The translations under genes were made by a program, and so were the position numbers. A DNA stretch of 64,000 nucleotides, taken from assembly GCA_002898235.1 (NCBI GenBank), contig BEIL01000004.1, positions 499 through 64,498 of the forward strand. Direction: 5' to 3'. Source of the stretch: a bacterium HR35. GTDB lineage: Bacteria; Patescibacteriota; Minisyncoccia; UBA6257; HR35. Positions 1 through 64,000 of this stretch are shown piece after piece; within the stretch, counting starts at the first letter, position 1, and every line of letters starts with the position of its first letter. The notes beneath the pieces are model-generated. The model saw only the letters and a program-made list of their open reading frames with translations, ran no database searches and was not told the DNA's origin.

Positions 1-227
1 TTTTTAACAAGATGTGGTTTTAAGCAATAAATATAAAGTTTATAATTTTTACTTCTTCTTAGAAATCCATTAACTTTAAGTTCAGATAACAAATTTCTAA
101 AAGCATCATTGTCTAATTCAAATTCAAATACAGAATATTGTACTCTCTCGCCATATTTTTCTAAAATTCTTACTAATCTATTTCTAATTTTATTTTCGGA
201 TATATCATAAGATATTATATATCTCAT
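1..227 (-). CDS. cas2: CRISPR-associated endoribonuclease Cas2, N-terminal part only; the gene runs off the window start
   Basis: The reverse strand from the ATG at 225-227 translates MRYIISYDISENKIRNRLVRILEKYGERVQYSVFEFELDNDAFRNLL..., matching the Cas2 N-terminal signature (YDIS...R..v.k.L..yG.RVQySVFEc). There is a 4-nt ATGA start/stop overlap with the cas1 stop. It is absent from the ORF track because the window edge truncates it. Confidence 0.8.
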   Translation of the reverse strand, partial: MRYIISYDISENKIRNRLVRILEKYGERVQYSVFEFELDNDAFRNLLSELKVNGFLRRSKNYKLYIYCLKPHLVK

Positions 228-1204
228 ATTGAACCTCTCATGTTTAATGGGACATAATTTTCTAATTCTCCAATAAGAGTTTTTGCAAGTATTCTTATTT
301 GATATAAAGATAATTCGTTTAATGTTAGTTTCTCTTTAAATTGTTTTATATAGAATTGTTTTTTATACCACCAGTCTAACCATTCCTTAATAAAAAATGC
401 TCTCGGCTTTTTCTTTAAAAAATAAACACCGTAATAATTTTCAAAATCTTCTTTTTTTATCCTTCTATTATTAATAAGATTAAGTACTAATTTATCCACT
501 GCAATTGGTCTGAATTCTTCCATCATATCAAGAGCTAATGACGGTCTTCTGTAGTTTATTTCATGATAAAAACCCATAAAGGGATCTAGGCCAACTAATA
601 AAATATTAGTTATTATTTTTGATACTAATAAAACATAGCCATAACTTAATAAAGAATTTATTTCATCTCTAGGAGGATTTTTCGTTCTATGAATAAAATT
701 AAAATCTTTGTTTTTTATTATTGAAGCAAACTTTAACCAATAAGATTGGGCAATTGTTCCCTCAATGCCTAAAATACTATTTTTTGAATATAACCCATTT
801 AATTCAACTTCTGGTAAATTTGCTTTTTTATCAATAGATTTCAAAACCCAAAGTTGGCTATTTCTTTTACCCATAACTATAGCCTTGGAGAAATTTAAAA
901 CAAAATTTAAATCTAATCTTTTTTTATATTGTGATTCTCTTAAAAAAATATTTTTACTGTTACCACTAAAATATGATCCATAATATTTGCCGTTTTTATT
1001 TATAAAGTAAATAGGTATTTTTAATTTAGAACACAGCTTCAAAAAACTAGGCTTTATATTATTATCTATATGCAAAATAATATCCTGAATTAAATTTGAT
1101 GGTAAAGTTTTTATTAAATCTTTTTTATTATAAATTCTAAATTGAAAATTATTTGCCGCAACTGTTTTATCTTTTTCCAAAATAACTAAAGTTTTTTTAT
1201 CCAT
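224..1204 (-). CDS. cas1: CRISPR-associated integrase Cas1
   Basis: The 326-aa product contains GLDPFMGFYHEINYRRPSLALDMMEEFRP, the conserved Cas1 active-site block (GLDP..G.lH....gR.SL..DlME.FR). It lies between cas4 and cas2 on the same strand. Confidence 0.9.
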   Translation of the reverse strand: MDKKTLVILEKDKTVAANNFQFRIYNKKDLIKTLPSNLIQDIILHIDNNIKPSFLKLCSKLKIPIYFINKNGKYYGSYFSGNSKNIFLRESQYKKRLDLNFVLNFSKAIVMGKRNSQLWVLKSIDKKANLPEVELNGLYSKNSILGIEGTIAQSYWLKFASIIKNKDFNFIHRTKNPPRDEINSLLSYGYVLLVSKIITNILLVGLDPFMGFYHEINYRRPSLALDMMEEFRPIAVDKLVLNLINNRRIKKEDFENYYGVYFLKKKPRAFFIKEWLDWWYKKQFYIKQFKEKLTLNELSLYQIRILAKTLIGELENYVPLNMRGSI

Positions 1205-1223
1205 TTTTAATATTATCTTTAAG

Positions 1224-1814
1224 TTAATGATAAATCATCGAAGGTATACTGTCTACATAAAAGTAAGAACATCCCTTTTTCTTACATCCGTTTATTTTAT
1301 TATTAAAATCAATATTTTTTATTAATTCTCTAAATTCATTAATTTTTTTAACGGCATAATCTTTCAGAAATTTATTGATTATTACTTTTTTTCTTTTGTT
1401 AATTTTGTAAAAATATATATAACCAAAATCAATTTCTTTTTTTAGCATCTCTTCTAGACATAGAGACTGTAAGGTTAATTGTATTTTATGGAAAAAGTTT
1501 ATTCGTGGGTAACCAGCTTTATATTCAATAGGGATTGTTAAGTTTTTATTGACTTCAACTAAATCACAAAAACCAAAAATTTTATATTTGTGATTAAAAA
1601 CTAACATATTCTTCAATTGTTTCTTATTTTCTCTATATTTGATGTTAATCTTATTTAAATTCTTATGATACAATGAACCTTCATATAAAAAAATATTATT
1701 ATCATCATTTTCCCAACCTAAAAGCATATATAATCCTGCTTTAGGACAATAACAGTATTCTGCTATTGTTTTTATTGGCAAATAATTATCTACAAAAAAT
1801 TTAATTTCTAACAT
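1224..1814 (-). CDS. cas4: Cas4 RecB-family exonuclease. The track ORF 1224..1859 begins at a TTG, and the likely true start is the ATG at 1812-1814 (MLEIKFFVDNYL...).
   Basis: It has an N-terminal Cys cluster (CYCPK), a DLVE motif, an EYK (ExK) nuclease motif, and a C-terminal GCKKKGC cysteine pair, which is the usual Cas4 layout of one N-terminal and three C-terminal Cys plus RecB motifs II/III. The 45-nt upstream extension of the track ORF is a GC hairpin, which is unlikely to be coding. Confidence 0.75.
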   Translation of the reverse strand: MLEIKFFVDNYLPIKTIAEYCYCPKAGLYMLLGWENDDNNIFLYEGSLYHKNLNKINIKYRENKKQLKNMLVFNHKYKIFGFCDLVEVNKNLTIPIEYKAGYPRINFFHKIQLTLQSLCLEEMLKKEIDFGYIYFYKINKRKKVIINKFLKDYAVKKINEFRELIKNIDFNNKINGCKKKGCSYFYVDSIPSMIYH

Positions 1815-1827
1815 TTTAATCCGAAAT

Positions 1828-1857
1828 GAAAACCCCGCCTTACGTGGCGAGGTTTTC
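1828..1857 (-). terminator. GC-rich hairpin immediately upstream of the cas4 ATG. It is either an intrinsic terminator/attenuator between effector and adaptation genes, or part of a small RNA.
   Basis: On the minus strand it reads gaaaacctcgcc-acgtaa-ggcggggttttc, then atttcgg. That is an 11-12 bp stem with one mismatch and a 6-nt loop, followed by a U-rich tract. It sits between the effector stop (2032) and cas4. Confidence 0.45.
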
Positions 1858-1890
1858 AACCTTCCTTTTACAATCTATACTCTTTTTGCA

Positions 1891-1967
1891 ACCGGTTTTT
1901 GCCGGTGACCGGTTTTTTGCCGGTGACTGACTGAGGTTGCTAAAACCAAACTAACCCAACCTCAGTC
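1891..1967. repeat. Intergenic structured element: two direct copies of accggttttt(t)gccggtg followed by a perfect 11-bp-stem hairpin (gactgaggttg / caacctcagtc at 1929-1939 and 1957-1967)
   Basis: Read directly from the sequence. It is unusually GC-rich for this genome and lies between the Cas12-like gene and cas4, which makes it a candidate small RNA (for example a tracrRNA-like transcript) or a terminator cluster. Confidence 0.4.
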
Positions 1968-2031
1968 AATCATATTAATTATAGCACAAAAAATATAAAA
2001 AATCAATGCTTGCCTTTTTAATAAAAATTAT

Positions 2032-4488
2032 CTAAAAATCGTACTTTCTTGCTATATTTATTGCTCCAACTACATCCGCCTCTTCTTCATATCCACATTT
2101 TAAACATTTAAATTTATCTCTACTAATTCTGGGAGTAACTGTCTTAAAATATTCTAAGGCTTCTTTTAAATTATTTTGCTCAATTAGTTCTTTAATTTCG
2201 TCTAATTTAATATTTTTAGGATATTTGTTTAAATAACAAACCCAATGTTCTGGTAAATTTATTTGTAAACTACCAATTAAAAATTTTTTATTATCCAAAT
2301 CTATAGATTTTTCTTTTATCAAATTTTCAAATTGTTTTAAAGTTAAACCATCTAATATCTTCCTTTTAATATCTGCATTGAAGTTAAACTCACAATTTGG
2401 ACAAATAATTGATGTATCTTTTGGATCTACAAATTTTAATAAATATTTTTTAGGTAAATTAGCATATTGTAAGGCTAACTCAAGAAACTTTTCAATTTTT
2501 CTATAAACCCGCTTAGCAATAATTTTTTCTTCTTTGCCAAATCCTTTTCTTAAATTTTCCATAACAATTATTGCTGGATAATTACTTAAAATTTTTAAAA
2601 TTTTAGAAATGGATTGATGAAGAATAGTTTCTTGCGTTCTTAAAATCCTATTGCCTATTTTTTTCTTCTTTCTTTTTTTATGTAATTCTTCAAGTTTTTC
2701 AGCAAATTCTTTACCTAAAATGCCTTTTTCATTTCCAACCACCTTTTTGTCTTTATCTAAAACCGCATAAGCAATTGGATATTTCTCTCCCCTATCAATC
2801 CCTAAAACATAACTAATTTTATTTTTTATACTATCTTCAATAATATTGGTTATATCTCCGTTGTATTCAAAGGTAATATCAACATAATATTCAAATTTAT
2901 CACCGGGTTTGTTTTTAACTCTTTTCACTCTGGCGTTAGCAGGAAAAAATTTATTTTTAGATTCGCTTAAAAATCCCCATTCTTTATGAAACAATATTCT
3001 TCTTAAATAAGATTTACCGTGATACAACCAAAAATAACAAGAATAAGGATCTTTATCTTTCTCTAAATGACCTGAGATTAATTTGTATTCTTTGGGTTTT
3101 CTTTGTGATTTTTTTCTAGAACCGCCGGTTAATACAATGAAGTAAAAATCTTTATTATGGTCATTTTTTAAACAAAATGCTTTGGTTGAAATACCTAAAG
3201 TTATTCCTAATTGATGTTTTTCTTTTTGATTATCTTTATCGATTTTTAAAATTAAAGCCCCAGCTTTTAAAGGTTTATTATCTTTCCAACCGAAACCAGA
3301 GATTATAAAAGAGTCTTTAACTGGTTTTCCTTTCAAAAATTCTGCTTTAATTTTGGTTATTTCATTATTTATCTCATTTAAAGTTTCTCCTCTTTTTTCT
3401 TCCGGTAGACTAGAAACATATAAAATCTCGGTTAAGAAAAATAGGGTATTAAAGAATTTATTTCTACCCTGCCAATCAAATGGTTTTTTAAATAAATGCT
3501 TTTTTTGTTTTTCTAATTTATTAAATAAAGCTTTAATTATATTTTCTATGGATTCACTGCTTCTTTTTGTAATATACCAATATAAAAATCTATCTTTCAA
3601 CGCACTTGACTTCTTTTTTCTATATTTTAATTTTTTCAAAAGCTGTTCTCCTTTTTCTTGTAAATATTTAGATATTACGTCCTCCTGCTGTTTAATATCA
3701 ATTCTTTCTTTTTTGAGATTATATCTATCCTCAAAGCTATTAAGTAAGTATTTAAGTCTGTCTTTAAATTCTTCTTTAACTTTTTTAATATTAAATTCTA
3801 AATTATTTCTATTTTTAAAATCATCAAGATTTTGGTATTTTTCTATCAAAGGAAACGAGGGTAGTCTTTTTAAATTAGAGATAGGCCTTTTCTTTTTCAG
3901 ATTTCTTTCTTTATTAATTTCAGCGATAAGAGTATTAAATTCTTCAGTTAAATTTTTTGCTGTTTGCCAGGTCTCATAATTTTGAATACTTAATTTTTTA
4001 TATTCTTCTATTAAACCTTGAATTAAAGTTTTTTCTGAATCGTCTAAATCTTTTCTTTCTAAAATTTTTCCAACTAATCTTTTATTATCATAGAAAGCTT
4101 TTTGCGTATTAGTTACAAAACTATTAAGTACAGATGATATTTCTGTTCTAATTCCTTCTTCAACTTTTGAAGTTAAAATCTTATAGGTATTTTTAAATTT
4201 TTCAAATCTTTTTTTATTTTTATAAATCCAATCATAACCTAATTTTTTGTTAATAAATAAATTTAATTCGCCTGCCTTAAATTCCTCGTATAAATCTTTT
4301 AAATGTAAATATTTTATTTCAGAAATTTCTTCAAACCACTTATCTAAAATTTCTCTATCTTCTCCTTTGGGAAATATTCTAAAAGAAACGGTTCTAGATA
4401 AATTTTTAGGCAACAAGATGGTTTCATAAGCACTTCTTAAATCTTTTATTACTTGAAGAAATTTTATTTTATCTTTATTCTGGGTCAT
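2032..4488 (-). CDS. cas12: Compact type V CRISPR effector of the Cas12 family (818 aa); subtype unassigned
   Basis: RuvC-I is VLGIDRGEKYPIAYAVLD (D565, codon 2794-2796). It is followed by an Arg/Lys-rich bridge-helix-like segment. RuvC-II is AIIVMENLRKGFG (E644). A split zinc ribbon is formed by CPNC (C696/C699) and CLKC (C795/C798). RuvC-III is EADVVGAINIARKYDF (D805). An N-terminal SRTVSFRIFPKGED block resembles the Cas12a WED-I motif (SKTLRFELiPqGKT). The gene sits immediately upstream of cas4-cas1-cas2 on the same strand. Confidence 0.8.
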   Translation of the reverse strand: MTQNKDKIKFLQVIKDLRSAYETILLPKNLSRTVSFRIFPKGEDREILDKWFEEISEIKYLHLKDLYEEFKAGELNLFINKKLGYDWIYKNKKRFEKFKNTYKILTSKVEEGIRTEISSVLNSFVTNTQKAFYDNKRLVGKILERKDLDDSEKTLIQGLIEEYKKLSIQNYETWQTAKNLTEEFNTLIAEINKERNLKKKRPISNLKRLPSFPLIEKYQNLDDFKNRNNLEFNIKKVKEEFKDRLKYLLNSFEDRYNLKKERIDIKQQEDVISKYLQEKGEQLLKKLKYRKKKSSALKDRFLYWYITKRSSESIENIIKALFNKLEKQKKHLFKKPFDWQGRNKFFNTLFFLTEILYVSSLPEEKRGETLNEINNEITKIKAEFLKGKPVKDSFIISGFGWKDNKPLKAGALILKIDKDNQKEKHQLGITLGISTKAFCLKNDHNKDFYFIVLTGGSRKKSQRKPKEYKLISGHLEKDKDPYSCYFWLYHGKSYLRRILFHKEWGFLSESKNKFFPANARVKRVKNKPGDKFEYYVDITFEYNGDITNIIEDSIKNKISYVLGIDRGEKYPIAYAVLDKDKKVVGNEKGILGKEFAEKLEELHKKRKKKKIGNRILRTQETILHQSISKILKILSNYPAIIVMENLRKGFGKEEKIIAKRVYRKIEKFLELALQYANLPKKYLLKFVDPKDTSIICPNCEFNFNADIKRKILDGLTLKQFENLIKEKSIDLDNKKFLIGSLQINLPEHWVCYLNKYPKNIKLDEIKELIEQNNLKEALEYFKTVTPRISRDKFKCLKCGYEEEADVVGAINIARKYDF

Positions 4489-4986
4489 ATATCTTTATTT
4501 TACCAAAAATTTGCTTATTTTATCATAAGATCCTTTATTTAAAATAAAAAAAATTTTAAGATTTTATTTATCGAAACTAAATTTTAATTTAAAATTTACC
4601 TTTTTTAAACTTTACCTAAAACAACTGCGTTGTTTATTTTACTGTTTTTGATAGATTATGAATTATAATAAACTTATGGAGCTTGAAAAGATACATTGTG
4701 TACCGTGTGAGGGAGGGGTGCTGGCGTTGAGTGATGAAAAAGATAGATAAAATTTTAGAGTAAAAACTTTTTTATTTCTCAATTACTTCTTTTAAAACAA
4801 TAGCATTATTGTGGTCAGTATCTTTGGCTGAAAAAAGGAGGGTAAGTGTTTTGTGTTTCTTTTCTAATTTTTTGATTTGATTAATTAAATTTTTCTTCTC
4901 TTTTAGTTCTTGTTTGTATTTCTTTTTGAATTCTTGTATCAATTATTTCTATCAATTTTTAATCCCAGCTATTTTAATTATAAAAT

Positions 4987-6150
4987 TTAATCTCTAAAAG
5001 CTAAATTAAGAAATATTAATGATATCAGAATTAAAAAACCTCCGTAAAGAAAAGCATAAGTAAAATTTAATTTTGTCCAAATTAAACCGCCAATTAAACC
5101 ACCAAAAAGTTGGCCAAAACCATATAAAGAATTTAAAGTACCCTGAGCTGTGGCTAAATATTCTTGAGAAATATTTTTGCCTAAATACACCATTTTTATT
5201 CCATCAATTAAAGCTAAACTTAAAGAAAGCAAAATAATTGCTGGTATGATTAAAAAATTATTAGTAATAGAAAAAATTAAAAAAGATAAAAGAGCAAAAA
5301 TAAATCCAAGTTTTAGCATTAATTTTTCTCCATATTTATCAGCTAATCTGCCAATTGGAAAAGCAAAAATAACAAAGAATAAATTAAAGATAAAATAAAA
5401 AAGAGGCAGTGTTTTTAAACTTGAATCAATTGTTTGAATTCTTAAAAGAATAAGTGAAAGAGGAAAATAGCCTAAAGAAAATAAAAAGAATGAAAATAGA
5501 TAAAGTTTTAAATTTGATGGGAAAATTTTTAAATCGAAGATAAATTTTTTGTTTTTTGAATAATTGTCTTTTTTATCTTCAACAAAAACAAAAGTTAAAA
5601 TTGCTAAAAAACCCAAAACTGAGGCAATTAAAAATAATAATTTGTAATTTAAACCTAAGAAATAATTCAGAAGAATAAAACCAACAAGAGGTCCTAAAAT
5701 TGCTCCAATTGTATCAAAAGCCCTGTGGAAATTGTATGATTTATTTAATTCCTCTTTTTCTGAAGATAAATAAATTAAAGCATCTCGAGGTGCATCACGC
5801 AGACCTTTCCCTACTCTATCTAAAATTCTCAAACCCAAAACTTGCCAAAAACTATTAACTAAATAAAGAAAAAATCTTGTTGAAGCTGAAATTGAATAAC
5901 CAAGAACTGCTAAAATTTTTCTTCGATTAAGATAATCTGCTAATCTGCCTGAAAAAATTTTTAAAATATTATTTAGAGCTTCTGCAAAACCTTCTAAAAA
6001 ACCAACAAACCAAATGGGCGCACCTAAAACTCTGGTTAAAAAAGCAGGCATAACTGAATAAACCATCTCACTTGAAAAATCATTAAACAAACTCACTAAA
6101 CTTAAATAAAAAACATTTTTATCCACTCCTAAAATTTTCTTTTTATTCAT
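4987..6150 (-). CDS. MFS-family transporter
   Basis: 387 aa with about 12 predicted TM segments and an MFS-like loop GRLADYLNRRK / GRLADKYGEK (two G-R-x-x-D-R/K motifs). Confidence 0.65.
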   Translation of the reverse strand: MNKKKILGVDKNVFYLSLVSLFNDFSSEMVYSVMPAFLTRVLGAPIWFVGFLEGFAEALNNILKIFSGRLADYLNRRKILAVLGYSISASTRFFLYLVNSFWQVLGLRILDRVGKGLRDAPRDALIYLSSEKEELNKSYNFHRAFDTIGAILGPLVGFILLNYFLGLNYKLLFLIASVLGFLAILTFVFVEDKKDNYSKNKKFIFDLKIFPSNLKLYLFSFFLFSLGYFPLSLILLRIQTIDSSLKTLPLFYFIFNLFFVIFAFPIGRLADKYGEKLMLKLGFIFALLSFLIFSITNNFLIIPAIILLSLSLALIDGIKMVYLGKNISQEYLATAQGTLNSLYGFGQLFGGLIGGLIWTKLNFTYAFLYGGFLILISLIFLNLAFRD

Positions 6151-6520
6151 TTTTTCTAAACTTTTTCAAGCTATCTAAAAATATTCCAAGAGCTAAAATT
6201 AAAAGGACAAGATCGCGAATAGCTATATCATTATAAAGGCCAAGAGTAAAAATAACTCCTAAAAGATGAAAAATTGCTAAAGCTGAGAAAATTAGAGGAT
6301 AAATATTAAAAATTAAACCTAAGCCAACAATTAAATTAAAAGTGCCATTGATTCTGAAAAAATTTTCTGAAGCAATAAAAGTTAAAAATTTAGGTAAATA
6401 AGCAGTCCAATAACCTGGATTTAAAATTTGCCACACCCCAAAAACAAAAAACACAAAACCTAAAGCAAAAGAATAAAGATTAAATTTCATTATTTTAAAT
6501 TTTACCAATTTTTGCAGCAT
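6143..6520 (-). CDS. Small integral membrane protein
   Basis: 125 aa, hydrophobic throughout, overlapping the upstream and downstream membrane-protein genes. Confidence 0.35.
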   Translation of the reverse strand: MLQKLVKFKIMKFNLYSFALGFVFFVFGVWQILNPGYWTAYLPKFLTFIASENFFRINGTFNLIVGLGLIFNIYPLIFSALAIFHLLGVIFTLGLYNDIAIRDLVLLILALGIFLDSLKKFRKNE

Positions 6521-6933
6521 TCGAAAAGTTTTTGAAGTATTGATTGGAGATTTTGTTTTTTAGAAAAGATATAAATTAAACCGAAAATTATCCACAAAAA
6601 TAAAAGAAAATATAAAACATAAAAATTAATATTTTTGACTAAAAGAAAATAAGCAAAAGCAAATAAAGTTAAAATAAATGGCAGTTTAAAAATTCTAAGT
6701 TTTTCTTTTAAAAGATTAAAAATTCCTGAAACTGTTCCGCCAATTAAAAGAGATAGAATGATTTGATTCTTAAAATAACCAAAATAATATAAAATCAAAA
6801 ATAGAAGCCAAGCTAAAGAAATTGCTCCACAAACAGCACAAATATTTTTCTTAAAGATTGAATTAAAAAACAAAACCAAAATAAAAAATATTGGAATTGA
6901 AAGAAAAATTATAAAAACTTCATCGATAAACAT
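6502..6933 (-). CDS. Integral membrane protein
   Basis: 143 aa, about 4 TM helices, with a CAVCG motif. Confidence 0.35.
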   Translation of the reverse strand: MFIDEVFIIFLSIPIFFILVLFFNSIFKKNICAVCGAISLAWLLFLILYYFGYFKNQIILSLLIGGTVSGIFNLLKEKLRIFKLPFILTLFAFAYFLLVKNINFYVLYFLLFLWIIFGLIYIFSKKQNLQSILQKLFECCKNW

Positions 6934-6940
6934 CTTTTCT

Positions 6941-7387
6941 GTGTATTCACGGACTTTTTCGGACTTAACACGGACTTTACGGACAACACTGACTCAATCG
7001 GACTGAACACAGACTTATCGGACATGTTCATTTTGTCAGTTCTGTCCGTGTATGGTCCGTGTTCAGTCTGTGTATTCACGGACTTTTTCGGACTTAACAC
7101 GAACTTTACGGACAACACTGACTTAATCGGGCTAGACACAGACTTATCGAATATGTTTATCTTGTCCGTTCTGTCCGTGTATGGTCCGTGTTCAGTCTGT
7201 GTATTCACGGACTTTTTCGGACTTAACACGGACTTTACGGACAACACTGACTTAATCGGACTGGACACTAGCTGTTCGGACTGATTAACCGACCAAATCA
7301 GACTTAATACAGACTAATCGGACTTATCGTTATCTTGTCAGTTCTGTCCGTGTATAGTCCATACCTGTCCGTGTATAGTCCGTGTTA
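6941..7387. repeat. GC-rich tandem repeat: two near-identical 129-bp units (6941-7069, 7070-7198) plus a diverged and extended third unit
   Basis: Direct reading: gtgtattcacggactttttcggacttaacacggactttacggacaacactgac... recurs with a few substitutions. Each unit is built from cggac/gtccg words at roughly 10-20 bp spacing and contains the inverted pair gtccgtg...cacggac. GC content is far above the local background. Confidence 0.85.
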
Positions 7388-7696
7388 TTATAACAATAAT
7401 TGAAAAATTATTGAAATCAAAATCATTAAAAGAAAATTAATTATCAATCCTTGATAAGGAAAAATTTTGCCTTGCCGAAGCTGAATAATTTTTTTACTAA
7501 TTGAAGGTGAAATTAAAATTATAATTCCGCCAATAATTGAACCAAGTAAAAATTTATCATAAACATAAGTTCGATTAAATAAACTTCCATAATCACCAAA
7601 CAAATAAAGATAAAAAGAACCAGTTTCATAGAAATAAAGTTTTAAAGGAAGAACAATTGAAAAAAAAGAAATAAGAATTGAAGCACAATCTATAAT
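7388..7696 (-). CDS. Possible small membrane protein. The track ORF 7388..7801 extends N-terminally through the structured RNA, and that extension (MIQKRFALDSSPEAHSPRSADAHTSAGMSLRRNRF) is probably not translated.
   Basis: Only the C-terminal ~100 aa are hydrophobic and protein-like. The first ~35 codons coincide with the GC-rich hairpin RNA. Confidence 0.25.
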   Translation of the reverse strand: MIDCASILISFFSIVLPLKLYFYETGSFYLYLFGDYGSLFNRTYVYDKFLLGSIIGGIIILISPSISKKIIQLRQGKIFPYQGLIINFLLMILISIIFQLLL

Positions 7697-7794
7697 AAAG
7701 CGGTTTCGCCTGAGACTCATTCCGGCGGAGGTGTGTGCGTCAGCACTCCGAGGGCTGTGGGCTTCGGGGGATGAGTCGAGGGCAAACCGCTTTT
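7697..7794 (-). ncRNA. ffs: Candidate SRP RNA (4.5S-like long hairpin) or another structured small RNA; the strand is not resolved
   Basis: A ~97-nt GC-rich segment folds into a long imperfect hairpin. The outer stem is aaagcggttt/aaaccgcttt (10 bp), then gactcat/atgagtc, with an apical region gugc-ugac-gcac. The minus strand shows by-eye similarity to the E. coli 4.5S 3' half (GCCGGAAUGAGUCUCAGG against GCCGGGAUGUAGCUGGCAGG) and to the domain IV block (CCGAAGCCCACAGCC against CCGGAAGGAAGCAGCC). No GNRA tetraloop was found, so this call is tentative. Confidence 0.35.
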
Positions 7795-7810
7795 GAATCA
7801 ACTTCGCTAA

Positions 7811-7993
7811 CTACCACCCTAACGCTACACTAAATCCTCCAATCCAAATTCCAATTACTGACGACTTCATTCCCAATTCTTTAACAATCAAAGCGCCGAT
7901 CCCTGCTCCAGCAGTACACAACGGACAATGAGCAAAAACAAATAATGGAATTAAAAATAAAATTAATAAAATCAAAACTAACGAGCTTTTCAT
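7811..7993 (-). CDS. Small secreted/membrane protein with a CPLC...AGAGIG motif
   Basis: 60 aa with a signal peptide followed by AHCPLCTAGAGIGALIV. It is a paralog of the N-terminus of the 26867..27346 product (AVCPVCIAGVGIGLGLS). Confidence 0.4.
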   Translation of the reverse strand: MKSSLVLILLILFLIPLFVFAHCPLCTAGAGIGALIVKELGMKSSVIGIWIGGFSVALGW

Positions 7994-8244
7994 TTTTTAT
8001 AAACATCTTTCCTATGACCAATTTTTAAAATAATTATTTTATCTCCATCAACATCAAAAAGTACTCTATAATCACCGATCCTAAGACGATATTCGCCTAA
8101 TCTTGAATCAACTAATTTTTCTGCATAAAGTAAAAAATTTTGTTGTGAGCTATAATATTTTAATTTCTTTAAAATCCTTTTTCTAATGTTAACATCTAAT
8201 TTTTTAAGATCTCGATAGGCTCCTTCTTTAAAATAAATTTTCAT
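7990..8244 (-). CDS. Type II toxin of the RelE/ParE superfamily
   Basis: 84 aa (...YRLRIGDYRVLFDVDGDKIIILKIGHRKDVYK). It shows the RelE/ParE signature (rlRvGdyRiiy......i.il.igHRkdvY). Its start overlaps the upstream antitoxin stop by 4 nt. Confidence 0.75.
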   Translation of the reverse strand: MKIYFKEGAYRDLKKLDVNIRKRILKKLKYYSSQQNFLLYAEKLVDSRLGEYRLRIGDYRVLFDVDGDKIIILKIGHRKDVYKK

Positions 8245-8441
8245 AAATTATGCTCTTTCAGGACTTTTTCTAATGGAATTAATTTTTTAGATTTTCTTCT
8301 CTGATTAATTATTCTTCTTAAGTTTTTCGAACTTAACATTTCTAAATCTTCAATAAATTTTACCCAATCTTTTAAAGACAAAATTACTTTCCGCTCGCTA
8401 ATCTTATATTTAGGAATTTTAATCAAATCTTTTGTGGCCAT
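8241..8441 (-). CDS. Cognate antitoxin (small DNA-binding protein)
   Basis: A 66-aa basic protein encoded immediately upstream of the toxin and overlapping it, which is the usual antitoxin-toxin operon arrangement. Confidence 0.55.
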   Translation of the reverse strand: MATKDLIKIPKYKISERKVILSLKDWVKFIEDLEMLSSKNLRRIINQRRKSKKLIPLEKVLKEHNL

Positions 8442-8499
8442 TTCAATTATAATTATAACATAAATCCTTGTAATAACTTTTAAGTTTCTTGATTAATAA

Positions 8500-8625
8500 T
8501 ATAATTGATGCTATTATCCGCGTAAATCAGCGTTATAATAATCAGCGTATCTCAGCATATAAGGAAAATATCCGTATAAATCCGTTTAATAATCCGTGTA
8601 AATCAGTGTTCATATCTCCATAAAT
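8500..8625. promoter_or_regulatory. Cluster of four direct repeats (minus-strand consensus CnGATTTACrCGGAT) lying 60-190 bp upstream of the antitoxin-toxin operon
   Basis: The plus strand reads tatccgcgtaaatcagcgtt / aatcagcgtatctcagcat / atatccgtataaatccgttt / aataatccgtgtaaatcagtgtt. Likely roles are operator or iteron-like binding sites. The half-sites loosely resemble DnaA boxes (TTATCCgcg, aTATCCgta). Confidence 0.35.
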
Positions 8626-9083
8626 ATTCCTTTATCTTCTCCATTTTTGACTGAATGAATTTTGAAAGGATAGATTTTAAAACCTGGCATTCCGGGTGAA
8701 CCTGAGGGCATTCCTGGTAAAGCAATACCATCAATATCTGGCTTTTCAGTTAAAAGTTTTTGAATTGCTTCAATTGGAACATGACCTTCGATAAAATAAT
8801 TTCCTAATAAAACAGTATGACATGACCAAAGACCTTGAGGAATTCCAAACTGATTTTTTATTTTTATTAATTCTTCATCTGAAACTTCATTGACTTTAAC
8901 ATTAGCACCATTCATTTTTAAATAGCCAATATATTCTTTGCAACAACCACAAGTTGGTGTTTTATAAACAACAAATTCTAAACCAGATAATTTTGATTCT
9001 TTAAATGGAGTTTTCACTAAACTATAAATCGCTCCAACCAAAATTATGCCAATTATTATTCCAAAAATTAAATTTTTATTCAT
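8610..9083 (-). CDS. DUF411/CopG-like periplasmic metal-binding protein
   Basis: 157 aa with a signal peptide, a CGCC motif (TPTCGCCKEY), and a GMPSGSPGMPG motif. This is the layout I recall for the copper-associated DUF411 family. Confidence 0.5.
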   Translation of the reverse strand: MNKNLIFGIIIGIILVGAIYSLVKTPFKESKLSGLEFVVYKTPTCGCCKEYIGYLKMNGANVKVNEVSDEELIKIKNQFGIPQGLWSCHTVLLGNYFIEGHVPIEAIQKLLTEKPDIDGIALPGMPSGSPGMPGFKIYPFKIHSVKNGEDKGIFMEI

Positions 9084-9086
9084 TTT

Positions 9087-10217
9087 TTATAAGCCACATC
9101 CTCCGCCTGTTGAAGGAATATTTGGCACATTAGCTAATTTTTTCTCGACGTTTTGAATATAACCTGAAATTGATGAAAACTTTGCTGACATAATCTCTTT
9201 GACCTCGGATATGGACGGATCATTAAACGGATTTTCACGGATATTTTTATCGATTTGTGTTAAAGGCCAATCTTTACCTTCAACTAATTTTTTATATAAA
9301 GCAATTTTTATATAATTTTGAGGAAACCAAAACGAATTAAGCTGTAAAGCTAATTTATAAAGTTCATCTTCAGAATAACCTTGAGAGGCAGCAAGTTCTA
9401 AAGCACCAAGTAAAGCTGAGCCATGATTACAATCTTGAGCAAAAGTTGAATTATTACAACAGGGACGGAAAGTATTTTGAGCAACTCGATAAACAATTTC
9501 TTCTTGTTCAGGAGTTAATTTTATAATTTCACATTTATTAAAATATTCAGCACCATTATCTTTTTTACCTAACCACCAACCACCAGTTGAAGCTAAATAA
9601 GGAAGTTCTTTCTCAGAAAAAGGAATATTTTTATTAAATTCAGTTTTGTTTGAAAGTCCTAAAGGCCAAAAAAGAGTTAAAAGATGATTAGCGGTTTCTT
9701 GATTGATAACAATCGGCTCGTTTGACCCATCAATTGTCTTTTGAATATATTCAGGAATCTTGCCATTATATAATTTTTTCATTTTTTCTAAATCGATCAC
9801 CCCACAATCAATCATTTTTTTAACTGCATCACCAAAAACTATTCTTGTTTTAAATCCTTCTTGTGGTAAAACTTGGGAAATAATTTGTTGAATTAATTCA
9901 TTATTAACTGAATTATTAGAGTTAGACAATTTAAGAAACTTGAAATTAGCCAAAACGAAAATAGCCAATCCCCCAATTAAAATACCAATTAAAAGTTGTT
10001 TTAAATTAAGTTTTTTTGAATTATTCTCATCTAAATTATTTCGTTTTTCTTCATTGATTTGTAATTTAATAGCCTGTTTTACTATCTCTAAATTGCAATT
10101 TTTATATTTTTTACACCAATCTTCACATTCCTTTGCTAATACTTCATTTTCATAAACATGTTGACATTCTTCACATTGATAATAATTTTTATTTTCTCTT
10201 TGAATTATTTTAACCAT
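9087..10217 (-). CDS. Hypothetical protein with an N-terminal CxxC zinc ribbon (YQCEECQHVYENEVLAKECEDWC), one TM segment and a Cys-containing C-terminal domain
   Basis: 376-aa ORF embedded in the copper gene cluster. No family was recognised. Confidence 0.4.
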   Translation of the reverse strand: MVKIIQRENKNYYQCEECQHVYENEVLAKECEDWCKKYKNCNLEIVKQAIKLQINEEKRNNLDENNSKKLNLKQLLIGILIGGLAIFVLANFKFLKLSNSNNSVNNELIQQIISQVLPQEGFKTRIVFGDAVKKMIDCGVIDLEKMKKLYNGKIPEYIQKTIDGSNEPIVINQETANHLLTLFWPLGLSNKTEFNKNIPFSEKELPYLASTGGWWLGKKDNGAEYFNKCEIIKLTPEQEEIVYRVAQNTFRPCCNNSTFAQDCNHGSALLGALELAASQGYSEDELYKLALQLNSFWFPQNYIKIALYKKLVEGKDWPLTQIDKNIRENPFNDPSISEVKEIMSAKFSSISGYIQNVEKKLANVPNIPSTGGGCGL

Positions 10218-10218
10218 C

Positions 10219-10833
10219 TTATTCTTTTTTAATTTCGTTTCTTAATTTTTTAATTAAATAAGCTATACCTAAAACAAACAAAATTAAAACTAAAATTGGA
10301 AAAGTTAAAATTATCAAAAGCCATAAAAGACCTAAAATAGCAAAAATCGGTGCTAAAACATTCCAACCCCTCCAATTACTAAAATTCCACCACCAATAAC
10401 CCATTCCTGGTTGTCCCCAATTCATCATCATTGGTCCCATCATCGGCATCATAAACCCTTGAGAATTTACATTTGGATCACAACCCAAAAATCTTTTTCC
10501 CATATTAATATGCATTAACTCTTCTCCTTCCTTACCATGCATCTCTTCTATCATTTTATTCATTGTTAAATGATCACTACCACCAACCATTTGCTCCATT
10601 ACATATTCGCCAACTGAATGAAAGTCTTCATTAGTTAAATCTTGACATTTAATTTCACCTCGAGAAAATTTTTCCACTAATTCCCTACCCTTTTGAATTT
10701 CAGCATTAAGTTCAGCATCCTCAGTATGAGCAAAAACAAAACTTAAAGAAAAAAGAATTAAAAACGCAAAAAATAATACTTTACTAATTTGTTGTCTTTT
10801 ATAATGTATTCGTTGTAATTTTTGATTAATCAT
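10219..10833 (-). CDS. Secreted/membrane Met- and His-rich protein, a putative copper-binding protein
   Basis: Signal peptide, a MMPMMGPMMMNWGQPGMGYWWWN Met-rich stretch, a C-terminal TM segment. It is co-operonic with csoR (4-nt overlap). Confidence 0.45.
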   Translation of the reverse strand: MINQKLQRIHYKRQQISKVLFFAFLILFSLSFVFAHTEDAELNAEIQKGRELVEKFSRGEIKCQDLTNEDFHSVGEYVMEQMVGGSDHLTMNKMIEEMHGKEGEELMHINMGKRFLGCDPNVNSQGFMMPMMGPMMMNWGQPGMGYWWWNFSNWRGWNVLAPIFAILGLLWLLIILTFPILVLILFVLGIAYLIKKLRNEIKKE

Positions 10834-11099
10834 TTTCTTTTTGCTAATTTATAAATTTTTAAGATTTCTTTAACTGCGACCTCTTCTTTTTTATTTTTAA
10901 ATTGTTCTTTAACATGTGTTTTTAAGTGATTTTCTAAAATTAAATCTTCAATTCCTGATAAAGCATTTTTAACTGCCATTGATTGAATTAAAATATCAAC
11001 ACAATATTTATCATTTTCAATCATATTCCTCAATCCTTCAATTTGCCCCTTAATTATATTCAATCTTCTTAAAATTTTTATTTTTAATTCTTTATTCAT
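10830..11099 (-). CDS. csoR: CsoR/RcnR-family copper-sensing transcriptional repressor
   Basis: 89 aa. The sequence LRRLNIIKGQIEGLRNMIENDKYCVDILIQSMAVKNALSGIEDLILENHL carries the CsoR fold signature, including the Cys and His metal ligands (C...H...C pattern). Confidence 0.75.
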   Translation of the reverse strand: MNKELKIKILRRLNIIKGQIEGLRNMIENDKYCVDILIQSMAVKNALSGIEDLILENHLKTHVKEQFKNKKEEVAVKEILKIYKLAKRK

Positions 11100-11136
11100 A
11101 TCTTAATTATACCCCATCCTGGTATTTTTGTCAAAT
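11100..11136 (-). promoter_or_regulatory. csoR promoter with an embedded CsoR-type operator
   Basis: Minus strand reads TTGACA-AAAATACCAGGATGGGGTA-TAATTAAGATATG. There is a -35 TTGACA and a -10 TATAAT. Between them is the pseudo-palindrome ATACC-N7-GGTAT, resembling the B. subtilis copZA operator (TACCctacGGGGGTA, from memory). Confidence 0.5.
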
Positions 11137-11805
11137 ATTTAATTCATCAAAAATCTTTTTAGCATCAAGGCGATAAATTTCAGAAACTTTTTTATTTGTC
11201 TTTTCTAAATATTTTTTAATTAAATGAAAACCCAAAGAATAGCCTGCCCAACGAGGTATTTTTAATTTTTTGTTTCCAAACTTCCAAGAATAAATAAGAG
11301 AGATATCTCTTGAATCAAAATATTTTTTAGCTCTTTTTAGATATTTTTTAATTTCATTTTCTTTTAAAGCCATTGACCAAGGATAAAGCTTTGAGTTTTC
11401 TCCAAAAACTTCTAATTCAAAATGTTGGCACAATCCCTCTTCAATAATGGTATGTAAAAGATTTTTTTGCATTGGTTTAAACAAATTCCATCTTACAAGA
11501 TGAATAATTTCATGAGCAATAGCTCTTGGAATTTCTTCTTTAATTACTTTATTCTTAAAATTTTTAAATTTAGGGTTAAGATAAATATAAATTAAATAAG
11601 CACTCAAAGTTTTGCCTCCATGTCCGAATCCTGGTATACACATTTGCGGATTTTCTTCATAAACAATAGCAAAATCTTCAAGTTTTATTTTTTTATTAAT
11701 CTTCTTACAAGTTTCTAAAGTAGCCTTATTAATTTCCTTCTTAAATCCTTTTAATTCCTTTCCATAAATTGAAACTGTAACCTCCATTTTAAAAATTTTA
11801 ATCAA
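11131..11805 (-). CDS. Putative HExxH zinc metallopeptidase-like protein
   Basis: 224 aa with AIAHEIIHLVRW (HExxH). No further family assignment. Confidence 0.4.
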   Translation of the reverse strand: MIKIFKMEVTVSIYGKELKGFKKEINKATLETCKKINKKIKLEDFAIVYEENPQMCIPGFGHGGKTLSAYLIYIYLNPKFKNFKNKVIKEEIPRAIAHEIIHLVRWNLFKPMQKNLLHTIIEEGLCQHFELEVFGENSKLYPWSMALKENEIKKYLKRAKKYFDSRDISLIYSWKFGNKKLKIPRWAGYSLGFHLIKKYLEKTNKKVSEIYRLDAKKIFDELNI

Positions 11806-11932
11806 AATTATAATAAATTCAAGTTAAAATGAAAAAATTTGTGAAAAAGTTGTAAATTTGCAATAAAAAATATAGAAAATGATCGATATTTTTAGTTTAG
11901 TTTAAAACTTTTGACTTAAAATAATCATTAAG

Positions 11933-13183
11933 ATGAAAAAAATTCTTTTAGATGTAGGTTCATCAACAATAAAAGTTTATAAATATGGCGAAAATAAATT
12001 AGAACAACTTTTTCAAAGAACTATATTTTTTAAAGATAGATTTGACCCTGAAGGAGGCATTTCTGAAAACAATAAAAAGGAACTTTTAGAGCTTCTATAT
12101 TCAATTAAAGAAAATAATTCCGATTCCCAAATAAAAATTTACGCTACTGGTATATTTAGAAATTTAGCTCCAAAGACTAAAAGAAATTTTATTGATGAAA
12201 TATTTTTAAAAACAGGACTTTATTTTAATATTATCTCTTACGAATTAGAAAATTTTTATTTAGAGAGAGCATTAGTGGGTAAATGTAGTTTAAATGAACC
12301 CTTGCTTTTAATAAATATTGGAGGAGGCACAACTGAGCTTATAATTATGTACGGCGAAGAGGCTATAGAAAGAAAAAATATAGAAATAGGAGTTGGAAAA
12401 ATTTTAAATGACTTTCCTGGAATTAATAAAAGCATATCGGAGATTAAAATAGAAGAATTAATAGAAAGATTTAAAGAAATTTTGCCATCTTTAGAAAACA
12501 AAATAAGAATTGCTTTTTTAAGCGGAGGAGAATTAACTTATATGAAAGTGGCTAATTATCCACTTAAGAAAAATAATTTGTTCGAAGATGAAGATCATCC
12601 TTATTTAATATACTTTGAAGATTATAAATTAAAAAATAAAGAGATTTTTGAAAAAATAACATTGGAAGAATTAGAAAAAATGATGCCAGATAATCCCAAA
12701 TGGATGCATGGAGCAAGGCCTTTTTCTGCTTTAGCTCAGGCAATTTGTGAAAAATATAATGTTGAGATTATTATTCCTTCTGATTCAAATCTAATAAATG
12801 GAGTAATTAGACAAGAATTTAGATATGTAACGATAAGTGGGAGCTTTAGAAAACATTTGGAGTATATTTTAAAAATAAAAAAAGAATTAGAAAATAAGGG
12901 GGTTCATATTTTAAGTCCAAGATTTGAAGAACCAAAAAATCCAGGAGAAGAATTTGTTATTTTCGCCGGCGAAGAGAATTTAAGCCCATTAGAACTTGAA
13001 AGGTATCACTTAGAATCAATCGAAAATTCAGATGCTCTGATAGTTTGTGATCCAAATGGTTATGTTGGAGCTTCTGCTCTTTTAGAAATTGGTTATGCTC
13101 ATTCTTTAGGAAAAAGAATTATTTTTACTGAAAAACCAGAAGAATTTATTTTAAACCAATTACCTCACGAAGTTGGCTTGTAA
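11933..13183 (+). CDS. Fusion protein: an N-terminal Ppx/GppA-type (ASKHA) phosphatase domain and a C-terminal nucleoside 2-deoxyribosyltransferase-like Rossmann domain
   Basis: The N-terminus (LLDVGSSTIKVYKY... INIGGGTTEL) matches Ppx/GppA motifs. The C-terminus (YVTISGSFRKH...ALIVCDPNGYVGASALLEIGYAHSLGKRIIF) matches the NDT/SLOG-like GxxxxEiGyA motif. Confidence 0.5.
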   Translation: MKKILLDVGSSTIKVYKYGENKLEQLFQRTIFFKDRFDPEGGISENNKKELLELLYSIKENNSDSQIKIYATGIFRNLAPKTKRNFIDEIFLKTGLYFNIISYELENFYLERALVGKCSLNEPLLLINIGGGTTELIIMYGEEAIERKNIEIGVGKILNDFPGINKSISEIKIEELIERFKEILPSLENKIRIAFLSGGELTYMKVANYPLKKNNLFEDEDHPYLIYFEDYKLKNKEIFEKITLEELEKMMPDNPKWMHGARPFSALAQAICEKYNVEIIIPSDSNLINGVIRQEFRYVTISGSFRKHLEYILKIKKELENKGVHILSPRFEEPKNPGEEFVIFAGEENLSPLELERYHLESIENSDALIVCDPNGYVGASALLEIGYAHSLGKRIIFTEKPEEFILNQLPHEVGL

Positions 13184-13242
13184 AAATTATATTTCCTCTT
13201 TATTTTCATTTAATTTTTCCAATAAATTTAGATTTGAAAATT

Positions 13243-14124
13243 TTAAAGCAATTTGAGACTTTTTCTAAATTCTTGCGAGTTTTCAAATGGTCCTAAATCA
13301 ACTGGAGCTTGCCACCACCACGGTTTTTCTTTCTGCACTAAATTAGCTATTTCTTCTAGAATAGTTAAAAATTCACTTTCCGAAAGCTTTACTCCTTTTT
13401 TGAATTCTTGAAAAACTTCTAAAGCAAAATCAATTTCATTTTCCTTAGTAAAACCAATTAAAACTACATCCACTGGTTGGTTAAAAACAAAAAGTAGAGA
13501 TTTTCTTACTAATTTCTTATCTGTTATCAATCCAGCACCTAAAATTAAAATTCCAATTACTTTCTTTTTCTGATTTTGAATAATTTTAGCTAACTGTCGA
13601 AAAGATATTTTACCCTTAGATTCCAACTCTTGATCTCGAAAAAAATTTAAAGGACCTAAGGGTAACATAAAAGTGTCGAATTCAAATTTTTCTAAAGCTA
13701 TTTTTAAAACTTCGGGATCGTAATGATTAGTTATTCCAATTTTAGAAATGATCCCTTGATCTTTTAATCTCCGTAAAATACTAAAAGCACCATCGTCTGA
13801 AGTAATTAAATTCAAACAATTCAAAGTATCTACTGAGTGAAGTTGAAGAATATCTATTTTAGGGAGTCTATTTTTTATTCCCTCTAACTCCCAAAGAACA
13901 TCTTGCTTTCTTCTAGCCAAAATTTTAGTAGCAATTATAATATGTTCTAAATCTTTGCCGATATTACTCAAAACCGAACTTAGATATTTCTCATTTTCTC
14001 CATAAAATCTTCCATATGTTGGCGCAACATCGAAGTATCTTATCCCTTTGTTTAACGCATATTCAATTAATCTTTCAGGTTTTTCACTTTTATGCAGAAA
14101 AGCACAACCAAAGCCAATTTCCAT
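13243..14124 (-). CDS. Aldo/keto reductase family oxidoreductase
   Basis: 293 aa. MEIGFGCAFLHK...GIRYFDVAPTYG is the typical AKR N-terminus. Confidence 0.65.
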   Translation of the reverse strand: MEIGFGCAFLHKSEKPERLIEYALNKGIRYFDVAPTYGRFYGENEKYLSSVLSNIGKDLEHIIIATKILARRKQDVLWELEGIKNRLPKIDILQLHSVDTLNCLNLITSDDGAFSILRRLKDQGIISKIGITNHYDPEVLKIALEKFEFDTFMLPLGPLNFFRDQELESKGKISFRQLAKIIQNQKKKVIGILILGAGLITDKKLVRKSLLFVFNQPVDVVLIGFTKENEIDFALEVFQEFKKGVKLSESEFLTILEEIANLVQKEKPWWWQAPVDLGPFENSQEFRKSLKLL

Positions 14125-14884
14125 TTTTGAATTTAATTATAATTATCGATTATCTAGAAAATTTTTCTTATTTTTTATTTCTATTATGCCGTAAATTTTT
14201 CTTTCCTCATTCTCAAAACATTTAAACTAACAATTATTGTAGATAAACTCATTGAAATTGCCAGTTCAGGCAATAGAATAAATTTAACTACTTTTTGGAA
14301 GAACATTCTTCAGAAAACAAAATTTACCTAAAAATAATTCTTCCTTTTTTATTCCAGAAAAAATTAACCCATCGACCAGAAGATAATTCTACTACACCTG
14401 CTAAAGCGCTATCAGATTGAGAATGAATATAAAATATAATAATTTTTTCCTAGTTCTCCTTTCTAATTCTAATATTTTATCAATAACTACTCCTGGTTCT
14501 AATGGTGTTTGGGTTTCTAACATATATCTGGGATCACATCGTCTATAAAGTGGAAAAGGTTCTCTAAATAATTTTCTTTCTAATTCTTCTTTTTTCTTTA
14601 TTAATTCCTTTATTTTTTGTAAGATTAAATTTAAATCAATACCTTCTTGATTAATTATTTTTTTAATTCTTCAGCTAAACCTAAAACTTCTTGATATTCT
14701 TGCTTGATTGTTTGACAAGGAGATTCTAGAGACATAGAGAATTTTATGCTAATTGTTATGTTAATTTTATTTTATAATAATCTTTCCAATCATATTCTTC
14801 AGATCATCAATCTATCCCTTGTTTAAAATTCTTTTTTTTATTGTTTTATCTATATTTTAACTAGACTTAATCCTAGTATTTTTG
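14125..14884. other. 760-bp gene-poor decayed region: a copA fragment, short disrupted ORFs, and a degenerate copy of the csoR-type promoter cassette (14861-14884)
   Basis: There are no ORFs of 60 aa or longer. Minus-strand fragments (MSLESPCQTIKQEYQEVLGLAEELKK*, then a frame-shifted continuation) are visible. The sequence aatatttgacaaaaatactaggattaagtc matches the csoR promoter aatatttgacaaaaataccaggatggggtataattaag, except that the ggggtataat segment is deleted. Confidence 0.5.
14207..14300 (-). pseudogene. Orphan duplicated 3' fragment of the copA P-type ATPase gene
   Basis: The segment ctcaaaacatttaaactaacaattattgtagataaactcattgaaattgcc is about 85% identical to the copA 3' end at 14893-14960. 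Its minus-strand translation LAISMSLSTIIVSLNVLR matches the CopA C-terminus AILMSLSTIIVSLNALRM. Confidence 0.6.
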
Positions 14885-17002
14885 TCAAATATTTCTCATC
14901 CTCAAAGCATTTAAACTAACAATTATTGTGGATAAGCTCATTAAAATTGCTCCAATTGCTGGAGAAAGAAAAATTCCTTTAAAAGCTAAAATTCCTGCTG
15001 CTAAGGGAATGGCTACAATATTATAACCAGTTGCCCAAAATAGGTTTTCAATCATTTTTTGATAAGTTAGTTTTGAAAGTTTAATTAATTTAACAATATC
15101 TCGAGGATCATTTCTAACTAAAATTATTCCTGCTGATTCAATAGCAACATTTGTTCCAGCACCAATAGAAACTCCAACATTTGCTTGCATCAAAGCTGGA
15201 GCATCATTAATTCCATCGCCAATCATCATAACCTTTAATCCCCTTTGTTGAAGTTCTTTTACTTTGTCAACTTTTTCTTGGGGTAAAACTTCAGCAAAAT
15301 ATTCATCAATTTTCAATTCTTTAGCAACTTTTTCAGCAACTTCTTTTTTATCTCCAGTCATCATCATAACTTTAATTCCTAGTTTATGTAATTCTTCAAT
15401 TGCTTCTTTAGATTCTTCTCTAATTTCATCTTCTAAAATGATAGCTCCCAAAATATTTTTCTCCTGATCAATTAAATAACTAATTGTGCCAATTGTTTCT
15501 ATTTGAGTAGGTTTAATATCTAATTCTTTTAATAAATTATCTCCTCCTAAATAATAAACTTTGCCATTAATTTTTCCTTTTATTCCTTTACCTGGCAAGT
15601 TTTCAAAATCTTCAACTTTTAAAATTTCAATACTTTCTTCTTTTGCTTTTTCTAAAATTCCTTGAGAAATAAAATGAGAAGAATATTGTGAAAGAGAAGC
15701 TGAAATTTGTAAAATAAAATTTTTATCTTCACCAAGTATTTTTTTAACTTTGAATTTTCCCGTTGTAAGAGTGCCTGTTTTATCAAATAAAACAATATTA
15801 ACTTTTCTTGCCAGCTCAAGCTGGGGTCTATTTCTAATTAAAAACCCATTATGAACTGCTAAAGATGTTGAAATAGCAACTACTAAAGGAACAGCAAGCC
15901 CCAAAGCATGAGGACAAGCAATTACTAAAACTGTAACTAACCTTTCTAAAGCAAAAGCAAAATCTTTTTGTAAAATTAGCCAAATAATAAAACTTAAAGA
16001 ACCAACACCAAGAGCAATAAAAGTCAAATATTTAGCAAAAACATCTGCTAAAACTTGAAGTTTTGATTTTGATTTTTGTGCTTCTTGGATTAATCTTTTT
16101 ATTCCTGCTAAAAATGTTTCTTCGCCAATTTTTGTTACTTTAATTTTTAAAATTCCGTCGCCATTAATTGTTCCAGCAATAACCTCAGAGCCGACTTCTT
16201 TTAAAACAGGTTTACTTTCACCAGTAATCATACTTTCATTAACTTCTGATCTTCCTTCAATCACTATTCCATCAACTGGAATTTTTCCTCCTGGACGGAC
16301 TAAAACAATATCTCCAACTTTTAATTCATTTAAAGAAACTAATCTACCATTTTCTAATTCAGCTACATCAGGTAATAATTTTTCTATTTCTTGTAAAGCT
16401 CTTTGAGCCGAAGAGATTGACTTCATTTCAAAATAATGACCTAAAAGCATAATAGTGATTAAAGAAGCGAGTTCCCCAAAAAAATTAGATCCACGCAGAT
16501 CAACGCAGAACGAACGCAGAACTACGCAGAAAATATTATTTAAAGTTATGTAAAGACTATAAATGTAAGCTGAAGTGATAGCTAAAGAAATTAAAGTCAT
16601 CATTCCAGGATTTTTTGCTTTTATTTCTCTATAAGCACCAACAAGAAAAACCCAACCACCATAAAAGAAAACAATCGAAGAAAAAATTAAAACTAGCGCA
16701 GACTTAAGCAGACTGAACGCAGACCATTGCAGACCAAAAATATTTAAGTTAAAAAAATCAAAAGAAAGAAAAATAACAAAGATTGTCAGGATTAAACAGA
16801 GCCAAAATTTTTTAAGAAAATCCTCTGCGCGATGCCCATGATGTTTATCTAAATACTCTTTATGTTCTGTATGTTTTGCGTCAGTTCTGTGAGTTCTGCG
16901 TTCTTCTTCTATCTTAACAAGTTTCATCCCACAAACAGGACAATTTCCAGGTTCATCTTGCGGATCGATACAACCCATTGGGCAAATATACTTTTTCACC
17001 AT
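14885..17002 (-). CDS. copA: Copper-translocating P1B-type ATPase
   Basis: 705 aa. It has an N-terminal CPVCGM/CxxC metal-binding site and a His-rich stretch, the CPH transmembrane motif (IACPHALGLAVP), the DKTGTLT phosphorylation site, GDGINDAP, and MTGD. Confidence 0.85.
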   Translation of the reverse strand: MVKKYICPMGCIDPQDEPGNCPVCGMKLVKIEEERRTHRTDAKHTEHKEYLDKHHGHRAEDFLKKFWLCLILTIFVIFLSFDFFNLNIFGLQWSAFSLLKSALVLIFSSIVFFYGGWVFLVGAYREIKAKNPGMMTLISLAITSAYIYSLYITLNNIFCVVLRSFCVDLRGSNFFGELASLITIMLLGHYFEMKSISSAQRALQEIEKLLPDVAELENGRLVSLNELKVGDIVLVRPGGKIPVDGIVIEGRSEVNESMITGESKPVLKEVGSEVIAGTINGDGILKIKVTKIGEETFLAGIKRLIQEAQKSKSKLQVLADVFAKYLTFIALGVGSLSFIIWLILQKDFAFALERLVTVLVIACPHALGLAVPLVVAISTSLAVHNGFLIRNRPQLELARKVNIVLFDKTGTLTTGKFKVKKILGEDKNFILQISASLSQYSSHFISQGILEKAKEESIEILKVEDFENLPGKGIKGKINGKVYYLGGDNLLKELDIKPTQIETIGTISYLIDQEKNILGAIILEDEIREESKEAIEELHKLGIKVMMMTGDKKEVAEKVAKELKIDEYFAEVLPQEKVDKVKELQQRGLKVMMIGDGINDAPALMQANVGVSIGAGTNVAIESAGIILVRNDPRDIVKLIKLSKLTYQKMIENLFWATGYNIVAIPLAAGILAFKGIFLSPAIGAILMSLSTIIVSLNALRMRNI

Positions 17003-17045
17003 ATCTTAATTATACCCCCTATAGGTATCTTTGTCAATTCAAATC
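17003..17045 (-). promoter_or_regulatory. copA promoter with a CsoR-type operator
   Basis: Minus strand reads TTGACA-AAGATACCTATAGGGGGTA-TAATTAAGATAT-ATG. The -35 and -10 elements and the ATACC-N7-GGTAT pseudo-palindrome are nearly identical to the csoR promoter cassette at 11100-11136. Confidence 0.55.
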
Positions 17046-17057
17046 TCGGTGTTTAAA

Positions 17058-17957
17058 TTAATTCACATAACTTAACCACTTGGAGTATTTTCTTATTTCT
17101 CCTCTTACTATCTTTTTATATGTTTCTCTTAAAAGTTTTGTTATTTCTCCTTCTTTGCCTTTATTAATCAATTTATTATTAATTTTTCCTATAGCAACAA
17201 CTTCAGCAGCTGTTCCAGTAAAAAATACTTCGTCAGCATTAAAAACTTCTTTTAAGTTTAAATCTTTTTCAATAACTTTAATTCCGTAATCTTTGGCAAT
17301 TTTTATAATAGTATCTCTCGTAATTCCAGGCAAAATATTTCCTAATTTGGGAGTAAGTAATTTTTTATCTTTTACTATAAAAATATTTTCTCCTGCTCCC
17401 TCGGCTATCATTCCTCTGTAATCTAAAAGAAGAGCTTCGTCATAACCTTTTTGATGAGCTTCAATTGTTGCTAAAATAGAGTTAATATAATAACCACAAA
17501 CTTTAGCCGAAGAAACAACCGATTGAGGATGAAGTCTAATATATTTTGAAACTAAAACTTTTACTGGTTTTTCTCCCAAATATGCACCAAAAGGAAAAGC
17601 GATTATTGCTAAATTTACTGGATTATTTCTAGGATCAAGATTTATTTTCCCCTCTCCCCAAAAAGCTATTGGTCTAATATAAGCATCTTTTAGATTATTT
17701 ACTTTCAAAAGGTTCAAAACTCCTTTTTTTATTTCATCTAAAGAATAAGGAATTTTTAAATAAATTGAGTTGGCAGATTTAAAAAGACGTTTAAGATGAT
17801 CATCTAATCTAAAAACAGCAGTTCGATTATCTATTGTTTCATAGCTTCTTATTCCTTCAAAGACACCTCCACCATAATGAAGAGTATGAGTTAAAACATG
17901 TACTTTCGCTTGATCCCAATTTACTATTTTGCCGTTAAACCAAATTTTAAGTTTCAT
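17058..17957 (-). CDS. ilvE: Class IV (branched-chain/D-amino-acid) aminotransferase
   Basis: 299 aa. The N-terminus W.NG.iv.w..a.vHvlthtLHYGggVFEGiRsY and the ExxxxNiF and TPxxxxxLxGiTR motifs are present. Confidence 0.7.
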   Translation of the reverse strand: MKLKIWFNGKIVNWDQAKVHVLTHTLHYGGGVFEGIRSYETIDNRTAVFRLDDHLKRLFKSANSIYLKIPYSLDEIKKGVLNLLKVNNLKDAYIRPIAFWGEGKINLDPRNNPVNLAIIAFPFGAYLGEKPVKVLVSKYIRLHPQSVVSSAKVCGYYINSILATIEAHQKGYDEALLLDYRGMIAEGAGENIFIVKDKKLLTPKLGNILPGITRDTIIKIAKDYGIKVIEKDLNLKEVFNADEVFFTGTAAEVVAIGKINNKLINKGKEGEITKLLRETYKKIVRGEIRKYSKWLSYVN

Positions 17958-17982
17958 TTATTTATTATTATAAAATTTTTTT

Positions 17983-18453
17983 TTAAATATTTAATCTTTT
18001 CAGTTTTAACTCATAAGCAACAATCCCAAAAGCGACAGCAACATTTAATGATTCCTTTTTGCCAAACATCGGAATTTCTAAGATAGCATCAACTTTAGCT
18101 AATATTCTTTTATTTAAACCTCTTACTTCGTTGCCAACAATTAAAACTAAAGGAAATTTAGGTTTGAATTTATAATAAGGAATACTTCGCGGCGATTGTT
18201 CTAAGGCAACAATTCTAAATCTTTCTTTTTTCAGTTTTTTCAAAAGATAACTAATATTTTTGTAAGCTTCCCAAGCAACATATTTTTCAGCACCCAAAGC
18301 GGTTTTTTCAATTTTTTTATCTTTAGCTGGATTAGGAGTATAACCAGTTAAATAGAGTTTATCAATTTGAACGGCATCAGCGGTTCTAAAAATAGCTCCA
18401 ACATTATAAGCACTTCGAATATTATGTAAAATAGCACAAAACTTCACTTCCAT
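17983..18453 (-). CDS. SpoU/TrmH-family RNA 2'-O-methyltransferase
   Basis: 156 aa. HNIRSAYNVGAIFRTADAV and LVLIVGNEVRGL...LEIPMFG are SPOUT-fold motifs. Confidence 0.65.
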   Translation of the reverse strand: MEVKFCAILHNIRSAYNVGAIFRTADAVQIDKLYLTGYTPNPAKDKKIEKTALGAEKYVAWEAYKNISYLLKKLKKERFRIVALEQSPRSIPYYKFKPKFPLVLIVGNEVRGLNKRILAKVDAILEIPMFGKKESLNVAVAFGIVAYELKLKRLNI

Positions 18454-18472
18454 AATTTTTTGATAATAAAGA

Positions 18473-19471
18473 CTAATCTTTCTTTAATATTTTTATTATA
18501 AAGCTGATAAGTGATACCAAAAGATAAAAAATTAATATCTCAACAAGAACTCCTGCAATGAAAGCTAAGATAAAAGACCAGGTGTTTTCTGGCGCACCGG
18601 GCGGATTAAGCATACTATCGACTATTGAGAAAACATAAATAAAAGGAATAAGAAGTATAAATGGAATCATGACATATAAAGGGTAGATCTCAGGAAGTTT
18701 GTTGAATACTAATAATAACAGGAAAAGTAGGAGATATAGTAATGCCGCTGCGACAATAATCAAAGCAGGAAATTTTAAGGCTTTAAATTCATATATTCCA
18801 AGAAAGGTTTTTATTTCTTCTTTATATCCTTTAAATTCTCCATACTTTTTTAGTTGTTTATTTACAAAAATAAGTCCAGCTATAAGTGAAGTTAAAATAA
18901 AGATACCTTTAAAGGGAGTGTAATCGTAATCCGCTTTTCCTATAATCACAAATTTTTTCTCGCCGGTTGGATTATTACAATTAGGCAAAAGTCCCAAATT
19001 TTTTACTTCTTGTCTATAAACAAACCACGGGTTTATAACGAAAAAATCACTACTTTTGAGACTTTGTCCTTTTGTTAAAATTTTGTTATTAACTTTTACA
19101 TCTTCTATACCTTCACCAAATGTTTCAATTCTTAAGACTCTACCTTCTAAAGAAACATCCAAAAAATTTAATTTTGATTCTTTATAAACACAAGGAGAAA
19201 AAAAGGTTACTATTTTAGCATCGGTTTTATTTGCAGCTTCTCGTAATTTTTCATATTCTTCATAACGACTATGGTAATATCCTGCTCTATATAAGAACAA
19301 TGGGTTAGGTCTAATTAAAAAGCAATTATTTGCTTCATCATAGTAAATATCTTTTTCTTTACAAATAATTGGTTCAGTCATCAAAAATCTCCAATGTAAC
19401 CAAACAAGAACCGTGGCTACAATAGAAAGTATTATAAAAACTTTTAAAAATTTATAAATTCTCAAAATCAT
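18473..19471 (-). CDS. Membrane protein of unknown function
   Basis: 332 aa, with an N-terminal TM segment, a soluble middle part, and several C-terminal TM helices. Confidence 0.4.
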   Translation of the reverse strand: MILRIYKFLKVFIILSIVATVLVWLHWRFLMTEPIICKEKDIYYDEANNCFLIRPNPLFLYRAGYYHSRYEEYEKLREAANKTDAKIVTFFSPCVYKESKLNFLDVSLEGRVLRIETFGEGIEDVKVNNKILTKGQSLKSSDFFVINPWFVYRQEVKNLGLLPNCNNPTGEKKFVIIGKADYDYTPFKGIFILTSLIAGLIFVNKQLKKYGEFKGYKEEIKTFLGIYEFKALKFPALIIVAAALLYLLLFLLLLVFNKLPEIYPLYVMIPFILLIPFIYVFSIVDSMLNPPGAPENTWSFILAFIAGVLVEILIFYLLVSLISFIIKILKKD

Positions 19472-19499
19472 TAAAGATATTGCAATTTAAAATTAGAGG

Positions 19500-19613
19500 T
19501 TATTCTTCTTCCTTACAAGTACAATCATCATAGGGTTCATTACAACCGCTGCAAACTCCATTTACTATTTCTTTTCCACACTTACAAGGTTGACAACCGC
19601 AAGTTTTACACAT
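19500..19613 (-). CDS. 37-aa cysteine-rich peptide, possibly metallothionein-like (10 Cys)
   Basis: Minus-strand translation from the ATG at 19611-19613 gives MCKTCGCQPCKCGKEIVNGVCSGCNEPYDDCTCKEEE, ending in a stop. It is not in the ORF track because it is shorter than 60 aa. It contains CxxCxC and CxC motifs and sits in a short intergenic gap. Confidence 0.4.
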   Translation of the reverse strand: MCKTCGCQPCKCGKEIVNGVCSGCNEPYDDCTCKEEE

Positions 19614-19656
19614 ATTTTGTAAAAAAAATTAATTCGACTAGTTATCTAATTTATTT

Positions 19657-20181
19657 TTACTCTAAAATTTTGTATTTTTGAACTAATTTTGTTTTTTTCC
19701 ACCAGTTGCCTAAACCTAAATAATCTCCTGAATTACTTAAACAAAGAACCGCCATTACAATAATATAGACAATATGCTCATCAATTAATGGATTATGTGC
19801 TGGAGGTAAAAAACCAGCTAGATACATTAAAGCAAGCATTAAACTACCAAAAAATGTTGAAAGTTTCATAAAAATTCCAAGCATTAATCCTAAACCAACA
19901 CCCAAAAGTCCTAACATAAAAAGCCAATCAACAATTGGATTTCCTGCCATTGATCTAAAAATTTCAGCCAATGGTCCTTTAACAGCAAACTTCAAAAAAC
20001 CAAATGTTGGTGAGCCACCATAAAGCCAAGCATCTTTACAAAAATAATTTACAACTTGGGTTTGAACATCACGACAAGTAGAAAATCCTAAACCAAAAAG
20101 TTTATCCAAAAAAGCCCAAAGAAATATCCAACCTAATGAAAGACGCAAAAGCCCTAAAGTGATTTGTAAATCTTTATTCAT
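19657..20181 (-). CDS. DoxX-family membrane protein
   Basis: 174 aa. The N-terminus LLRLSLGWIFLWAFLDKLFGLGF resembles DoxX, and the protein has 4 TM segments. Confidence 0.45.
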   Translation of the reverse strand: MNKDLQITLGLLRLSLGWIFLWAFLDKLFGLGFSTCRDVQTQVVNYFCKDAWLYGGSPTFGFLKFAVKGPLAEIFRSMAGNPIVDWLFMLGLLGVGLGLMLGIFMKLSTFFGSLMLALMYLAGFLPPAHNPLIDEHIVYIIVMAVLCLSNSGDYLGLGNWWKKTKLVQKYKILE

Positions 20182-20194
20182 TGGATTTTGATTT

Positions 20195-21595
20195 TTAATT
20201 TACGACCTTTTTAATTATTGGTCCTTGTTTAGTATCTTCAACTTTATAACCAGCTTTCAATACTTCTTCTCTAATTTTATCAGCTTCTTGCCACTTACCT
20301 TCTCTTCTTAATTTTTCTCTTAATAAAATTTTCTTTTTAATTTCAGCTGGTAATTTTTGTTTTTGAAGAAATTCTTTTAACTTTAAACCTAAAACTTTAT
20401 CAGCTTCCAAAACGAAAATTTTTTTATACCCCAAATCTTCATCTGACCTTAAAACTTCCCATAGCTTGGCAATTAACCGAGGCGTATCAAGATCATCGTT
20501 AATAATCTTTAAAATTTCTTTAGATACAGAACTGCGTTGAACTGATGCAGATTTATGTAGATTTACAGAAAGTTTAAAACTGGAGATTGTTTCTAAAAGT
20601 AAGTTGTATGCATTTTGAGCTGATTCCATTGCTTGCCAAGTAAAGTTCATTTCTGAGCGGTAATGAGCTGTTAAAACTAAATATCTATAAGCTAAGGAAT
20701 GAAATCCTCTTTTTTCAATATCTTCTAAAGTAATAATATTTCCTAAACTTTTTGACATTTTTTCTCCTTCAACTCTTAAAAAATTTACATGCAACCAATA
20801 ATTAACAAATTTTTTACCAGTTGCTGCTTCTGATTGAGCAATTTCATTAGTATGATGAACATCGATATGATCAATGCCACCAGTATGAATATCAATTGTT
20901 TTACCTAAATATTTCATTGACATTGCTGAACATTCAATATGCCAACCAGGAAAACCAATTCCCCAAGGGCTTGGCCATTCCATTTGTCTTTTAACATCCT
21001 TAGGTGAAAATTTCCATAAAGCAAAATCAGTTGGATTTCTTTTTTCAGGATTAAATTCAACCCGAGCACCAGCTAATAATTGCTTCTTCTTTAAACCAGA
21101 CAACTCGCCATAATTTTTAAATTTAGAAGTATCAAAATAAATACCATCAGAAATTTTATAAGTATAGCCTTTTTTCTCTAAAATCTTTATAAGCTCAATC
21201 ATTTCTTTTATATGCTCAGTTGCTCGAGGAAACTTAAAAGGAGTTTTGATATTTAATTTCTTAATATCTTCTTTAAAAAGCTTCTCAAAATAGCGGGCAA
21301 TTTCCCAAGCAGTTTTTCTTTTTTCCCGAGCACTTTTTTCAATTTTATCTTCGCCAGTATCAGCATCAGAAGTTAAATGTCCAACATCAGTAATATTTAT
21401 AATCTGTTTAACTTTATAACCATTATATTCAAGCGTCCTTCTCAAAGTATCAGCAAAAATATAAGCTCTTAAATTACCAATATGAGGTCGTTCATAAACA
21501 GTTGGCCCGCAATTATACATCGTCACAATCTTATCTTTCAAAGGTCTAAATTTCTCTTTTTTTCGAGTAAGAGTGTTAAATAAATAAAGATCCAT
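20195..21595 (-). CDS. cysS: Cysteinyl-tRNA synthetase
   Basis: 466 aa. The motifs [17 protein letters not shown] (HIGH region), KMSKSLGN, and the Zn-binding Cys/His residues are present. Confidence 0.9.
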
Positions 21596-21622
21596 TTTAT
21601 ATTCTATTTTTATTTTCTTAAA

Positions 21623-22039
21623 TTAAAAATTAAAAAATTCTCCGAGGCTAAAAGGCCAAGGTTGAGGGATAAAAAGTAAAGCTAAAACTCCTGCCCAAAT
21701 AGCCATATTTTTCATAAAATTAATTGTCTCCATCATTTTCATTTGTGGATCTTGAACACTCCAAAAATTATGCATCATAAAACTAACAGGTAAAAAGAAT
21801 AAAGTTAAAGCCAAAACGCCGATCTGGATATAGGTACCAAGTAAAATTGAAAGACCACCAATTAAAAGTAAAATACCAGTCACAAGCACAGCCAATTTAG
21901 GAGCGGGTACATTTTTGCTTTGAGCATATTGCGACAACATATTTAAATTTTTAAAGTGATTAAAAGCATTATATAAAAAATAAAGACCTAAAATTAATCT
22001 TGAAAGTAAAAGTATATAATCTGAAGCCATTTTTTTCAA
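21623..22039 (-). CDS. DoxX-like membrane protein
   Basis: 138 aa, 4 TM segments, LILGLYFLYNAFNHF. Confidence 0.4.
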   Translation of the reverse strand: MKKMASDYILLLSRLILGLYFLYNAFNHFKNLNMLSQYAQSKNVPAPKLAVLVTGILLLIGGLSILLGTYIQIGVLALTLFFLPVSFMMHNFWSVQDPQMKMMETINFMKNMAIWAGVLALLFIPQPWPFSLGEFFNF

Positions 22040-22060
22040 AAAATTTTAATCCGACCTTGA

Positions 22061-23194
22061 TTAAATTTTACTATAAATTTCTAATAATCTATTATATTTT
22101 GCCGCTCTTTCGCCTTGTAAAGGAACGCCTATTTTAAAATAATTAGCATTAAAAGCAATTCCTAAATCAATTATCCAATTGTCATTTGTCTCTCCACTTC
22201 GATGGGAAAAAATTGTAAATAAATTATTTTCTTTAGCTAATTTAACAAAATTAAATGTTTCGGTTATTGTTCCAATTTGATTAGGTTTAACAATTACACC
22301 ATCAACAGAACTTTTTTCTAAAGCAATTTTTAATCTTTCAATATTAGTTGCTGTTAAATCATCACCAATTACTTTAAATCCTTCTTTTCGAAGTTCAGCA
22401 AATTTTTCAAACTCATCTTCTTTATAAGGATCTTCTAAATATTTAACACCCAAAAGTTTTAATTTTTGATAAACATTTTTCCAATTAACAATTTTCGTTA
22501 TTTGATTAGCAGCAATATCAGCTCCAAGCTCAAAATCTTTAAGTTCTTTTAAATACAAAAATGGTTCATAATTGTCGCTAAAGTTTGTGCAAAATGCTCC
22601 TTCATCATTTCTTCCTAATGGTTTCGGCAATTTCTTCTCAATTTGATTAATAATATTTATAATTTGAACAATTAAGTTTTCTGAAAATTCATTTTTGCTC
22701 ACCAACCAATATTCCTGAAAATCTAAATTATTAAAAGAATGAACACCGCCACCAATAATATTAATAACTAATTTAGGAAATAAAATTTCTCTTTTTAGAT
22801 TGAATTCTCTAAGTAAATATTCATAAAGTTCCAGATTATTCATTTTAGCTAAAATACGAGCAAAACTAACTGAAACTCCTAAAGTAAAATTTCCACCTAA
22901 TTTTTCTTTATTCTTCCCTGCTCTCTCAATTAAAAATTCATCCAGTTCTTGCAAGCTTTGAAAATCTTTATTTTTAATATCTTTCAAAAAATTGTCTAAA
23001 TTCTTTTCAATTTTTTCACAATCTAAACAAATAACTTCGTGAGAGCCAATACTTTTTCCAGATGGAATTGATGCTTTTTCTTTTATTCCTTCACTTTCAA
23101 CCTCCACTTCAATTGTCCACTCCCCTCTTGAATCCAAAATTTTATTTACTTTTATATTATCTATTTTCATCTTCAAATTTTTTAACCATCTCAA
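22061..23194 (-). CDS. eno: Enolase (short form)
   Basis: 377 aa. The N-terminus ILDSRGEWTIEVEV...ASIPSGKSIGSHE matches enolase. The C-terminus FSHRSGETNDNWIIDLGIAFNANYFKIGVPLQGERAAKYNRLLEI matches the enolase signature SHRSGETED...DlAVa...qiKtG...rseR.aKYNqLLrIeeel. Confidence 0.7.
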   Translation of the reverse strand: MRWLKNLKMKIDNIKVNKILDSRGEWTIEVEVESEGIKEKASIPSGKSIGSHEVICLDCEKIEKNLDNFLKDIKNKDFQSLQELDEFLIERAGKNKEKLGGNFTLGVSVSFARILAKMNNLELYEYLLREFNLKREILFPKLVINIIGGGVHSFNNLDFQEYWLVSKNEFSENLIVQIINIINQIEKKLPKPLGRNDEGAFCTNFSDNYEPFLYLKELKDFELGADIAANQITKIVNWKNVYQKLKLLGVKYLEDPYKEDEFEKFAELRKEGFKVIGDDLTATNIERLKIALEKSSVDGVIVKPNQIGTITETFNFVKLAKENNLFTIFSHRSGETNDNWIIDLGIAFNANYFKIGVPLQGERAAKYNRLLEIYSKI

Positions 23195-26100
23195 TTGTTT
23201 TAATCACTACATCACTATTAACACTTATACTTTCAATTCCTTCTTTAACTAAAAATTCGACAATTTCTGGAAAATCACTAGGAGCTTGACCACAAATTCC
23301 CACATATTTTCCTTTTTCTTTACATTTTTTAATTACTTCAGCGATTAATTTTTTAACTGATTCATTTCTTTCATCTGCTAAACCTTGTAAAATTTCATTA
23401 TCTCGATCAATTCCTAAAGTAAGCTGAGTTAAATCATTTGAACCAATTGACATGCCGTCAAAAATTTCTAAAAATTCATCTGCTTGTAAAATATTTGAAG
23501 GAATTTCACACATAACATAAACTTTATAACCCTTTTCTTTTCTTGGACCTAAAACATTTTCGATTATCTCCATAACCCTTCTTCCCTCTTCAGGTGTTCG
23601 GCAAAATGGCACCATCATCGTTAAATTTGTAATCCCCATTTCTTCTCTAACCTTTTTCATTGCTAAAACTTCAAGTTCAAAAGCTTGTTTAAATTTAGGA
23701 TGATAATACCTACTTGCTCCTCGCCAACCAATCATTGGATTTTCTTCATTTGGTTCATAAAGTTCTCCGCCAATTAAGTTTCGGTATTCATTTGTTTTAA
23801 AATCAGAAAATCTAACAATTACTTCATAAGGCCAGTAAGCAACACAAATTTTAGCAATCCCTTCAGCCAATTTATCAATAAAATATTGTTTTTTATCTTC
23901 GTATCCTTGGGTAAATTCATCAATCTTTTGCTTAATTTCTTCTGATAAACTAGAGTAATTTATCAATGCATTAGGATGAATTTTAATTTCTTCAGCAATA
24001 ATAAATTCTTCTCTTGCAAGTCCAACGCCTTTTACCGGCAAATACCACTTCTCCCATGCTTCATCTGGAAGTCCAATATTAACATAAATTTTTGTTTTTG
24101 TTTCTGGTAATTTTTCTAAATTATGTTCAATCACTTCATAATCTAAAATACCTTTATAAACATAACCAGTAATTCCCGTTGAACAATCAATTGTAACTTT
24201 ATCCCCTGTTTTTAAAATCTCTGTTGCTTTTTGAGTGCCAACAATTGCTGGTATACCAAGCTCACGAGATACTATTGCCGCATGACAATTAGCAACCAAA
24301 ACAGGTGTATATTTGCTTGAAAAGACTATATAATTGTGGTCCATATCATGAATTGCTTCTATTGAGATATTATACACCTCTGATTTTTTATAATTTAAAG
24401 AAGCGTTTTCATCATCTGAAAATTTTACATTTTTCATATTTATACCCGACTCTAATAGTAATCGTAATTCATATTCTATATCTTTGTAGATTTTTGAGAT
24501 TATAGGTAATATAAAATTTTTAATTTTATAATCAGAGATTTTATTATTTCTTTCAAAATAATCATATTTAATTTGTCCCCGTTTATTGACTAAATCAAGT
24601 ATATCCCCAATAATTTGTTTAGCTATAAATCTTTGCTGTATGTTTATTTTCTTCGATATTTGGTATGTTTCATTTTGACAAGTGTTATTACTTAATCTAT
24701 GTGTATACTTAACAATTTCATCACCATATTTTTTATCAATAGAAATAACATAATAACTCCCTCTTTTATGTTTATGAAGATTAAATACAAATCCTAATCG
24801 CAAAAGGGTTATAATCAAACTTTCTAATAAAATATTATTGTTGATTCCTACCGTTATCTGGATCTGATGGGAACTAATATTTCCATCGCCATCCATTACT
24901 CCAGCAAGAAAATATTTCAAATTTTCAATATCTGCGCCTAATAAAATCGTGGGTAGTTGAGATTTTAAAAGAGATAATTCGTTAAAAACATCTTTAGAAT
25001 AAATGCATAAACTTATTACTGAATTTCTTTTATCAATTATTTGATGTAATGATTTTTTAAAAATTCTTTCAAAATTAGTTTTATAAAAATTGATGTAATT
25101 AATTTTATCTTGATTTATTTTTTGAAAAAATGATATTATATAGCCTCCTTGTTTGTTTTTTTGAATACTGCCATCAGACAATATAGAACCAAGAAGATAC
25201 ATTTTTTCATTTGATAATTCATATCTCTCAACCAGACCGTCAAAATTATCTAAACATCTTGGAATTTTAATAAAACTTAACACACCCTCCTTGCTTTCTA
25301 TAATACTTTCTATGGCTCTTTTAACTAACTTTCTATTAAAAAGTGTAAAAAATCTATGGTCTGGAGTTGATATTAAATAATTGTTTTTATTACCAATAAT
25401 AATCTTTTTTACAGCTGAGATTCTTTTGAAGCCTTCTGTAATTTTTCTCCATACCAATTTATAAGTTCTCATATCGAAAGATAATGAATATAGATTTTCA
25501 CCTCTGTTAACTTTTTCTACAACATCTTTAATTTTCATAAAGCCTTTATTAGTCAAAATTTTTGTATCTCCTTCAAAACAAGTTCTTCCTCCTTTGTCAG
25601 TAATTACACCTTTTGCTTTTTTTAGGGCAACAACCCAATCTGGATCGGTCATTTCGGTAACTAAAATTTCTCCTTCTTGAAATTCATTTATTTTAGAAAC
25701 ATCTTTAATGACTCTTACCCTACCACTTGTGATTTTTGAACCTATGGCAATACCCTTTAAAACCACTGATTGATGCGGATCAAAATCAGATTGACGCGGA
25801 TTAAGACGATATTCTTCATAAACATTATATTTTTTAGTCGAATGAACAGTTTCAGCTCTGGCTTGGACAATATAAAGTTTACCATCAATTCCATCTTTTG
25901 CCCATTCGATATCCATTGCTCTTTGATAATGTCTTTCAATTATTATTCCCATCTTAGCTAATTCTAAAACCTCTTCATCATTCAAAGAATAATTATCTCT
26001 TTCTTCTTGAGATGTTTCAACTTCTTTTACACCTCCTTTTTCAGCATAAACAATTTTTCTTACTTTTTCACCTAACATTTTTGAAATAATACTCCTAAAT

Positions 26101-26846
26101 CCTTTTTCTAATCCTTCTTTAAAAACAATCCATTCATCAGGAATCACTTTTCCTTGAACAATTAATTCTCCTAATCCCCAAACTCCATTAATAACAATAA
26201 CTTTATTTAATCCAGAGTCAGTATCAATTGTAAACATTACTCCAGAACTGGCCAAATCAGATCTTACCATTTTTTGAACACCAGCCGAAAGCTTAACCTC
26301 AAAATGATCAAAGCCTTTTTCTTGACGATAAAAAATAGCTCGATCAGTAAATAAAGAAGCAAAACAATATTTTATTTTTTCTAAAAGGTCTTTTTCAGTT
26401 ACATTAAGATAAGTTTCCTGCTGCCCAGCAAATGACGCCTGTGGAAGATCTTCAGCTGAAGCACTACTTCTTACAGCAACTTGTAAATTTTCTCCATATT
26501 CTTTTTTCAATTTTTCAAAAGCATCTAAAATTTCTTTTTTTAAATCTTCAGGAAATTCACCTTGTTTTATAAAATTTCTAATTGTTTCTCCTGCTTTTTG
26601 TAATTTTTCAACATTATAAACATCTAAATTTTGCAAAATTTCCTTAATTTTTTCTTCTAAGTTATTGCTTTTAATAAAGTAATCATAAGCTTTTGTTGTT
26701 ACTGCAAAACCATTAGGAACCCTAACTCCTAAATCAGTTAATTTCTGATACATTTCACCCAAATTAGCATTTTTCCCACCAACCAAACCAACATCTTCTT
26801 TGGTTATTTCATTAAACCATAAAATATGTTTTTCTTCCTTCATCAT
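23157..26846 (-). CDS. ppsA: Phosphoenolpyruvate synthase interrupted by a 431-aa intein. The predicted spliced product is about 798 aa.
   Basis: The N-terminus has a PEP-utilising ATP-grasp domain. The central motif GGRT, then the intein, then CHAAIVSRELGIPA reconstitutes the phospho-His motif GGRTCHAAI. The C-terminal PEP-binding domain includes GGRTSH-like and ICGQAPSD motifs. Confidence 0.85.
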   Translation of the reverse strand: MMKEEKHILWFNEITKEDVGLVGGKNANLGEMYQKLTDLGVRVPNGFAVTTKAYDYFIKSNNLEEKIKEILQNLDVYNVEKLQKAGETIRNFIKQGEFPEDLKKEILDAFEKLKKEYGENLQVAVRSSASAEDLPQASFAGQQETYLNVTEKDLLEKIKYCFASLFTDRAIFYRQEKGFDHFEVKLSAGVQKMVRSDLASSGVMFTIDTDSGLNKVIVINGVWGLGELIVQGKVIPDEWIVFKEGLEKGFRSIISKMLGEKVRKIVYAEKGGVKEVETSQEERDNYSLNDEEVLELAKMGIIIERHYQRAMDIEWAKDGIDGKLYIVQARAETVHSTKKYNVYEEYRLNPRQSDFDPHQSVVLKGIAIGSKITSGRVRVIKDVSKINEFQEGEILVTEMTDPDWVVALKKAKGVITDKGGRTCFEGDTKILTNKGFMKIKDVVEKVNRGENLYSLSFDMRTYKLVWRKITEGFKRISAVKKIIIGNKNNYLISTPDHRFFTLFNRKLVKRAIESIIESKEGVLSFIKIPRCLDNFDGLVERYELSNEKMYLLGSILSDGSIQKNKQGGYIISFFQKINQDKINYINFYKTNFERIFKKSLHQIIDKRNSVISLCIYSKDVFNELSLLKSQLPTILLGADIENLKYFLAGVMDGDGNISSHQIQITVGINNNILLESLIITLLRLGFVFNLHKHKRGSYYVISIDKKYGDEIVKYTHRLSNNTCQNETYQISKKINIQQRFIAKQIIGDILDLVNKRGQIKYDYFERNNKISDYKIKNFILPIISKIYKDIEYELRLLLESGINMKNVKFSDDENASLNYKKSEVYNISIEAIHDMDHNYIVFSSKYTPVLVANCHAAIVSRELGIPAIVGTQKATEILKTGDKVTIDCSTGITGYVYKGILDYEVIEHNLEKLPETKTKIYVNIGLPDEAWEKWYLPVKGVGLAREEFIIAEEIKIHPNALINYSSLSEEIKQKIDEFTQGYEDKKQYFIDKLAEGIAKICVAYWPYEVIVRFSDFKTNEYRNLIGGELYEPNEENPMIGWRGASRYYHPKFKQAFELEVLAMKKVREEMGITNLTMMVPFCRTPEEGRRVMEIIENVLGPRKEKGYKVYVMCEIPSNILQADEFLEIFDGMSIGSNDLTQLTLGIDRDNEILQGLADERNESVKKLIAEVIKKCKEKGKYVGICGQAPSDFPEIVEFLVKEGIESISVNSDVVIKTIEMVKKFEDENR
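24288..25580 (-). mobile_element. Intein with a LAGLIDADG homing-endonuclease domain, inserted in ppsA
   Basis: It begins at Cys423 (CFEGDTKILT..., block A) and ends ...EVYNISIEAIHDMDHNYIVFSSKYTPVLVAN (blocks F/G; terminal Asn, Ala in place of the penultimate His), followed by the +1 Cys. It contains two LAGLIDADG motifs, LLGSILSDGSI and LAGVMDGDGNI. Confidence 0.8.
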
Positions 26847-26866
26847 TTATATTATAATATAAAGTA

Positions 26867-27346
26867 ATGAAAAGATTACTAATTTTCCTTTTACCATCAC
26901 TTGCTTTAGCTGTTTGCCCTGTTTGTATTGCTGGTGTTGGTATTGGATTAGGACTTTCTCGTTATTTAGGAATTGATGATTTAATAACTGGTTTATGGTT
27001 GGGTGCTTTGGTACTTTCTTTATTTTTCTGGACAATTGATTGGTTAGATAAAAGAAACATTCGCTTTCATTATAGAGAAATTTTAATTTTGTTAGCCTAC
27101 TATCTTTTTTTGCTTTTACCTCTCTACTCCACTAATATTCTTTCTCAAAAATTAGAATTTTTAATTAAAGATAAATTATTTAGAGGAATAATTTTAGGAA
27201 GTCTGATTTTTTATTTATCGATCTTATTTGATAAATTTTTAAGAACAAAAAACAATAACAAAGTTTTCTTTCCTTTTCAAAGAGTAATCATTCCTTTAAG
27301 TTTTTTGATTTTCAGTAGTTTGGTCGTTTATTTAGTTATTAAATAA
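26867..27346 (+). CDS. Membrane protein with an N-terminal CPVC...AGVGIG motif
   Basis: 159 aa, about 4 TM segments. It is a paralog, by the N-terminal motif, of the 7811..7993 product. Confidence 0.4.
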   Translation: MKRLLIFLLPSLALAVCPVCIAGVGIGLGLSRYLGIDDLITGLWLGALVLSLFFWTIDWLDKRNIRFHYREILILLAYYLFLLLPLYSTNILSQKLEFLIKDKLFRGIILGSLIFYLSILFDKFLRTKNNNKVFFPFQRVIIPLSFLIFSSLVVYLVIK

Positions 27347-27347
27347 A

Positions 27348-27872
27348 ATGGACAATTTAGATCTCAAAGTAAAAGAATTTATTGCAAAAGTTAAAAATAC
27401 CAAAGAAGAATTTGATCTTTCAGCTGATGAAGATTTATCTGTTGCCTTAATGAATTTAATTTCAATTGAAGAGCATTTCTTTTTTACTGGAGCTAAAACA
27501 GAAAAAACAGAATATTTTGATTTAATTAATGAAGTCAGAAAAATTAGAAAAGAACTTTTAAAAAGAATTGTTAAAGATTATGAAGGTGAAGTTTGGTGTC
27601 TGTCTAAACATTTATTAGCCTCATCTATGAGATTGATTGAGGTCGGCACTAAAGAATTAGATAAAGGGAATAAAGAACTTGCTTATGATTTATTTGATAA
27701 AGCCTATGCTCTTTATTCACTCTTCTGGGCTTTAAATTTAAAAATAATTGATATTGGCGAGGTTAAAAAAATTAATGAAGATAAATTAAATAAAGAAGAC
27801 AAAGAGACTGGCTCTGTCTTCAAAAAATTAGGTGAAATTGTTAAAAAACTTATTGATTGCTGTAAAGAATAA
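27348..27872 (+). CDS. Hypothetical cytoplasmic protein
   Basis: 174 aa, no recognisable motifs. It is co-directional with, and adjacent to, 26867..27346. Confidence 0.35.
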   Translation: MDNLDLKVKEFIAKVKNTKEEFDLSADEDLSVALMNLISIEEHFFFTGAKTEKTEYFDLINEVRKIRKELLKRIVKDYEGEVWCLSKHLLASSMRLIEVGTKELDKGNKELAYDLFDKAYALYSLFWALNLKIIDIGEVKKINEDKLNKEDKETGSVFKKLGEIVKKLIDCCKE

Positions 27873-28877
27873 TTATTTTACTAAATTTATTGGCTTTCCA
27901 TTAATAAATCCTTTGATATTTTCAATTGTTGTTTTTAAAATCCTTTCAATTGATTCTTTTGAATTAAAAGCATTATGAGGAGTGATTAAAACATTTGGCA
28001 TTTTCATTAAAATATGATTTTGCCATAAAGTTTTGATATCAGTAAGTTCAATATCTTTTTTAGTTAAAAGTTCTAATTCTTCTTTAATTTCTGTTTCTTC
28101 TTCTAAAACATCTAAAGCAGCACCTTTTAAAATTCCTTCTTTTAAAGCATAAACTAAAGCTTCTGTTTCAATAATTCCACCGCGAGCAGTATTAATTAAA
28201 TAAGCACCCGGCTTTATTAACTTTATATTTTCCTTATTAATTAAATGATAAGTTGAAGGATTTAGATTTACATGAATTGTTATCACGTCTGAATTTTTCA
28301 AAAGTTCTTCTAAACTCACATATTTAACTCCATACTCTTTAGCAAAATTTTCATCTGGATAAGCATCATAAGCTAAAATTTCCATTCCAAAAGCTTTTGC
28401 TAATTTAATTACTTGTTTGCCAATTTTTCCAGTTCCAATTACTCCTAAAATTTTTCCATCAAGTTCTTCGCCTCTTAAATTTTTTAAATCAAAACTTTCA
28501 GTTTCTTTTATTTGATCAATAGCATAATAAATTTTTCTCATTAAACTAAGCATAAGACCAATTGTCCATTCAGCCACAGTTTTTGTTCCATATTCAGGCA
28601 CATTACTAATTAAAATTCCTTTTTGCTTGCAGTATTCAATATCAATATGATCATAACCAGTTGAGCGAGTGGCAATAAATTTTAAATTAGGCAAAGAATC
28701 AATAATTTCTTTATTAATCTGAGAACAAATAAAAATACTCAAAACTTCTAAATCTTTAAAATTATCTATATTTTCTTTTGTCAACCAATCAGAAGTAAAA
28801 ATTAAATTATGTCCCTCAAGTTCTCTTTCTAAAATTTCTTTTTCCCAACCTTCTGCTTCAAAAAATCCAATATTCAT
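27873..28877 (-). CDS. D-isomer-specific 2-hydroxyacid dehydrogenase (NAD-dependent)
   Basis: 334 aa. The NAD-binding motif GVIGTGKIGKQV and the catalytic R/E/H region (NTARGGII...ALD...PHNA) are present. Confidence 0.8.
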   Translation of the reverse strand: MNIGFFEAEGWEKEILERELEGHNLIFTSDWLTKENIDNFKDLEVLSIFICSQINKEIIDSLPNLKFIATRSTGYDHIDIEYCKQKGILISNVPEYGTKTVAEWTIGLMLSLMRKIYYAIDQIKETESFDLKNLRGEELDGKILGVIGTGKIGKQVIKLAKAFGMEILAYDAYPDENFAKEYGVKYVSLEELLKNSDVITIHVNLNPSTYHLINKENIKLIKPGAYLINTARGGIIETEALVYALKEGILKGAALDVLEEETEIKEELELLTKKDIELTDIKTLWQNHILMKMPNVLITPHNAFNSKESIERILKTTIENIKGFINGKPINLVK

Positions 28878-28880
28878 TAA

Positions 28881-29267
28881 TTAAATTTTAACAAGACTTA
28901 AGATTAAAATTAAAATTGCTGAAGTATCCGCTAATAGACAATAAAGACAAAAAGACTTTAAAACAAAAACTTGAAGATAAATTAAATAAAGAGCGAAAAT
29001 TAATCCTAAAGATGAAACAATTTTTAATAAAACTTTAAACTTTTCAAAAAAATTCAAAATTAAAACACCACCAAAATAAAAAACTCCCCATAAAGCAACA
29101 GGAAGTCCTAAAAATTTACTGTATTTACTTTTCAAAACAAAATCGCAACTTGAATCAGGAAAACAAAAAGGCGAATTATTTTTAATGCCAATATAAAATA
29201 AATAAGAAGAAACTAAAAACCCGAGCAAACCTAAAATAAAAATCAAATTTTTCTGTTTTAATATCAT
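28881..29267 (-). CDS. VKOR (vitamin K epoxide reductase)-family membrane thiol oxidoreductase
   Basis: 128 aa and 4 TM segments. It has a loop Cys pair (FCFPDSSCDFV) and the active-site CxxC (CLYC) in the last TM helix. It is a paralog of the 37519..37908 product. Confidence 0.55.
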   Translation of the reverse strand: MILKQKNLIFILGLLGFLVSSYLFYIGIKNNSPFCFPDSSCDFVLKSKYSKFLGLPVALWGVFYFGGVLILNFFEKFKVLLKIVSSLGLIFALYLIYLQVFVLKSFCLYCLLADTSAILILILSLVKI

Positions 29268-29275
29268 TTAAAAAT

Positions 29276-29935
29276 TTAATACCACTTAGCTAAAATTACT
29301 TCAATATTTTTATTTTCTTTTTCAACCAATTCTTTAAATTTATTAACATCACTAAAACCAGTTTCTCCTCGATAATGATAAGGATAAACTTTTTTCGGCT
29401 GAAATTTTAAAACAGCCGAAACTGCTTGTTCAACAGACATTGTATAAGGTAAATTCATTGGCACAAAAGCAAGATTAATATTTTCCAAATTTCTCATTTC
29501 AGGAATATCCTCAGTATCACCAGCAATATAAACTCTAAAATTGTCTTTTTCAATTAAATAACCATTGCCTCTTCCTTTAGGATGAAACTCAAGTCTTTCA
29601 GGAGTTAAATTATACATTGGTAGAGCTTTAATTTTAAAATCTTGCCAATTTGTTTCTTCGTTATTATTTAAAATTTTTGCCTTTAGTTTTAGTTTTTCTA
29701 AAAGTTGATCACAAACTGCTTTCGGAACAATTAAATCAAATTCTCCTTTTTGGCTTAAACTTTCTAAAACATTATTATCTAAATGATCAAAATGAACATC
29801 AGTAATCAAAACTAAATTAGGTTTTGGTTGATTTTGATATAATTTTTTATCCCAAGCAGGATCAACATAAATTATCTTCCCATCCCAATCTAAAATAAAA
29901 GAAGCATGATAAATTGGAATTACTTTCGGTTCCAT
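29276..29935 (-). CDS. Metallo-beta-lactamase-fold hydrolase
   Basis: 219 aa with a VHFDHLDN (HxHxDH) motif. Confidence 0.6.
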   Translation of the reverse strand: MEPKVIPIYHASFILDWDGKIIYVDPAWDKKLYQNQPKPNLVLITDVHFDHLDNNVLESLSQKGEFDLIVPKAVCDQLLEKLKLKAKILNNNEETNWQDFKIKALPMYNLTPERLEFHPKGRGNGYLIEKDNFRVYIAGDTEDIPEMRNLENINLAFVPMNLPYTMSVEQAVSAVLKFQPKKVYPYHYRGETGFSDVNKFKELVEKENKNIEVILAKWY

Positions 29936-29956
29936 GATTAAATTATAATCAAAATT

Positions 29957-30645
29957 ATGAAGTGCTTATTAAAAATTGAAAATTTTAAAATCGGAGAAAT
30001 TATTGAAAGAAAAAATAAATTTATTGTTAAGGCAAAAATTAAAAATAAGACTATTTTAGCTCATTTAAATAATACTGGAAGATTAGAAGAATTTATTAAA
30101 AAAGGAAAAATTGGTATATTTTTACCAATTAAAGGAAAGAAAACAAAATTCAGATTATCAATGATTAAAGAAAAAGATTCTGCCTCAATTATTGATACCT
30201 CGCTTCAAATGAGATGTTTTGAAATTGCCTTAGAAAATGGTTATATAAGTTGGCTAAAAGGGCAAAAGTTTTAAAAAGAAATTTTAGAATTAATAATTCT
30301 TTAATTGATTATTTAATTGAATACAAAAAGAAAAAGTATGTTTTGGAAGTTAAAAGTGCAGTAATGAAAAAAGGAATTTATGCTATGTATCCAGATTGTC
30401 CTTCAATTAGAGGTCAAAAGCATATTAAAGAATTAATTAACCATAAAAATTCAATTATCTTATTTATCGCTGGAATGAAAAACATTAAAGCTTTTAAACT
30501 AAATAAAGATGCTGACCAGAAAATCTATGAACTTTTAAAAATTGCTAAACAAAAAGGAGTTAAAGTTAAAGCTATTCAAATTTATTTTGATTTAAAAAGA
30601 AAAGAGGTTATTTTACAAGATGATGATTTAAAAGTGTTAATCTAA
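29957..30645 (+). pseudogene. sfsA: sfsA (sugar fermentation stimulation protein A homolog), split by a frameshift near 30250-30274
   Basis: ORF1 (29957..30274) carries the SfsA N-terminal OB domain (RKNKFIVKAKIKNKTILAHLNNTGRLEEF, matching ReNRF.v....g....aHcpNTGrm). ORF2 (30250..30645), in another frame, carries the C-terminal nuclease-like domain (YVLEVKSAVM...YPDCPSIRGQKHIKEL). The junction lies in an aaaag-rich run. Confidence 0.6.
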
Positions 30646-30787
30646 AATTTTAACTTTAATATATAATTTCCAAAAATAATTTCCAAAAATCTTATACAAA
30701 ATATTCTAATATTCTGCAGAATGTTAGAATATTGTTTAGTATATATAAAATGTTTTTCCAAGATTATTAAATGTATACTTGATATGT

Positions 30788-31774
30788 TTATTTTTTTATT
30801 AATTTTTTAAATTCTTCAACTAAGGGAACTTTTTCTGGATCATGAGAATAATTAAGAGCTAAATAATAGCTTGTCCAATCGGCTAAAATTAATGAATTGA
30901 AAATTTTATGAAAAATCGAAGTTCCTTCAAAATTTATAGTTTCTATTCTAAAACCACGCTCACTAAATATTTTCTTAAAAACTTCCATTCTTTTTTGAAT
31001 TCGTGGATGATCGTCTTTATCTTTTAAAATAATAAAATAAAATTTTTCAACCAACTCTCTATTATCATTTTTTACATCAAAACTTGCCATCTCGTTGTGA
31101 TTGAATTCTGGAAAGACATTATAAAAAGCAGGAATTTTGGCAGTTTCGTTAAATTTAATCTTCCAGTTATAAGCAATGCCTAAATTTTCTGCTGAAGAAT
31201 AAATTATTGGGATAAAGCCTTTAATTTTTTCTGCTAATTCTTTTCCCTGCTCCTCAAATTCTTTTGGCTTTAGTAAATTTTTTAATTCATCTAATTCCTT
31301 TAATAAATCATCACGGCCAATTAATTTAACAATTGCTTTAATATTAAATCCTAAAGCAAAACGTGGCTGAATTTCTATATCTGGCATTTGAATATAAGGT
31401 AGATTATTTTCTTTAGCAAGTTCAATTAACTTGCCATTAGTTGAAACAACTGCTAAATTTAAATTTTTTTCAATTCCTTTCATAAGAAAATCAATTGTTT
31501 CTTCAGTGTTACCAGAATAAGAATTAGCAATTAAAAGTCTTTCTTTTAATTCTTTTTCGCTGATTTTAGGCAAACCATAATTTCGATGAATAAGTATATC
31601 AAGATATGGATCTCTAATTTTTAATAAATCAGGAGCTAAATTAGAACCACCCATACCCCCCACAACAAATTTCGAAAATTTAATTTTTAATTTATCTTCA
31701 TTTTCAATTTTAGGCTCATATTCAAATTGCTGATTAAAATTTTTTATTGCTTCATAAATATTCATTTTAATCAC
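30788..31774 (-). CDS. Bifunctional phosphoglucose/phosphomannose isomerase (SIS-domain, archaeal-type PGI/PMI)
   Basis: 328 aa. The SIS motifs FVVGGMGGS and ...ANSYSGNTEE, and the C-terminal PGI/PMI region, are present. Confidence 0.65.
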   Translation of the reverse strand: MIKMNIYEAIKNFNQQFEYEPKIENEDKLKIKFSKFVVGGMGGSNLAPDLLKIRDPYLDILIHRNYGLPKISEKELKERLLIANSYSGNTEETIDFLMKGIEKNLNLAVVSTNGKLIELAKENNLPYIQMPDIEIQPRFALGFNIKAIVKLIGRDDLLKELDELKNLLKPKEFEEQGKELAEKIKGFIPIIYSSAENLGIAYNWKIKFNETAKIPAFYNVFPEFNHNEMASFDVKNDNRELVEKFYFIILKDKDDHPRIQKRMEVFKKIFSERGFRIETINFEGTSIFHKIFNSLILADWTSYYLALNYSHDPEKVPLVEEFKKLIKK

Positions 31775-32216
31775 ATTTAATTTTATTTTCTCTTAAACTA
31801 TGTTCTTGCACTTTATCTTTATTATAAATATGCAAAACTTTAAAACCTAATTTCATTAATTCATCACTAACAAATCTACGATGGCATTTAAACCATAAAA
31901 TTTCAGCACACATAATTGCAGCTTGTTTATTTTTAGCTATTTTTATTAATTCTTCCAGTCCCTCTTTAAATTCTTCTGTTTTTGTATATTCTAAATAACC
32001 TCCCTTTCTAAAACCTCCTAATTTCTCTAGCCAAATATATTCAATTTCCTGCTTAGGCAATTCATTCTCCAAAACTTCTTTATTAAATTGAGGATTATGC
32101 CTTGAATGAGGAAAATGTCTAATATCTGCTAAAACTTCAATTTTAAAAATTTTTAAAACATCAATCAATTTTTCCAACTTTCTTGTTGAATGCCCAAGAG
32201 TATAAATTGTTATCAT
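31767..32216 (-). CDS. DUF488-family protein
   Basis: 149 aa. TIYTLGHSTRKLEKLIDVL...DIR...CAEILWFKCHRRFVSDEL matches the DUF488 signature. Confidence 0.65.
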   Translation of the reverse strand: MITIYTLGHSTRKLEKLIDVLKIFKIEVLADIRHFPHSRHNPQFNKEVLENELPKQEIEYIWLEKLGGFRKGGYLEYTKTEEFKEGLEELIKIAKNKQAAIMCAEILWFKCHRRFVSDELMKLGFKVLHIYNKDKVQEHSLRENKIKCD

Positions 32217-32451
32217 TATAAAGTTAATTTATCTTATTATACCACCAAACCATTTTTTCTTTTATGGTCGCTTCATAACCAAAAACAAGAAATTTTTATT
32301 ATTATATTCTCGAGAATATAAGAATGTTTTTTTCTATAGTAAAGGTAGGGTTGTAAGTACTGAGAGATTTTGGGTAATTTGATTTTTGTTGTCTTTATAT
32401 TATTATTCAGATACAATAAAATAAATAAACTAATAATAGAACAATCGTAAA

Positions 32452-34404
32452 ATGTCAGAAGAATTTAAACCAGGAGGGTTTTTAAAGAAAAGATATTGGG
32501 GATTTGAAGATTTTAGAAATGCGGTAGCAAGAGCAAGTAAAAGAAAAATAGGTAAAATTCTTCCTAAGCCTGAGGAGCAAATTCCTCATTATATTCAAAG
32601 GATTATAGATATTTTAAAAAAAGAAAGGGGCAAGGAATTATTTAAAAAACAAATACTTTATAAAAGATTTATTATTAAACCCGAAAGGATACCAGAAGAC
32701 TATTTTAAAAATGTTTTATTAGGCAATTTTGCTGAAAGATTAGGATATACAAGAGAACAATTAAAAGATCCCCAAATTAGACAAGCTGTAATTAAGCTAT
32801 TTGAAGAGCGAACAGGTCAATCTTTTGAAACTTATCAAATTCCAAAAGAAGAAAAAGAACAATTAATCCAACAAATAATTGAAGATCAAAAAAGAAGTTT
32901 AGATAGATGGTTTGATTATTTAACTTCTCCTGAGGCTGAAAATTATCCTCCTGAATTTAGATATTGGGTTTTTGCTGAAGTTTTAGGATGCGGAAATTAT
33001 GATGAAGAAAGAAAAGAATACAATGAGAGAACAAAAACAACAGTTGCTCCTTTTCCTGAACTTAATTCTCAAGCTTTAGCTTTATTAATTAATGAACTTA
33101 TTAGAAAAGAACAAAAAAAACCGTCGGGGTTAATTAATTTAACTGAAGAACAACGAAAAGAATGGCAAAATCTCATTCATTTTTCAAATGGTATTGTTCC
33201 TAGAGTAGCGATAGTTTTTAATAGAGATTTAAATCAAATAACTGAAATAAGAGGAATTGCAAAGGGTCAAAACCTGGATCCATATATTGCTCCTATTGTT
33301 GAAGAAGCTTTAACTGAAGGATTAGAAATAGAAGGAGAAAAAAGAAAACTTGCTGGTTCAGAAAGATATCTCAGGGCAGCTCAAGATATGAGGAGATTAG
33401 CTGAAATTTATATAAAACATTTACAAAAGCAGGAATTAACATCTGAAGAACTAAGATTTTTGTATGAAATAGATAGAGAAATAATAGGATTTGGTTATGA
33501 AAGAGATCCGAGGATAGAAGAAATTTTAAGAGGGCGAGATCTTGAAAAAGATTTAGCTAAAATTTTTGATTGTAGGGAAGATCAAATTGCTTTAGAAGCT
33601 GATAAAGTTACAGATGAAACAGTTGTTTTATGGGGAGATTTTACTTCTAAAATAGCACAAACGTGGACGAAGTTTCCTAATAATTTAAAATTTATCAGAG
33701 GAGATGCTGATTTTAGAAATTCACAAGTAGAAGATTTAGGGAATTTAAGAAGAATAGGTGGAAATGCTTATTTGGGAAATTCAAGAATTAAAACATTAAA
33801 AAATCTAGAAGAAATTGGGGGGTATGTTTATTTTGCAAATTCACAAGTAGAAGATTTAGGGAATTTAAGAAGAATAGGAAGATCTGTCACTTTTGTGAAT
33901 TCAAGAATCACAACACTAAACAATCTAGAAGAAATTGGAGAAGATGTTGATTTTAGAAATTCACAAGTAAAAGATTTGGGGAATTTAAGAAGAATAAGAG
34001 GGTCTGTTATTTTTGCGAATTCAAAAATCACGACATTGAAAAATTTAGAAGAAATTGGGGGATATGCTAATTTTAGAAATTCACAAGTAGAAGATTTGGG
34101 GAATTTAAGAAGAATAATGGGGGATGCTATTTTTACGAATTCAATAATTAAAACATTAAACAATTTAGAAGAAATTGGGGGATATGCTGGTTTTGAAAAT
34201 TCACAAGTAGAAGATTTAGGGAATTTAAGAAGAATAGGGTGGAACGCTTATTTTGGAAATGCACCAATAAAGAATTTAGGTAGGTTAGAAGAAATAGGTG
34301 GAAGCTGTTATGTAAGTAAAGAAAACCAAGAATTGATAAAATTATTAGAAGAAAGGGGCTTTGGCAATAAAATAATAATATACACAATAAAATATACACA
34401 ATAA
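32452..34404 (+). CDS. Large protein with an N-terminal domain of unknown function and at least 8 C-terminal BspA-type leucine-rich repeats
   Basis: 650 aa. The C-terminal 23-aa repeats follow the pattern F.NSQVEDLGNLRRIGG.A.F / .NS.I.TL.NLEEIGG.V.F. Confidence 0.6.
   Translation: MSEEFKPGGFLKKRYWGFEDFRNAVARASKRKIGKILPKPEEQIPHYIQRIIDILKKERGKELFKKQILYKRFIIKPERIPEDYFKNVLLGNFAERLGYTREQLKDPQIRQAVIKLFEERTGQSFETYQIPKEEKEQLIQQIIEDQKRSLDRWFDYLTSPEAENYPPEFRYWVFAEVLGCGNYDEERKEYNERTKTTVAPFPELNSQALALLINELIRKEQKKPSGLINLTEEQRKEWQNLIHFSNGIVPRVAIVFNRDLNQITEIRGIAKGQNLDPYIAPIVEEALTEGLEIEGEKRKLAGSERYLRAAQDMRRLAEIYIKHLQKQELTSEELRFLYEIDREIIGFGYERDPRIEEILRGRDLEKDLAKIFDCREDQIALEADKVTDETVVLWGDFTSKIAQTWTKFPNNLKFIRGDADFRNSQVEDLGNLRRIGGNAYLGNSRIKTLKNLEEIGGYVYFANSQVEDLGNLRRIGRSVTFVNSRITTLNNLEEIGEDVDFRNSQVKDLGNLRRIRGSVIFANSKITTLKNLEEIGGYANFRNSQVEDLGNLRRIMGDAIFTNSIIKTLNNLEEIGGYAGFENSQVEDLGNLRRIGWNAYFGNAPIKNLGRLEEIGGSCYVSKENQELIKLLEERGFGNKIIIYTIKYTQ
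33690..34270 (+). repeat. Intragenic near-identical tandem DNA repeats (138-bp period made of two 69-bp sub-units) encoding the LRR units
   Basis: aattcacaagtagaagatttagggaatttaagaagaata... recurs about 5 times with only a few substitutions. Confidence 0.8.
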
Positions 34405-34408
34405 TACG

Positions 34409-35026
34409 TTAATAAAGCTTAAATTTAGCAAAATAAAAACTTTCTGAAGGAGAAGCGCCGATAATATCTTTCTGATAAAAAGTATAGTAAAAAACTCCAT
34501 AATTTAATTTTTCATTTTTGGGCACAAAACCAGCAATATAAAAATCTCTTTCACCTTGACCAGTAATTATTCCCTCTTCTGGTTCTCTTTTTCTAAAATC
34601 TAAACTATAACAATAAGAAAAGTTTTTATCGCAAGCAAGGCCTAAAATATTTGAATTAACTATATGATTGTGATATTCTCCTGATAGTCTTTTTACTTTT
34701 AAATGAAAATATAAAATTTTTGAATTCTCATCTGCTTTAAGTTTGCCTGCTCCTGGAAAATTCAGTTCATCATATTTTTTATATTCCAATAAATTAATTT
34801 TCGCATCTTTTTCTCCGAGCTGACCAAAAAGCACTTCTTTATTTAACTCTAAATCAATAGCAAAAGAAGAAGATAAATCACTTTTTACTCTTTCAAGATA
34901 TTTTTGGTCAGTTATTTTATATGGCTCGAAAGTTTTAGGCTTATTTTGTTGATTTTTAACACTAATAAAACCAGCAATAACTAAAATCAATATTCCTAAA
35001 AATAAAAATTTAAATATCTTTTTCAT
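34409..35026 (-). CDS. Secreted hypothetical protein
   Basis: 205 aa with a signal peptide/TM anchor; no motif recognised. Confidence 0.4.
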   Translation of the reverse strand: MKKIFKFLFLGILILVIAGFISVKNQQNKPKTFEPYKITDQKYLERVKSDLSSSFAIDLELNKEVLFGQLGEKDAKINLLEYKKYDELNFPGAGKLKADENSKILYFHLKVKRLSGEYHNHIVNSNILGLACDKNFSYCYSLDFRKREPEEGIITGQGERDFYIAGFVPKNEKLNYGVFYYTFYQKDIIGASPSESFYFAKFKLY

Positions 35027-35030
35027 ATTG

Positions 35031-35336
35031 TTATTTTACCACTTCTTTCAACCACTTTAGATATTTTTCATTGACATCATTAATTTTAATTTTTAAAATA
35101 CAAGGTACTGAATAAGGATGAATTTTTTCAACTAATTTTTTTACTTTTTCATAATTTTTATCTAAAGTTTTAGCAATTAAAACATATTCTTTGTCTTTGA
35201 CAATTTTTCCTTGCCAAGAGTAAAGACTATCAATTGAAAAAATATTAGCACAACCAATAAGTTTTTGCTTTAAGAGTTCAGTAGTTATTTTAAGTGCTGT
35301 TTTTTTATTAGGATTAGTTATATAAATAAAAATCAT
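35031..35336 (-). CDS. cutA: CutA1 divalent-cation tolerance protein
   Basis: 101 aa. IYITNPNKKTALKITTELLKQKLIGCANI...YSWQGKI...HPYSVPCIL matches the CutA pattern. Confidence 0.65.
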   Translation of the reverse strand: MIFIYITNPNKKTALKITTELLKQKLIGCANIFSIDSLYSWQGKIVKDKEYVLIAKTLDKNYEKVKKLVEKIHPYSVPCILKIKINDVNEKYLKWLKEVVK

Positions 35337-35339
35337 ATT

Positions 35340-37508
35340 TTAAAACTTTTGAAGTGAAATTGGCCTTTTGCTGCCAATCATTTTTAAGTTTATATATTCA
35401 GTGGTTATTGGTATAAAGGGATTAAGGATTTTAAGAAGATTATTTAAAAGATAAGCCAATATTGTTTGGGTGTTCTTTTTTAATTTTTTATCTTTAAGTT
35501 GTTCTTTTGATTTTTCAAGATAAATATCAGCTAATCTTCGCCAAGTATAGAAATAAACTTCATTTAAAGCTTTGTAAATTTCAAAGTTATCCATATGTTT
35601 AAAATACTTTTCTAACATTTTTCTTTCTTCACTTAAAATCATTTTATCTGCTTGAGTTTTTGGTTTTGGTTTTTTAGGATTCTTTAAAATTTTTTTCGGA
35701 CAATTTAAAGCAATAAAACGAGCAATATTCCAAACTTTATTAACAAAATTTCTAGCTCCAGTTACTTTCTCCCAACTATATCTTAAATCTTCTCCCGGCG
35801 GATTATTAATAAGCAAACTTATTCTTAAAGAATCAACTCCATAATCTTTTATGACTTCATCAGGATTAATCACATTACCTTTTGATTTTGACATTTTTTC
35901 TCCCTTCTCATCTCTAATAATTCCATGAAGATAAACAATTTTAAATGGTACTTTACCTGTTAGATATAAACCAAACATAATCATTCGTGCTACCCAAAAG
36001 TAGAGAATATCATGGCCAGTTTCCATAACCGATGTCGGATAAAAGGCTTCAAAATATGTTGAGCTAAACAAGAGTTTTTCTTTTTTCTTTTTAATTTTTT
36101 TCCCACTCAAAAGAAGAGTAACTACTGGCCAAAGCGAAGAGGAAAACCAAGTATCAAAAACATGATTTTCTCTTTGCAAATTTTTAGAATAACAAAAACG
36201 ACAAGTTTTTAATTTATTTTTACTTACATTTAGATGACCATTTTCGCAAGTATAAACAGGCAAAGGAATTCCCCAAATAATTTGTCTAGTAATATTCCAG
36301 TCTTGAATTTCTTTTAGCCAATTGATTATTCTTTTTTTCCCATATTCAGGAATAAACTTAATTTCTCCTTTTTGAATTGCTCTAATAGCCAATTCAGCTA
36401 AAGGTTTCATTTTTAAAAACCACTGCTCGGTTGGGATAATTTCAATTTTATTTTCACATTTGTAGCAAATAGGCACTTTATGAAGATATTCTTCTTCTTT
36501 CACTAAATAACCCTCGGTTTTTAATTTTTCTAAAATAACTTCTTTTGCTTCTTCTACTTTTAGACCTTTTAAAAAGTAAGCATTTTCATTTAAGCGACCA
36601 TCAACAGAAATAATTGATGGATAATCTTGAATTTTGTGTTTTTGAGCAATCAACCAATCAGTAAAATCATGAGCTGGAGTAATTTTCAGAACCCCTGTTC
36701 CAAAATTTAGATCAACTAAATTATCAGCGATTATTGGGATTTCTTTATTGATTAGAGGAATTAAAGCTTTTTTGCCAAGATAAGATTTGTATCTTTTATC
36801 TTTAGGATTAATAGCTAAAGCTACATCAGCAAAAATAGTTTCTGGACGAGTAGTAGCTATAGTTAAAAATTCTTGACTATCTTTAAGATAATACTTAAGA
36901 AAATAAAGCTTTCCTCTCTCTTCTCTATATTCAACTTCTAAATCGGAAAAACCCGTTTGATGATGAACGCAAAAATTTATGGGCCTTAAACTCTTATAAA
37001 TTAATCCTTCGTTATAAAGCTTTTCGAAAACATAATAAACAAAATCAATTACTCCTTTATCAAAGGTGTATCTTTCTTTACTCCAATCAGCCGAAACCCA
37101 CATTGATTGCATTTGTTCTCTAATTTTTTTCTTGTTTTCTTCTACAAATTTATTGATTAATTGATAAAATTCTTCAGCGGAATAGTCAAATCTACTTTTT
37201 CCTTCTTTTGCTAATCTTCTTTCAATAACTACTTGAGTTTCAAAACCAGCATGGTCAAAACCAGGAAGCCAAAATGAAGTGTAGCCTTTAAGCCTGAAAT
37301 ATCTTATCATTGCATCTTGAAGAGAAAGAAAAAGAGCATGGCCTAAATGAAGTTCACCATTAGCATTAGGTGGAGGCATAATGATACAAAATTTATTTTT
37401 GTTTTTGAGATCCTTTTCTTTTATGTAAAAAATTTTTTCACCATACTTTTTTAAAATTTCCTTTTCTGCTTCTTTAAAATCAATTCGTGATGGTATCTCC
37501 TTCATCAT
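35340..37508 (-). CDS. valS: Valyl-tRNA synthetase (compact form)
   Basis: 722 aa. It has PPPNANGELHLGHAL (HIGH), KMSKSKGN (KMSKS), and the class I editing/anticodon-binding architecture. Confidence 0.8.
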   Translation of the reverse strand: MMKEIPSRIDFKEAEKEILKKYGEKIFYIKEKDLKNKNKFCIIMPPPNANGELHLGHALFLSLQDAMIRYFRLKGYTSFWLPGFDHAGFETQVVIERRLAKEGKSRFDYSAEEFYQLINKFVEENKKKIREQMQSMWVSADWSKERYTFDKGVIDFVYYVFEKLYNEGLIYKSLRPINFCVHHQTGFSDLEVEYREERGKLYFLKYYLKDSQEFLTIATTRPETIFADVALAINPKDKRYKSYLGKKALIPLINKEIPIIADNLVDLNFGTGVLKITPAHDFTDWLIAQKHKIQDYPSIISVDGRLNENAYFLKGLKVEEAKEVILEKLKTEGYLVKEEEYLHKVPICYKCENKIEIIPTEQWFLKMKPLAELAIRAIQKGEIKFIPEYGKKRIINWLKEIQDWNITRQIIWGIPLPVYTCENGHLNVSKNKLKTCRFCYSKNLQRENHVFDTWFSSSLWPVVTLLLSGKKIKKKKEKLLFSSTYFEAFYPTSVMETGHDILYFWVARMIMFGLYLTGKVPFKIVYLHGIIRDEKGEKMSKSKGNVINPDEVIKDYGVDSLRISLLINNPPGEDLRYSWEKVTGARNFVNKVWNIARFIALNCPKKILKNPKKPKPKTQADKMILSEERKMLEKYFKHMDNFEIYKALNEVYFYTWRRLADIYLEKSKEQLKDKKLKKNTQTILAYLLNNLLKILNPFIPITTEYINLKMIGSKRPISLQKF

Positions 37509-37518
37509 CTTTTATCTT

Positions 37519-37908
37519 TTATTTTATAGCAAAAATCAAAAGAAAAATCAAAATCGCTGATAAATCGGCAATTAGACAAAACGGACAAAGAGTTTTAATT
37601 ATAAAAAATTGAAGAAATAAAAGATAAGAGGAAAACAAAAAACCAATAGTGGAAACAAATTTCAATAAGTTAATCTTATTTAAAAAATTTAAAATTAAAA
37701 TAGAAGAAAAATAAATTACTCCCCAGAGTGATACAGGAATTTTTAAAAAATAACTATAGCTACTAGAAAGAACTTTATCACAGCCATTTAAACCGCATTG
37801 CAGTCCTTTCCCCTGGAAATTTAATAAAGTAAGATATAAAGAAACTAATAAAGATAAAATTGCTAAAAAATTTATTAAATATTTTTTATTTTTTCTAATA
37901 AAGTCCAT
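37519..37908 (-). CDS. VKOR-family membrane thiol oxidoreductase (paralog 2)
   Basis: 129 aa. It has the loop Cys pair CGLNGCDKV and the CPFC active site. The product aligns end-to-end with the 28881..29267 product. Confidence 0.55.
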   Translation of the reverse strand: MDFIRKNKKYLINFLAILSLLVSLYLTLLNFQGKGLQCGLNGCDKVLSSSYSYFLKIPVSLWGVIYFSSILILNFLNKINLLKFVSTIGFLFSSYLLFLQFFIIKTLCPFCLIADLSAILIFLLIFAIK

Positions 37909-37910
37909 AG

Positions 37911-38507
37911 TTAAATTCTTTGATAAATTCTATAGGTGGCTATTCCCCAATTCATTCTTACTTCTCCTTCATCAATTATTTTTAAATCTTGAGAATTTTC
38001 TAAACGCTTAGTGATAACAATTATTCTAGCTCCTTTATTTAATTTAAGAAATTTTTTTTCAAGAATTTTTACTTCTTCATCAGGCAAACAAGTAATATGA
38101 GCAAAAATAATTGTTCCATCGCTAAAATCAGCTTTAAGATAATCTTCTTTTCTAAATTCAATTTCATTCAAATCAGAAAAGTAATTTTTTGCTTTTGAGG
38201 CAACTTCTTGAGAAGCTTTTAATAATGAAGGTAAAAGCTCAAAACCAATAGCTTTTTTTATTTTATAAACTAAACTAATTGCTAAACATGGTTTTCCTAA
38301 ACCAGAACCTAAATCATAAAAAATATCTTCTTGATTGGGGTTTACTTTGCTTAACAAATTTATAAATCCATCGAAAGAAATTTCTCCATAAACAAAATCG
38401 GAACTAGTTATACCTAAATTTGCTTTATCAGTTGAAGAAAGTTGATAGCCATCATAATCTTTATAAATTTCTTCGAAAACTTTTTTGGCTAAATTAATGT
38501 CTCTCAT
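37911..38507 (-). CDS. SAM-dependent methyltransferase (DOT1-like fold)
   Basis: 198 aa with a DLGSGLGKPCLAISL glycine-rich SAM motif. Confidence 0.5.
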   Translation of the reverse strand: MRDINLAKKVFEEIYKDYDGYQLSSTDKANLGITSSDFVYGEISFDGFINLLSKVNPNQEDIFYDLGSGLGKPCLAISLVYKIKKAIGFELLPSLLKASQEVASKAKNYFSDLNEIEFRKEDYLKADFSDGTIIFAHITCLPDEEVKILEKKFLKLNKGARIIVITKRLENSQDLKIIDEGEVRMNWGIATYRIYQRI

Positions 38508-39348
38508 TTGTTTCTTTATAAAATAATTCTCTTAATTTTAAAGTAATTATACCAGGTTTTCCATTATTTATTTTGAAATTGTCTATTTGAACTACTGGCA
38601 AAATTTCTTTGTTGGTAGCCGTTAAAAAACACTCTTGAAAATCTTTAATTTCAGAGATTAGTAATTTTCTTTCTTGATAAGGAAATCTATACTTTTTTAA
38701 GAGATGAAGTATAAATTTTCGAGTAATTCCTTCTAAAATTTTATTTGATGGCGGGGTTATAACTCTTCCTTTGATGACTGCAAAAAAATTAGAAGTTGCT
38801 CCTTCTAAAATTTCTTGATTATTAACCAAAAGAACCTCAGTTGCTTTTTTTCTTTTGGCTTCTTTTAAAAATTTAATAAGCATTGAGTAATTAAGAGATT
38901 TAGCTTGCGGAAAATCGCGATGAAAATTTTTAGTAATAATTTTAACTCCCTTAGAGTAATAACTTTCAGGTAGTTTTTTTAAAGGAGTAATCAAAATATA
39001 AAGATTTGGTTTTTGAGAAAATAAAAAATCATGACTTTCCCCTCCTGTAAGAAATATTCTAATATTAAGTTCTGATTTAAGATGTTTGTTTTTTTTAATT
39101 AAAGTAAAAATTAATTTTTTTAAATAATTAAACTTAAAATTATGTTTAATTCCTAAAATTTTAGCAGATTTAAAAAGTCGCTGGAGATGGTCTTCTAATA
39201 AAAAAGGCTTAAGATTATAAGTTCTTAAAAACTCAAAAACTCCATAACTTCGAGTAAAACCTAAATCAAAAATTGAAATCTTAGCTTGATTATTAATTGC
39301 AAATTTACCTTTAATAAAAGAAATCGGGCTAGTAAAATCTTCTTTCAT
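38494..39348 (-). CDS. Class IV aminotransferase (D-amino-acid/branched-chain aminotransferase or aminodeoxychorismate lyase family); the second copy in this window
   Basis: 284 aa with the motifs FDLGFTRSYGVFE, LEGITR, and E..sNfFav. Confidence 0.65.
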   Translation of the reverse strand: MKEDFTSPISFIKGKFAINNQAKISIFDLGFTRSYGVFEFLRTYNLKPFLLEDHLQRLFKSAKILGIKHNFKFNYLKKLIFTLIKKNKHLKSELNIRIFLTGGESHDFLFSQKPNLYILITPLKKLPESYYSKGVKIITKNFHRDFPQAKSLNYSMLIKFLKEAKRKKATEVLLVNNQEILEGATSNFFAVIKGRVITPPSNKILEGITRKFILHLLKKYRFPYQERKLLISEIKDFQECFLTATNKEILPVVQIDNFKINNGKPGIITLKLRELFYKETNERH

Positions 39349-39354
39349 TAAATT

Positions 39355-39612
39355 CTATTTTTCAGATGAAGAAGCGGAAGTGGTTATAAAAAGAGTCGAA
39401 GTTGGATTTTTAATCTCAAAAATAATTTTTGTTCCTGAAGCAATATCTTTAGTTGAAGTTTCAAAATTTAAAATAGTTGAAGTGGATTCAACCGAAATAG
39501 TTGAGGTAGTAGTTGTGGCTAATTTTTCTAAAGGTACTAATTTGTAACCCAAAAGGTCACTTAAAATCAAAGCAAAAAAATAAACTACTCCTTCAACTAT
39601 TTTATTACTCAT
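39355..39612 (-). CDS. Small Ser/Thr-rich secreted protein
   Basis: 85 aa with an N-terminal hydrophobic segment and T/S-rich low complexity. This call is weak. Confidence 0.25.
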   Translation of the reverse strand: MSNKIVEGVVYFFALILSDLLGYKLVPLEKLATTTTSTISVESTSTILNFETSTKDIASGTKIIFEIKNPTSTLFITTSASSSEK

Positions 39613-39670
39613 TATTTATTTATATTATACCATATGTTTAATTTTAAAAATAAGTTAAAATTACTCTAGA

Positions 39671-40888
39671 ATGGATTATTTTTCAATCACTTTGAGCATT
39701 TTAAAAAGTCTTGCTTTTAAAGATATTATTGATATTTCTCTTCTTTCCTTTTTTTTAAGTATTTTTATTTACATTATCATCAAAACTCAAAATTTTAATT
39801 TATTAGGCGGGGTTTTAGTTTTCTTAAGTGCTTATTTTGCTTCTTGGATTTTTAATTTAAAACTTCTTAAGGGTTTTTTTGATTATTTTTCTGGAATTTT
39901 AATTTTAATTTTAGTCATTGTCTTTGCTAAAGAGATAAGGATTTTTTTAGAAAAATTGGGAATTCTTTTTAATCAATCACGAAAGTTTAAATTAGTTGCT
40001 AAAAATTCTTTTATTGAAGAAATTATTGAAGCTCTTAATTATTTAGCTAAAAATAAAATAGGAGCTTTGATTGTTTTTCAAAATAAAGTGAATTTAGAAA
40101 ATTTTATCTCTCATCAATTAGAAATTAATTCTTTAATTAAAAAAGAACTTTTAGTTTCAATCTTTAACAAGAATTCTCCTCTTCACGATGGAGCTGTTAT
40201 TTTAGAAAATGACAAAATAAAATATGTCTCTGCTCATCTGCCTTTAGCGGAAAATTATAAATTTAAGCAAAAATTAGGAACAAGGCATCGGGCTGGGGTT
40301 GGCATTACAGAAAAAACTGATGCCTTAAGTCTGATCGTTTCAGAAGAAAATGGAAAAATTTCTTTAGCTAAAGAAGGAAAAATTTATTATGATTTAAGTT
40401 TAGAAAAAATTAAAGAGGAACTTTTAAATTTTTATCAATTATTAGAGAATAAGAATGGTTTTAGGGGTATACTTTCTTTTCTTGACTTTAAAAAAATAAG
40501 AAAAATGTTTTTAATCTATATTTTAAGTTTTTTTCTAATTTTAAGCTATTGGGTTTCTCTTAATTTCAATCGGTCTACAATTCAAAAAACAATTGAAGCT
40601 GGTATTGAATTTAAGAATCTCAATGAAGGTTTGATTGTTTCTAAATTAAATCCTAGTAAAGTTAAAATTTCTCTTCGGGGGCGGGATACTGATTTTAATA
40701 ATCTTAAAGAAAATTCAGTTAAAGTGGTTATTGATTTGAGGGATTCAAGTGAAGGCAATTATTTTTTAAGCTTAAACAAAAAAGATGTTGTTGGACTTAA
40801 AGACGAGTTAGAAATTATAAAGTTTGAACCAGAAAGAATAAGTTTTAAAATAGAAAAATTTAAAAATGAAAATAAATTAGAAAAATAA
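39671..40888 (+). CDS. cdaA: Diadenylate cyclase CdaA fused to a YbbR-like regulatory domain
   Basis: 405 aa. After N-terminal TM helices come the DAC-domain motifs LHDGAVIL and GTRHRAGVGITE. Confidence 0.8.
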   Translation: MDYFSITLSILKSLAFKDIIDISLLSFFLSIFIYIIIKTQNFNLLGGVLVFLSAYFASWIFNLKLLKGFFDYFSGILILILVIVFAKEIRIFLEKLGILFNQSRKFKLVAKNSFIEEIIEALNYLAKNKIGALIVFQNKVNLENFISHQLEINSLIKKELLVSIFNKNSPLHDGAVILENDKIKYVSAHLPLAENYKFKQKLGTRHRAGVGITEKTDALSLIVSEENGKISLAKEGKIYYDLSLEKIKEELLNFYQLLENKNGFRGILSFLDFKKIRKMFLIYILSFFLILSYWVSLNFNRSTIQKTIEAGIEFKNLNEGLIVSKLNPSKVKISLRGRDTDFNNLKENSVKVVIDLRDSSEGNYFLSLNKKDVVGLKDELEIIKFEPERISFKIEKFKNENKLEK

Positions 40889-40890
40889 AA

Positions 40891-42018
40891 ATGGAATTTC
40901 TCTTAAGAGTAAGTGAAATTGTTTTAAAAAGAAAAAATAGAAGATATTTTGAAAAGATTTTTGAAAAGAATCTTAAAAAGAAATTAAAAGAAGAAATTTT
41001 AGAACTTAAAAATTGGGGAGGTGTTTATTTTCTAAAAACTAAAACTGATATTAGTCAACAATTAAAAGAAATTTTTGGCCTTCATAATTTTTCACCTGTT
41101 TTTCGAGTAAAAGATTTAAATGAAGTTTTAGAATTTTTAAAAAATAAAGACTTAGGGAAATTTTTTAATCTTGAAGTTATTCGAGGAGATAAAGATTTTC
41201 CGCTAAACTCAATTCAACTTAAAGAAAAAATAAGAAAATTTTTAGAAGAAGAAAAAGGAATGAGTTATTCTTCCCAAAATTTTGAAAATAAAATTTTTGT
41301 CTATTACAAAAATAAAAATTTTTTTATTTTTTTCGAAAAAGAAAAAGGATTGGGTGGTTTGCCTGTAGGGTCAAGTGGTAGAGGAGTTGCTTTGCTTTCG
41401 ACGGGCTTTGATTCGCCAGTAGCTTCTTTTTTAGCAATGAAAAGAGGATTGAAAATTTATTTTCTTCATTTTCATAGTTATCCTCAAACAAGTTTTGAAT
41501 CATTAGAAAAAGTAAAAAAATTGGTCGGCGTTTTGAATCGCTTTAATTTAGGAAGTCAACTTTATTTAATTAATATTTTGGAAATTCAAAAATTTTATTA
41601 TTTAAACATCCCCCATGAGTATTTAGTTATCTTTTATCGAAGAACAATGATGAGGTTAGCTGAAAAACTTAAAAGCGAACTTGGAGTTGATGCTCTAATT
41701 ACTGGAGAAAGCTTAGGACAAGTAGCTTCTCAAACGATAAAGAATTTAGAAACTATCAGCCAAGCAGTTTCATCTTTAATTTTAAGACCATTGATTTCTT
41801 ATGACAAAGAAGAAATAATTAATCTAGCTAAAAAAATTGGAACCGAAGAAATTTCTCGGCTACCGGGAGAAGATTGCTGTTCTTTATTTATCCCTCCAAA
41901 AGTAAAAACAAGGGCTAATTTAATGGAAGTTATAAAAATTGAAGAGAAAATTAAAGAAAAAATTAAAGAATTAGAAGAAATAGCTTTTAAAAATAAAGAG
42001 AAAATTGTTTATAATTAA
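40891..42018 (+). CDS. thiI: tRNA 4-thiouridine synthase ThiI
   Basis: 375 aa with a THUMP-like N-terminus and the PP-loop LSTGFDSPVA. Confidence 0.75.
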   Translation: MEFLLRVSEIVLKRKNRRYFEKIFEKNLKKKLKEEILELKNWGGVYFLKTKTDISQQLKEIFGLHNFSPVFRVKDLNEVLEFLKNKDLGKFFNLEVIRGDKDFPLNSIQLKEKIRKFLEEEKGMSYSSQNFENKIFVYYKNKNFFIFFEKEKGLGGLPVGSSGRGVALLSTGFDSPVASFLAMKRGLKIYFLHFHSYPQTSFESLEKVKKLVGVLNRFNLGSQLYLINILEIQKFYYLNIPHEYLVIFYRRTMMRLAEKLKSELGVDALITGESLGQVASQTIKNLETISQAVSSLILRPLISYDKEEIINLAKKIGTEEISRLPGEDCCSLFIPPKVKTRANLMEVIKIEEKIKEKIKELEEIAFKNKEKIVYN

Positions 42019-43414
42019 TTTAATGAATTTTAAAAATTTAACCATCCAGGAGTTCAAAAATTTAGTTTTAAACAATAATCCTTTTGATGTTTATGAAAAA
42101 TATTTTGAATTTTTAAGAGAGGAAGATGTTGATTTAAAATCTTTTCTTTTTTTTACTGAAGATTTAGCTTTTAAACTCTTAGAAGAACTAAAAAACAAAG
42201 ATAAAGAATTGCCTTTGTGGGGAGTGCCTTTAGCTGTTAAAGATAATATTTTAGTGAAGGGAGAAAGATGTACTGCAGGTTCAAAAATCTTAGAAAATTA
42301 TCTTGCTGTTTATGATGCTACTGTTATTGAAAAATTAAAGGAAGCTGGAGCTATTATTATTGGTAAAACTAATCTTGATGAATTTGCTATGGGCTCTTCA
42401 ACTGAAAATTCAGCTTATTTTCCTACTTTAAATCCTTTTGATCATACTCGAGTTCCTGGAGGTTCTTCTGGTGGTTCAGCAGCAGCTGTTGGTGGTGGAT
42501 TGGTTCCAATTGCCTTAGGCTCTGATACTGGTGGTTCGATTAGACAACCTGCAGGCTTTTGCGGTGTTTATGGTTTAAAACCAACTTATTCAGCTGTTTC
42601 TCGATACGGTTTAATAGCTATGGCTTCTTCTCTTGATGTGATTGGACCTTTTGCTCGAAAATTAGAAGACATAGAATTAATCTTTAAGATAATTAGAGGA
42701 AGAGATGAAAAAGATAGCACTACTCAAAATTATCAGCCAAAAATTAAAGAGGTTAAAAAAATTGGAGTTCCTCAAGAAGTTTTCGAGATGGGAGTAGATG
42801 AAAGAATCAAAAATCTTTTAGAAAAATTTTTAGATAATTTAAAAATTAATTATGAAATTAAAAAAATTTCTCTTCCTTCTCTTCCTTATGCTTTACCTAC
42901 TTATTATATAGTAATGACAGCTGAAGTAAGCTCCAATTTGGCTCGTTATGATGGAATTAGATATGGTTTTTCTTATAAAACACAAGATTTATGGGAAAAA
43001 TATTTTAAATCAAGAGAATATGGATTAGGCGATGAAGTTAAAAGAAGAATTCTTTTAGGTACTTTTGTTTTATCTTATGGTTATTATGATGCTTATTATA
43101 AACAAGCTTTAAAGGCTCGTCGTTTTATCTTTGAAGATTTTCAAAAAGCTTTTAATGAAGTTGATTTAATCTTAATGCCTACTTCACCAACTTTACCTTT
43201 TAAATTAGGAGAAAAAACCGAAGATCCTTTAGCGATGTATCTTTCTGATATCTTTACTGTACCTATTAATTTAGCTTATTTACCAGCCCTTTCTTTTAAT
43301 TTGGGCTTTGTCGAAGAAGAAGGTAAAAAGCTGCCTGTTGGCGTTCAACTTGTTGCTAACCTTTTTGAGGAAGAAACTATTTTCAACTTTTTAAGAAAAA
43401 TAGGCTTTGAATAA
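42005..43414 (+). CDS. gatA: Glutamyl-tRNA(Gln) amidotransferase subunit A
   Basis: 469 aa with the amidase signature GGSSGGSAAAVGGG and GSDTGGSIRQPA. Confidence 0.9.
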   Translation: MFIINLMNFKNLTIQEFKNLVLNNNPFDVYEKYFEFLREEDVDLKSFLFFTEDLAFKLLEELKNKDKELPLWGVPLAVKDNILVKGERCTAGSKILENYLAVYDATVIEKLKEAGAIIIGKTNLDEFAMGSSTENSAYFPTLNPFDHTRVPGGSSGGSAAAVGGGLVPIALGSDTGGSIRQPAGFCGVYGLKPTYSAVSRYGLIAMASSLDVIGPFARKLEDIELIFKIIRGRDEKDSTTQNYQPKIKEVKKIGVPQEVFEMGVDERIKNLLEKFLDNLKINYEIKKISLPSLPYALPTYYIVMTAEVSSNLARYDGIRYGFSYKTQDLWEKYFKSREYGLGDEVKRRILLGTFVLSYGYYDAYYKQALKARRFIFEDFQKAFNEVDLILMPTSPTLPFKLGEKTEDPLAMYLSDIFTVPINLAYLPALSFNLGFVEEEGKKLPVGVQLVANLFEEETIFNFLRKIGFE

Positions 43415-43950
43415 TGTTAATTGAAGAAACAGTTTTTAAATTTTTTTTAGACAATTTTTCAACAATTAAAGCTATTATCTTTTTTGCCTCTTTGATTTAT
43501 TCTTTAAATCTTCTTCTATTTTGGCTTTATTTAGAAATCAAAAATCAAGATGAGATTGGTTTTTGGATTGGTTTGTTTGAAATAATTAAATATTATCGCC
43601 GAGTTAAAGATAAAAAATTAAATTATGAAGAAGTAAAAAAGGTTTATTTAGAAAATCATTTTAATGGTTTGATAGCTTTAAAAAAATTTTTTTTAGAAGT
43701 TATTGAAATTTTCGGTTTTCAAGGAAAAGATGTTGAAGAAAAAATAAAAAATATTCCTAATGAAGACCTTCCTAATAAAGAAGATGTTCTTAAGGCTATT
43801 AAAATAATTAGTTTATTAGAAAAACAACCGAGGAGTGATTTAAAGGAAGAAGAAATAGAACTTATTTATTCAACTTTAGAAAAAGCTCTTTATTATTTAA
43901 ATGTTATTGAGAAAGAAGATTTTCTGGTAACTTCCCGAGTTTTACTCTAA
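43414..43950 (+). CDS. Hypothetical protein with an N-terminal TM segment
   Basis: 178 aa. It is translationally coupled to gatA (ATG overlaps the TAA). Confidence 0.35.
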   Translation: MLIEETVFKFFLDNFSTIKAIIFFASLIYSLNLLLFWLYLEIKNQDEIGFWIGLFEIIKYYRRVKDKKLNYEEVKKVYLENHFNGLIALKKFFLEVIEIFGFQGKDVEEKIKNIPNEDLPNKEDVLKAIKIISLLEKQPRSDLKEEEIELIYSTLEKALYYLNVIEKEDFLVTSRVLL

Positions 43951-45214
43951 TTTCTAAAATTTTTCCTTGACGCCAGACTTTTAAATTAACTACTTGACCA
44001 ACTTTTTTCTTTCTTATTATTTGAGCTAAAGTATTTTGAGTTGTTATTTTCTCACCATCAACCTCTAAAATAATATCTCCCTCTTGAAGTCCTGATTGTT
44101 CAGCTGGAGAATTAGGAATTATTGCTTTTTCTGATTTAAGTTCGGTATAAATATAAGCTCCATAATCAAATGGCAAATTGAATTTTTCTTTAACTTTATC
44201 ATCAATTAAAAGGTATTTTATTCCTAAAAAGGGTATTTCAATTTTTCCTTGTGTTTGCCAATCTTCAATCATTCTTTTAGCTCGATTAATTGGAATAGCA
44301 AAACCAATATTCTGAGCTCCAGAAACAATAGCGGTATTAATGCCAACAACTTCTCCATAGATATTAATCAAAGGACCACCAGAATTACCATAATTAATAG
44401 CTGCGTCTGTTTGAATTAAACCTTCTAATCTTTCTACTTTACCAGAAGAATCAGAAGCTACTATATTTCTTTTAAGACCAGAAATTACTCCAAAACTAAC
44501 AGTATTTTGAAATTCCCCTAAAGCATTACCAATAGCAATAACAAATTGTCCAATTTGTAAATTATCTGAATCACCTAATCTTAAAGTTGGTAAATTTTGA
44601 GCATCAATTTTAATCAAAGCAATATCATCAATCGGATGTTTAACTAAAACTCGAGCTTTAAATTTTCTGCCATCATTCAAATAAACTGTATATTCGGCTT
44701 TCTCGTCATCAACGACATGTTTATTAGTTAAAATTAAACCATCGCTGGAAATTATAAAACCAGTACCTCCACCGATTTCTTGCTTTTGATAACCTTTAGT
44801 TCGATACTGAGGAACTTCAAATTCAAATTTAAAAAATGGCTCTAATTCTGGAGGTAAATCGAATTCCTTAAATGGATTGGAATAATATTCTTCAATAATT
44901 GGGACATATTTACTAATAACAATGCTAACTACAGCGGGTGATGCTTTTTTAACTATATCGGTTATTTCTGATTCTAAATAAGGTAAAAGGAGTAAACTAG
45001 AGGTTCTTTGAGAAAAAGATGATGGTTTTAAAAATTGAGGAGAGGTTGAGGTTTGAAAACTGCTAGTCGGAGAGGATTTAAAAAAATTTAAAAAGTTTTC
45101 AAAAATATCATTAACTTGAGAAAGAAAATTTTGACTACTAAAAGTAAAAGAAAAGGCAAAAAATCCAAAAATAAATAATAAAAGTGGAATTAATAATTTT
45201 TTTCTCATTGCCAT
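43904..45214 (-). CDS. htrA: HtrA/DegP-family serine protease with a PDZ domain
   Basis: 436 aa. It has a signal anchor, the catalytic triad region (...HVV..., D, GNSGGPL), and a C-terminal PDZ domain. Confidence 0.8.
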   Translation of the reverse strand: MAMRKKLLIPLLLFIFGFFAFSFTFSSQNFLSQVNDIFENFLNFFKSSPTSSFQTSTSPQFLKPSSFSQRTSSLLLLPYLESEITDIVKKASPAVVSIVISKYVPIIEEYYSNPFKEFDLPPELEPFFKFEFEVPQYRTKGYQKQEIGGGTGFIISSDGLILTNKHVVDDEKAEYTVYLNDGRKFKARVLVKHPIDDIALIKIDAQNLPTLRLGDSDNLQIGQFVIAIGNALGEFQNTVSFGVISGLKRNIVASDSSGKVERLEGLIQTDAAINYGNSGGPLINIYGEVVGINTAIVSGAQNIGFAIPINRAKRMIEDWQTQGKIEIPFLGIKYLLIDDKVKEKFNLPFDYGAYIYTELKSEKAIIPNSPAEQSGLQEGDIILEVDGEKITTQNTLAQIIRKKKVGQVVNLKVWRQGKILEIRVKLGKLPENLLSQ

Positions 45215-45225
45215 TTTTTATTATA

Positions 45226-46386
45226 TCACAAAATTTTTTTGAGAAGACTAACTAAATAATCAATATCTTCAAAATTTGTTTCTAATCCGAAAGAAAAGCG
45301 AAGACTTCTTTTAGCTCTTTCTTTGCTTTTAAAAACTTCAGCTACCATATAGCTTGGCTCAGCTGATCTTGATTTGCAAGCTGTTCCTGGAGAAACATAA
45401 ACCCCATTTAAATCAAGATAAAGAAAAATTTCTTCAGCTGTTTTTGAAGGAAAATAAAGATTAAGAATTTTAGGCGAAGAATTTTCTAAATTAGTATTAA
45501 CTTCAAAAGTTATCTTTTCTTCTTGTAATCTTTTAAGAAAGTAATCTCGAATTTCTATAAAATGATTTTTATTTTTTTCTCTTTCTTGATAAGCTAACTC
45601 AAAGGCTTTTGCAAAACCAACAATTAAAGGAACAGCTTCAGTTCCTCCTCGAAGGTCAAATTCGTGGCCTGAACCAGAAATTAGCCTCAAAAGTGGTGTG
45701 CCTAATTTTAAATAAAGAGCAGCTATTCCTTTTGGTCCATAAATTTTATGAGAAGAAAGGGTCATTAAATCACATTTTAATTTTTTAACATCTAATTCTT
45801 CGGTTAAACCCGCTTGAGCAGCATCAAGATGATAAAAAATTTTCCTTTCTCTCTGTTTATTAATTTTTTCAAGTAGATTACCGATTTCTTCTACTTTTTG
45901 TCTATTACCCAATTCGCTATTAATATAGTGAAGACTAACTAAAACCGTATTTTCCTTAAGATTTTCAATTATTGATTGAGGATTGATTAAACCATTTTTT
46001 TCGGGAGCAAGATAAATAACTTCTGCTATTTCTAAATTTTCTAAATCAGCTAAAGGGTCAAGAACTGATGGATGCTCAATGGAAGAAGTGATTATCTGAA
46101 CCTTCTTATAATTAGCTTTAAAGTAAAAATAAAAAACTAGGCCTTTCAAAGCATAATTATTGGCTTCCGTTGAAGAAGCTGTAAAGATAATTTCGCGAAA
46201 ATCATCAGCATTTAAAATTTCTTTTATTTTATTTCGAGCTTCGTCAACTGCTTTCAAAGCTTTTTGTCCAAAAGAATGTAGGCTAACAGGATTAGCAAAG
46301 ATTTCTTGAAAATAAACTTCCATTGCCTCTCGAGCTTCCTTTCTTAAAGGAGTGGTGGCAGCGTAATCTAAATAAACCTCTCTCAT
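45226..46386 (-). CDS. Cysteine desulfurase (class V aminotransferase, IscS/NifS-like)
   Basis: 386 aa. It has the PLP lysine region SSHKIYGPKGIAALY and the C-terminal motif GTACKSRSAEPSYM with the active Cys. Confidence 0.8.
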   Translation of the reverse strand: MREVYLDYAATTPLRKEAREAMEVYFQEIFANPVSLHSFGQKALKAVDEARNKIKEILNADDFREIIFTASSTEANNYALKGLVFYFYFKANYKKVQIITSSIEHPSVLDPLADLENLEIAEVIYLAPEKNGLINPQSIIENLKENTVLVSLHYINSELGNRQKVEEIGNLLEKINKQRERKIFYHLDAAQAGLTEELDVKKLKCDLMTLSSHKIYGPKGIAALYLKLGTPLLRLISGSGHEFDLRGGTEAVPLIVGFAKAFELAYQEREKNKNHFIEIRDYFLKRLQEEKITFEVNTNLENSSPKILNLYFPSKTAEEIFLYLDLNGVYVSPGTACKSRSAEPSYMVAEVFKSKERAKRSLRFSFGLETNFEDIDYLVSLLKKIL

Positions 46387-46387
46387 T

Positions 46388-47560
46388 TTAAAATGGTAAT
46401 AAATTGCTAAAAAATCTTTTTAAGCTTGAAAGAATTTCTTTAAAAGTATCTTCTTTTTCACTATATTTTACCAAAAACAAAGTATTTCCCCAAGCATTTA
46501 AATAAATCAGATCTTCTTCTTTTAATTCTTTTTTTAAATCAACAGCTTTTTTAACCGGGGTTTTTAAAATTTTTCTTAAACTTATTTCTATTTCTGGGAA
46601 AAAAGAAATACCTCCTAAAAGATAAATGCCTCCTAATATTGGTCCTTGATGCTTTAGTTTGTCAATGGTTTCTATTAATCCGTGTTTTCTAAAAAGAAAA
46701 TTAATTTTTTTCTCTAAAAGTTTTTTCCAAGATTGATAAGAAATTTTGTTTTTTCCTAATTTAAAATTTTTCTTCTGATTAACATCTTTCAAATTTTTTA
46801 AAAAGCTAAAAAGTTCTTCTGGATTAAGATTATATTCATTTAAAAAATCACTTAAGATATTTTCTAAACCAAAGGGAAAAACTTGAAAGTGATTTATAGC
46901 TCCTTGATAAAAGTAAACTAAACTAACTGTTTGAAATCCAAAATCTATTAAAACCGAACCTTCTTCTTTGTTTTTTTGATCAAGAACGCTTAAAGATGCT
47001 CCGAGAGGATTAGGTAAAAAAACTTCGATTGAGATTTTATTATCTTTAAAAATCTCTAAAAGTTTAAGAAAAAAACCTTTAAAAACTTGAATAACTCCAA
47101 GTTCAACTTCTAAATACCGAGCTTCTAATCCTAAAGGATTTCTAACAGGAGTATTTGAGCCATCAAGATAAAATTTACTTGCTTCTTCGTAAATTATTTC
47201 TTGAGATGAAGAAATTAAGGAAGTTTTTCCTAATTGCTTACATTTTTTAATATCATTTTCTTCAACATATCTACTATCAACTAAAGATTTTGGTCTTATT
47301 TTTTGAAAAGTAAAAGTTGAAGAAGAAAAAGAAAGACAAATTCTATTTTTTTTACTTTTAAAGTTTTCCAAAAAATCAACTAAAAAATTAATTACTTCGT
47401 TTAAAAAGTCATCTTCGCTAATTATTTCTCCATTGCGAAAAGAGGAGATTTCTTTATTAAGAGTGGTTAAAATTTTAACTTCGCCTAGTTGATCGCTTTC
47501 TGCTAAACATAATTTTAGAAGTTTACTCCCTAAATCAATTCCTAAAATTCTTTCATTCAT
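46388..47560 (-). CDS. Actin-like ASKHA ATPase (FtsA/PilM-like)
   Basis: 390 aa. ILGIDLGSKLLKLCLAE is a phosphate-1 motif, and the C-terminal IYLLGGISFFPEI is a phosphate-2/adenosine motif. Confidence 0.4.
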   Translation of the reverse strand: MNERILGIDLGSKLLKLCLAESDQLGEVKILTTLNKEISSFRNGEIISEDDFLNEVINFLVDFLENFKSKKNRICLSFSSSTFTFQKIRPKSLVDSRYVEENDIKKCKQLGKTSLISSSQEIIYEEASKFYLDGSNTPVRNPLGLEARYLEVELGVIQVFKGFFLKLLEIFKDNKISIEVFLPNPLGASLSVLDQKNKEEGSVLIDFGFQTVSLVYFYQGAINHFQVFPFGLENILSDFLNEYNLNPEELFSFLKNLKDVNQKKNFKLGKNKISYQSWKKLLEKKINFLFRKHGLIETIDKLKHQGPILGGIYLLGGISFFPEIEISLRKILKTPVKKAVDLKKELKEEDLIYLNAWGNTLFLVKYSEKEDTFKEILSSLKRFFSNLLPF

Positions 47561-47841
47561 TAATCTTCTCTACCTGAATATTTAATGTAATTAATATATC
47601 TTTTCCCTAATTCGTAGGCTTTACTAAAAGGCATTCCTTCTTTTATTTTTTGTTTAATAAAACTAGATAGTTTTAATCGATAAAGACGAGCTTCCCATTT
47701 TCTTCTTTCGTTTGGTTTTCGCTGACGATACATTTTTTCTTTGATTTCTAAAGCTAAGCCACTTTTAGCATATCGATTAAGAAATCTTTTTAAAAATTGG
47801 CTTAAAGATTCGCCTTCTTTTCTTTTAGCTTTAACTCTCAT
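47560..47841 (-). CDS. rpsU: 30S ribosomal protein S21
   Basis: 93-aa basic protein. VKAKRKEGESLSQFLKRFLNRYAKSGLALEIKEKMYRQRKPNERRK follows the bS21 pattern. Confidence 0.5.
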   Translation of the reverse strand: MRVKAKRKEGESLSQFLKRFLNRYAKSGLALEIKEKMYRQRKPNERRKWEARLYRLKLSSFIKQKIKEGMPFSKAYELGKRYINYIKYSGRED

Positions 47842-48253
47842 TTTTAACTTTCAAGATTTTTTGATAAATTGCCGACAAGTCTTCTTCGGGTTTATTATAA
47901 ACAACTGAATGAATAGAACCGCCTTTATCATTAGGAAAACGAGGAAGAAAATGAATATGAAGATGGTCGATTGTTTGACCAGCTAAACTTCCTTGATTAA
48001 TTCCAATGGTGAAATGTTCTGTTTTAAAAGCTTTACTTAAAAGAAAAGCAGTTTTTTTAGCAATTTTAACAAATTCCTCCCCTAAGTTTTCTGGTAATTC
48101 AGATAAATTTTTAAAATGATTTTTAGGAATAAGCAAAGTATGACCAGGAGCATGGGGATGAATATCTAAAAAAGCTAAAAAATTTTCTGACTCTTCAATA
48201 ATATAACTTTCAATTTGTCTCGTAGCTATTTTACAAAAAACACAATCAGACAT
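47831..48253 (-). CDS. HIT-family nucleotide hydrolase
   Basis: 140 aa with the histidine triad HLHIHFLPR. Confidence 0.8.
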   Translation of the reverse strand: MSDCVFCKIATRQIESYIIEESENFLAFLDIHPHAPGHTLLIPKNHFKNLSELPENLGEEFVKIAKKTAFLLSKAFKTEHFTIGINQGSLAGQTIDHLHIHFLPRFPNDKGGSIHSVVYNKPEEDLSAIYQKILKVKNES

Positions 48254-49523
48254 TTTGAGAGGTTAATCTATTTTTAATTTCATTGACCAATTTAGAAATA
48301 GAAATGGTTTCTTGAGCTCCACTTTCAAAATCTTTTAAAATAACTGAATTTTTACTTAATTCTTCAAAAGCAACAATTACTACATATTTTACACCAATTT
48401 TATTAGCATATTCAAGCTGTTGGCTTAAGGATTGTTTAAAAAAATTAAAGCTGACATTCAAACCTTCATTTCTTAAGTTTTCAATAATTTGAAAAGCTCT
48501 TATCTTAAGTTCTTCACCTACATAAGCAACAAAAACATCTGGTTTGGGGGAATATTTAAGCTCAATCCCTTTTTCTTCTAAAATTAGTTTTAATCTTTCA
48601 AGGCCTAAAGCTAAGCCAACAGCTGGAGTTGGAGTATTAACCCAAATTTTTCCCAAATCGTATCTCCCGCCACCACCTAAAGCTAAATTATCTTCTTGCA
48701 GAAAATATTCAAAAACAGTCCTTTCATAATAGTCAAAACCTCTAACTAGGGTGTAATCAAGTTCATAGTTAATTTCGCTTTTATCCAAATAAGAAATTAT
48801 CTCTTGAAAATGAAGAGAACAAAATTTGCAAAGAGAATCTAAAATATTAGGAGCATTTTTCTTGTATGGCTGACAAATAGCATTTTTACAATCAAGCAGT
48901 CTTAAAGGATTTTCTTTTAATCTTCTCTGACAGTCATGGCAAATTTTATTTTTATATCTTCGATAATAGGAAGTTAATTTTTTCTTATATTTAGGTCGGC
49001 ATTTCTCGCAACCTAAACTATTTAACTTAACTTTAATCTCGCTAAAGTTTAAAATTTCCTTTAAGAATTTATAACCCGTAAAAATAATATAAAAATCAGC
49101 AAAAGAATTTTCCGAACCAACAATTTCTAATCCCCATTGAGTAAATTCTCTTAATCTTCCTCTTTGAGGATTTTCTTTGCGATACATTTTTCCAATATAA
49201 AAGAAAAGGAGAGGTTGAGGTTCTGAATAAAGGCCTTCTTCTAAATAAACTCTCATTATTGGCGCTGTATTTTCTGGTCTTAAAACATATTTTTCTTTTT
49301 TCTCATCAGTTTTGAGATAAAACATTTCTTTTTCAACTACATCCGAAGTCTGCCCTAAACTTGTTGTAAAAACTTTTTCGTTTTCTACTAAAGGCGTTTC
49401 GATATATTTAAATCCATATTTGACAGAAAAGTCATAAAGCAAATCATAAAGCTTTAAATAAAATTCAGCATCATTACCAAAATTATCTTTCATTCCCTTT
49501 GGTTTAGTAAAAGGGAGTTTCAT
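48246..49523 (-). CDS. hisS: Histidyl-tRNA synthetase
   Basis: 425 aa with class II motifs (TAPIMRVY, the RGFDYYERTVFE motif 3 region, LGGGGRYD). The central region is unusually Cys-rich: CEKC, CHDC, CKNAIC, CKFC. Confidence 0.85.
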   Translation of the reverse strand: MKLPFTKPKGMKDNFGNDAEFYLKLYDLLYDFSVKYGFKYIETPLVENEKVFTTSLGQTSDVVEKEMFYLKTDEKKEKYVLRPENTAPIMRVYLEEGLYSEPQPLLFFYIGKMYRKENPQRGRLREFTQWGLEIVGSENSFADFYIIFTGYKFLKEILNFSEIKVKLNSLGCEKCRPKYKKKLTSYYRRYKNKICHDCQRRLKENPLRLLDCKNAICQPYKKNAPNILDSLCKFCSLHFQEIISYLDKSEINYELDYTLVRGFDYYERTVFEYFLQEDNLALGGGGRYDLGKIWVNTPTPAVGLALGLERLKLILEEKGIELKYSPKPDVFVAYVGEELKIRAFQIIENLRNEGLNVSFNFFKQSLSQQLEYANKIGVKYVVIVAFEELSKNSVILKDFESGAQETISISKLVNEIKNRLTSQNV

Positions 49524-49533
49524 TGATAAAAGC

Positions 49534-50082
49534 TTAAAAAATTAAAGGTTTAATCTCGTCAATAATTTTTTTAAAAGAAAGATGAAAAATAACTTTGCCA
49601 ATAATCCTTTCTCTTTTCACTGGTCCCCAACTTCGAGAATCAGAGCTAATTTCTCGATTATCGCCTAAAACAAAATACTCATCTTTACCTAAAGCAATAT
49701 CCTTACTTCCAGAAGTATAATGCTCTTGAAGATAAGGTTCTTTAAGCTCTTTACCTTGCGGATTTTCTGGAGAGTAAATAAAAATCTTTGAATCTTTAAT
49801 TACCACTCTTTCTCCTGGAAGACCAATAATCCTTTTAATATAATAAACTTTATTATCAAATGGTGGGTGAAAAACAACTACATCGCCTCTTTGAGGATCA
49901 GTAAAATGATAGCTTATTTTATCAACGATTAAATAATCAAAAGAATAATAATTGGGCTCCATACTGCTACCCTTAACAAAAAATGGCTCAAATAAAAAAA
50001 TTCTAATAGGCAAAAGAAAGGACAAAATTAAAATAATTTCTAAAATTTCTAAAAAATATTTCTTAGACATTACTTTTCTCAA
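49534..50082 (-). CDS. lepB: Signal peptidase I
   Basis: 182 aa with a TM anchor and the S26 boxes GSSMEPN, DVVVF, GDNR..S.DSR. Confidence 0.8.
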   Translation of the reverse strand: MRKVMSKKYFLEILEIILILSFLLPIRIFLFEPFFVKGSSMEPNYYSFDYLIVDKISYHFTDPQRGDVVVFHPPFDNKVYYIKRIIGLPGERVVIKDSKIFIYSPENPQGKELKEPYLQEHYTSGSKDIALGKDEYFVLGDNREISSDSRSWGPVKRERIIGKVIFHLSFKKIIDEIKPLIF

Positions 50083-50107
50083 AATTAATTCTTAAAATAA
50101 TTATAAC

Positions 50108-50683
50108 ATGAAAAACAAAGAGAAGATAAAAATTATTTTTGGTTTAGGTAATGAAGGTGAAGAGTTTAAAAACACTCGACATAATATTGGTAAGGAGATA
50201 ATTGATTCTTATCTAAAAGAAAAAAATGAAGCTAAAAATTCTTATTTTGGTTATTATGATGAACTAATTTTAGCTTCTAATAAAGGTTTTATGAATACGA
50301 GCGGTAAGGGAGTTAAAGAACTTTTAGAAAAATTTAAGCTTAAACCAGAAAATTTATTAGTTATCCATGATGAAGCTGATCTTTTTTTTCCTTTATTTAA
50401 AATTAGTTTTCAAACAGGCAGTGGTGGTCATAAGGGAGTTGAATCAATTTTTAAAGAAATAAAAAATAAAAATTTTTGGCGCTTAAGATTTGGCATTCAA
50501 GGCAAAAAAAGAAAAGTTGCAGCTGATTTAGTTTTAAAAAAATGGACAGCTGAAGAATTGAAAATTTTAGAATTTATTAAAAATGAATTTAAAATAATTT
50601 TAGAAAAACTCAAAACTAAATTACCTAACGAGCTTAATTTAAGCAAAGATTATTTTCTAAAAAAATATGAAAGAGATTTTTGA
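50108..50683 (+). CDS. pth: Peptidyl-tRNA hydrolase
   Basis: 191 aa. FGLGNEGEEFKNTRHNIG is the Pth N-terminal motif. Confidence 0.8.
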   Translation: MKNKEKIKIIFGLGNEGEEFKNTRHNIGKEIIDSYLKEKNEAKNSYFGYYDELILASNKGFMNTSGKGVKELLEKFKLKPENLLVIHDEADLFFPLFKISFQTGSGGHKGVESIFKEIKNKNFWRLRFGIQGKKRKVAADLVLKKWTAEELKILEFIKNEFKIILEKLKTKLPNELNLSKDYFLKKYERDF

Positions 50684-51662
50684 GAAAAAACTTTCTTCAA
50701 ATAAGGAAATCAAAAAAATTTTTGAGAGAATTTTCGAAATTGAAGAGTATCAAGTTGATTTAGTTGATCCCCGAGCTAAAGAAGTTTTTCCTCAATTTTT
50801 AAATCAAAAAATTACTATCATTCGAAACAAAATTTTAAAAACAGAAACTATTTTTAATCCTAAAAGAGGAAGAAGACACTTACCCAAGGGAGGAGAAATT
50901 TTTAGAGATGAATACGATCCCTTTTGCAATGGAGAATCAAAAACTATTGGCGATGAATTAGGCAGAATTAAAAATCAAAGCGCTGAAATTGTCGCTAATA
51001 TTTCTAAAATGGCTCCTTTTCATAGCGTTTTATTTTTTAAAAAGCACGAATTAGATGATTTAACTGAAAAGGATTTTCTTCAAGCTTTAGAATTAGCTAA
51101 TAATTGGTTTGAAAGAATAAAAGAAAAGTTTCAAACAAAAATAGGAATCCTAATTTGGAACTTTCATTATCGAGCAGGAGCAAGTATTTATCATCCGCAT
51201 TTTCAACTCCTTTCTTATTATCACCTGCCCTCAAAATTCGAAAATCTTATTTTCTTAACAGAAAACTATGAACAAGTTTATAAAACTTCTTATTTTGATG
51301 ACCTTTTTCAAGTTTTAGAATTTTTAGGATTAGCTAAAAAAGAAAAAGATTTTAAGATTTGGCTTAATCTTACGCCGGTTAAACAAAGTGAAATTAATTT
51401 TGAAGGCAGATTAGAAAAAATAAATGGAGAAATTTTTTGGTTTTATTTTCAGAAATTAAGAAGGATAGGTTTCCAAAGTTTTAATTTGCTTTCTTTAGTT
51501 TTTGCTCCTAAATTGCCTAATTTAACTTTTTTGGTTGACCGAGAAGAACCTTCAAAAATTACTAGTGATTTTGGTAGTTTAGAGGTTTTTATGAATTCAG
51601 TAGTTAGTTATAATCCTTTTGATTTAGCTGAACAAATTTTCAATAACTCGAAGTCGGCATAA
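50667..51662 (+). CDS. GalT-like HIT-superfamily nucleotidyltransferase (galactose-1-P uridylyltransferase/Ap4A phosphorylase-like)
   Basis: 331 aa with the HxHxQ motif (SIYHPHFQLL) in the second half. Confidence 0.45.
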   Translation: MKEIFEKKLSSNKEIKKIFERIFEIEEYQVDLVDPRAKEVFPQFLNQKITIIRNKILKTETIFNPKRGRRHLPKGGEIFRDEYDPFCNGESKTIGDELGRIKNQSAEIVANISKMAPFHSVLFFKKHELDDLTEKDFLQALELANNWFERIKEKFQTKIGILIWNFHYRAGASIYHPHFQLLSYYHLPSKFENLIFLTENYEQVYKTSYFDDLFQVLEFLGLAKKEKDFKIWLNLTPVKQSEINFEGRLEKINGEIFWFYFQKLRRIGFQSFNLLSLVFAPKLPNLTFLVDREEPSKITSDFGSLEVFMNSVVSYNPFDLAEQIFNNSKSA

Positions 51663-51837
51663 TTTCTTGAAAAAGAGGCTGCGGGATTTCAGAAGTAACA
51701 TAATTTTCTATTTCCTCGGTTGGGCTAAAAACTTGGGGGTATTCTTGAGCAAATCTGAAATTGAGCAAAGTAAAGAAAATAATAAAACTAATAACTATCA
51801 CTAAAATAAGTAAGCGGTTAATTTTTTCAAGATTCAT
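51640..51837 (-). CDS. Small membrane protein, possibly real and upstream of infB
   Basis: 65 aa with a central TM helix. It is tightly packed between infB and the convergent upstream gene. Confidence 0.2.
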   Translation of the reverse strand: MNLEKINRLLILVIVISFIIFFTLLNFRFAQEYPQVFSPTEEIENYVTSEIPQPLFQEIMPTSSY

Positions 51838-53288
51838 TCTGCTAATATTATATCACCGACTTCTATTTCTTTTGAAGTTTCAACTATTAAGCCACAAAGC
51901 TGTTCTTCTTTAACTTCTTCTGTAGGAACTTTATCTTTTTCTAGGCTGATTATTTTCCCCTTACCAACAACCTCTTCGTTTCTTAAAATCAAAACCTTAT
52001 CACCAAGTTTTATCCTTCCCAAAATAACCCGGCCACCAATTGTCTTTTTTAATTTCGTTTTACTAAAAGTAGCTAAAACTTCCAATTTACCTTTGGGCAT
52101 TTTTTTAGTCTCTTCTTCACCAGTAATTATTTTTTCTAATTTTTCTTCTAGTCGATAAATTACATTTTCTTCAATTAACTTAATTCCTAAATTTTGAAGA
52201 GAAGTTATCAAAGTTTTTGGTGTTTTCACATTAAATGATAAGATAAGAGCATTAAAATCTTTAGCTAAATCAATATCTTGGCTAGTCAATGGACCTAAAT
52301 CTTGTTTAATAATTTTTATATTCTTTTGAAATTTGTTTGCTAAATTAGTCAAAATCTTATCTAAGGCTTCAAGTGAACCTAAATGATCGGCTCTAACAAT
52401 TAAATTAAGCTCGCCTTGAGTTTCGGTTGAAACAAAAATAAATTTTTTGAAATATTCTTTTTCTTTTTCTTGTAAAATTTTTTGAATTTCTTCTTTTTCT
52501 TTTTCCAAACCAACTTTAAATTCTTCTCCGACTGAAGGTAAAATTTCAAAATTACCTACTAAAACTGGTTTTGATGGTTGAGCTTCATTAATTTTTCTTC
52601 CTAAATCATCTTCTAAAAATTTAGCTTTTCCATAAGCTGAAGCAGTAAAAATAAAATTGCCGATAGTTAATTTACCTTGAGTAATTACTAAACTAGCTAA
52701 TAAACCTCTTTGAGGGTCTTTAACAACTTCTAAAACATAACCTGAAGCTGGGCCCTCGTTTTCAGTTTTAAGTTCATAAATATCTCTTAAAATAATTATA
52801 GTTTCTAAAAGTTCATCAATACCTTCACCGGTTTTAGCTGAAGTATAAATTACTGGCACTTCCCCACCCCATTTTTCTGGAATAATGCCGATTTCAACAA
52901 GTTGAGCCAAAACTCTTTCTGGATCAGCTTCTTTCTTGTCAATCTTATTTAAAGCAATAACAAAAGGAACTTGATAGGATTTTAAAAATTCTAAACTTTC
53001 TTTAGTTTGAGGTTTAACTCCTTCATCGGCAGCAACAACCAATATTCCAATATCAGCTATCTTTGAGCCTCTTTCTCTAAGCTTAGAAAAAGCCTCATGT
53101 CCTGGAGTATCAATAAAAGTTATTTTTTCTCCTTTGAATTCTATTTCATAAGCTCCTATCTTTTGAGTAATTCCACCAGCTTCATAACCAGTCAAATTTG
53201 ATCTTCTAATATAGTCAAGTAAGGAAGTTTTACCATGATCAACATGGCCTAAAATAACAACAATTGGTGGTTTTTTAACCAGTGCCAT
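51834..53288 (-). CDS. infB: Translation initiation factor IF-2 (compact form lacking the N-terminal extension)
   Basis: 484 aa. It starts directly at the G domain (VVILGHVDHGKTSLLD, DTPGHEAF, NKID), followed by IF2 domains II-IV. Confidence 0.85.
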   Translation of the reverse strand: MALVKKPPIVVILGHVDHGKTSLLDYIRRSNLTGYEAGGITQKIGAYEIEFKGEKITFIDTPGHEAFSKLRERGSKIADIGILVVAADEGVKPQTKESLEFLKSYQVPFVIALNKIDKKEADPERVLAQLVEIGIIPEKWGGEVPVIYTSAKTGEGIDELLETIIILRDIYELKTENEGPASGYVLEVVKDPQRGLLASLVITQGKLTIGNFIFTASAYGKAKFLEDDLGRKINEAQPSKPVLVGNFEILPSVGEEFKVGLEKEKEEIQKILQEKEKEYFKKFIFVSTETQGELNLIVRADHLGSLEALDKILTNLANKFQKNIKIIKQDLGPLTSQDIDLAKDFNALILSFNVKTPKTLITSLQNLGIKLIEENVIYRLEEKLEKIITGEEETKKMPKGKLEVLATFSKTKLKKTIGGRVILGRIKLGDKVLILRNEEVVGKGKIISLEKDKVPTEEVKEEQLCGLIVETSKEIEVGDIILAE

Positions 53289-53339
53289 AATTTCTTTTCA
53301 AATTTCTAAATTTTTCGCTTTTTTAAATTCTTTTAGATT

Positions 53340-53618
53340 TTAAAGAATTTTAGGAACAACAAGGTAGTCGTCTTTTTTTTCAGGAAAATTATTTATAATC
53401 TCTCGGGTATTTTGACTTTCTTCTGGCAAGTCTTCTCTTAAAGGTAAAGCTGGACTCAAACTTATAAGCGGTTCTAATTCTTCTAAATTAAGCTCATTTA
53501 TTTTTTCAACATAAGCTAAAATTTTTTGAAGTTGACTAGAAAATTTAATCAGTTCTTCTTCGGTTAAAGTAATTTTGGCTAAATAAGCAAAATGTTTTAA
53601 CTTCTCTTTATCAAACAT
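53340..53618 (-). CDS. gatC: Glutamyl-tRNA(Gln) amidotransferase subunit C
   Basis: 92 aa. LKHFAYLAKITLTEEELIKFSSQLQKILAYVEKINELN is the GatC signature. Confidence 0.75.
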   Translation of the reverse strand: MFDKEKLKHFAYLAKITLTEEELIKFSSQLQKILAYVEKINELNLEELEPLISLSPALPLREDLPEESQNTREIINNFPEKKDDYLVVPKIL

Positions 53619-53638
53619 AAAATAATTTTAACAAAAAA

Positions 53639-54457
53639 TCAAAAAGAAATTAAATTTAAATATTTGGCTGAAAAAGTTTTACCTAAAACTAAAGTGAAAT
53701 AAAGTCCCAAAAAGAAAAAGGGGATAAAAGGAATTGGTTTTTTAAGATTTTTTTCTTTTAAAAATAAAATTAAGCCATAAAGAGAACCTAAGAGAGAAGA
53801 AAAAACTAAAAAAATTAAAGCATCACCAAATTTTAAAAAAAGTCCAATAACAAAAACTGTTTTTACATCGCCAAAACCCAAACCTTCGCCTTTGGTAATT
53901 AAATAAATAAAAAAGAAAAGAAAACTTAAAAAGATACTCGAAAATAAAGTTTCTAAATAAGGAGGTAAAATAAAAAGATAATTTAAAAGATAACTAAAAT
54001 CCGGATAAGGAATTTTTAAATAAGTATGATAGAAAACAAAAATTAAACCCAAAAAAAATAAAAAAAGCAAAAAGCGGTCGTCGACTAAAAGCGTATCAAA
54101 ATCATAGAGAGCTAAAATAAAGATAACTGAAAAAAGAAAAAAATAAAAGAGGAATTCAATTAAAAAGAAGAAATTTATCCAAGGTTTAAAAATTAAAGCC
54201 AGAGTAAAAGTAAAAATTGCTGTCAAAATTTCTGTTAAAGGATATCTTAAAGAAATCTTACTTTGACAACCTAAACATCGTCCTTTTTGAATAAGAAAAC
54301 TTATAAGAGGAATTAATTCTTTAACTGAAAGGGTTTTTTTACAAATAGGACAATGAGAACGAGTTAAGAAAAAACTTTCGCCAGTTTTAAGCCGATAAGC
54401 AACATTGTTTAAAAAAGATCCCCAAAAAAGACCAAAGATAAAAAAGAAAATTGCCAT
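53639..54457 (-). CDS. pilD: Prepilin peptidase (A24 family)
   Basis: 272 aa. It has the N-terminal CxxC...CxxC zinc motif (CPICKK...CLGCQ), multiple TM helices, and GFGDVK. Confidence 0.7.
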   Translation of the reverse strand: MAIFFFIFGLFWGSFLNNVAYRLKTGESFFLTRSHCPICKKTLSVKELIPLISFLIQKGRCLGCQSKISLRYPLTEILTAIFTFTLALIFKPWINFFFLIEFLFYFFLFSVIFILALYDFDTLLVDDRFLLFLFFLGLIFVFYHTYLKIPYPDFSYLLNYLFILPPYLETLFSSIFLSFLFFFIYLITKGEGLGFGDVKTVFVIGLFLKFGDALIFLVFSSLLGSLYGLILFLKEKNLKKPIPFIPFFFLGLYFTLVLGKTFSAKYLNLISF

Positions 54458-54458
54458 C

Positions 54459-55664
54459 TTAAAAGTTTTGAATATATTTAGTCAAGTTAAGCAAAGGGAT
54501 TAAAAGAGAAGCCTCTAAAAGACCTAAACCACCACCTAAAATTAAAATAAGAAATGGCTGTAAAGCTTCACCTAAACTAGCAAATTGAGTTTCTACTGTT
54601 TCTGAATAAAACTCTAAAAGAGTAAAAGTAATTTCGCTCATTTGACCAGTTTTTTCTGCTGTTCTCATTGCTTGAATAATAATAATAGGAAAAATATCTG
54701 AAAACTCCTCCATTGACTCGCTTAATGGTTTTCCCTTTTTTACTTCTTCAATCATATACTCTAAAGCATATTCATAAGCAGGATGAGCTATGCTTTGTTT
54801 AATAATATCTAATGCTTCAACCAAAGGCACACCGCCTTTAGTTAAATAAAAAAGAGATTCTAAAAATTGAGCAGTATAAATATTTTTAAAAAGAGAATTC
54901 AAAATTGGTACATAATTTATAAATTCAAAAAATATTTTTCTTCCTTCTTTTGTTCGAAAATATTTGAAAAGATAATAAAAGAAAGCAATAACAATAATTA
55001 AAAAGAAAACTCCAAAATTTAAAATAAAATCAGAAATAAATTGAAAAATACGGGTAATAGTTGGTAAAGGGATGTTATTTTCAACAAACATTTTAGTAAT
55101 TTGAGGAATTACATAATAAAAAAGGACAAGCATCACCACAATAAACATAGCAAAAACAATAGCTGGGTAAATTAAAGCTTGAAGAGCCTTATTTCTGAAT
55201 TTGATTTGGTTTTCTAAGTGTTTAGAAAGATAAATTAAGGTCTCATCTAAAGTACCAACCTTTTCACCGATTTTTATCATTCCCACAAAGTAAGCATCAA
55301 AAACATCAGGAAATCTCTCTAAGGAATTAGAGAAAGGAACACCAGAAATTAGGTCATTATAAATTTGAATTAAAATATCACGAAAAACTAAATTTTGAGT
55401 AGTTTCAGAAAGAGATTTTACAGCTTCATCTAGAGGAGTTTGGGCTTTAATTAAATAACTTAATTGTCTTGAAAAAAGATAAATATCATTTAAACCGGGT
55501 TTCCTTAAAAAAATCTCTAATAATCTGATTTTTGATTCAGATAAATAAGTAACTAAAAGGTCCTGATCTTGTAAAATTTTTAAAGCTTCTTCTTTTGAAG
55601 AAGCAGTAATTATTCCTTTTTTTAATTCTCCTTCTTTAGTAAAAGCCCGGTATTCAAATCTCAT
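54459..55664 (-). CDS. pilC: Type IV pilus/type II secretion platform protein (GspF/PilC family)
   Basis: 401 aa with duplicated GspF domains containing TM segments. Confidence 0.8.
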   Translation of the reverse strand: MRFEYRAFTKEGELKKGIITASSKEEALKILQDQDLLVTYLSESKIRLLEIFLRKPGLNDIYLFSRQLSYLIKAQTPLDEAVKSLSETTQNLVFRDILIQIYNDLISGVPFSNSLERFPDVFDAYFVGMIKIGEKVGTLDETLIYLSKHLENQIKFRNKALQALIYPAIVFAMFIVVMLVLFYYVIPQITKMFVENNIPLPTITRIFQFISDFILNFGVFFLIIVIAFFYYLFKYFRTKEGRKIFFEFINYVPILNSLFKNIYTAQFLESLFYLTKGGVPLVEALDIIKQSIAHPAYEYALEYMIEEVKKGKPLSESMEEFSDIFPIIIIQAMRTAEKTGQMSEITFTLLEFYSETVETQFASLGEALQPFLILILGGGLGLLEASLLIPLLNLTKYIQNF

Positions 55665-56722
55665 TGTTCAAGCAAATATTTTAATCTTTCTGGTTTAAGA
55701 CTAAATTCTAAAGCCTTATCTAAAGAAATATGACCCAATTGAACTAAATTAGCTAATGATCTATCTAAAGAAATCATTCCTTCCTGTAAAGAGGTATCGA
55801 TTACATTATCAATTTGGTAAACTTTATTTTCTCGAATTAAATTTCTAATAGCATTATTAGCAATTAAAATCTCACAAGCTGGAACTCGACCTCCAGTAAC
55901 TTTGGGAACTAATCTTTGCGAAATAACACCTATCAAAGTTGAAGCTAACTGAAGCCTAGCTTGATTTTTTTGTGATTCTGGCAAGACATCGATAATTCTA
56001 TCAATTGTTTGAGAAGCTGAATTGGTATGTAAAGTTCCTAAAACTAAGTGACCAGTTTCAGCGGCAGTTAAAGCAATCGAAATAGAAATTGCATCTCGAA
56101 GCTCACCGATCATAATAACATCTGGGTCTTCTCTTAAAGCTGCTTTTAAAGCTCGATGCCAAGTAGGTGAATGAGTAGGAATTTCTCTTTGAGAAATAAC
56201 TGATTTATCTGGAGTAAAAATATATTCAATTGGTTCTTCAATAGTAATTATATGGGCTTGTCTTGTATGATTGATTTCATCAATCATAGCTGCTAAAGTA
56301 GTTGATTTGCCAACACCAGCTGGTCCAGTAATCAAAATTAAACCCTGTCTTCTTTGAATAAATTCATAAAGGATTGGAGGAAGATTTAATTCTTCAATAT
56401 TTTTGATAGTATTAGGGATAACTCGAAAAGCTCCTGCCCAACCATTAAATTGAAGATAAATATTAGCTCGAAAACGAATTTCATTATTAAGAAAAAAAGA
56501 AAAGTCTAAATCTTTAAACTTAAGAATTCTTTCTTTTAATTCTTGGTCTAAAAGAGAAAAAAGCATTTTTTCAGTATCTTCATAAGTCAAAACATCAAAA
56601 TGAGTTAAAGAAAAAAGTTCTCCGTCTTTTCTAATTATTGGAAAACTTCCTGGAATAATATGAATATCAGAAGCTTTTTCATTAACAGCATATTCTAAAA
56701 TCATTTGAAGGTTTTTATCCAT
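55661..56722 (-). CDS. pilT: Twitching-motility retraction ATPase PilT
   Basis: 353 aa with Walker A GPAGVGKST, an Asp box, Walker B, and the His box LVLGTLHTNSA. Confidence 0.85.
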   Translation of the reverse strand: MDKNLQMILEYAVNEKASDIHIIPGSFPIIRKDGELFSLTHFDVLTYEDTEKMLFSLLDQELKERILKFKDLDFSFFLNNEIRFRANIYLQFNGWAGAFRVIPNTIKNIEELNLPPILYEFIQRRQGLILITGPAGVGKSTTLAAMIDEINHTRQAHIITIEEPIEYIFTPDKSVISQREIPTHSPTWHRALKAALREDPDVIMIGELRDAISISIALTAAETGHLVLGTLHTNSASQTIDRIIDVLPESQKNQARLQLASTLIGVISQRLVPKVTGGRVPACEILIANNAIRNLIRENKVYQIDNVIDTSLQEGMISLDRSLANLVQLGHISLDKALEFSLKPERLKYLLEQ

Positions 56723-56723
56723 T

Positions 56724-58433
56724 TTAAGTTACTTTGAAAATTTCATCAAGAAAAACTCGACCCTGACTTGCTTTTATTATACCATCCAGCCTCATAGAAA
56801 TAAAATTTTGTTTTTTTACTAAATCAAACATTTCGGCTTCAGTTAATCCTTTAGAGACAGCTTGAGCAATTTCTTTAGTCATTTCAAACATTTCAAAAAT
56901 TCCTATTCTGCCGATGTAACCTCTAAAATGACATTTTTCGCAACCTCTTCCTCGAAAAGCTTTAACTTCGAAATCTTGATATTCTGGAGGAGCTTCGGCT
57001 AAAACTTTTTTAATTTCACTTTTAAGTTCTGGCGAGATATCGGTTTCTTCTTTACAATTTTGACAAATTTGTCTAACTAATCTTTGAGCAATAACTAAAT
57101 TAATAATTGAAGGTATAAAATAAGGTTTAACTCCCATATCAATAAGACGAGGAATGGCTCCTAAGCTGGTATTAGTATGAAGAGTTGATAAAACTAAGTG
57201 GCCAGTTAAAGCTGCATGAGTAACTAATTCAGCTGTTTCTTCATCACGAATCTCACCTACTAAAATAACATCTGGGTCTTGCCTTAAAATTTCTCTTAAA
57301 CCATTAGCAAAAGAATAACCAATTTCTGGTCTTACTTGAGACTGATTAACACCAGCAATTTTATATTCAACCGGATCCTCTAGGCTAACAATATTAATTT
57401 CTTCTCGATTAATTTCTTGTAAAAGAGCATTTAAAGTTGTAGTTTTACCTGAACCAGTTGGACCAGTAACCAAAATTAAACCATAAGAGCGCCTAATATT
57501 CCTTTTAATAATTTCATAATGGTAATCAGCTAAACCTAGATCTTGAATTTTCTTTAAGCCAACTAAGGGGTCTAAAATCCTGATAGCTGCTTTTTCGCCA
57601 TTGATTGTAGGAAAAATGCCAACACGAAAATCTATTTCTCTACCCTGAACTGTTGCTCGAAAACGAGCATCTTGAGGAATTCTTTGTTCATCTAATCTTA
57701 AATTGGTTAAAATTTTGACTCGATTAATTAAAGGTTGTTGGAGATCTTTAGGCAGCAGGGCGACTGTTTTTAAATCACCAAAAAGTCTAAATCTAATTCT
57801 TAATCGATCTGGCAAAGGTTCAATATGAATATCAGAAGCTCGAAGAGCAACGGCTTTTCTAATTATTAATTCTAACATCTTTATTACTGGTCCTTCTTCA
57901 CCAACAGTAATTTCTTGTGATAAAGCAAACATTTCTTTCTCTTCTATTTTTCTTCCTTTTTGACTACGGAAATCAATAGTTAATTTTTTAAGTTCTTCTT
58001 CAAAATTGTGATAATCTTCTAAATGAATATAAAAGTCTTGAATGGAGATTAAAAAAATTTTTACTTCTTGAAGTTTCAAATTTTGCTTTAAAACTTCAAT
58101 TACTTTTTCTTGAAGTTGAGGAACTTCTGGATCAACAACTCCTAAATAAAGAATATTCTGTTTATAATCAAAAGCTAAAATTTTATAATTTAGGGCTGTT
58201 TTTTCTGGTATTTTATTAATAATCTCTAAGGGGATAACTTCATCCATTTCGAAAGTTTTAATTGGCAAATTATAAATTTGAGCTTTAAAATCTAAAATTT
58301 CTTTAATAGGAATTAAATTCTTGTTATAAGCATATTCTTCAAAGGTCATCCCTAAAATTTTTGCTTCCATTAACCATTCTTCAATCTTCGGGTATTTTTC
58401 TTTGAAATAACTAATTAAAGATTCTTCTTTCAT
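56724..58433 (-). CDS. pilB: Type IV pilus assembly ATPase PilB/GspE
   Basis: 569 aa with Walker A GPTGSGKTT, the His box LVLSTLHTN, and a C-terminal tetra-Cys zinc site (CQNC...CEKC). Confidence 0.85.
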   Translation of the reverse strand: MKEESLISYFKEKYPKIEEWLMEAKILGMTFEEYAYNKNLIPIKEILDFKAQIYNLPIKTFEMDEVIPLEIINKIPEKTALNYKILAFDYKQNILYLGVVDPEVPQLQEKVIEVLKQNLKLQEVKIFLISIQDFYIHLEDYHNFEEELKKLTIDFRSQKGRKIEEKEMFALSQEITVGEEGPVIKMLELIIRKAVALRASDIHIEPLPDRLRIRFRLFGDLKTVALLPKDLQQPLINRVKILTNLRLDEQRIPQDARFRATVQGREIDFRVGIFPTINGEKAAIRILDPLVGLKKIQDLGLADYHYEIIKRNIRRSYGLILVTGPTGSGKTTTLNALLQEINREEINIVSLEDPVEYKIAGVNQSQVRPEIGYSFANGLREILRQDPDVILVGEIRDEETAELVTHAALTGHLVLSTLHTNTSLGAIPRLIDMGVKPYFIPSIINLVIAQRLVRQICQNCKEETDISPELKSEIKKVLAEAPPEYQDFEVKAFRGRGCEKCHFRGYIGRIGIFEMFEMTKEIAQAVSKGLTEAEMFDLVKKQNFISMRLDGIIKASQGRVFLDEIFKVT

Positions 58434-58435
58434 TT

Positions 58436-59795
58436 TTAGTAAGAAGAAAAAAGGCTTGATCTTCCTAAATCTTCTTGATTTATTTGAGGCACTGCTATTT
58501 TTTCGGTATTAAGATTTTGAAGATTTTTAAGTTTTTCTTGAAAGTTATATTTCTTAATATAATCTAGCTGATTTTGAATCTGTTCAAGTAAAGGAGATGG
58601 TTCATAGCTTTCTTTTAAAATTCCAAAACGCCAAAAAATAAAAATTGAACTTCCTATAAAAACTAAAAAAATAAAAACAGCAAAGGTAATGATTGTTGAA
58701 AGTTTCATTTATTTTTTGAAGGATTTAAGATAAGATAATAAGCAGCGACCTCTAAATTAGCACTAACATTATTTTCTTTTTCATTCCAACTTAAACCAGC
58801 TTTATTTATTTCCATTAATCTTGAAGATTTATCAATATAAGAGATAAATTCTTGAAGTTTAGCTAAATCAATTTTTTCAAAACTTAAATCAAAATTAACA
58901 CTTGAAACAGGTAAAACATAAGGAGAAACAAAATAATTTTCTTCTTTAGAAAGATTAAAATTGCTTCCAGGAAATTCACCTAAATTTAAGATTCTGTAAG
59001 TATTCACTAAATAAGCCATAATTTCTGTAATTTTAGGCTCTCGAGGTAGCCAAGTTTCTAAAGTCTCTTTTTGGGCTAAAAGAGAAGAAATATTTTTATC
59101 TTTATTTAATTCGCTTATAATTCTTTCAAGTTCTAATAAATCTTTTTCTTGGTTTCTAAGTTTGTTTAATTCACGAGCTAAACTAATAGTTTGCTTATAA
59201 GTAGGCAAAAGCATTGAGGTAAAAACATAAGCTATCAAACTGATTAAAATTACCGGAATAAGATTAAGGAAAATTCTCATTATTTAAAAAATTGAGGAGT
59301 TAATTTTAAGGTTAAACTAAAAGTAAGCAAATTTTCTTTCTCATCATAACGAGGATAACTTTCTTTATCAATAATGAATTTTGGATTTTTCTCTAAATAA
59401 TTTCTAAATTTAAGATAATCATCCCAAGAATGAAAAGCTAAATTTAAGCTAATTGATTTTTCTTTTTTGTCATAAGAAAAACTTTTAACAATTAAAGACT
59501 TAGGCATAGCTGAATTAAATTTTTCAATAAGAGTATTAAGGGAAATTCGATTTTCGGCTAAATAGGCTGAATTAGCGTACTGAGAAAAAATAAAATAAGC
59601 TTCATTATTTTTTATATTATTAAGAACTTCATTTTCTTTCTTTTCAATTTCTGTTTTTTTATCTTGAATTAGCTGAGCTTGTTTTTGATTATAAAAATCT
59701 AAACCATAATAAAAAAGAAGTTCAATAGCTAAAATAATAATAAAAGGCAAATAAAGATTAAGGGGTAAAACTTCAGAAATTTTAAACCTTTCCAT
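58436..59795 (-). CDS. Three small single-TM pilus assembly proteins: 58436..58708, 58705..59280 (PilO-like), and 59280..59795 (PilN-like)
   Basis: Each has one N-terminal TM helix followed by a coiled-coil or periplasmic domain. They sit between pilM and pilB with overlapping stop/start codons. Confidence 0.4.
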
Positions 59796-59806
59796 TTAAA
59801 AAAATT

Positions 59807-60868
59807 TTAAAACATTATTTTTCGAAAAACAATTCCCAAAGCTTGGGTAAAGAGAGTTGATTTTTCTTTAAGGGCAATAAATTTTTCACCTTTGACAAAT
59901 GAAGAAATATCTAAAATTTCAAACGGATAGCGATTAAATCTTTGAGCAAATTTTTCTTTAAAACCAGCCAAAACTACTAAACCGCCAGTTAAATAAATTT
60001 TTTCCGGTTTAATTAAAAGTTTATCTTCAGTTTTTAAAATTTCGCTTTCAATTGTTCGGGTAACATTATCTAAATAAGAATCACTAAAATTCTTGAGTTC
60101 TCTTTCTTCAGGATTGAAATTAAATCCTCTTCTTTGAACAAATTCAACTGTTTTTTCTTCTGTAAATTTAGTAAAACTCATTATTGAATCTAAATAATCA
60201 TATCCTCGAATTGAAATTTTTGTGGCATAAATTACTTTACCATTTTTAATGACAAATAAATTAGAATAAGAATGGCCTAAATCAAAAGCAAAATAAGTTC
60301 CTTTATTTAAAACAAAAAATGGTTCTAAATTAAAAAATTCGGCTCCATAACCTTTAACTCGAAGCTTAGCTAAGTGGGCGATATTTTCTATCTTTTGAAA
60401 ATAAGTTTTAGGAACAGCGGTTAAAAAAACTAACCAATTTTTTTGACCATCTTTTTCGAAATCAAGATAACGAAATTCAATCTCTACTTCTTCTAAAGCT
60501 AAAGGAATCTGTTTTTGCGATTCAAATTTAACTACTTGAGGTAAGCTTCTTTCCGGAATATTGGGAACAAAAAAACTTGCTGGCAAAAGATAAGGAGTAG
60601 GCAAACTAAAAATTGCTTCATTGGATTTAATTTTGAAACTTTCTAAAAATTCCTTTAAAACTGAAGCTAAAGATTCCTCTAAAACTTTAGAAACAGAATA
60701 AACTTCTTTAAAATTTATAATAGGAATCATTCCAAAATTAACCACTTCTAGACTGCCGCTTTTTTCAACCACCTCAACAATCTTAATGCTAAAAGAGCCA
60801 AGATCAATGCCTAAATATCTTTTTTCTCCTAATAAAATGTTTAAAACCATTCTTAATAAATTATACAC
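59807..60868 (-). CDS. pilM: Type IV pilus assembly protein PilM (actin-like ATPase)
   Basis: 353 aa. The N-terminus YLGIDLGSFSIKIVEV matches PilM, and the gene is first in the pilMNO-pilB-pilT-pilC-pilD series. Confidence 0.65.
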   Translation of the reverse strand: MYNLLRMVLNILLGEKRYLGIDLGSFSIKIVEVVEKSGSLEVVNFGMIPIINFKEVYSVSKVLEESLASVLKEFLESFKIKSNEAIFSLPTPYLLPASFFVPNIPERSLPQVVKFESQKQIPLALEEVEIEFRYLDFEKDGQKNWLVFLTAVPKTYFQKIENIAHLAKLRVKGYGAEFFNLEPFFVLNKGTYFAFDLGHSYSNLFVIKNGKVIYATKISIRGYDYLDSIMSFTKFTEEKTVEFVQRRGFNFNPEERELKNFSDSYLDNVTRTIESEILKTEDKLLIKPEKIYLTGGLVVLAGFKEKFAQRFNRYPFEILDISSFVKGEKFIALKEKSTLFTQALGIVFRKIMF

Positions 60869-61520
60869 TTTCTTTTTAGATATTTTTAGTCCTAAATATT
60901 GCCTTTTATGTTTAAAGTGGTCTCCTAATTATTTTTGTCAAGTTTGTTTAAAAAAAATAAATTTTGAGCCTCAAATTACTTGCCTTTTTTGTGAAAAAAA
61001 ATTAAGTTTTGATTCAGTTTGTAAACAACATTCTCGACCAATCAGAAAATTAATTAGTTTTGGTATTTATGAAGAGAGTTCCCTCAAAGAAAAAATAATT
61101 TTAGCTAAAAATAATGGTTATCGAGAAGTTTTTTATGATTTAGGTAAAGAAATAGGAGAAAAAATTAAAAATTTTAATTGGCAGGGGTTCCAATTAGCTT
61201 TTATTCCTTTAACTAGAAAAAAATATTTTTTAAGAGGCTTTAATCAAGCGGAAGCTTTAGCTCAAGGAATTCAAGAGATTTTGAGACTTCCAATCTTTGA
61301 TGGAATTATTAAAATAAAAGAAACAAAAGATCAAGCAGAGCTTAACTTTGAAGAAAGAAAAACTAATTTAAAAGCTGCTTTTAAATTAAACAAAAAACCA
61401 GGAGAAAAAATTTTATTAATCGATGATATTAAAACAACTGGAACTACTTTAGCTGAAGTAGCTCAAATTTTAAAAAAAGAAGGAACTAAAGAAATAATTG
61501 CTTTAACAATTTTAAGATGA
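60786..61520 (+). CDS. comFC: ComF-family competence protein (a double zinc ribbon plus a phosphoribosyltransferase domain). The true start may be the ATG at 60837.
   Basis: It has CLLCLKW...CQVCL and CLFCEKKL...CKQH zinc ribbons and a C-terminal PRTase motif ILLIDDIKTTGTTL. Confidence 0.7.
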   Translation: MLKEPRSMPKYLFSPNKMFKTILNKLYTFFLDIFSPKYCLLCLKWSPNYFCQVCLKKINFEPQITCLFCEKKLSFDSVCKQHSRPIRKLISFGIYEESSLKEKIILAKNNGYREVFYDLGKEIGEKIKNFNWQGFQLAFIPLTRKKYFLRGFNQAEALAQGIQEILRLPIFDGIIKIKETKDQAELNFEERKTNLKAAFKLNKKPGEKILLIDDIKTTGTTLAEVAQILKKEGTKEIIALTILR

Positions 61521-62197
61521 AAAGAAAAATTTTTCTTTACAACCAATATTTAACTGAAAAATTAGAAATTTCCGATGAAAAAATAATTCATCGACTAAAA
61601 AATGTCTTAAGATTAAAACCAGGAGAAAAAATTTATTTTCTAAATAATTTTGAAGAAGAAGCTGAATATGAAGTTTTAGATAATAAAAAATGGATTTTTA
61701 AAAGAATTGATTATCATCTGCGAACTTTAAAGCCAAAACGCCAAATCAATCTTCTTATTTCTTTAATTAGAAAAGAAAAATTTGAATTAATTTTAGAAAA
61801 AGGAACAGAATTAGGAGTTTATTCTTTTCAACCAATTATTACTCAAAGAAGCAGTTTAAAAATAAAAGAGATTCCTGAAAGATGGTTAAGAATAATCGGC
61901 GAATCTTTGGAGGTAACTAATTGGCAACAAACACCAGAAATAAAAGAAATTAAAACTTTAAAAGAAGTTTTGGATGAAGATTTGGAAAACTTTTATATTG
62001 CCCATAAAAAAGGAGAAAAAATAGATTTAAATAAGCTTCCTCAAAAAATTAATCTTTTAATTGGTCCAGAAGGAGGTTTTAGCGAGGAAGAAGAAAAAAT
62101 CTTAAAAGAAAAAGGAAGGTTTATTTCTTTAGGTGAAATAGATTTTCGAACAGAAACAGCTGTTTTAATTTTTCTTTCTTTGCTTAATTTCTCTTAA
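61517..62197 (+). CDS. rsmE: 16S rRNA (uracil1498-N3)-methyltransferase RsmE
   Basis: 226 aa. It has the RsmE N-terminal PUA-like region, and the C-terminal LLIGPEGGFSEEE is the SPOUT SAM-binding motif. Confidence 0.7.
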   Translation: MKRKIFLYNQYLTEKLEISDEKIIHRLKNVLRLKPGEKIYFLNNFEEEAEYEVLDNKKWIFKRIDYHLRTLKPKRQINLLISLIRKEKFELILEKGTELGVYSFQPIITQRSSLKIKEIPERWLRIIGESLEVTNWQQTPEIKEIKTLKEVLDEDLENFYIAHKKGEKIDLNKLPQKINLLIGPEGGFSEEEEKILKEKGRFISLGEIDFRTETAVLIFLSLLNFS

Positions 62198-62206
62198 AAT
62201 AAAAAT

Positions 62207-64000
<1,794 letters not shown>

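Follow-up and report, generated by a model that had tools for sequence, protein, structure and literature searches.

The left end of the 64,000-nt stretch of HR35 DNA analysed here (the window) carries a CRISPR-Cas locus in which an unusual sequence separates the effector gene from cas4, and the question is what that sequence encodes. An earlier note on this DNA had described a GC-rich repeat/hairpin element downstream of a miniature 'Cas12-like' effector. It left the choice between a tracrRNA-like small RNA and a terminator cluster of the kind that would simply end the effector transcript in a Cas12a locus. We find that the locus is a Cas12e locus and that the gap holds a structured, conserved element whose anti-repeat co-evolves with the CRISPR repeat. 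The minus strand from 1971 to about 1822 is very probably the tracrRNA gene of a type V-E Cas12e/CasX system in the Patescibacteria-like bacterium HR35.

The effector and the gap behind it

The effector is Cas12e/CasX and not Cas12a. The 818-aa protein matches the NCBIfam equivalog model NF045604 (cas_Cas12e_CasX) over its full length with 792 bits (cut-off 200; E = 8.4e-238), which gives the 'Cas12-like' description a specific family. Pfam finds RuvC_1 and a Cas12f1-like TNB domain in it, and its PDB matches are Cas12e/CasX chains only (dVemCas12e, dPlmCasX, DpbCasX and dLesCas12e). An NCBI entry from 'bacterium HR35' matches the effector encoded in the window with 100% identity and carries the annotation 'Cpf1'. 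This label is a misannotation, since the protein fits the Cas12e equivalog model, the repeat is unstructured and a covarying anti-repeat is present. A tracrRNA is known to be needed in the Cas12e family. The public name 'transposase' on a relative 44% identical to the HR35 protein (L003:10001-12589) is also wrong; by the NCBIfam equivalog model that protein is Cas12e/CasX.

On the other side of cas12e, in an otherwise AT-rich intergenic stretch upstream of the gene, a 24-codon plus-strand ORF at 4676-4750 (MELEKIHCVPCEGGVLALSDEKDR, then a stop) overlaps a G+C-rich patch at 4697-4735. Its CxPC...GG..L motif resembles the N-terminus of pterin-4a-carbinolamine dehydratase-like proteins, and the ORF may be the remnant of a gene at the border of the CRISPR-Cas locus.

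The gap between the effector stop codon (2032-2034) and the cas4 ATG (1814) measures 217 nt. The 172 bp given in the earlier note derives from a TTG-extended ORF starting at 1859. We rejected that cas4 start, which would place the terminator hairpin inside the gene; homologues and Pfam support the ATG at 1814. The core of the element (1827-1972) is 45.9% G+C against 27.4% for the window and lies at the 99.7th percentile of all segments of 146 nt. The note had proposed folding the region, and the 150-nt RNA of the minus strand folds at -62.3 kcal/mol (z = -7.6), with none of 200 shuffles as stable. A search of positions 1-6000 against Rfam at permissive thresholds gave sub-threshold chance matches only, and no curated family covers the RNA.

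All features of the element are meaningful on the minus strand, which is the sense strand of the cas genes (Table 1). A plus-strand reading was rejected: the only terminator-like site on that strand (1901-1913) is a by-product of the CCGG repeat, and no promoter or anti-repeat logic fits. Apart from the gap length, every sequence feature listed in the note is present. The two direct CCGG copies, ACCGGTTTTT(T)GCCGGTG, were recovered at 1891-1927 by TRF (period 18, 2.1 copies, score 67) and by the repeat search; they are the mini-hairpins P2a and P2b. The perfect 11-bp hairpin, with arms at 1929-1939 and 1957-1967 and a 17-nt loop, grows to 15 bp and is P1. The second hairpin has arms at 1827-1839 and 1846-1858 and a 6-nt loop, and is the terminator of Table 1.

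The core stem of this terminator is CCUCGCC-ACGUAA-GGCGGGG, and it is followed on the minus strand by the U-tract UUUUCAUUU, which runs to about 1820. A G+C-rich hairpin with a U-tract directly behind it on the transcribed strand is the form of a Rho-independent terminator, and it is kept in all seven loci compared below. A strict terminator scan did not list this minus-strand site at 1827-1858, probably since the first U run is taken up into the maximal stem, so that the tail window keeps fewer than five U. Terminator scans of this simple type should therefore be used with caution as negative evidence.

Two further parts of the element were missed in the earlier reading, the promoter (2006-1978) and the anti-repeat (1857-1882), the latter because the array lies beyond the window. 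In HR35, 6-7 nt separate the end of the -10 box of the putative promoter from the base at which the P1 stem begins. A TTGAC(T/A)...TATAAT-like pair stands at an equal distance upstream of the 5' hairpin in L002, L003, L004, L007 and L008. Matches to the sigma-70-like consensus as such are no commoner than in shuffles (31 found against 38 expected).

Table 1. Genes and predicted RNA features of the cas12e-cas4 region (window coordinates)
Feature	Position	Strand	Basis or remark
cas12e (casX), 818 aa	2032..4488	minus	Effector, upstream of the GC-rich element
cas4, 196 aa	1224..1814	minus	Pfam Cas_Cas4 and TIGR00372
cas1, 326 aa	224..1204	minus	Pfam Cas_Cas1, 242.6 bits
cas2, first 75 of 93 codons inside the window	1..227	minus	Pfam CRISPR_Cas2
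Putative promoter, sigma-70-like: TTGATT, 17 nt, TGcTATAAT (extended -10)	1978..2006	minus	10 of 12 consensus matches plus TG motif
Predicted tracrRNA, about 150 nt	1822..1971	minus	5' end inferred from -10 box, 3' end from terminator
P1, 15-bp 5' hairpin with one G-U, GGUUAGUUUGGUUUUAG	1925..1971 (1925-1939 with 1957-1971)	minus	Repeat search, fold
P1 loop, 17 nt	1940-1956	minus	Conserved motif GGUUA...UURGUUUUAG
P2, two tandem mini-hairpins (P2a 1908-1924, P2b 1891-1906)	1891..1924	minus	TRF; 5-bp stem each (fold)
Junction GCAAAAAGA, between P2 and anti-repeat	1881..1889	minus	Invariant in 6 of 7 loci
Anti-repeat GAGUAUAGAUUGUAAAAGGAAGGUUG, 26 nt	1857..1882	minus	Complementary to L001:5122-5147
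Intrinsic terminator	1820..1858 (stem 1858-1846 with 1839-1827)	minus	Repeat search; fold

The CRISPR repeat and its complement

There is no CRISPR array within the 64-kb window; the leader and the array lie beyond its left end. They were approached through a Logan contig (L001) that is identical to window positions 4928-1, with 0 mismatches in 4928 nt, and extends 219 nt further. In the extension, the end of cas2 with its stop codon is followed by an AT-rich leader containing TGgTATAAT and, up to the end of the contig, by GTCCAACCTTCCTTTTACAACCTATGCTC. We take this end to be CRISPR repeat because the relatives L002, L003 and L007 carry arrays with such repeats. Directly after a homologous leader, L002 has 11 copies of GTTCAACCCTCCTTTTACAATCCATGCTCACTAAAAC, and the arrays of L003 and L007 consist of other 37-nt repeats with the common end CACTAAAAC. 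For HR35 itself, L001:5119-5147 is seen and the last 8 nt are taken from the relatives, with the contig ending inside the first repeat; the 37-nt repeat is thus predicted as GTCCAACCTTCCTTTTACAACCTATGCTCACTAAAAC.

Read on the minus strand, 1882-1857 is GAGTATAGATTGTAAAAGGAAGGTTG, which reverse-complements the final 26 nt of L001. The earlier note had suggested looking for an anti-repeat once the array was recovered, and this segment pairs with the first repeat at 25 of 26 positions: against L001:5122-5147 there are 24 Watson-Crick pairs, one G-U pair and one C-A opposition. The duplex has an energy of -37.4 kcal/mol (RNAduplex). The segment is the only match in the 64 kb with up to 3 mismatches, where 0 are expected, and it shares its strand with the cas genes, the leader promoter and the array.

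Alone, the repeats are unstructured (fold 0 to -0.3 kcal/mol) and therefore have no hairpin of the Cas12a type. The option that the gap is simply a Cas12a-style terminator position accordingly falls away, the effector being Cas12e and its repeats lacking such a hairpin.

A second tracrRNA, whether at the site canonical for CasX or upstream of cas12e, was considered and rejected. In the leader between cas2 and the array, the usual CasX tracrRNA site, there was no anti-repeat in four loci (-6 to -19 kcal/mol). Sequence upstream of cas12e reached at most -20 kcal/mol against the repeat, which we judged to be chance pairing of a G-rich patch. After the last array repeat of L007, at L007:5795-5835, there is an inverted degenerate copy of the repeat, GTTTTAGTGAAACGATGTTGCAGAAAGAGAA, whose predicted duplex with a repeat, at -29.8 kcal/mol, includes the whole conserved tail. 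Another anti-repeat-like element and a hairpin closing the array are both possible readings of it, and no such copy was seen after the L002 array.

The window also contains repeats of other kinds. At 6938-7385 there is a 129-nt tandem repeat (2.6 copies, 93% match, TRF score 592) made up of numerous short CGGACTT / GTCCGTG motifs in either orientation, and smaller arrays of similar short motifs occur at 8570-8609, 16493-16531 and 16697-16901, amid a run of small minus-strand ORFs. The pattern resembles a cluster of iterons or binding sites in a mobile element or origin. A further tandem repeat at 33700-34302 (60/120-nt period, about 10 copies, 65-83% match) is probably repeat-domain coding sequence.

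Related loci, covariation and expression

Six further loci were compared with the window: L002, L003 (the same contig as L006), L004, L005, L007 and L008. Searches for homologous proteins returned the same six proteins from the single protein and from a 6-sequence profile, and a search of genome contigs added L007; a protein scan of metagenome contigs gave no further relatives. The Cas12e proteins of the six loci are 42-66% identical to that of the window, L002 being the closest at 66%. As far as the contigs reach, the order in all six is cas12e, a gap of 180-250 nt, cas4, cas1, cas2, leader and array; the contig of L008 ends within the gap. The same element is found in the gap of every one of these relatives, giving seven loci with the window. 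On the sense strand it consists in series of a 5' hairpin, a variable hairpin, a junction of the GCAAAAAGA type, a complement of the locus's own repeat, and a G+C-rich hairpin with a U-tract. L007 is the only one of the seven in which the junction deviates, reading GUAAAAAGA. The junction ends in GA, two bases that pair with a conserved UC in the repeat.

The anti-repeat co-evolves with its own repeat in the related loci. The repeat is readable in five of the six relatives, so that with HR35 six loci enter this comparison. Cognate tracrRNA:repeat duplexes have energies of -34 to -42 kcal/mol, as against mostly -9 to -24 for non-cognate combinations. Aligned without gaps from the conserved junction, anti-repeat and repeat pair at 22-23 of 24 positions in each of the six loci, and 18 of the 24 show two or more standard pair types.

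The intramolecular stems behave in the same way. Over P1, P2 and the terminator in the seven loci, pairing is found in 92% of cells and compensatory changes in 16 of 22 pairs. This level was reached in 0 of 500 shuffles, and sliding the partners by 1-3 columns left 32-55% paired. Compensatory changes affect six of the eight modelled pairs of the P1 stem across the seven loci, five of six in P2 and four of seven in the terminator hairpin. A covariance model built from the seven sequences (R1) scores its members at 97-111 bits and the window element at 108.9 bits; elsewhere it finds nothing above 17.1 bits in the 64-kb window and nothing above 25 bits in the window or the other loci. A DNA motif scan of metagenomes (GGTTA..GTTTTAG..GYAAAAAGA) gave at least 120 stretches, and none of the 80 listed exceeds 20 bits with R1; the matches listed are due to chance.

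The P2 site is the variable part of the element. L008 has a single, near-identical copy of the mini-hairpin, CACCAGCAAAAACTGGTTG; L003, L004, L005 and L007 have one hairpin of different sequence, and L002 has a longer, differently sequenced structured segment. Because L008 has one copy and the other loci have unrelated structures, the two copies in HR35 are a lineage-specific tandem duplication of a variable stem.

These comparisons bear on two explanations that give the element no guide-RNA role. The first is that it is a terminator cluster only, which ends the cas12e mRNA as in Cas12a loci. The hairpin with its U-tract at 1858-1820 is a genuine terminator type, and without a terminator before the element the cas12e transcripts must end there or read through. 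A terminator, however, needs no 26-nt complement of the repeat that covaries with it in six loci, and a conserved promoter of its own and conserved loop and junction motifs would be superfluous for it; the effector, moreover, is Cas12e rather than Cas12a, with repeats that have no Cas12a-type hairpin. As the sole explanation a terminator cluster is ruled out by the anti-repeat covariation, and we regard it as very improbable. What the earlier note saw as a terminator is right for the last 30 nt, which end the tracrRNA, and wrong for the rest of the element. Its alternative of a tracrRNA-like small RNA is borne out by the complementarity of the anti-repeat, kept with compensatory changes in five related loci, and the covariation that it proposed to seek in related contigs is found both within P1, P2 and the terminator and between anti-repeat and repeat.

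The second explanation would make 1857-1882 a decayed, inverted solo CRISPR repeat that a rearrangement left without function next to unrelated hairpins. Inverted degenerate repeats do occur near arrays, as the copy in L007 described above illustrates. Decay, though, is inconsistent with 92-96% pairing to repeats that have diverged to about 50% identity between loci, nor would a relic hold a fixed position between conserved structured modules in seven loci. This explanation is contradicted by the covariation, and we give it practically no credence.

How the RNA and the adaptation genes are expressed is a separate matter. There is no terminator between the cas12e stop codon and the element. The distance from the terminator to cas4 is 12 nt in HR35 (1814-1826) and about 33 nt in L002 (L002:2880-2912), which leaves no room for a promoter. 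Since cas12e has no terminator of its own and cas4 has no room for a promoter in HR35 and L002, the tracrRNA terminator probably also ends the cas12e mRNA and limits read-through into cas4-cas1-cas2. Some members of the clade may thus express their adaptation genes by reading through the terminator.

With the same facts the RNA could instead be a 3' UTR of cas12e, a 5' leader of cas4-cas1-cas2, or both, from which the tracrRNA is processed out while the terminator acts as an attenuator for the adaptation-gene mRNA. The absence of a terminator between cas12e and the element and the short distances before cas4 speak for such an arrangement, as does its apparent variability: in L005 and L007 a promoter-like TTGAC...TATAGT/TATTAT pair follows the terminator. 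A well-placed promoter-like pair, on the other hand, precedes P1 in most loci, and we consider the processed form unlikely. It is compatible with the tracrRNA reading, as it concerns the origin of the RNA and an added role for it, and not its identity.

Predicted guide RNA architecture and known systems

As a tracrRNA gene, the element would work as follows. Transcription would begin at its own sigma-70-like promoter directly after the cas12e stop and would end at the intrinsic terminator, as the sequence signals suggest. Complementarity and covariation indicate that the 26-nt anti-repeat would pair with positions 4-29 of each 37-nt repeat, and this duplex would be the counterpart of the 'extended stem' in CasX guides. 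The anti-repeat stops short of the final 8-10 nt of the repeat, UCACUAAAAC, which are conserved in the clade. The invariant repeat end CUAAAAC has a complement, GUUUUAG, in the P1 loop of 5 of 7 loci (GUUUUG in two). Pairing of the CUAAAAC tail with this loop would form a pseudoknot, since the loop is enclosed by P1 and its partner lies outside; the core may then resemble the pseudoknot/triplex core of known CasX guides. Both sides of this putative pairing are invariant and so show no covariation. Between P1 and the anti-repeat would stand the variable P2 hairpin, duplicated in HR35. The dual RNA would be loaded into the 818-aa Cas12e and guide PAM-dependent cleavage of double-stranded DNA. 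Such guided cleavage has been published with sgRNAs that join the predicted tracrRNA to the crRNA of each ortholog studied, that of HR35 included.

The compact Cas12e would then be guided with a tracrRNA like other CasX proteins, and not by the Cas12a-like self-processing that the name 'Cpf1' implies. The direct repeats would amount to a duplicated and probably dispensable hairpin, which could guide the minimisation of an sgRNA for a small editor. We further speculate that the guide core is rewired with respect to solved CasX guides and that the tracrRNA terminator doubles as a valve for the adaptation genes; taken jointly, this is a tentative and rather doubtful proposal. In such a core CUAAAAC would dock in the apical loop of a closed 5' hairpin with the conserved junction alongside, and a scaffold-like P2 would lie outside the 5' hairpin, tolerating duplication.

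A tracrRNA in this locus has been known since 2024, and the question of the earlier note is answered there. 'Bacterium HR35 Cas12e (HrbCas12e)' is among six new orthologs described in Nat Commun 2024;15:10727 (PMC11685505). From 100% protein identity we infer that the window carries this HrbCas12e locus. The main text of that paper places the HrbCas12e tracrRNA region between Cas12e and the adaptation module (cas4/cas1/cas2), and, for the Vem, Les, Ckb and Plm2 loci, gives the tracrRNA a site between cas2 and the array. There the tracrRNAs were predicted from anti-repeat complementarity and BPROM promoters, and sgRNAs were made of the predicted tracrRNA and the crRNA joined by a UUCG loop. All six orthologs interfered with plasmids in E. 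coli using an sgRNA, and five of the six recognise T-rich PAMs. Within that main text HrbCas12e is named only in the ortholog list, the sentence on locus architecture and the patent statement, and our literature search found a mention of HrbCas12e in this paper alone. The published tracrRNA and ours thus agree in organism, location and prediction logic (anti-repeat plus promoter), the two being compared by location. With the locus published in 2024 as far as its main text goes, nothing changes for the field. What we add is presumably the covariation across six relatives, the layout of P1, P2 and terminator, the finding that P2 is duplicated, and the fact that P1 loop and repeat tail are complementary. 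For the clade as a whole, the six relatives supply comparative proof of a tracrRNA between cas12e and cas4, with boundaries at the level of the base and a structure supported by covariation. In gene position this differs from canonical CasX, where the tracrRNA lies between cas2 and the array; all seven loci, HR35 among them, have it between cas12e and cas4, a positional variant already known for HrbCas12e.

The guides of Dpb, Plm, Vem and LesCas12e (PDB 6NY1, 7WAY, 8XYC and 8Y2I) are likewise dual RNAs. The 'extended stem' of canonical CasX guides, as of the HR35 clade, consists of a long duplex between repeat and anti-repeat. The scaffold stem, which lies 5' of this duplex in the known guides, may have its counterpart in P2 of HR35, where two covariation-supported stems (P1 and P2) precede the anti-repeat. 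In canonical guides a U-rich 5' part of the tracrRNA holds the conserved A-rich 3' end of the repeat in a pseudoknotted/triplex core, which the tail and loop of HR35 may resemble.

Several differences stand beside these likenesses. The canonical CasX sgRNA has the pairing CUUUG:CAAAG and the repeat tail in Dpb and Plm is ...CAUCAAAG, whereas the tail in the HR35 clade is CACUAAAAC. The order of modules would also differ from the canonical one, in that the tail-binding motif of HR35 appears to lie in the loop of a closed 5' hairpin and the variable stem follows. Canonical CasX guides have no sequence similarity to the HR35 RNA: R1 finds members of the clade only, and Rfam has no family for it. 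HR35 Cas12e is about 160 aa shorter than the Dpb and Plm proteins.

Cas12a (Cpf1) loci likewise have a single RuvC effector followed by cas4-cas1-cas2 and an array. They have no tracrRNA, however, and a repeat with its own 3' hairpin, whereas HR35 has an unstructured repeat and a covarying anti-repeat. The tracrRNAs of type II (Cas9) and type V-B (Cas12b) systems are, like the one predicted here, separate small RNAs encoded beside the effector, with an anti-repeat, a promoter and a Rho-independent terminator, although the effectors are unrelated or only distantly related to HR35 Cas12e. In the Cas9 tracrRNA the anti-repeat is 5' and the hairpins are 3', while in HR35 the structured modules are 5' and the anti-repeat lies near the 3' end, as in type V.

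What the first reader, a model, noticed from the sequence alone, without database searches (positions are those of the whole stretch)
2032..4488. Effector domain map: Cas12a-like RuvC motifs, a roughly 550-aa N-lobe, and a zinc ribbon split by a ~95-aa insertion
RuvC-I is GIDRGE (D565), RuvC-II is IVMENL (E644), and RuvC-III is DVVGAINIARK (D805). All three catalytic acidic residues are present, so the nuclease looks active. The RuvC-I to RuvC-II spacing (79 aa, with a Lys/Arg-rich bridge-helix-like segment) matches Cas12a. The Nuc/target-strand-loading region is short, about 160 aa. It is built around C696-x2-C699 ... C795-x2-C798, so the two CxxC halves of the TnpB-type zinc finger are about 95 aa apart. 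In TnpB/Cas12f they are adjacent. An N-terminal block SRTVSFRIFPKGED resembles the Cas12a WED-I motif (SKTLRFELiPqGKT, recalled from memory). The N-terminal lobe before RuvC-I is only about 560 aa, against about 880 in Cas12a. This implies loss or miniaturisation of the REC2 and/or PAM-interacting domains. The architecture sits between TnpB-like minimal effectors and Cas12a.
Basis: partly seen in the sequence, partly recalled or inferred. Interest (0 to 1): 0.8.

Follow-up and report, generated by a model that had tools for sequence, protein, structure and literature searches.

The report
Known compact CasX (Cas12e) nuclease gene

Summary
The protein is not Cas12a-like. It is a type V-E effector, Cas12e/CasX: it scores 792 bits against the NCBIfam Cas12e equivalog (cut-off 200) and 1398 bits against a PADLOC Cas12e model, and the seven best Foldseek hits in the PDB are all CasX/Cas12e structures.

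D565, E644 and D805 align with the catalytic triads of PlmCasX (659/756/922) and VemCas12e (576/662/837). The "split zinc ribbon" is the family's normal TSL domain. C696, C699, C795 and C798 align with PlmCasX C810, C813, C912 and C915, which hold a zinc ion in the solved structure.

The small size has two main causes: the roughly 95-aa NTSB domain is absent after residue 77, and the roughly 43-aa C-terminal tail is missing.

The protein is 100% identical to GenBank GBD34782.1 (bacterium HR35, labelled "Cpf1"). That organism's Cas12e, HrbCas12e, was characterised by Li et al. (Nat Commun 2024), who place its tracrRNA between cas12e and the adaptation genes. I find a tracrRNA candidate in that position.

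Verdict: observation confirmed, interpretation partly supported, already known, low interest.

The parts
2032..4488 (-). cas12e (casX) gene, 818 aa. 100% identical to GenBank GBD34782.1 of bacterium HR35, so very probably HrbCas12e.
   Evidence: ORF. NCBIfam NF045604 at 792 bits against a cut-off of 200. PADLOC Cas12e at 1398 bits. 100% identity to the NCBI entry. Foldseek top 7 hits are all CasX/Cas12e.
4357..4398 (-). Residues 31-44, SRTVSFRIFPKGED: first beta-strand of the OBD (WED-equivalent) domain.
   Evidence: Beta-strand 31-38 in the AF2 model. R32, T33, S35, F36, I38 and P40 are invariant in the clade. It aligns with KTLVVRI / RTVKFKV of other Cas12e.
4171..4272 (-). Residues 73-106: Lys-rich loop at the site where long Cas12e carry the NTSB domain, which is absent here.
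   Evidence: MAFFT places 95-111-aa insertions of the 961-990-aa Cas12e after residue 77. The model shows coil and short helices for 73-106. Li et al. describe NTSB-lacking Cas12e with a positively charged Loop 1 at this site.
3337..4362 (-). Residues 43-384: helical REC lobe (Helical-I, a linker with the conserved LKRLPSFPLIEKY, then Helical-II).
   Evidence: All-helical in the model. LKRLPSFPL aligns with PlmCasX LQRLKGFPSFPLVER. Domain boundaries are inferred.
2863..3321 (-). Residues 390-542: OBD-II beta-barrel.
   Evidence: Beta-strands 390-542 in the model. The region aligns with VemCas12e 407-560.
2422..2811 (-). Residues 560-689: RuvC-I, a Lys/Arg-rich helix and RuvC-II. Catalytic D565 is at 2794-2796 and E644 at 2557-2559.
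   Evidence: Pfam RuvC_1 covers 549-675. D565 and E644 align with Plm 659/756 and Vem 576/662, which are Ala in the dead mutants.
2089..2421 (-). Residues 690-800: TSL (target-strand-loading) domain framed by the tetra-Cys zinc ribbon. CPNC is at 2392-2403 and CLKC at 2095-2106.
   Evidence: The Cys align with PlmCasX C810/C813/C912/C915 and Vem C729/C732/C827/C830. Zinc coordination in PlmCasX is described in PMC12562720. The Pfam TNB profile is matched in two stretches. pLDDT is 88-94 for this region.
2035..2088 (-). Residues 801-818: RuvC-III with catalytic D805 (2074-2076). The protein ends here, without the 40-58-aa tail of other Cas12e.
   Evidence: D805 aligns with Plm 922 and Vem 837. 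The C-terminal insertions of other Cas12e relative to this protein are shown.
1829..2006 (-). tracrRNA gene candidate. Promoter-like -35 at 2006-2001 and -10 at 1983-1978. Scaffold stem at 1969-1927 with conserved GTTTTAG at 1946-1940. Two small hairpins at 1925-1891. Anti-repeat TTGTAAAAGGAAGGTTG at 1873-1857. Terminator hairpin at 1856-1829.
   Evidence: Promoter scan. Fold z = -7.1. The 17-nt anti-repeat is complementary to the first CRISPR repeat seen at the end of L001. Relatives L002 and L003 have the same position, and their anti-repeats co-vary with their own repeats. Li et al. place the Hrb tracrRNA between cas12e and the adaptation genes.
1224..1814 (-). cas4 (196 aa from the ATG at 1814).
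   Evidence: Pfam Cas_Cas4 and TIGR00372. Logan gene call.
224..1204 (-). cas1.
   Evidence: Pfam Cas_Cas1 at 6e-72 and TIGR00287.
1..227 (-). cas2: the first 75 of 93 codons, running off the window start. The CRISPR array lies about 190 nt beyond the window start.
   Evidence: Translation. The full gene with a PF09827 hit is in L001 at 4702-4983, and the first repeat starts near L001 5119.

Best explanation
This is the effector of a type V-E CRISPR-Cas system: a compact Cas12e (CasX) without an NTSB domain, from the uncultivated "bacterium HR35" (GenBank GBD34782.1). It is very probably the HrbCas12e of Li et al. 2024.

How it most likely works. The locus reads cas12e, tracrRNA, cas4, cas1, cas2, CRISPR array. 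The tracrRNA is transcribed from the 217-nt spacer between cas12e and cas4. It pairs with the CRISPR repeat through a 17-nt anti-repeat and a conserved GUUUUAG element. The dual RNA loads into Cas12e. The OBD and Helical-I domains read a T-rich 5' PAM. A Lys-rich loop, in place of the NTSB domain, helps open the duplex. After R-loop formation, the single RuvC site (D565/E644/D805) cuts first the non-target strand and then the target strand. The TSL domain delivers the target strand; it is an insert of about 95 aa clamped at its base by the zinc ribbon C696/C699/C795/C798.

What is shown here: family membership, the catalytic and zinc-site homology, the absence of the NTSB domain and of the C-terminal tail, and the tracrRNA candidate with its co-varying anti-repeat.

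What comes from the literature: guide-dependent dsDNA cleavage, plasmid interference in E. coli and a T-rich PAM for the bacterium HR35 enzyme.

What is inferred from PlmCasX/DpbCasX structures: the order of strand cleavage and the role of the TSL domain.
For: NCBIfam Cas12e/CasX equivalog matches at E = 8e-238, 792 bits against a cut-off of 200, covering residues 27-816 against model positions 1-885 of 886. A PADLOC Cas12e model matches at 1398 bits over the full length.

The catalytic and Cys residues map onto the Plm and Vem catalytic and zinc residues. The zinc site is described in PMC12562720 and the dead-mutant positions in PMC11685505.

The protein is 100% identical to GBD34782.1 of bacterium HR35. 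HrbCas12e is named, located and tested in PMC11685505, and the tracrRNA position matches what I find.

cas4, cas1 and cas2 lie downstream. Relatives have the same gene order plus arrays of 37-nt repeats.
Against: I could not read the HrbCas12e sequence in the paper, because its supplement is not held. The identification therefore rests on the organism name, on there being a single Cas12e cluster from that organism, and on the matching tracrRNA position.

The CRISPR array itself lies outside the window, and only the first 29 nt of one repeat were seen.

Sequence similarity of the helical N-lobe to solved Cas12e structures is not significant on its own. Correspondence there rests on the full-length family profiles and on the predicted fold (pLDDT 79, pTM 0.55).

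Confidence: 0.94

Rival explanations
1. One reading: a Cas12a-like effector, or an evolutionary intermediate between TnpB/Cas12f and Cas12a, with a miniaturised REC2/PI region.
Against: Cas12a similarity is confined to about 150 residues of RuvC. The full-length Cas12e models score 792 and 1398 bits. The protein has a tetra-Cys zinc ribbon and TSL domain homologous to CasX; from general knowledge, the Cas12a Nuc domain has none. The locus encodes a tracrRNA, whereas Cas12a is tracrRNA-independent. The size difference from long Cas12e is explained by the NTSB and tail indels.
Confidence: 0.03
2. A transposon-associated TnpB/Cas12f-type nuclease, in line with relative P0005 being labelled 'transposase', that merely sits next to cas genes.
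Confidence: 0.01
3. An artefact: two genes fused by a frameshift or misassembly, or a decaying pseudogene.
For: None found.
Against: An independent assembly gives the identical ORF. Six colinear homologues of 824-862 aa show conserved residues throughout codons 300-450: W304, H331, D338, N374, K386-G387-K388 and others. The family profiles match in a single stretch.
Confidence: 0.01

Closest known systems
HrbCas12e (bacterium HR35 Cas12e; Li et al., Nat Commun 2024, PMC11685505)
   Same: Same organism. The window protein is 100% identical to the only Cas12e of that organism in the protein collection (GBD34782.1). The tracrRNA gene lies in the same unusual position, between cas12e and the adaptation genes.
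   Different: Nothing detectable. The only gap is that I could not compare against the sequence printed in the paper's supplement.
VemCas12e and LesCas12e (PDB 8XYC, 8Y2I), NTSB-lacking Cas12e
   Same: Same domain order without an NTSB domain. The catalytic triad and four Cys are at equivalent positions (Vem 576/662/837 and 729/732/827/830). A positively charged loop sits at the NTSB site. The size class is similar (880 and 899 aa).
   Different: Foldseek reports only about 16-18% identity. In those loci the tracrRNA lies between cas2 and the array. HR35 is about 60-80 aa shorter and lacks their C-terminal tail.
PlmCasX/DpbCasX (Cas12e prototypes; PDB 7WAY, 6NY1-3)
   Same: Same OBD, RuvC and TSL domains and the same zinc ribbon. 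Both use a tracrRNA and have a cas4-cas1-cas2 adaptation module.
   Different: They are 978 and 986 aa. They carry a roughly 95-aa NTSB domain after the equivalent of residue 77 and a roughly 43-aa C-terminal tail, both absent here. The helical lobe is very divergent in sequence.
Cas12a (Cpf1)
   Same: Bilobed type V architecture. Cas12a has the next most similar RuvC segment in both sequence and fold searches. Both have an N-terminal WED/OBD beta-strand motif and a T-rich 5' PAM.
   Different: Cas12a is about 1200-1300 aa with a PI domain and larger REC lobes. It needs no tracrRNA. Its Nuc domain lacks the tetra-Cys zinc ribbon. No full-length Cas12a model matches this protein.

Membership tests
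Cas12e / CasX (type V-E) | Full-length match to curated family models above their threshold | tested here: met
   NF045604 equivalog at 792 bits against a cut-off of 200, residues 27-816 against model positions 1-885 of 886. PADLOC PDLC01668 at 1398 bits, residues 2-818 against positions 1-776 of 776.
Cas12e / CasX (type V-E) | Fold and domain order: OBD, Helical-I, Helical-II, OBD, RuvC, TSL, RuvC | tested here: met
Cas12e / CasX (type V-E) | RuvC catalytic triad D/E/D at the family positions | tested here: met
   D565/E644/D805 align with Plm 659/756/922 and Vem 576/662/837.
Cas12e / CasX (type V-E) | TSL domain inserted in a tetra-Cys zinc ribbon between RuvC-II and RuvC-III | tested here: met
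   C696/C699/C795/C798 align with Plm C810/C813/C912/C915, which bind zinc (PMC12562720). They are invariant in the clade. Cys-Cys distances in my own model could not be measured.
Cas12e / CasX (type V-E) | tracrRNA-dependent dual-RNA guide | tested here: met
   The structured RNA gene candidate (z = -7.1) carries a 17-nt anti-repeat. The anti-repeat co-varies with the repeat in three loci. Function with an sgRNA is reported in PMC11685505.
Cas12e / CasX (type V-E) | Adjacent adaptation module (cas4, cas1, cas2) and CRISPR array | tested here: met
   cas4, cas1 and partial cas2 are in the window. Only the first repeat of the array was seen, beyond the window. Full arrays are present in relatives L002 and L003.
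Cas12e / CasX (type V-E) | NTSB domain (present in the prototypes; not required, according to Li et al. 2024) | tested here: not met
   The 95-111-aa insert of long Cas12e after residue 77 is absent. The paper defines an NTSB-lacking type within the family, so this does not exclude membership.
Cas12e / CasX (type V-E) | T-rich 5' PAM and staggered dsDNA cleavage | not testable with these tools
   PMC11685505 reports this for five of the six new orthologues, and reports interference in E. coli for all eight systems tested.
Cas12a (Cpf1, type V-A) | Full-length family model match, including the REC and PI domains | tested here: not met
   Only RuvC_1 and the Cas12a models match, and only over residues 529-675. 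No NCBIfam Cas12a hit.
Cas12a (Cpf1, type V-A) | tracrRNA-independent single crRNA guide | tested here: not met
   A tracrRNA candidate with an anti-repeat is present and conserved.
TnpB / Cas12f | Family model above threshold, with a compact contiguous zinc finger | tested here: not met
   guided_TnpB scores 18.5 bits against 100, and Cas12f2 scores 37.9 against 450. The TNB profile is split into two stretches about 95 aa apart.

The most novel reading that the evidence does not exclude
The most novel reading not excluded concerns the Patescibacteria-type clade of Cas12e to which this protein belongs. It comprises about a dozen 50%-identity clusters of 816-911 aa. It might be a functionally distinct sub-branch of type V-E. 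Its distinguishing features would be a relocated tracrRNA gene, repeats ending in CACUAAAAC, no NTSB domain and, in HR35, no C-terminal tail. If so, its minimal scaffold would define what is dispensable in CasX beyond what Li et al. described. The source may be a hot environment, which might also mean unusual temperature behaviour; that origin is from memory and was not checked here.
Probability: 0.1. Interest if true: 0.3.

Novelty: already known. Interest (0 to 1): 0.08.

Why it matters
It matters little as a discovery. The protein is deposited as GBD34782.1. Standard CRISPR typing profiles class it as Cas12e. The Cas12e of this organism has been expressed, shown to cleave DNA with an sgRNA, assigned a PAM, and patented as a genome-editing tool.

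The practical value here is corrective. The GenBank label 'Cpf1', and the label 'transposase' on a relative, are wrong at family level. The 'split zinc ribbon' and the small N-lobe are ordinary Cas12e traits (the TSL domain and the NTSB-less type), not signs of a new architecture.

Tried and rejected
1. The genome-contig scan with the clade alignment did not return the HR35 contig, only two relatives. The HR35 CRISPR array could therefore not be read beyond the first 29 nt of one repeat in the Logan contig.

2. The supplement of PMC11685505 is not held, so there was no direct comparison with the published HrbCas12e sequence.

3. A second word-indexed homologue search with the alignment returned the same six proteins. 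The exhaustive representative search was needed to see the wider family.

4. hhalign of the clade profile against one long Cas12e aligned only the C-terminal half. The profile search of the PDB likewise aligned only from about residue 407 onward. N-lobe homology to solved structures therefore rests on the full-length family models and the fold searches.

6. Rfam has no family for the tracrRNA; there were only two sub-threshold chance hits.

7. Model coordinates are not exposed, so Cys-Cys distances could not be measured. I used homology to the solved PlmCasX zinc site instead.

8. The CasX structure papers PMC6662743 and PMC9189900 are not held.

9. The fusion or frameshift idea was rejected.
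Full report
**Observation.** The window has an 818-codon ORF at 2032..4488 on the minus strand.
- GIDRGE starts at residue 563, so D565 is correct.
- IVMENL starts at 641, so E644 is correct.
- DVVGAINIARK starts at 805, so D805 is correct.
- SRTVSFRIFPKGED starts at residue 31.
- The only two CxxC motifs are C696-PN-C699 and C795-LK-C798.

D565 to E644 is 79 residues and E644 to D805 is 161 residues.

**Family.** The protein is a Cas12e (CasX), not a Cas12a-like form.
- The NCBIfam equivalog model for Cas12e/CasX (NF045604) matches residues 27-816 against model positions 1-885 of 886. The score is 792 bits against a curated cut-off of 200, with E = 8e-238. TnpB and Cas12f2 models fall far below their cut-offs.
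- A PADLOC Cas12e model matches end to end at 1398 bits. Cas12a models match only residues 529-675.
- Pfam sees only a RuvC_1 domain (549-675) and the 60-position Cas12f1-like TNB zinc-ribbon profile, the latter matched in two separate stretches.
- Against PDB sequences, the only hits are dVemCas12e (8XYC), dPlmCasX (7WAY), DpbCasX (6NY1) and dLesCas12e (8Y2I).

**Structure.** I built an AlphaFold2 model from the six-member clade alignment. It has mean pLDDT 78.9 and pTM 0.55.
- Its block order is: an N-terminal beta-strand (31-38), a long all-helical region (43-384), a beta-barrel (390-542), RuvC strands and helices (560-689), a mixed alpha/beta insert (703-781), and a beta-hairpin plus helix (792-815).
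- In Foldseek against the PDB, the seven best hits are all CasX/Cas12e structures, with E from 1e-22 to 3e-16. Cas12a follows at about 1e-14.

**Catalytic site and zinc ribbon.** I parsed the HMMER alignments residue by residue.
- D565, E644 and D805 fall on PlmCasX 659, 756 and 922, and on VemCas12e 576, 662 and 837. These positions are alanine in the deposited dead mutants. Li et al. state D576A/E662A/D837A for dVemCas12e. PMC12562720 gives D659/E756/D922 as the CasX2 triad.
- C696, C699, C795 and C798 fall on PlmCasX C810, C813, C912 and C915, and on Vem C729, C732, C827 and C830.
- PMC12562720 describes those four PlmCasX cysteines as coordinating a zinc ion tetrahedrally, forming a zinc ribbon that flanks the TSL domain core at residues 822-898.
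- The "zinc ribbon split by about 95 aa" is therefore real, but it is the standard TSL (target-strand-loading) domain of Cas12e with the same spacing as in other family members.
- All seven of these residues are invariant in the clade.

**Why the protein is small.** I aligned the clade with longer Cas12e proteins recovered by the exhaustive profile search. A 990-aa Dpb/Plm-like protein differs from the HR35 protein mainly in two places:
- a 95-aa insertion after residue 77;
- a 43-aa extension after residue 818.

The first site is where the prototypes carry the NTSB domain. Two smaller loops of about 10 aa also differ. The 961-aa and 973-aa proteins show 111-aa and 104-aa inserts at the same site.

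At that site HR35 has a Lys-rich loop, FINKKLGYDWIYKNKKRFEKFKNTYK. Li et al. describe NTSB-lacking Cas12e proteins that use a positively charged Loop 1 there to help open DNA. The compactness is therefore absence of the NTSB domain plus a missing tail, within an architecture that never had a Cas12a-type PI domain. It is not a reduction of Cas12a REC2 or PI.

**Not a fusion artefact.** An independent Logan assembly of run DRR101367 carries the identical ORF. Six homologues at 44-66% identity and 824-862 aa are colinear over the whole length, with invariant residues throughout codons 300-450.

**Identity.** The protein is 100% identical to GenBank GBD34782.1, "CRISPR-associated endonuclease Cpf1 [bacterium HR35]", on a 66,983-bp contig. 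NCBI lists the organism as an unclassified bacterium.

Li et al., Nat Commun 2024 (PMC11685505), mined NCBI with a Cas12e HMM and named six new orthologues, including "bacterium HR35 Cas12e (HrbCas12e)". They report the following:
- similar domain arrangements across the orthologues, except for the NTSB counterpart;
- T-rich PAMs for five of the six, the exception being Plm2;
- sgRNA-guided dsDNA cleavage;
- plasmid interference in E. coli for all eight systems tested;
- a granted patent that covers HrbCas12e.

I could not read their supplementary sequences. Equating the window protein with HrbCas12e is therefore a strong inference rather than a direct comparison.

**Surroundings.** Downstream on the same strand lie cas4 (1224-1814), cas1 (224-1204) and the start of cas2 (from 227, running off the window).

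The 217-nt spacer between cas12e and cas4 carries the following:
- a promoter-like TTGATT-17-TATAAT with an upstream TG (2006-1978);
- a strongly structured RNA: -62 kcal/mol, z = -7.1, and none of 200 shuffles folds as well;
- a 17-nt stretch, TTGTAAAAGGAAGGTTG (1873-1857), followed by a GC-rich terminator hairpin (1856-1829).

That 17-mer is exactly complementary to CAACCTTCCTTTTACAA. This sequence occurs about 135 nt downstream of cas2, at the very end of the Logan contig, where the first CRISPR repeat should start.

Two relatives have the same gene order: a Patescibacteria MAG (L002) and a Microgenomates MAG (L003). They carry arrays of 37-nt repeats ending in CACTAAAAC. In each, the cas12e-cas4 spacer carries an anti-repeat that matches that locus's own repeat, 22 nt with one mismatch in L002 and 20 nt in L003. 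All three loci share a GTTTTAG element, complementary to the CTAAAAC at the 3' end of the repeats seen in L002 and L003. They also share a first stem that keeps its pairing through compensatory changes.

[quoted passage not shown] Rfam has no matching family.

**How common is this type.** The exhaustive profile search found 16 cluster representatives at E <= 1e-30. Twelve full-length representatives at E below 1e-60 are 816-911 aa long. More distant Cas12e proteins of 845-1082 aa follow. After those come many proteins of about 1200-1300 aa that match only profile positions of roughly 535-693, the RuvC segment, as expected for Cas12a. A Cas12e of 818 aa is therefore typical of its clade.

**Mechanism.**
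- Shown here: family membership, an intact catalytic triad, a zinc site homologous to the solved one, the absence of the NTSB domain, the tracrRNA candidate and the adaptation genes.
- From the literature: guide-dependent cleavage and interference.
- Inferred from CasX structures: the dual RNA loads the protein. OBD and Helical-I read the PAM. The basic loop assists unwinding. The single RuvC site cuts the non-target strand and then the target strand, with the zinc-anchored TSL domain presenting the target strand.

**Verdict.** The object is already known, and interest is low.

Noticed in passing
window 6938-7400: A non-coding block richer in GC than its surroundings. A 129-nt unit is repeated 2.6 times at 93% identity and is itself built of short CGGACTT / ACGGAC-like sub-repeats. 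The ORFs on both strands have no Pfam hit. Its origin and function are unexplained.
   Followed up: partly
window 7990-8441 (-): A ParE-family toxin gene (84 aa, PF05016 at 2e-10) overlaps a 66-aa upstream ORF by 4 bases. This is probably a type II toxin-antitoxin pair, about 3.5 kb from the CRISPR-Cas locus.
   Followed up: partly
window 8610-11099 (-): A cluster that looks metal-related: a DUF411 protein, a Cys-rich DUF7128-like protein, a Met/His-rich membrane protein and a CsoR/RcnR-type metal-sensing repressor (PF02583).
   Followed up: partly
window 33700-34302: A coding tandem repeat with a 60/120-nt period, about 10 copies, giving a repeated GYA.F.NSQVEDLGNLEEIG-like peptide unit. This is probably a repeat-domain surface protein.
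   Followed up: no
window 2032-4488 and L002 9980-12568: Public annotations are wrong at family level. The HR35 protein is deposited as 'Cpf1', and its 862-aa relative P0005 as 'transposase'. Both are Cas12e.
   Followed up: yes
window 1815-1859: The mechanical ORF list starts cas4 at a TTG at 1859, which would overlap the tracrRNA terminator hairpin. The Logan gene call uses the ATG at 1814 (196 aa), which looks more plausible.
   Followed up: yes
L002 14897-15478; L003 5050-5745: The relatives' CRISPR arrays have 37-nt repeats with a shared 3' end, CACTAAAAC. Spacers are about 33-46 nt, longer than the roughly 20-nt guide segment used by CasX, which suggests trimming during crRNA maturation.
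   Followed up: no

Follow-up and report, generated by a model that had tools for sequence, protein, structure and literature searches.

Probable CsoR-type copper regulon and repeated insertion at the terminus of the copper ATPase gene in bacterium HR35

The copper locus of the tiny CPR (candidate phyla radiation)/Patescibacteria 'bacterium HR35', analyzed in a 64-kb stretch of DNA (the window) with the genes concerned all on the minus strand, is most likely an ordinary CsoR copper switch in which two copies of a promoter/operator cassette serve a copper pump and three envelope proteins. A regulon of two units with one cassette each and a history of repeated insertion at the ATPase terminus are, taken jointly, considered probable. 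What can be inferred is that repression works by occlusion, that the effector is copper, that transcription is leaderless and in which order the events took place. The kind of regulatory system is already known; what is new, to a modest degree, is a pair of uncharacterised protein families linked to csoR, along with an insertion hotspot. These results confirm a first-pass annotation of the same DNA in part: its interpretation of the operator/promoter and operon is supported whereas that of triplication and cassette recombination is not, and four details are corrected (the spacing, the third copy, the class of copA and the 3' fragment). Features are listed in Table 1. The comparison covers 83 csoR loci of CPR/Patescibacteria, 1.22 Mb altogether; relatives are labelled L002 and so on.

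Table 1. Positions of genes, predicted regulatory cassettes and relics in the window.
Feature	Position	Strand	Remarks
DUF411/CopG-like protein, 157 aa	8610..9083	-	PF04214, 6.5e-25
Zn-ribbon/PCC-domain protein, 376 aa	9087..10217	-	AF2 pLDDT 82.9
Met/His-rich membrane-anchored protein, 204 aa	10219..10833	-	start overlaps csoR stop
csoR, 89 aa	10830..11099	-	PF02583; sensor triad C33-H58-H62
Cassette 1, predicted csoR-operon promoter/operator	11097..11134	-	TTGACAAAAATACCAGGATGGGGTATAATTAAGATATG read 11134->11097
Parts of cassette 1		-	-35 11134-11129; operator ATACCAGGATGGGGTAT 11125-11109; -10 11111-11106; TAAGAT; ATG
DUF2268 (HExxH) gene	11131..11805	-	stop TGA inside -35 box of cassette 1
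Ppx/GppA-like gene, 416 aa	11933..13183	+	convergent with ATPase gene
Third, short ATPase-terminus relic	13189..13208	-	...GAGGAAATATAA; adjoins Ppx 3' end
Aldo/keto reductase gene	13243..14124	-	cargo between two ATPase-terminus relics
Displaced former ATPase 3' end, 'type B'	14203..14300	-	KVVKFILLPELAISMSLSTIIVSLNVLRMRK
Decayed region	14310..14773	-	reading frames broken (e.g. ...FREPFPLYRRCDPRYMLETQTPLEPGVVIDKILE...)
Decayed csoR 5' fragment	14774..14850	-	IDKTIKKRIL-----NKG*IDDLKNMIGK vs csoR MNKELKIKILRRLNIIKGQIEGLRNMIEND
Dead cassette	14851..14888	-	TTGACAAAAATACTAGGATTAAGTCTAGTTAAAATATA; ungapped alignment, 79-81%
P1B-3 (CopB-like) copper ATPase, 705 aa	14885..17002	-	TIGR01511, 591 bits
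Cassette 2, predicted ATPase promoter/operator	17000..17037	-	TTGACAAAGATACCTATAGGGGGTATAATTAAGATATG read 17037->17000
Parts of cassette 2		-	-35 TTGACA 17037-17032; operator ATACCTATAGGGGGTAT 17028-17012; -10 TATAAT 17014-17009; TAAGAT; ATG

The near-identical 38-nt cassette described previously upstream of csoR and of the ATPase gene was borne out, with 33 of 38 nucleotides (87%) common to the two copies, which end with the ATG of the respective gene. In both, a TAC-N9-GTA G-tract operator lies between the -35 and -10 boxes, filling the 17-nt spacer and overlapping the -10 box. The formula ATACC-N7-GGGGTA given earlier has 0 matches, the true spacing being ATACC-N5-GGGGTA (equivalent to ATACC-N7-GGTAT). 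A search of the 64 kb returned exact ATACC-N7-GGTAT sites only in cassettes 1 and 2, and these also hold the only two perfect matches to TTGACA-N17-TATAAT, for which 0.03 are expected. When the window was scored with a weight matrix derived from 75 CPR csoR operators, only two sites exceeded 8 bits: those of cassette 2 (21.0 bits, + strand reading) and cassette 1 (18.3 bits), the latter a weak palindrome, which is a caveat for the regulon reading. Judged from sequence, the cassette is consistent with a consensus promoter containing an embedded CsoR-type operator, as first proposed, and fits the published type-2 operator, ATATACCCCTNAGGGGTATAT, with a TAC-X9-GTA core flanking G-tracts (PMC3902906). 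In both cassettes, 6 nt separate the end of the -10 box from the ATG and, therefore, both mRNAs are predicted to be leaderless. Since the -10 box lies 5-8 nt upstream of the ATG at many genes across the window, where Shine-Dalgarno sequences are almost absent, this geometry appears to be genome-wide. The DUF2268 and ATPase genes both end ...NI* with the sequence AATATTTGACA, which places the TGA stop inside the -35 box, in agreement with the overlap reported before.

Unit 1 would comprise the CopB-like (CPH) Cu-ATPase driven by its own copy of the cassette, and unit 2, likewise with its own copy, would comprise csoR and the genes encoding the Met/His-rich envelope protein, the Zn-ribbon/PCC-domain protein and CopG (DUF411). 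The earlier family assignments of csoR, DUF411 and the ATPase all hold; the label 'copA' does not. The ATPase contains a heavy-metal-binding domain (HMBD) at the N-terminus followed by a His-rich stretch, together with CPH, YN(x)4P and MSLST motifs that, by published definitions (PMC5552934), indicate a CopB-like P1B-3 pump and not a CPC-type CopA. Periodic-repeat insertions are present in-frame within the protein. The 204-aa protein has a signal-peptide-like N-terminus ending FVFA|HTED, a MMPMMGPMMM linker and a C-terminal transmembrane helix, with conserved His, Met and two Cys residues; searches of Pfam and PDB found no relative. The 376-aa protein combines an N-terminal Zn ribbon (a weak match to DUF7128) and a transmembrane helix with an uncharacterised domain in which the motif RPCCNNSTFxQDCNHGSA is invariant. 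In the DUF411 protein, the N-terminal segment is a transmembrane or signal sequence, and a CGCC (CxCC) motif and the sequence GMPSGSPGMPG are also present (for a description of CopG see PMC7558416). The order csoR, Met-rich, Zn-ribbon and DUF411 is kept in L002-L007, L009-L012, L087, L089 and L090, which supports the proposed grouping as a conserved, tightly packed operon.

A third copy of the cassette, read 14888->14851, is present right at the ATPase stop (79% identity), with the TGA located within its TTGACA. It is degenerate, however, and the functional triplication claimed for the locus is not upheld. The -35 box is intact whereas the right operator arm, G-tract, -10 box and ATG are gone by substitution (GGGGTATAAT is replaced by TAAGTCTAGT, and ATG by ATA), leaving no -10 box and an operator score of -11.2 bits. 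This copy had been described as having lost ggggtataat, but the alignment with cassette 1 is gapless and in register for 72 nt (81%), reaching the codons of csoR; thus, the duplicated module is larger than the cassette and no 10-bp deletion occurred. The adjoining csoR relic, damaged by the ATG to ATA change, a 15-nt deletion and in-frame stops, shares homology with the csoR gene of L004 (71% over 77 nt, E 1e-5). The third copy belongs to a larger relic: an ATPase terminus, the dead cassette and the 5' part of a csoR that is likewise dead. The decayed region that follows had no match in Pfam.

Further relics of the ATPase terminus were found downstream. Positions 14261-14203 match 14950-14892 with 90% identity (E 8e-16), extended in a gapped alignment to 14284-14203 versus 14975-14892. 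The fragment is homologous to the 3' end of the ATPase gene as reported, but it once formed the 3' end of an ATPase gene of another allele type and has since been displaced. This type B relic contains a 30-nt insertion typical of the L002-L005 ATPases that is missing from the intact ATPase of the window (type A), the reverse of the arrangement in L004. The aldo/keto reductase gene is not at this place in L002-L005, L087 or L089. The short relic is colinear with the ATPase-end/Ppx junction of L003 (window 13208-13101 versus L003 7787-7894, 90.7%), and the Ppx/GppA-like gene adjoins the ATPase gene in L002, L003, L005, L089 and L090, flanked in L089 by ATPase-terminus repeats. Finally, the last 23 nt of the DUF2268 gene (TTTGATGAATTAAATATTTGACA) resemble the terminal 24 nt of the ATPase gene (about 80% identity, one indel), and homology between the DUF2268/cassette 1 and ATPase/dead cassette junctions runs 6 nt upstream of TTGACA. 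The DUF2268 tail may thus descend from an ATPase relic; this tail and the relic at 13189-13208 are the shortest, and in AT-rich sequence such as theirs similarity often arises by chance.

The related loci suggest how the arrangement arose. L089 has three ATPase-terminus copies in total, and its csoR cassette is joined to a relic of the ATPase 3' end, 113 nt long or more, whose stop overlaps the -35 box as in the window. Since the junction is attached to so long a relic, it appears to be inherited and not convergent, and what was taken for two fusions of the cassette in the same way is one ancestral ATPase-terminus/cassette junction. Terminus relics around variable cargo also occur in L002, L004 and L005, the last with a 770-bp insert between 44-bp repeats. 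The ancestral junction and the relics flanking cargo in five genomes indicate that the scars were left by insertions that recurred at the 3' end of the ATPase gene, duplicating this end each time, across five or more related genomes, and not by recombination between cassette copies; the length of the duplicated termini varies from 40 to 113+ nt, a caveat on the insertion mechanism. In the clade ancestor, the stop codon of the ATPase gene and the -35 box of the csoR cassette would have overlapped, and DNA would have entered repeatedly at the ATPase terminus, duplicating it each time. In the upstream duplicate, the ATPase frame would have survived and the cassette and csoR portion decayed; in the downstream one, the cassette and csoR would have survived and the ATPase portion decayed, and the last codons of DUF2268 would now run into that decayed portion. 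The compact operon of L087 is colinear with the window minus ~3.8 kb; this locus carries an archaeal label and could be mis-binned or of horizontal origin.

Regarding the mechanism of insertion only, with the regulon untouched, a possible though rather unlikely alternative is that site-specific integrative elements use the duplicated termini as attachment sites, inserting at the final ~40 nt of the ATPase gene and supplying a replacement 3' end, the cargo (aldo/keto reductase, Ppx, YcaO cluster and small genes) being element remnants. One target hit repeatedly in five genomes, direct repeats whose end is the stop codon in every case, the repeat-bounded insert of L005, and intact and displaced ends of unlike allele type, as expected if incoming DNA brings a new end, are all consistent with such elements. 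Nonetheless, integrase or recombinase genes were found in none of the inserts, and the repeats vary at their left ends (40, 44, 66, ~84, ~100 and 113+ nt), indicating no common core. Moreover, one insert carries a csoR cassette and a csoR 5' end, resembling homologous DNA of a related strain that entered by Campbell-type or unequal crossover. The first-pass proposal, with the cassette as the unit of recombination, three copies, two independent gene fusions and a third copy that lost 10 bp with its -10 box, is improbable. The AATATTTGACA junction is common to the three copies, the core ATACGGGGATGGGGTAT is identical at both sites of L005, and the functional cassettes of one genome are more alike than counterparts elsewhere, which is compatible with some exchange; against it stand the gapless alignment into csoR codons, the inherited junction of L089 and ATPase-terminus relics that carry no cassette. 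Repeated insertion at the ATPase terminus is therefore the preferred reading.

By analogy with studied CsoR systems, apo-CsoR on the operator would block RNA polymerase and metal binding would free the promoter. The HR35 protein departs from the canon in having a C-H-H sensor triad in place of C-H-C and RLNI at the RLXR DNA-contact motif of helix alpha-1, both of which are caveats. Alignment shows that the C-H-H triad is identical to that of Thermus thermophilus CsoR (PDB 3AAI), a validated copper repressor (PMC10318464), and the close homologues P0005 and P0009 have C-H-C in the same gene context. It is very doubtful that the regulator is instead RcnR-like (Ni/Co), FrmR-like (formaldehyde) or CstR-like (persulfide). 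Sub-threshold NCBIfam matches are to RicR, FrmR and RcnR alike, many homologues are labelled 'FrmR family' in JGI, and the third ligand is His, as in the H-C-H-H set of RcnR; however, Lys at position 3 in place of His3, the absence of Pro2 and a single Cys fail the fingerprints of all three. The shared T. thermophilus triad, the C-H-C homologues, the type-2 operator and the genes controlled (CPH Cu-ATPase and CopG/DUF411) also argue against these sensors. Thus, the analysis indicates that the regulon is most likely CsoR-type and copper-responsive.

The leaderless operator-in-promoter design is present 5' of csoR in 75 of the 83 Patescibacteria loci, indicating a lineage-wide architecture and no local oddity. 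In 65 of those 75 the operator ends 10-13 nt before the start codon, and TTGAC is found in 50, with a spacer of 17 +/- 1 nt. The operator is also located upstream of the ATPase gene wherever that gene stands apart from csoR, with a homologous cassette in L003, L004, L005, L087 and L089, and nearly all G/C-tract operators in the 1.22 Mb are upstream of csoR or of a separated ATPase gene. That the cassette is a generic strong promoter of this genome, lacking a specific operator, is refuted for this window and extremely improbable in general: its leaderless geometry is indeed typical of many window genes, but the two perfect promoters and two operator matches are all at copper genes, and the operator core is kept over phylum-level distances specifically at csoR.

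The closest known systems are CsoR-copZA of B. subtilis and Streptomyces lividans, which share the PF02583 repressor and a type-2 G-tract pseudopalindrome with a TAC-N9-GTA core that overlaps the promoters of the copper-efflux ATPase and of csoR itself. The HR35 ATPase operator (ATACCCCCTATAGGTAT) and the copZA1 site of S. lividans (ATACCCCCTAGGGGTAT) agree at all but 2 of 17 positions. HR35 differs in a CPH and not CPC pump, the C-H-H triad, the altered RLXR motif, mRNAs predicted to be leaderless, and an operon with three envelope proteins, of which two are uncharacterised; the locus showed no CopZ chaperone. CsoR of T. thermophilus, also a thermophile (TTHA1719, copZ-csoR-copA operon), has the same ligands and co-location with a Cu-ATPase gene, but its GC-rich operator, CCCCACCCCACCTGGGGTGGGG (PMC10318464), is not of the TAC-N9-GTA type, and gene order and partner genes are different. 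The pump resembles CopB/P1B-3 of Enterococcus hirae and Archaeoglobus fulgidus in CPH of TM6, YN(x)4P of TM7, MSxST of TM8 and the His-rich N-terminus, and departs from it in the extra zinc-ribbon-like N-terminal HMBD (PF19335), the predicted regulation by CsoR and the GC-rich composition of the repeat insertions. No multicopper oxidase is encoded in the 64-kb window, and L002 has one adjoining the DUF411 gene. The DUF411 protein shares PF04214, CxCC (CGCC), Met residues close by and linkage to a copper exporter with the periplasmic CopG proteins of copper resistance, and differs in its CPR host with no outer membrane known, its N-terminal hydrophobic anchor and its place in an operon with csoR.

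The csoR, Met-rich, 376-aa and DUF411 genes overlap or lie 1-3 nt apart, indicating that they form one operon; the coordinates of this locus and related features are collected in the table. The closest relatives of the CsoR are encoded by hot-spring Parcubacteria/Paceibacteria metagenome-assembled genomes. One locus, L001, belongs to the same genome as the window (99.985% identical) and has no comparative value. The GC content of the window is 27%, and the composition profile revealed no distinct island signal in it (GC 0.25-0.30 throughout). An Rfam scan of the window at the gathering threshold returned 0 matches.

Positions in the window of the copper locus, copies of the ATPase gene 3' end and periodic arrays
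Feature	Position	Strand	Remark
Cassette 2	17037->17000	minus	first in transcription order
P-type ATPase gene	17002->14885	minus	705 aa
Third cassette copy	14888->14851		dead
Decayed region	14884->14125	minus	760 bp
AKR (aldo/keto reductase) gene	14124->13243	minus
Ppx/GppA-like gene	11933-13183	+	416 aa, convergent
DUF2268 HExxH gene	11805->11131	minus
Cassette 1	11134->11097	minus
csoR	11099->10830	minus
Met-rich protein gene	10833->10219	minus	204 aa
376-aa protein gene	10217->9087	minus	N-terminal Zn ribbon
DUF411 protein gene	9083->8610	minus
ATPase-terminus copy 1			intact gene end, fused to dead cassette and dead csoR
ATPase-terminus copy 2	14300-14203		type-B relic
ATPase-terminus copy 3	13208-13189		short relic beside Ppx
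ATPase-terminus copy 4			DUF2268 tail TTTGATGAATTAAATATTTGACA, ~80% identical to ATPase terminus
Periodic array	6938-7385
Periodic array	8565-8612
Periodic array	9200-9247
Periodic array	16493-16531
Periodic array	16697-16734
Periodic array	16864-16901

The first-pass annotation placed a CsoR operator within a duplicated promoter serving csoR and a copper pump, and this core idea proved right. The 38-nt cassettes at the start codons of csoR (cassette 1) and the ATPase gene (cassette 2) are identical at 33 of 38 positions. They contain the only TTGACA-N17-TATAAT sequences in the 64 kb (0.03 expected) and the only exact ATACC-N7-GGTAT sites in the window, and no other sequence in the region matches the promoter at 12/12 positions. 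The operator formula given originally, ATACC-N7-GGGGTA, is two bases off and has 0 matches; the correct form is ATACC-N5-GGGGTA. The location of the DUF2268 and ATPase stop codons inside the -35 hexamer (AATATTTGACA) was verified for both genes. CsoR type-2 operators have the consensus ATATACCCCTNAGGGGTATAT, of which the indispensable part is an inverted repeat, TAC-X9-GTA, that flanks G-tracts (PMC3902906). The two operators of the window, ATACCAGGATGGGGTAT and ATACCTATAGGGGGTAT, follow the TAC-N9-GTA G-tract rule, and the one at the ATPase gene matches the copZA1 site of S. lividans at all but 2 of 17 positions.

The operator was surveyed in 83 loci, of which 80 are genomic regions with a gene for a CPR CsoR homologue and three are strain variants. 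The TAC-N9-GTA sequence was found directly upstream of csoR in 75 of the 83, ending 10-13 nt from the csoR start codon in 65 of the 75 operator-bearing loci, with TTGAC upstream in 50 of the 75 and a spacer of 17 +/- 1 nt. The right operator arm in operator-bearing CPR loci is the start of the -10 box (TAtaat, TAttat, TAtact or TAtcat). Almost all G/C-tract operators in the 1.22 Mb of surveyed loci lie at csoR, the exceptions being operators at a csoR-separated P1B ATPase in L002-L005, L019, L089 and L090. A weight matrix derived from the 75 operators scored >8 bits at the two cassettes only in the whole window, while the dead third copy scored -11.2 bits. A generic promoter was rejected as an explanation of the cassette since perfect promoter matches and operator matches in the window are restricted to the two cassettes at copper genes. 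The survey and the specificity of the weight matrix argue instead for a specific, phylum-wide leaderless design in which the operator is embedded in the promoter.

The leaderless geometry of the cassette appears to be the general style of the HR35 genome. A Shine-Dalgarno-like motif was found within 20 nt of the start in 2 of 57 window ORFs of at least 120 aa, and many window ORFs have a TATAAT-like -10 box 5-8 nt ahead of the ATG, which suggests that leaderless or SD-independent initiation may be the rule. To our knowledge, the Patescibacteria are a group without genetics and almost without characterised regulators, and the locus provides a clean, comparatively supported case of metal regulation among them. 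Since the operator-in-promoter design is common across the phylum, CsoR regulons are predictable there directly from sequence. This phylum-wide design, the insertion hotspot and the two uncharacterised csoR-linked families described below are the points of interest of the locus. Upstream of csoR in L009 and L010, the cassette site is filled by period-11 GTTCGCG-type arrays with no nearby TAC-N9-GTA operator, and likewise upstream of the ATPase gene in L011 (17345-17419) and L008 (3504-3578). The arrays reach ~9 units and represent either a replaced promoter or the site of another regulator.

The window CsoR scores 85.7 bits for PF02583 (Trns_repr_metal; curated cutoff 22.8), and its best PDB relatives are the CsoR proteins 4M1P, 3AAI and 2HH7. 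It is a family member by domain and operator but departs in the third ligand and the RLXR motif. In place of the canonical Cu(I) triad x-C-H-C (Cys36/His61/Cys65 in M. tuberculosis numbering), the ligands are C33-H58-H62. The C-H-H form, with His at position 62, is present in 114 of 118 CPR homologues and C-H-C in 3 close ones. Alignment with T. thermophilus CsoR (PDB 3AAI) revealed the same C-H-H as in the window protein, and since the former is a validated copper repressor (PMC10318464), function may be kept. The CsoR DNA-contact motif RLXR on helix alpha-1 (PMC3902906) is replaced by R12-L13-N14-I15 (RRLNIIKGQ), in which R12 and L13 are invariant within the clade and I15 nearly so. The type-2 operator, a G-tract TAC-N9-GTA, is present at the promoters of both csoR itself and the copper exporter. 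Assignment to RcnR (His3), FrmR (Pro2) or CstR (second Cys at the H62 position, no His) was rejected on the basis of the N-terminus MNK and a single Cys. The CsoR ligands, the CopB-type pump and the CopG-like target suggest that copper is most likely the effector. The system would act in the manner of T. thermophilus CsoR and of the CsoR-copZA systems known from Firmicutes and Actinobacteria, and the regulatory mechanism is predicted to be that of an ordinary, textbook CsoR.

The ATPase had been annotated as copA. Its identity as a copper pump stands, but the CopA type does not. P1B-3 (CopB) ATPases are distinguished by CPH in TM6, (G)YN(x)4P in TM7, MSxST in TM8 and a His-rich N-terminal region (PMC5552934), and the window ATPase contains ACPHALG, GYNIVAIP, MSLST and 7 His in residues 38-58. 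The P1B-1 (CopA) type, which requires CPC in TM6, MxxSS in TM8 and a CxxC ferredoxin-like metal-binding domain, was rejected in view of the CPH and MSLST motifs. The TIGR01511 score is 591 bits; the HMA domain is absent from the protein, in which HMBD (PF19335) was the only such domain. The DUF411 protein matches PF04214 (6.5e-25), with a weak glutaredoxin-like match, and contains the CxCC and adjacent Met residues of CopG (TCGCCKEY, GMPSGSPGMPG); its fold is predicted to be thioredoxin-like. CopG proteins combine a thioredoxin-like fold with a CxCC motif and adjacent Met ligands and bind a tetranuclear copper cluster (PMC7558416), and that of Vibrio is a member of the CueR regulon. The ATPase of L002 (3124-6018) has 964 aa with an internal PDDEXK_3 (PF13366) domain, and in L088 (7467-9776) a PDDEXK_3 domain lies between the GTPase parts of LepA. 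These seem to be nuclease-like domains inserted in essential CPR genes, resembling inteins or mobile insertions.

The third cassette copy reported previously does exist, although the 10-bp loss ascribed to it does not. The copy aligns ungapped with cassette 1 over 72 nt in register into the first csoR codons (81%, E 2e-14), a result that rejects the deletion model; the -10 box, G-tract and ATG were lost through point substitutions. A further colinear csoR match follows a 15-nt deletion in the relic, the translation of which, IDKTIKKRIL-----NKG*IDDLKNMIGK, corresponds to MNKELKIKILRRLNIIKGQIEGLRNMIEND in csoR. The colinear match through the cassette into csoR indicates that the relic consists of an ATPase-terminus junction followed by a dead cassette and then a dead csoR 5' end. 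The homology claimed for a copA 3' fragment was likewise real, with 14284-14203 matching 14975-14892 (core 90%, E 8e-16). When all island proteins were compared with the decayed region by tblastn, the ATPase C-terminus alone was significant and the rest mostly AT-rich noise. Pfam models found nothing in the reconstructed broken ORF of that region.

Two allele forms of the ATPase C-terminus were recognized. Type A (ILAFKGIFLSPAIGA) is present in the intact gene of the window and in L011, L019, L087 and L089, and type B, with a 30-nt palindromic insertion (LPGSEFILLPGP), in L002-L005. The window relic is type B; the arrangement is reversed in L004, with type B at the intact gene and type A in the relic. 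Since the allele types of relic and intact gene differ, the relic was once the gene's own end and was later displaced, rather than arising through recent self-duplication. The pattern of alleles suggests that DNA of divergent strains has entered at the ATPase terminus.

The compact form of the locus is found in L087, where the order is cassette, ATPase, csoR (2 nt past the ATPase stop), Met-rich, 376-aa and DUF411 genes. This locus aligns colinearly with that of the window (74-77% nucleotide identity) but lacks the ~3.8 kb that separate the ATPase end from csoR there. In L089 the ATPase terminal 40-mer occurs three times: at the true gene end, in a 66-nt copy beside Ppx and in a relic of at least 113 nt that is ~98% identical. 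The relic is fused directly to the functional csoR cassette with the stop inside the -35 box (...AAAGTTTGACAAAAATACCCGGATGGGGTATAAT), the same junction as that kept at the intact ATPase of the window. Second terminus copies in L002, L004 and L005 each flank a different cargo. That of L002 is Ppx, and that of L005 is a 770-bp insert between 44-bp repeats. The L004 cargo (5393-9225) comprises YcaO, nitroreductase and methyltransferase genes and a 57-aa ORF between terminus repeats, which could be a small RiPP cluster, directing the synthesis of a modified peptide of ribosomal origin. L003 has no second terminus copy, and Ppx abuts the ATPase gene. A single ATPase/cassette junction inherited by descent accounts better for the L089 relic and the register of the dead csoR than the triplication and repeated independent fusion initially proposed, and serial insertions account better for the terminus copies flanking varied cargo than recombination between cassettes.

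In the most economical reading, copB ancestrally lay between two cassettes, its stop codon falling within the -35 box of the second, which headed csoR and the remaining operon genes. DNA would then have entered repeatedly at the copB terminus, by Campbell-type insertion or unequal crossover, each time duplicating the flanking segment, and the redundant half of each duplicate would later have decayed. A site-specific integrative element or genomic island at the ATPase 3' end is less likely: the terminus repeats range from 40 to 113+ nt with differing left ends and share no fixed attachment-site core, and no recombinase or integrase was found in the inserts of the surveyed loci. Given the varying repeat lengths and the absent recombinase, homology-driven insertion at the copB terminus is favoured over a dedicated site-specific element. 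The locus also illustrates how an operon split by insertions keeps its regulation, through a second copy of the promoter/operator.

Several observations concern the relatives themselves. The Ppx/GppA-like gene adjoins the Cu-ATPase gene in all close relatives (L002, L003, L005, L089, L090) whatever the gene order, and ATPase-terminus repeats lie on both sides of it in L089. The C-terminal half of its 416-aa product is unassigned. Polyphosphate and copper may be functionally linked here. L002, L003 and L004, with csoR genes 87-88% identical to that of the window, all derive from GCA_026004515.1 (KatS3mg095) as three syntenic, differing versions of the locus; the assembly is probably a mixture of related strains, a caveat for its users. 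L087 (GCA_038996935.1) is labelled Aenigmatarchaeota and carries the full copper operon with a bacterial-type TTGACA/TATAAT cassette. The operon also occurs on other contigs binned as DPANN or Thermoplasmata (those encoding P0155, P0280, P0285 and P0307). Either the operon has recently crossed between domains, among episymbionts of hot springs, or the contigs are systematically mis-binned.

The 376-aa protein belongs to a large family with >1,100 matches at 90% clustering and 1,325 representatives at E<=1e-3 with 50% clustering, and no Pfam model covers its C-terminal domain. The invariant motif is RPCCNNSTFxQDCNHGSA, accompanied by a near-C-terminal Cys. In 28 of the 83 CPR loci, a family member with the PCC...DC.H motif is encoded no more than 3 kb from csoR; the csoR-near members are usually ~300 aa long and lack the Zn ribbon but keep the motif. 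No copper genes were found near three arbitrarily chosen ~550-aa homologues, indicating that the copper link applies to a subset of the family only. Ten long members were scanned for fusions, which revealed a cupredoxin in one and a rhodanese in two (P0345, P0380, P0393), a hint of copper and/or thiol-sulfur chemistry for the PCC...DCxH domain. The Met-rich family is small, its mere 73 matches coming from CPR bacteria of hot springs and from contigs with an Aenigmatarchaeota or Thermoplasmata label. The conserved N-terminus is signal-peptide-like and ends FVFA/HTED (the slash marking the predicted cleavage site), such that cleavage would give a mature N-terminal His. The family also conserves a pair of Cys, a number of His and Met residues, the linker MMPMMG and a transmembrane helix at the C-terminus, and the predicted structure is a helical bundle. 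The AF2 model of the 376-aa protein is confident (pLDDT 82.9). Foldseek searches of the PDB gave no match below E = 1 for the AF2 model of either protein, and profile searches against PDB sequences gave nothing for the 376-aa family and noise only for the Met-rich family. Sequence features and genomic context make it plausible that the two are extracytoplasmic copper-handling proteins, and both csoR-linked, uncharacterised envelope proteins are nominated for biochemical study.

The window also contains periodic arrays, in which 3-4 short, GC-rich units recur every ~10-12 nt (CGGACT/GTCCGT, ATCCGT/ACGGAT, ACGCAGA, GCAGAC). Chaining of 6-mers over the 64-kb window yielded 7 clusters, all between 6.9 and 16.8 kb, to which TRF adds the weaker array at the far end of the series (16864-16901). 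A 129-nt higher-order repeat at 6938-7268 (2.6 copies, 93% matches) has a long hairpin fold (z = -5.05), and the arrays flanking the DUF411 gene form an inverted repeat of 48 nt (81%). Periodic repeats at 16490-16535, 16690-16740 and 9200-9247 are in frame within genes. They include an insertion in the ATPase M1-M2 loop, FCVVLRSFCVDLRGS, encoded by TCTGCGT x4, and an insert in the 376-aa protein, NIRENPFNDPSISE. The L003 and L005 ATPases have a different 13-aa insert at the M1-M2 loop site, the ATPases of L003, L004 and L011 have nucleotide-binding-domain inserts of 25-50 aa, and the 30-nt palindromic insertion of the type B C-terminus is also in frame (CCAGGTAGT...ACTACCTGG). These in-frame insertions are reminiscent of the in-frame palindromic elements of Rickettsia. 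We offer tentatively, and with some doubt, the joint proposal that the extracytoplasmic PCCNNS...QDCNHG domain and the Met/His-rich, C-terminally anchored helical protein are new copper-handling families of CPR bacteria and DPANN-labelled contigs and, separately, that the Cu-ATPase terminus is a true hotspot for small integrase-less cargo, perhaps tied to the periodic 10-11-nt repeat arrays, which the window has around the copper island alone.

Directly downstream of the DUF411 gene, at 7990-8441 on the minus strand, lie genes for a ParE/RelE-like toxin (84 aa) and, upstream of it, a 66-aa antitoxin-like protein. The equivalent site in L004 holds a similar inserted toxin-antitoxin pair, which is absent from L003, and the pair again marks the region as variable. 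A tandem repeat at 33700-34302 (period 60/120 nt, 10 and 4.5 copies, 65-83% matches) is unrelated to the copper locus and probably represents a repeat-containing protein gene.

Follow-up and report, generated by a model that had tools for sequence, protein, structure and literature searches.

The stretch analyzed here of the genome of bacterium HR35, a Parcubacteria-like hot-spring organism, is a 64,000 nt window of contig BEIL01000004.1 (assembly GCA_002898235.1). It has a single listed ORF at 23157..26846: ppsA, on the reverse strand, encoding a phosphoenolpyruvate synthase (PpsA) precursor of 1229 aa followed by a stop codon. Coordinates below are for this window, and all features are on the same strand. 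In the NCBI model (P0002) the start lies one codon downstream, for 1228 aa, and the protein is labeled in GenBank simply "Phosphoenolpyruvate synthase." The ORF is unbroken over 3.7 kb in a genome of 27% GC; the neighboring enolase seems eroded, being about 50 aa short. The protein carries the organism name "bacterium HR35," and the closest PpsAs are from Candidatus Parcubacteria, in agreement with a sequence-only reading of the window which had taken its source to be a CPR-like bacterium.

The same reading had placed a 431-aa LAGLIDADG intein at precursor residues 423-853 (nt 25580-24288), and these boundaries prove exact, both by motif positions and by alignment to an 89%-identical intein-free ortholog, which shows a single, clean gap of 431 codons over just these residues. 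The N-extein (aa 1-422; 25581..26846), ending ...VITDKGGRT, holds the ATP-grasp domain (PPDK_N) along with the first half of the phospho-His swivel domain; the C-extein (aa 854-1229 plus the stop codon; 23157..24287) starts with CHAAIVSRELGIP, where the Cys+1 codon (24285-24287) is followed by that of the catalytic His (24282-24284). Within the precursor, GGRT is found at aa 419-422, CFEGDTKIL from aa 423, VLVAN at aa 849-853, and Cys+1 at aa 854. Pfam assigns PPDK_N to aa 20-340 and PEP-utilizers_C to 914-1223, with the PEP-utilizers mobile domain in two separated stretches, the best at 853-891. Motif positions, Pfam, and the ortholog alignment all put the intein one residue before the catalytic His, as first read. 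Its removal restores the predicted GGRTCHAAI motif and an enzyme of 798 aa, matching the anticipated length, with the junction GGRT/CHAAIVSRELGIP (GGRT/CHAAIV; slashes mark splice junctions) and a spliced sequence reading ...DKGGRTCHAAIVSRELGIP....

The insert itself (24288..25580), from Cys1 to Asn431, has the features of a class 1 intein: a Cys nucleophile at position 1 (CFEGDTKILT), a block B TxxH, and a terminal Asn with Cys at +1. The N-terminal splicing (HINT) subdomain (intein aa 1-105; 25266..25580) includes block A, with Cys1 at 25578-25580, and block B, TPDH (T72, H75), at 25356-25367. The C-terminal splicing subdomain (aa 386-431; 24288..24425) includes block F, EVYNISIEAIHDMDHN, with Asn404 at F:4 and His415 at F:13, and block G, ...TPVLVAN, with a penultimate Ala and the terminal Asn431 at 24288-24290; blocks A and F/G and the terminal Asn had all been recognized from the sequence. 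Between the two lie a LAGLIDADG homing endonuclease and a following helical region (aa 106-385; 24426..25265), of the L036/L060 type discussed below. Both LAGLIDADG motifs originally named are present, LLGSILSDGSI at precursor aa 551-561 (25164..25196) and LAGVMDGDGNI at aa 647-657 (24876..24908); they end in ...SDG (D136) and ...GDG (D232), with acidic residues where LAGLIDADG helices have their catalytic ones. An alignment of 16 family inteins has nine invariant residues (C1, T72, H75, D136, D230, G231, V402, N404, and N431) and three nearly invariant ones (≥90%; D232, Y403, and H415), and the HR35 intein keeps every one of them. The +1 residue is Cys or Ser across the family.

A profile made from the 16 homologous inteins matches the segment end to end (profile positions 1-413 to aa 423-853; whole-ORF E = 1e-127) and matches no other ORF of the window, so the assignment is not a chance one; by the same token, no second intein was found with this profile among the other ORFs of the window. 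Pfam LAGLIDADG_3 scores 33.2 bits on the precursor (cut-off 22.5) and Intein_splicing 28.7 bits, under its cut-off of 35.8. A PDB sequence search gave only a marginal match, to the NrdJ-1 intein (E = 0.06). An AF2 model (pLDDT 87.3, pTM 0.89) predicts a HINT fold, and Foldseek matches this predicted fold end to end with PI-PfuI (1dq3; the top match, E = 2e-19), TliVMA and PhoVMA (7qss and 7qst; TM 0.67 for TliVMA 7qss, the highest), PI-TkoII (2cw7), and PI-SceI (1vde), with E-values from 2e-19 to 2e-10. The endonuclease core of the model superposes on I-DmoI (TM ~0.7 on target). At 10-18% identity, and with other hosts and insertion sites, however, these full-length matches are analogues in mechanism rather than alleles.

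The insertion site, PEPS, is a familiar one, often occupied in bacteria as well as in archaea: GG[TRM]T/CHAA is cited as a prokaryotic intein site (PMC10710043). The family was surveyed by a splice-junction DNA scan of genomes with a hand-made degenerate pattern and by an exhaustive phmmer search. The pattern matched at least 119 species genomes, with 118 of 119 loci confirmed as encoding intein homologs; 53 of these genomes are archaeal and 66 bacterial (15 CPR/Patescibacteria, 28 Cyanobacteria, 15 Proteobacteria, and eight other bacteria). The initial statement that PEP synthase inteins at this site are known mainly from archaea therefore has to be withdrawn. The phmmer search with the HR35 intein yielded full-length homologs (E down to 1.5e-48). 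Homologous inteins occur at GGxT/C...N/[CS]HAAIV in dozens of PpsAs, and in about 12 of the 120 nearest to that of HR35; NCBI names one sibling protein (P0008) [quoted passage not shown] The HR35 element is like others of the PEPS allele in its insertion point, just before the Cys-His of the phospho-His motif; in its combination of a HINT domain and a two-motif LAGLIDADG endonuclease in about 400-430 aa; and in its Cys1, TxxH, VYN...HNY, terminal Asn, and +1 Cys/Ser, with no penultimate His. The allele has as its prototype the Methanocaldococcus jannaschii intein listed in InBase as "Mja PEP," reportedly the specific object of the work of Chen, Benner, and Perler in 2000. The Methanocaldococcus MAG inteins L015 and L092 end in ...VVFN, as does P0136, a close relative with 81-87% identity to them; the Methanocaldococcus clade is only about 30% identical to the HR35 intein, whose host is a CPR bacterium. 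A penultimate (G:6) His is frequent but not obligatory in class 1 inteins, and the Ala found here had at first been thought notable. Among 94 complete inteins of the PEPS allele, however, this residue is N, C, A, S, G, W, F, E, D, K, or R, with His in a single case; a non-His residue being the rule in the family, the Ala is nothing out of the ordinary. Asn at F:4, where the usual residues are listed as Asp, Cys, or Trp (PMC4031507), is likewise a trait of the whole family, the Methanocaldococcus clade included.

If the 431 residues were instead a native domain, specific to the CPR lineage and not mobile, they would not be without company: CPR PpsA relatives have other in-frame loop insertions, of low complexity at extein positions ~244 and ~538 and of PD-(D/E)XK type at ~671. 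(The last, PF13366, were considered as alternative occupants of the intein site and rejected, from their position and their lack of splice motifs.) A native domain found in all CPR PpsAs, an alternative raised in the sequence-only reading, is refuted by the four closest PpsAs (89-90% identical), all without the segment. In the ortholog alignment the gap coincides exactly with the splice junctions, no intein block is missing from the segment, its predicted fold is that of a bifunctional intein, and Cyanobacteria, Proteobacteria, and archaea have homologs in this position, so that even a lineage-specific native domain deserves almost no credence. Nor does it seem at all probable that the segment is a degenerate intein that no longer splices, or a domesticated insertion domain, leaving ppsA as a pseudogene or as the gene for a permanent 1229-aa protein. 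The missing penultimate His, the F:4 Asn in place of the usual Asp, the sub-threshold Pfam Intein_splicing score, and the eroded look of the adjacent enolase might be read in this way. All family-invariant splicing residues are kept, however, and both substitutions are family-wide; according to passages in PMC4031507 and PMC7664689 citing Chen, Benner & Perler (2000), splicing without a penultimate His is established. The reading frame is intact in a low-GC genome, and extein dN/dS values of 0.11-0.16, relative to the intein-free ortholog, indicate purifying selection; HR35 ppsA is thus taken to be functional, which makes splicing both necessary and likely and implies that functional PpsA is produced. 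Unspliced PpsA could hardly work, its swivel domain being broken by the insert only one residue away from the catalytic His.

Horizontal acquisition, also proposed at the outset, finds support in the nearest relatives, whose sites are empty, and in the incongruence between intein and extein trees. The HR35 intein shares site and host clade with a set of Parcubacteria inteins (P0008, P0017, P0028, and L103 from Candidatus Paceibacter), whose exteins are 73-88% identical to its own, and over residues 1-30 it is 80% identical to that of P0008. Overall, however, identity is 36-39%, with ~28% in the endonuclease core and 31-36% in the region after it, two regions where the Parcubacteria inteins are 54-76% identical to each other. 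The closest intein-bearing hosts have exteins 84-88% identical to that of HR35; for other host pairs, exteins of 72-82% identity go with inteins of 53-70%. Neighbor-joining places the HR35 intein with two others of a rare type, L036 and L060, from one distant CPR MAG and one Woesearchaeota MAG: bootstrap values for this clade are 98.7% for the whole intein (0% for joining the main CPR core) and 84% for the endonuclease region alone, in trees made only by this method, with sub-lineage partners of only 37-42% identity and all three sequences on long branches. Could this grouping be a long-branch artefact, and the intein have come down vertically from an intein-bearing Parcubacteria ancestor, with precise loss in the sister lineages and fast, AT-driven divergence and nuclease decay in HR35? 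Intein clades do largely match host taxonomy; the first ~75 and last 11 residues of the HR35 intein are P0008-like; its composition is fully host-like and FYMINK-rich; and bootstraps for the splicing domain alone are ambiguous (48% vs. 17%). Yet HR35, L036, and L060 have three independent indels in common which are absent from all main-clade CPR inteins (the marks of the sub-lineage being a +1 insertion at QGGY, loss of a 14-aa loop, and an additional residue in RGxIKxxY), and the best match of L036 among the family queries is HR35. With these indels, the bootstrap values, and the intein-free closest PpsAs, purely vertical descent is unlikely, although less so than either of the readings above.

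A foreign base composition was considered as a sign of recent transfer and rejected: intein GC (z = -1.4) and GC3 (z = +1.1) are within the range of host genes, so in composition nothing marks the element as foreign. Relatives of the intein peptides were found neither in JGI metagenome contigs nor in IMG/VR, which thus provide no evidence of a phage vector or of close circulating copies; a DNA pattern for the sub-lineage signature gave two chance matches in metagenome contigs, both without an intein. Compositionally ameliorated, and with no close relative anywhere, the HR35 intein does not appear to be a recent arrival.

The P0008-like stretches at its two ends, the first ~75-80 residues and the last 11, suggest a further possibility. 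By max-chi2, there is a breakpoint close to residue 80 (P = 0.004, for a test picked after looking at the alignment). In addition, 9-17 residues upstream of the junction (25605..25631) there is a cluster of HR35-specific extein substitutions, VALKKAKGV vs. PIMKIAKGI in the relatives, which could stem from co-conversion or be compensatory; synonymous differences are not raised there (seven in the 30-codon window, vs. 3-12 in other windows), so that co-conversion is backed at the amino acid level only. The HR35 intein might conceivably, then, be a recombinant, with ends from the resident Parcubacteria type, a core from the rare CPR/Woesearchaeota (DPANN) type, and the extein cluster as a leftover of co-conversion; this is somewhat easier to credit than simple vertical descent, but still doubtful.

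The reading we hold to be very likely is the broader one: a genuine class 1 intein with a monomeric, two-motif LAGLIDADG endonuclease, at the known PEPS site (Thr422/Cys854), brought in or rebuilt through horizontal transfer and recombination and not by plain inheritance. Its core would be that of the rare sub-lineage in the distant CPR and Woesearchaeota MAGs, while its ends are similar to the type that its closest intein-bearing relatives carry. The analysis shows the anatomy, the conserved residues, the predicted fold, the empty sister allele, the phylogenetic placement, and purifying selection on the extein; that the intein splices, that its nuclease works, and which way and when it was transferred are what we infer. 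The 1229-aa precursor would be made with its phospho-His swivel domain split, and for that reason should be inactive. An N-S acyl shift at Cys423 would be followed by attack of Cys854 (+1) on the thioester to give a branched intermediate; cyclization of Asn853 would free the intein, and an S-N shift would join GGRT to CHAAIV, yielding the active enzyme of 798 aa. Provided that its nuclease still works, the released intein of 431 aa could then cut intein-free ppsA at the conserved AAAGGAGGAAGAACT/TGTCATGCGGCAATAGTATCTCG, and recombinational repair would copy the intein into the cut allele. An intact candidate target is seen in a syntenic Parcubacteria relative (GCA_026004495.1; PpsA 89% identical), where the empty site, AAAGGAGGAAGAACT/TGTCATGCGG, is identical to the HR35 target sequence. 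A functional selfish element is plausible, if putative. Compared with those of sibling inteins, the endonuclease core is far more diverged; it has lost the 14-aa loop and gained AT-rich, low-confidence insertions (pLDDT <50 at residues 301-313; FYMINK 45%); together these could represent nuclease decay.

Evidence of homing and horizontal spread within the same host radiation has been described for another group of the same nuclease superfamily, the LAGLIDADG endonucleases of CPR rRNA introns (PMC11270868). Those are mostly single-domain, intron-encoded, and free-standing, however; that of HR35 has two motifs and lies inside a protein-splicing element. For its site the HR35 element is ordinary, the unusual trait being its apparently mosaic ancestry, and concepts of intein function are unchanged by it. 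For annotation, the 1228-aa GenBank protein should be given as a mature enzyme of 798 aa and a free endonuclease, both predicted. The PEPS allele spans DPANN and methanogen archaea, CPR, Cyanobacteria, and Proteobacteria, and should no longer be assumed to be mainly archaeal; for intein chemists it has some value to know that non-His G:6 and Asn F:4 belong to the family as a whole. Together with the occurrence of a rare sub-type in both CPR and DPANN, the mosaic ancestry adds modestly to the markers of gene flow among ultra-small symbionts. If the HR35 intein is indeed recombinant, it would be a record of intein module exchange, and possibly of inter-domain gene flow, between two groups of ultra-small episymbionts.

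The ppsA precursor is a single ORF of 1229 aa in the window (23157-26846, minus strand), whose translation has GGRT at aa 419-422, CFEGDTKIL from aa 423 on, and VLVAN up to aa 853, followed by CHAAIVSRELGIP. The insert so bounded is 431 aa long (nt 25580-24288, minus strand), exactly as placed in the sequence-only reading, and its excision in silico yields the product expected there, a 798-aa protein with the motif restored (...DKGGRTCHAAIVSRELGIP). By Pfam, the extein carries PPDK_N (aa 20-340), PEP-utilizers_C (914-1223), and the PEP-utilizers swivel domain in two separate stretches. In the suggested comparison with intein profiles, LAGLIDADG_3 matches within the insert at 33.2 bits (cut-off 22.5), and Intein_splicing reaches 28.7 bits, under its 35.8 cut-off. 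In a 16-sequence alignment, C1, T72 and H75 (the block B TxxH), D136, D230, G231, V402, N404, and N431 are among the invariant residues, and D232, Y403, and H415 are at least 90% conserved; the HR35 intein keeps all of these. Position 4 of block F is an invariant Asn in the aligned PEP synthase inteins, in place of the usual Asp. An AlphaFold2 model built from this alignment (pLDDT 87.3, pTM 0.89) has low confidence only in an HR35-specific loop (residues 301-313); its full-length Foldseek matches include PI-PfuI (E 2e-19), the TliVMA intein (TM 0.67), PI-TkoII, and PI-SceI, and I-DmoI matches its endonuclease core. The LAGLIDADG profile match, the conserved residues, and this predicted bifunctional-intein fold bear out the proposed two-motif LAGLIDADG intein. 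It is a class-1 intein, because Cys1, TxxH, the terminal Asn, and a +1 Cys are present and no class 2 or class 3 signatures were found in it.

The window is bacterial DNA, with genes for bacterial-type IF-2, a PilB/GspE ATPase, HtrA, and bacterial ValRS and CysRS, and a GC content of 27.4%; no tRNA or rRNA genes were found within its 64 kb. The GenBank entry for HR35's own PpsA (P0002, “Phosphoenolpyruvate synthase [bacterium HR35],” 1228 aa) does not mention the intein. Two of the closest PpsAs (89-90% identical, 790-797 aa) are named Candidatus Parcubacteria bacterium, in keeping with the CPR-like host first proposed, and the insert is absent from all PpsAs at this level of identity, at odds with a native domain of CPR PpsAs generally. 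One of these is on a 634-kb contig of GCA_026004495.1 that shares the window's gene order (2-hydroxyacid dehydrogenase, ppsA, enolase, DoxX and, further on, CysRS). The protein alignment between the two has one 431-codon gap, at 423-853; the site-flanking DNA (AAAGGAGGAAGAACT and TGTCATGCGGCAATAGTATCTCG on either side) is the same in both; and blastn places the breakpoints at window 25578 and 24288. The single clean gap, identical flanks, and breakpoints mark the insert as a discrete element missing in the closest relatives.

Where the syntenic relative has only a ~90-nt spacer, the window has ~1 kb separating ppsA from the 2-hydroxyacid dehydrogenase gene (26857-27872, plus strand), with two orphan ORFs, one of 159 aa that looks membrane-like and one of 174 aa, neither with a Pfam match. 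The adjoining enolase (22061-23194, minus strand) lacks ~50 aa relative to the syntenic ortholog (aa 171-232 at L001, the relative's locus, vs. 174-183 in the window), the missing stretch lying after the conserved FQE segment and before the conserved DEG segment, and scores 228 bits, under the NCBIfam eno cut-off of 300; it may be a variant with a truncated barrel or a gene undergoing erosion. At L001, a PD-(D/E)XK domain (PF13366, PDDEXK_3) lies in frame within an NDH-2 (Pyr_redox_2) gene (10232-12100) that is not in the window, where DoxX abuts cysS. PF13366 also interrupts several related PpsAs (P0077, P0082, P0087) at extein position ~671, with intein junction motifs absent at these inserts, which may be a second, non-intein type of in-frame nuclease insertion in the clade. 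P0014 and P0015, two PpsAs that share 82% identity with the extein of HR35, bear the labels Candidatus Aenigmatarchaeota (its contig is 99.6 kb long) and Methanomethyliaceae archaeon; these are either misbinned CPR contigs or a recent CPR-archaea PpsA transfer.

Elsewhere in the window, a type V-E-like CRISPR-Cas locus (224-4488, minus strand) includes Cas1 (224-1204; Pfam Cas_Cas1, E 6e-72), Cas4 (1224-1859), and an 818-aa Cas12e/CasX homolog (2032-4488; NCBIfam NF045604, 792 bits with a cut-off of 200, profile 1-885 of 886). No CRISPR array was found in window 1-9000; one may be located before the first base of the window. CasX has been described in Deltaproteobacteria and Planctomycetes, and the compact CasX of a hot-spring CPR genome may merit separate study. 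Three imperfect 22-nt direct repeats (8513-8610, plus strand; ATTATCCGCGTAAATCAGCGTT-like, their starts spaced 25 and 51 nt apart), just upstream of an ORF at 8610-9083 (minus strand), could be an operator or other protein-binding site.

The extein is under purifying selection (dN/dS vs. the intein-free ortholog 0.11 by NG86, 0.16 by LWL85), and a functional PpsA depends on splicing, since the swivel domain is broken by the insert one residue away from the catalytic His. The intein reading frame (1293 nt) is intact, with both LAGLIDADG acidic residues retained, and the intein is likely splicing-competent. Its predicted endonuclease part is unusually diverged: it is ~28% identical to those of the Parcubacteria PpsA inteins P0008 and P0017 (54% to each other), has lost a loop of 14 aa, has acquired AT-rich insertions, and has a FYMINK content of 45%, vs. 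37.5% in host genes. The region after the endonuclease is 31-36% identical to that of these siblings, which are 74-76% identical mutually.

The penultimate Ala, called notable in the sequence-only reading, is ordinary within the PEP synthase intein family: among the matches listed from species genomes, this residue in 94 complete inteins is N in 35, C in 24, A in 10, S in 7, G, W, or F in 4 each, E in 2, and D, K, R, or H in 1 each. Chen, Benner and Perler reportedly worked on the M. jannaschii PEP synthase intein; the intein of P0136, 81-87% identical to those of two Methanocaldococcus MAGs (L015, L092), ends ...VVFN, in agreement with that identity. The companion remark, that Ala is compatible with splicing, stands, splicing without a penultimate His being established (Chen, Benner & Perler 2000, as cited in PMC4031507 and PMC7664689).

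Twelve close relatives share the same residue at 524 extein positions; HR35 departs from them at 12, and four of these cluster at residues 406-414 (25605-25631, minus strand), 9-17 residues upstream of the junction (WVVALKKAKGV vs. WVPIMKIAKGI in relatives; permutation P = 0.014 for any 17-aa window). The cluster could be a co-conversion tract left by homing, or else a compensatory change; in the alignment to the GCA_026004495.1 ortholog, synonymous differences are not raised within it.

Across intein-bearing PpsAs, intein identity follows extein identity (Spearman 0.63), and host pairs with 72-82% identical exteins have 53-70% identical inteins. HR35 is an outlier, its intein being 36-39% identical to those of P0008 and P0017 despite 84-88% identical exteins. 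In a neighbor-joining tree of 111 inteins, clades mostly follow host taxa, with HR35 outside the main CPR clade. Its partners there are L036, from a CPR MAG that carries a Saccharibacteria label and whose extein is 54% identical, and L060, from a Woesearchaeota MAG whose extein is 42% identical. This grouping is supported by three indels common to all (a +1 insertion at QGGY, loss of the IRGRxxxG loop, and an extra residue in RGxIKxxY); its bootstrap value is 98.7% when the whole intein is used, 84% with the endonuclease region, and an ambiguous 48% with the splicing domain alone, and that for HR35 joining the main CPR core is 0%. A maximum chi-squared test places a breakpoint near residue 80 (P=0.004), with informative sites matching P0008 at 18 of 24 to its left and 34 of 102 to its right; the outcome is similar when L060 replaces L036, and the last 11 residues are again CPR-core-like. 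The simplest reading is a recombinant, with local CPR-type ends and a rare-type core common to distant hosts, suggestive rather than proven because the test was picked post hoc from the alignment and the basis is distance methods. The intein is not recent, since its GC (24.9%, z -1.4) and GC3 (17.6%, z +1.1) are inside the host-gene range and no relatives above ~42% identity were found in representative proteins, species genomes, JGI metagenome contigs, or IMG/VR.

Searched exhaustively with phmmer, 1.84 billion representative proteins yielded 106 relatives at E <=1e-3, 37 of them at E <=1e-10. Nearly all full-length ones occupy PpsA at GGxT/C...N/[CS]HAAIV; a few are in RtcB (...T/CF...N/CHGAGR) or at a second PpsA site (SREMGIP/C) ~14 residues downstream (P0140 and P0143, and P0133, P0141, P0148, and P0163, are relatives at these two other locations). 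This agrees with the clustering of an RtcB intein with prokaryotic PEPS inteins of the GG[TRM]T/CHAA site (PMC10710043), and fits the idea, put forward in the same paper, of non-allelic jumps among sites that share CH-containing microhomology. The intein is present in ~12 of the 120 nearest PpsAs, one named by NCBI [quoted passage not shown] A degenerate DNA pattern for the C-terminal junction (T-P-x-x-V-x-N/[CS]-H-A-A-I-[IV]) matched at least 119 loci in a 185,579-species genome set, and tblastn found a homologous intein in 118 of the 119 matches listed. By record title, these include at least 53 archaea (DPANN groups, Methanocaldococcus, Thermoplasmatota, Methanosarcinales, and others) and at least 66 bacteria: at least 15 CPR/Patescibacteria, 28 Cyanobacteria, 15 Proteobacteria, and 8 others. 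The allele is not mainly archaeal, contrary to the sequence-only reading, nor is it new to CPR. The sequence-only reading recognized the kind of element correctly but overstated its novelty: the HR35 intein is a new, divergent, and probably mosaic member of a known PEP-synthase allele already common in CPR.
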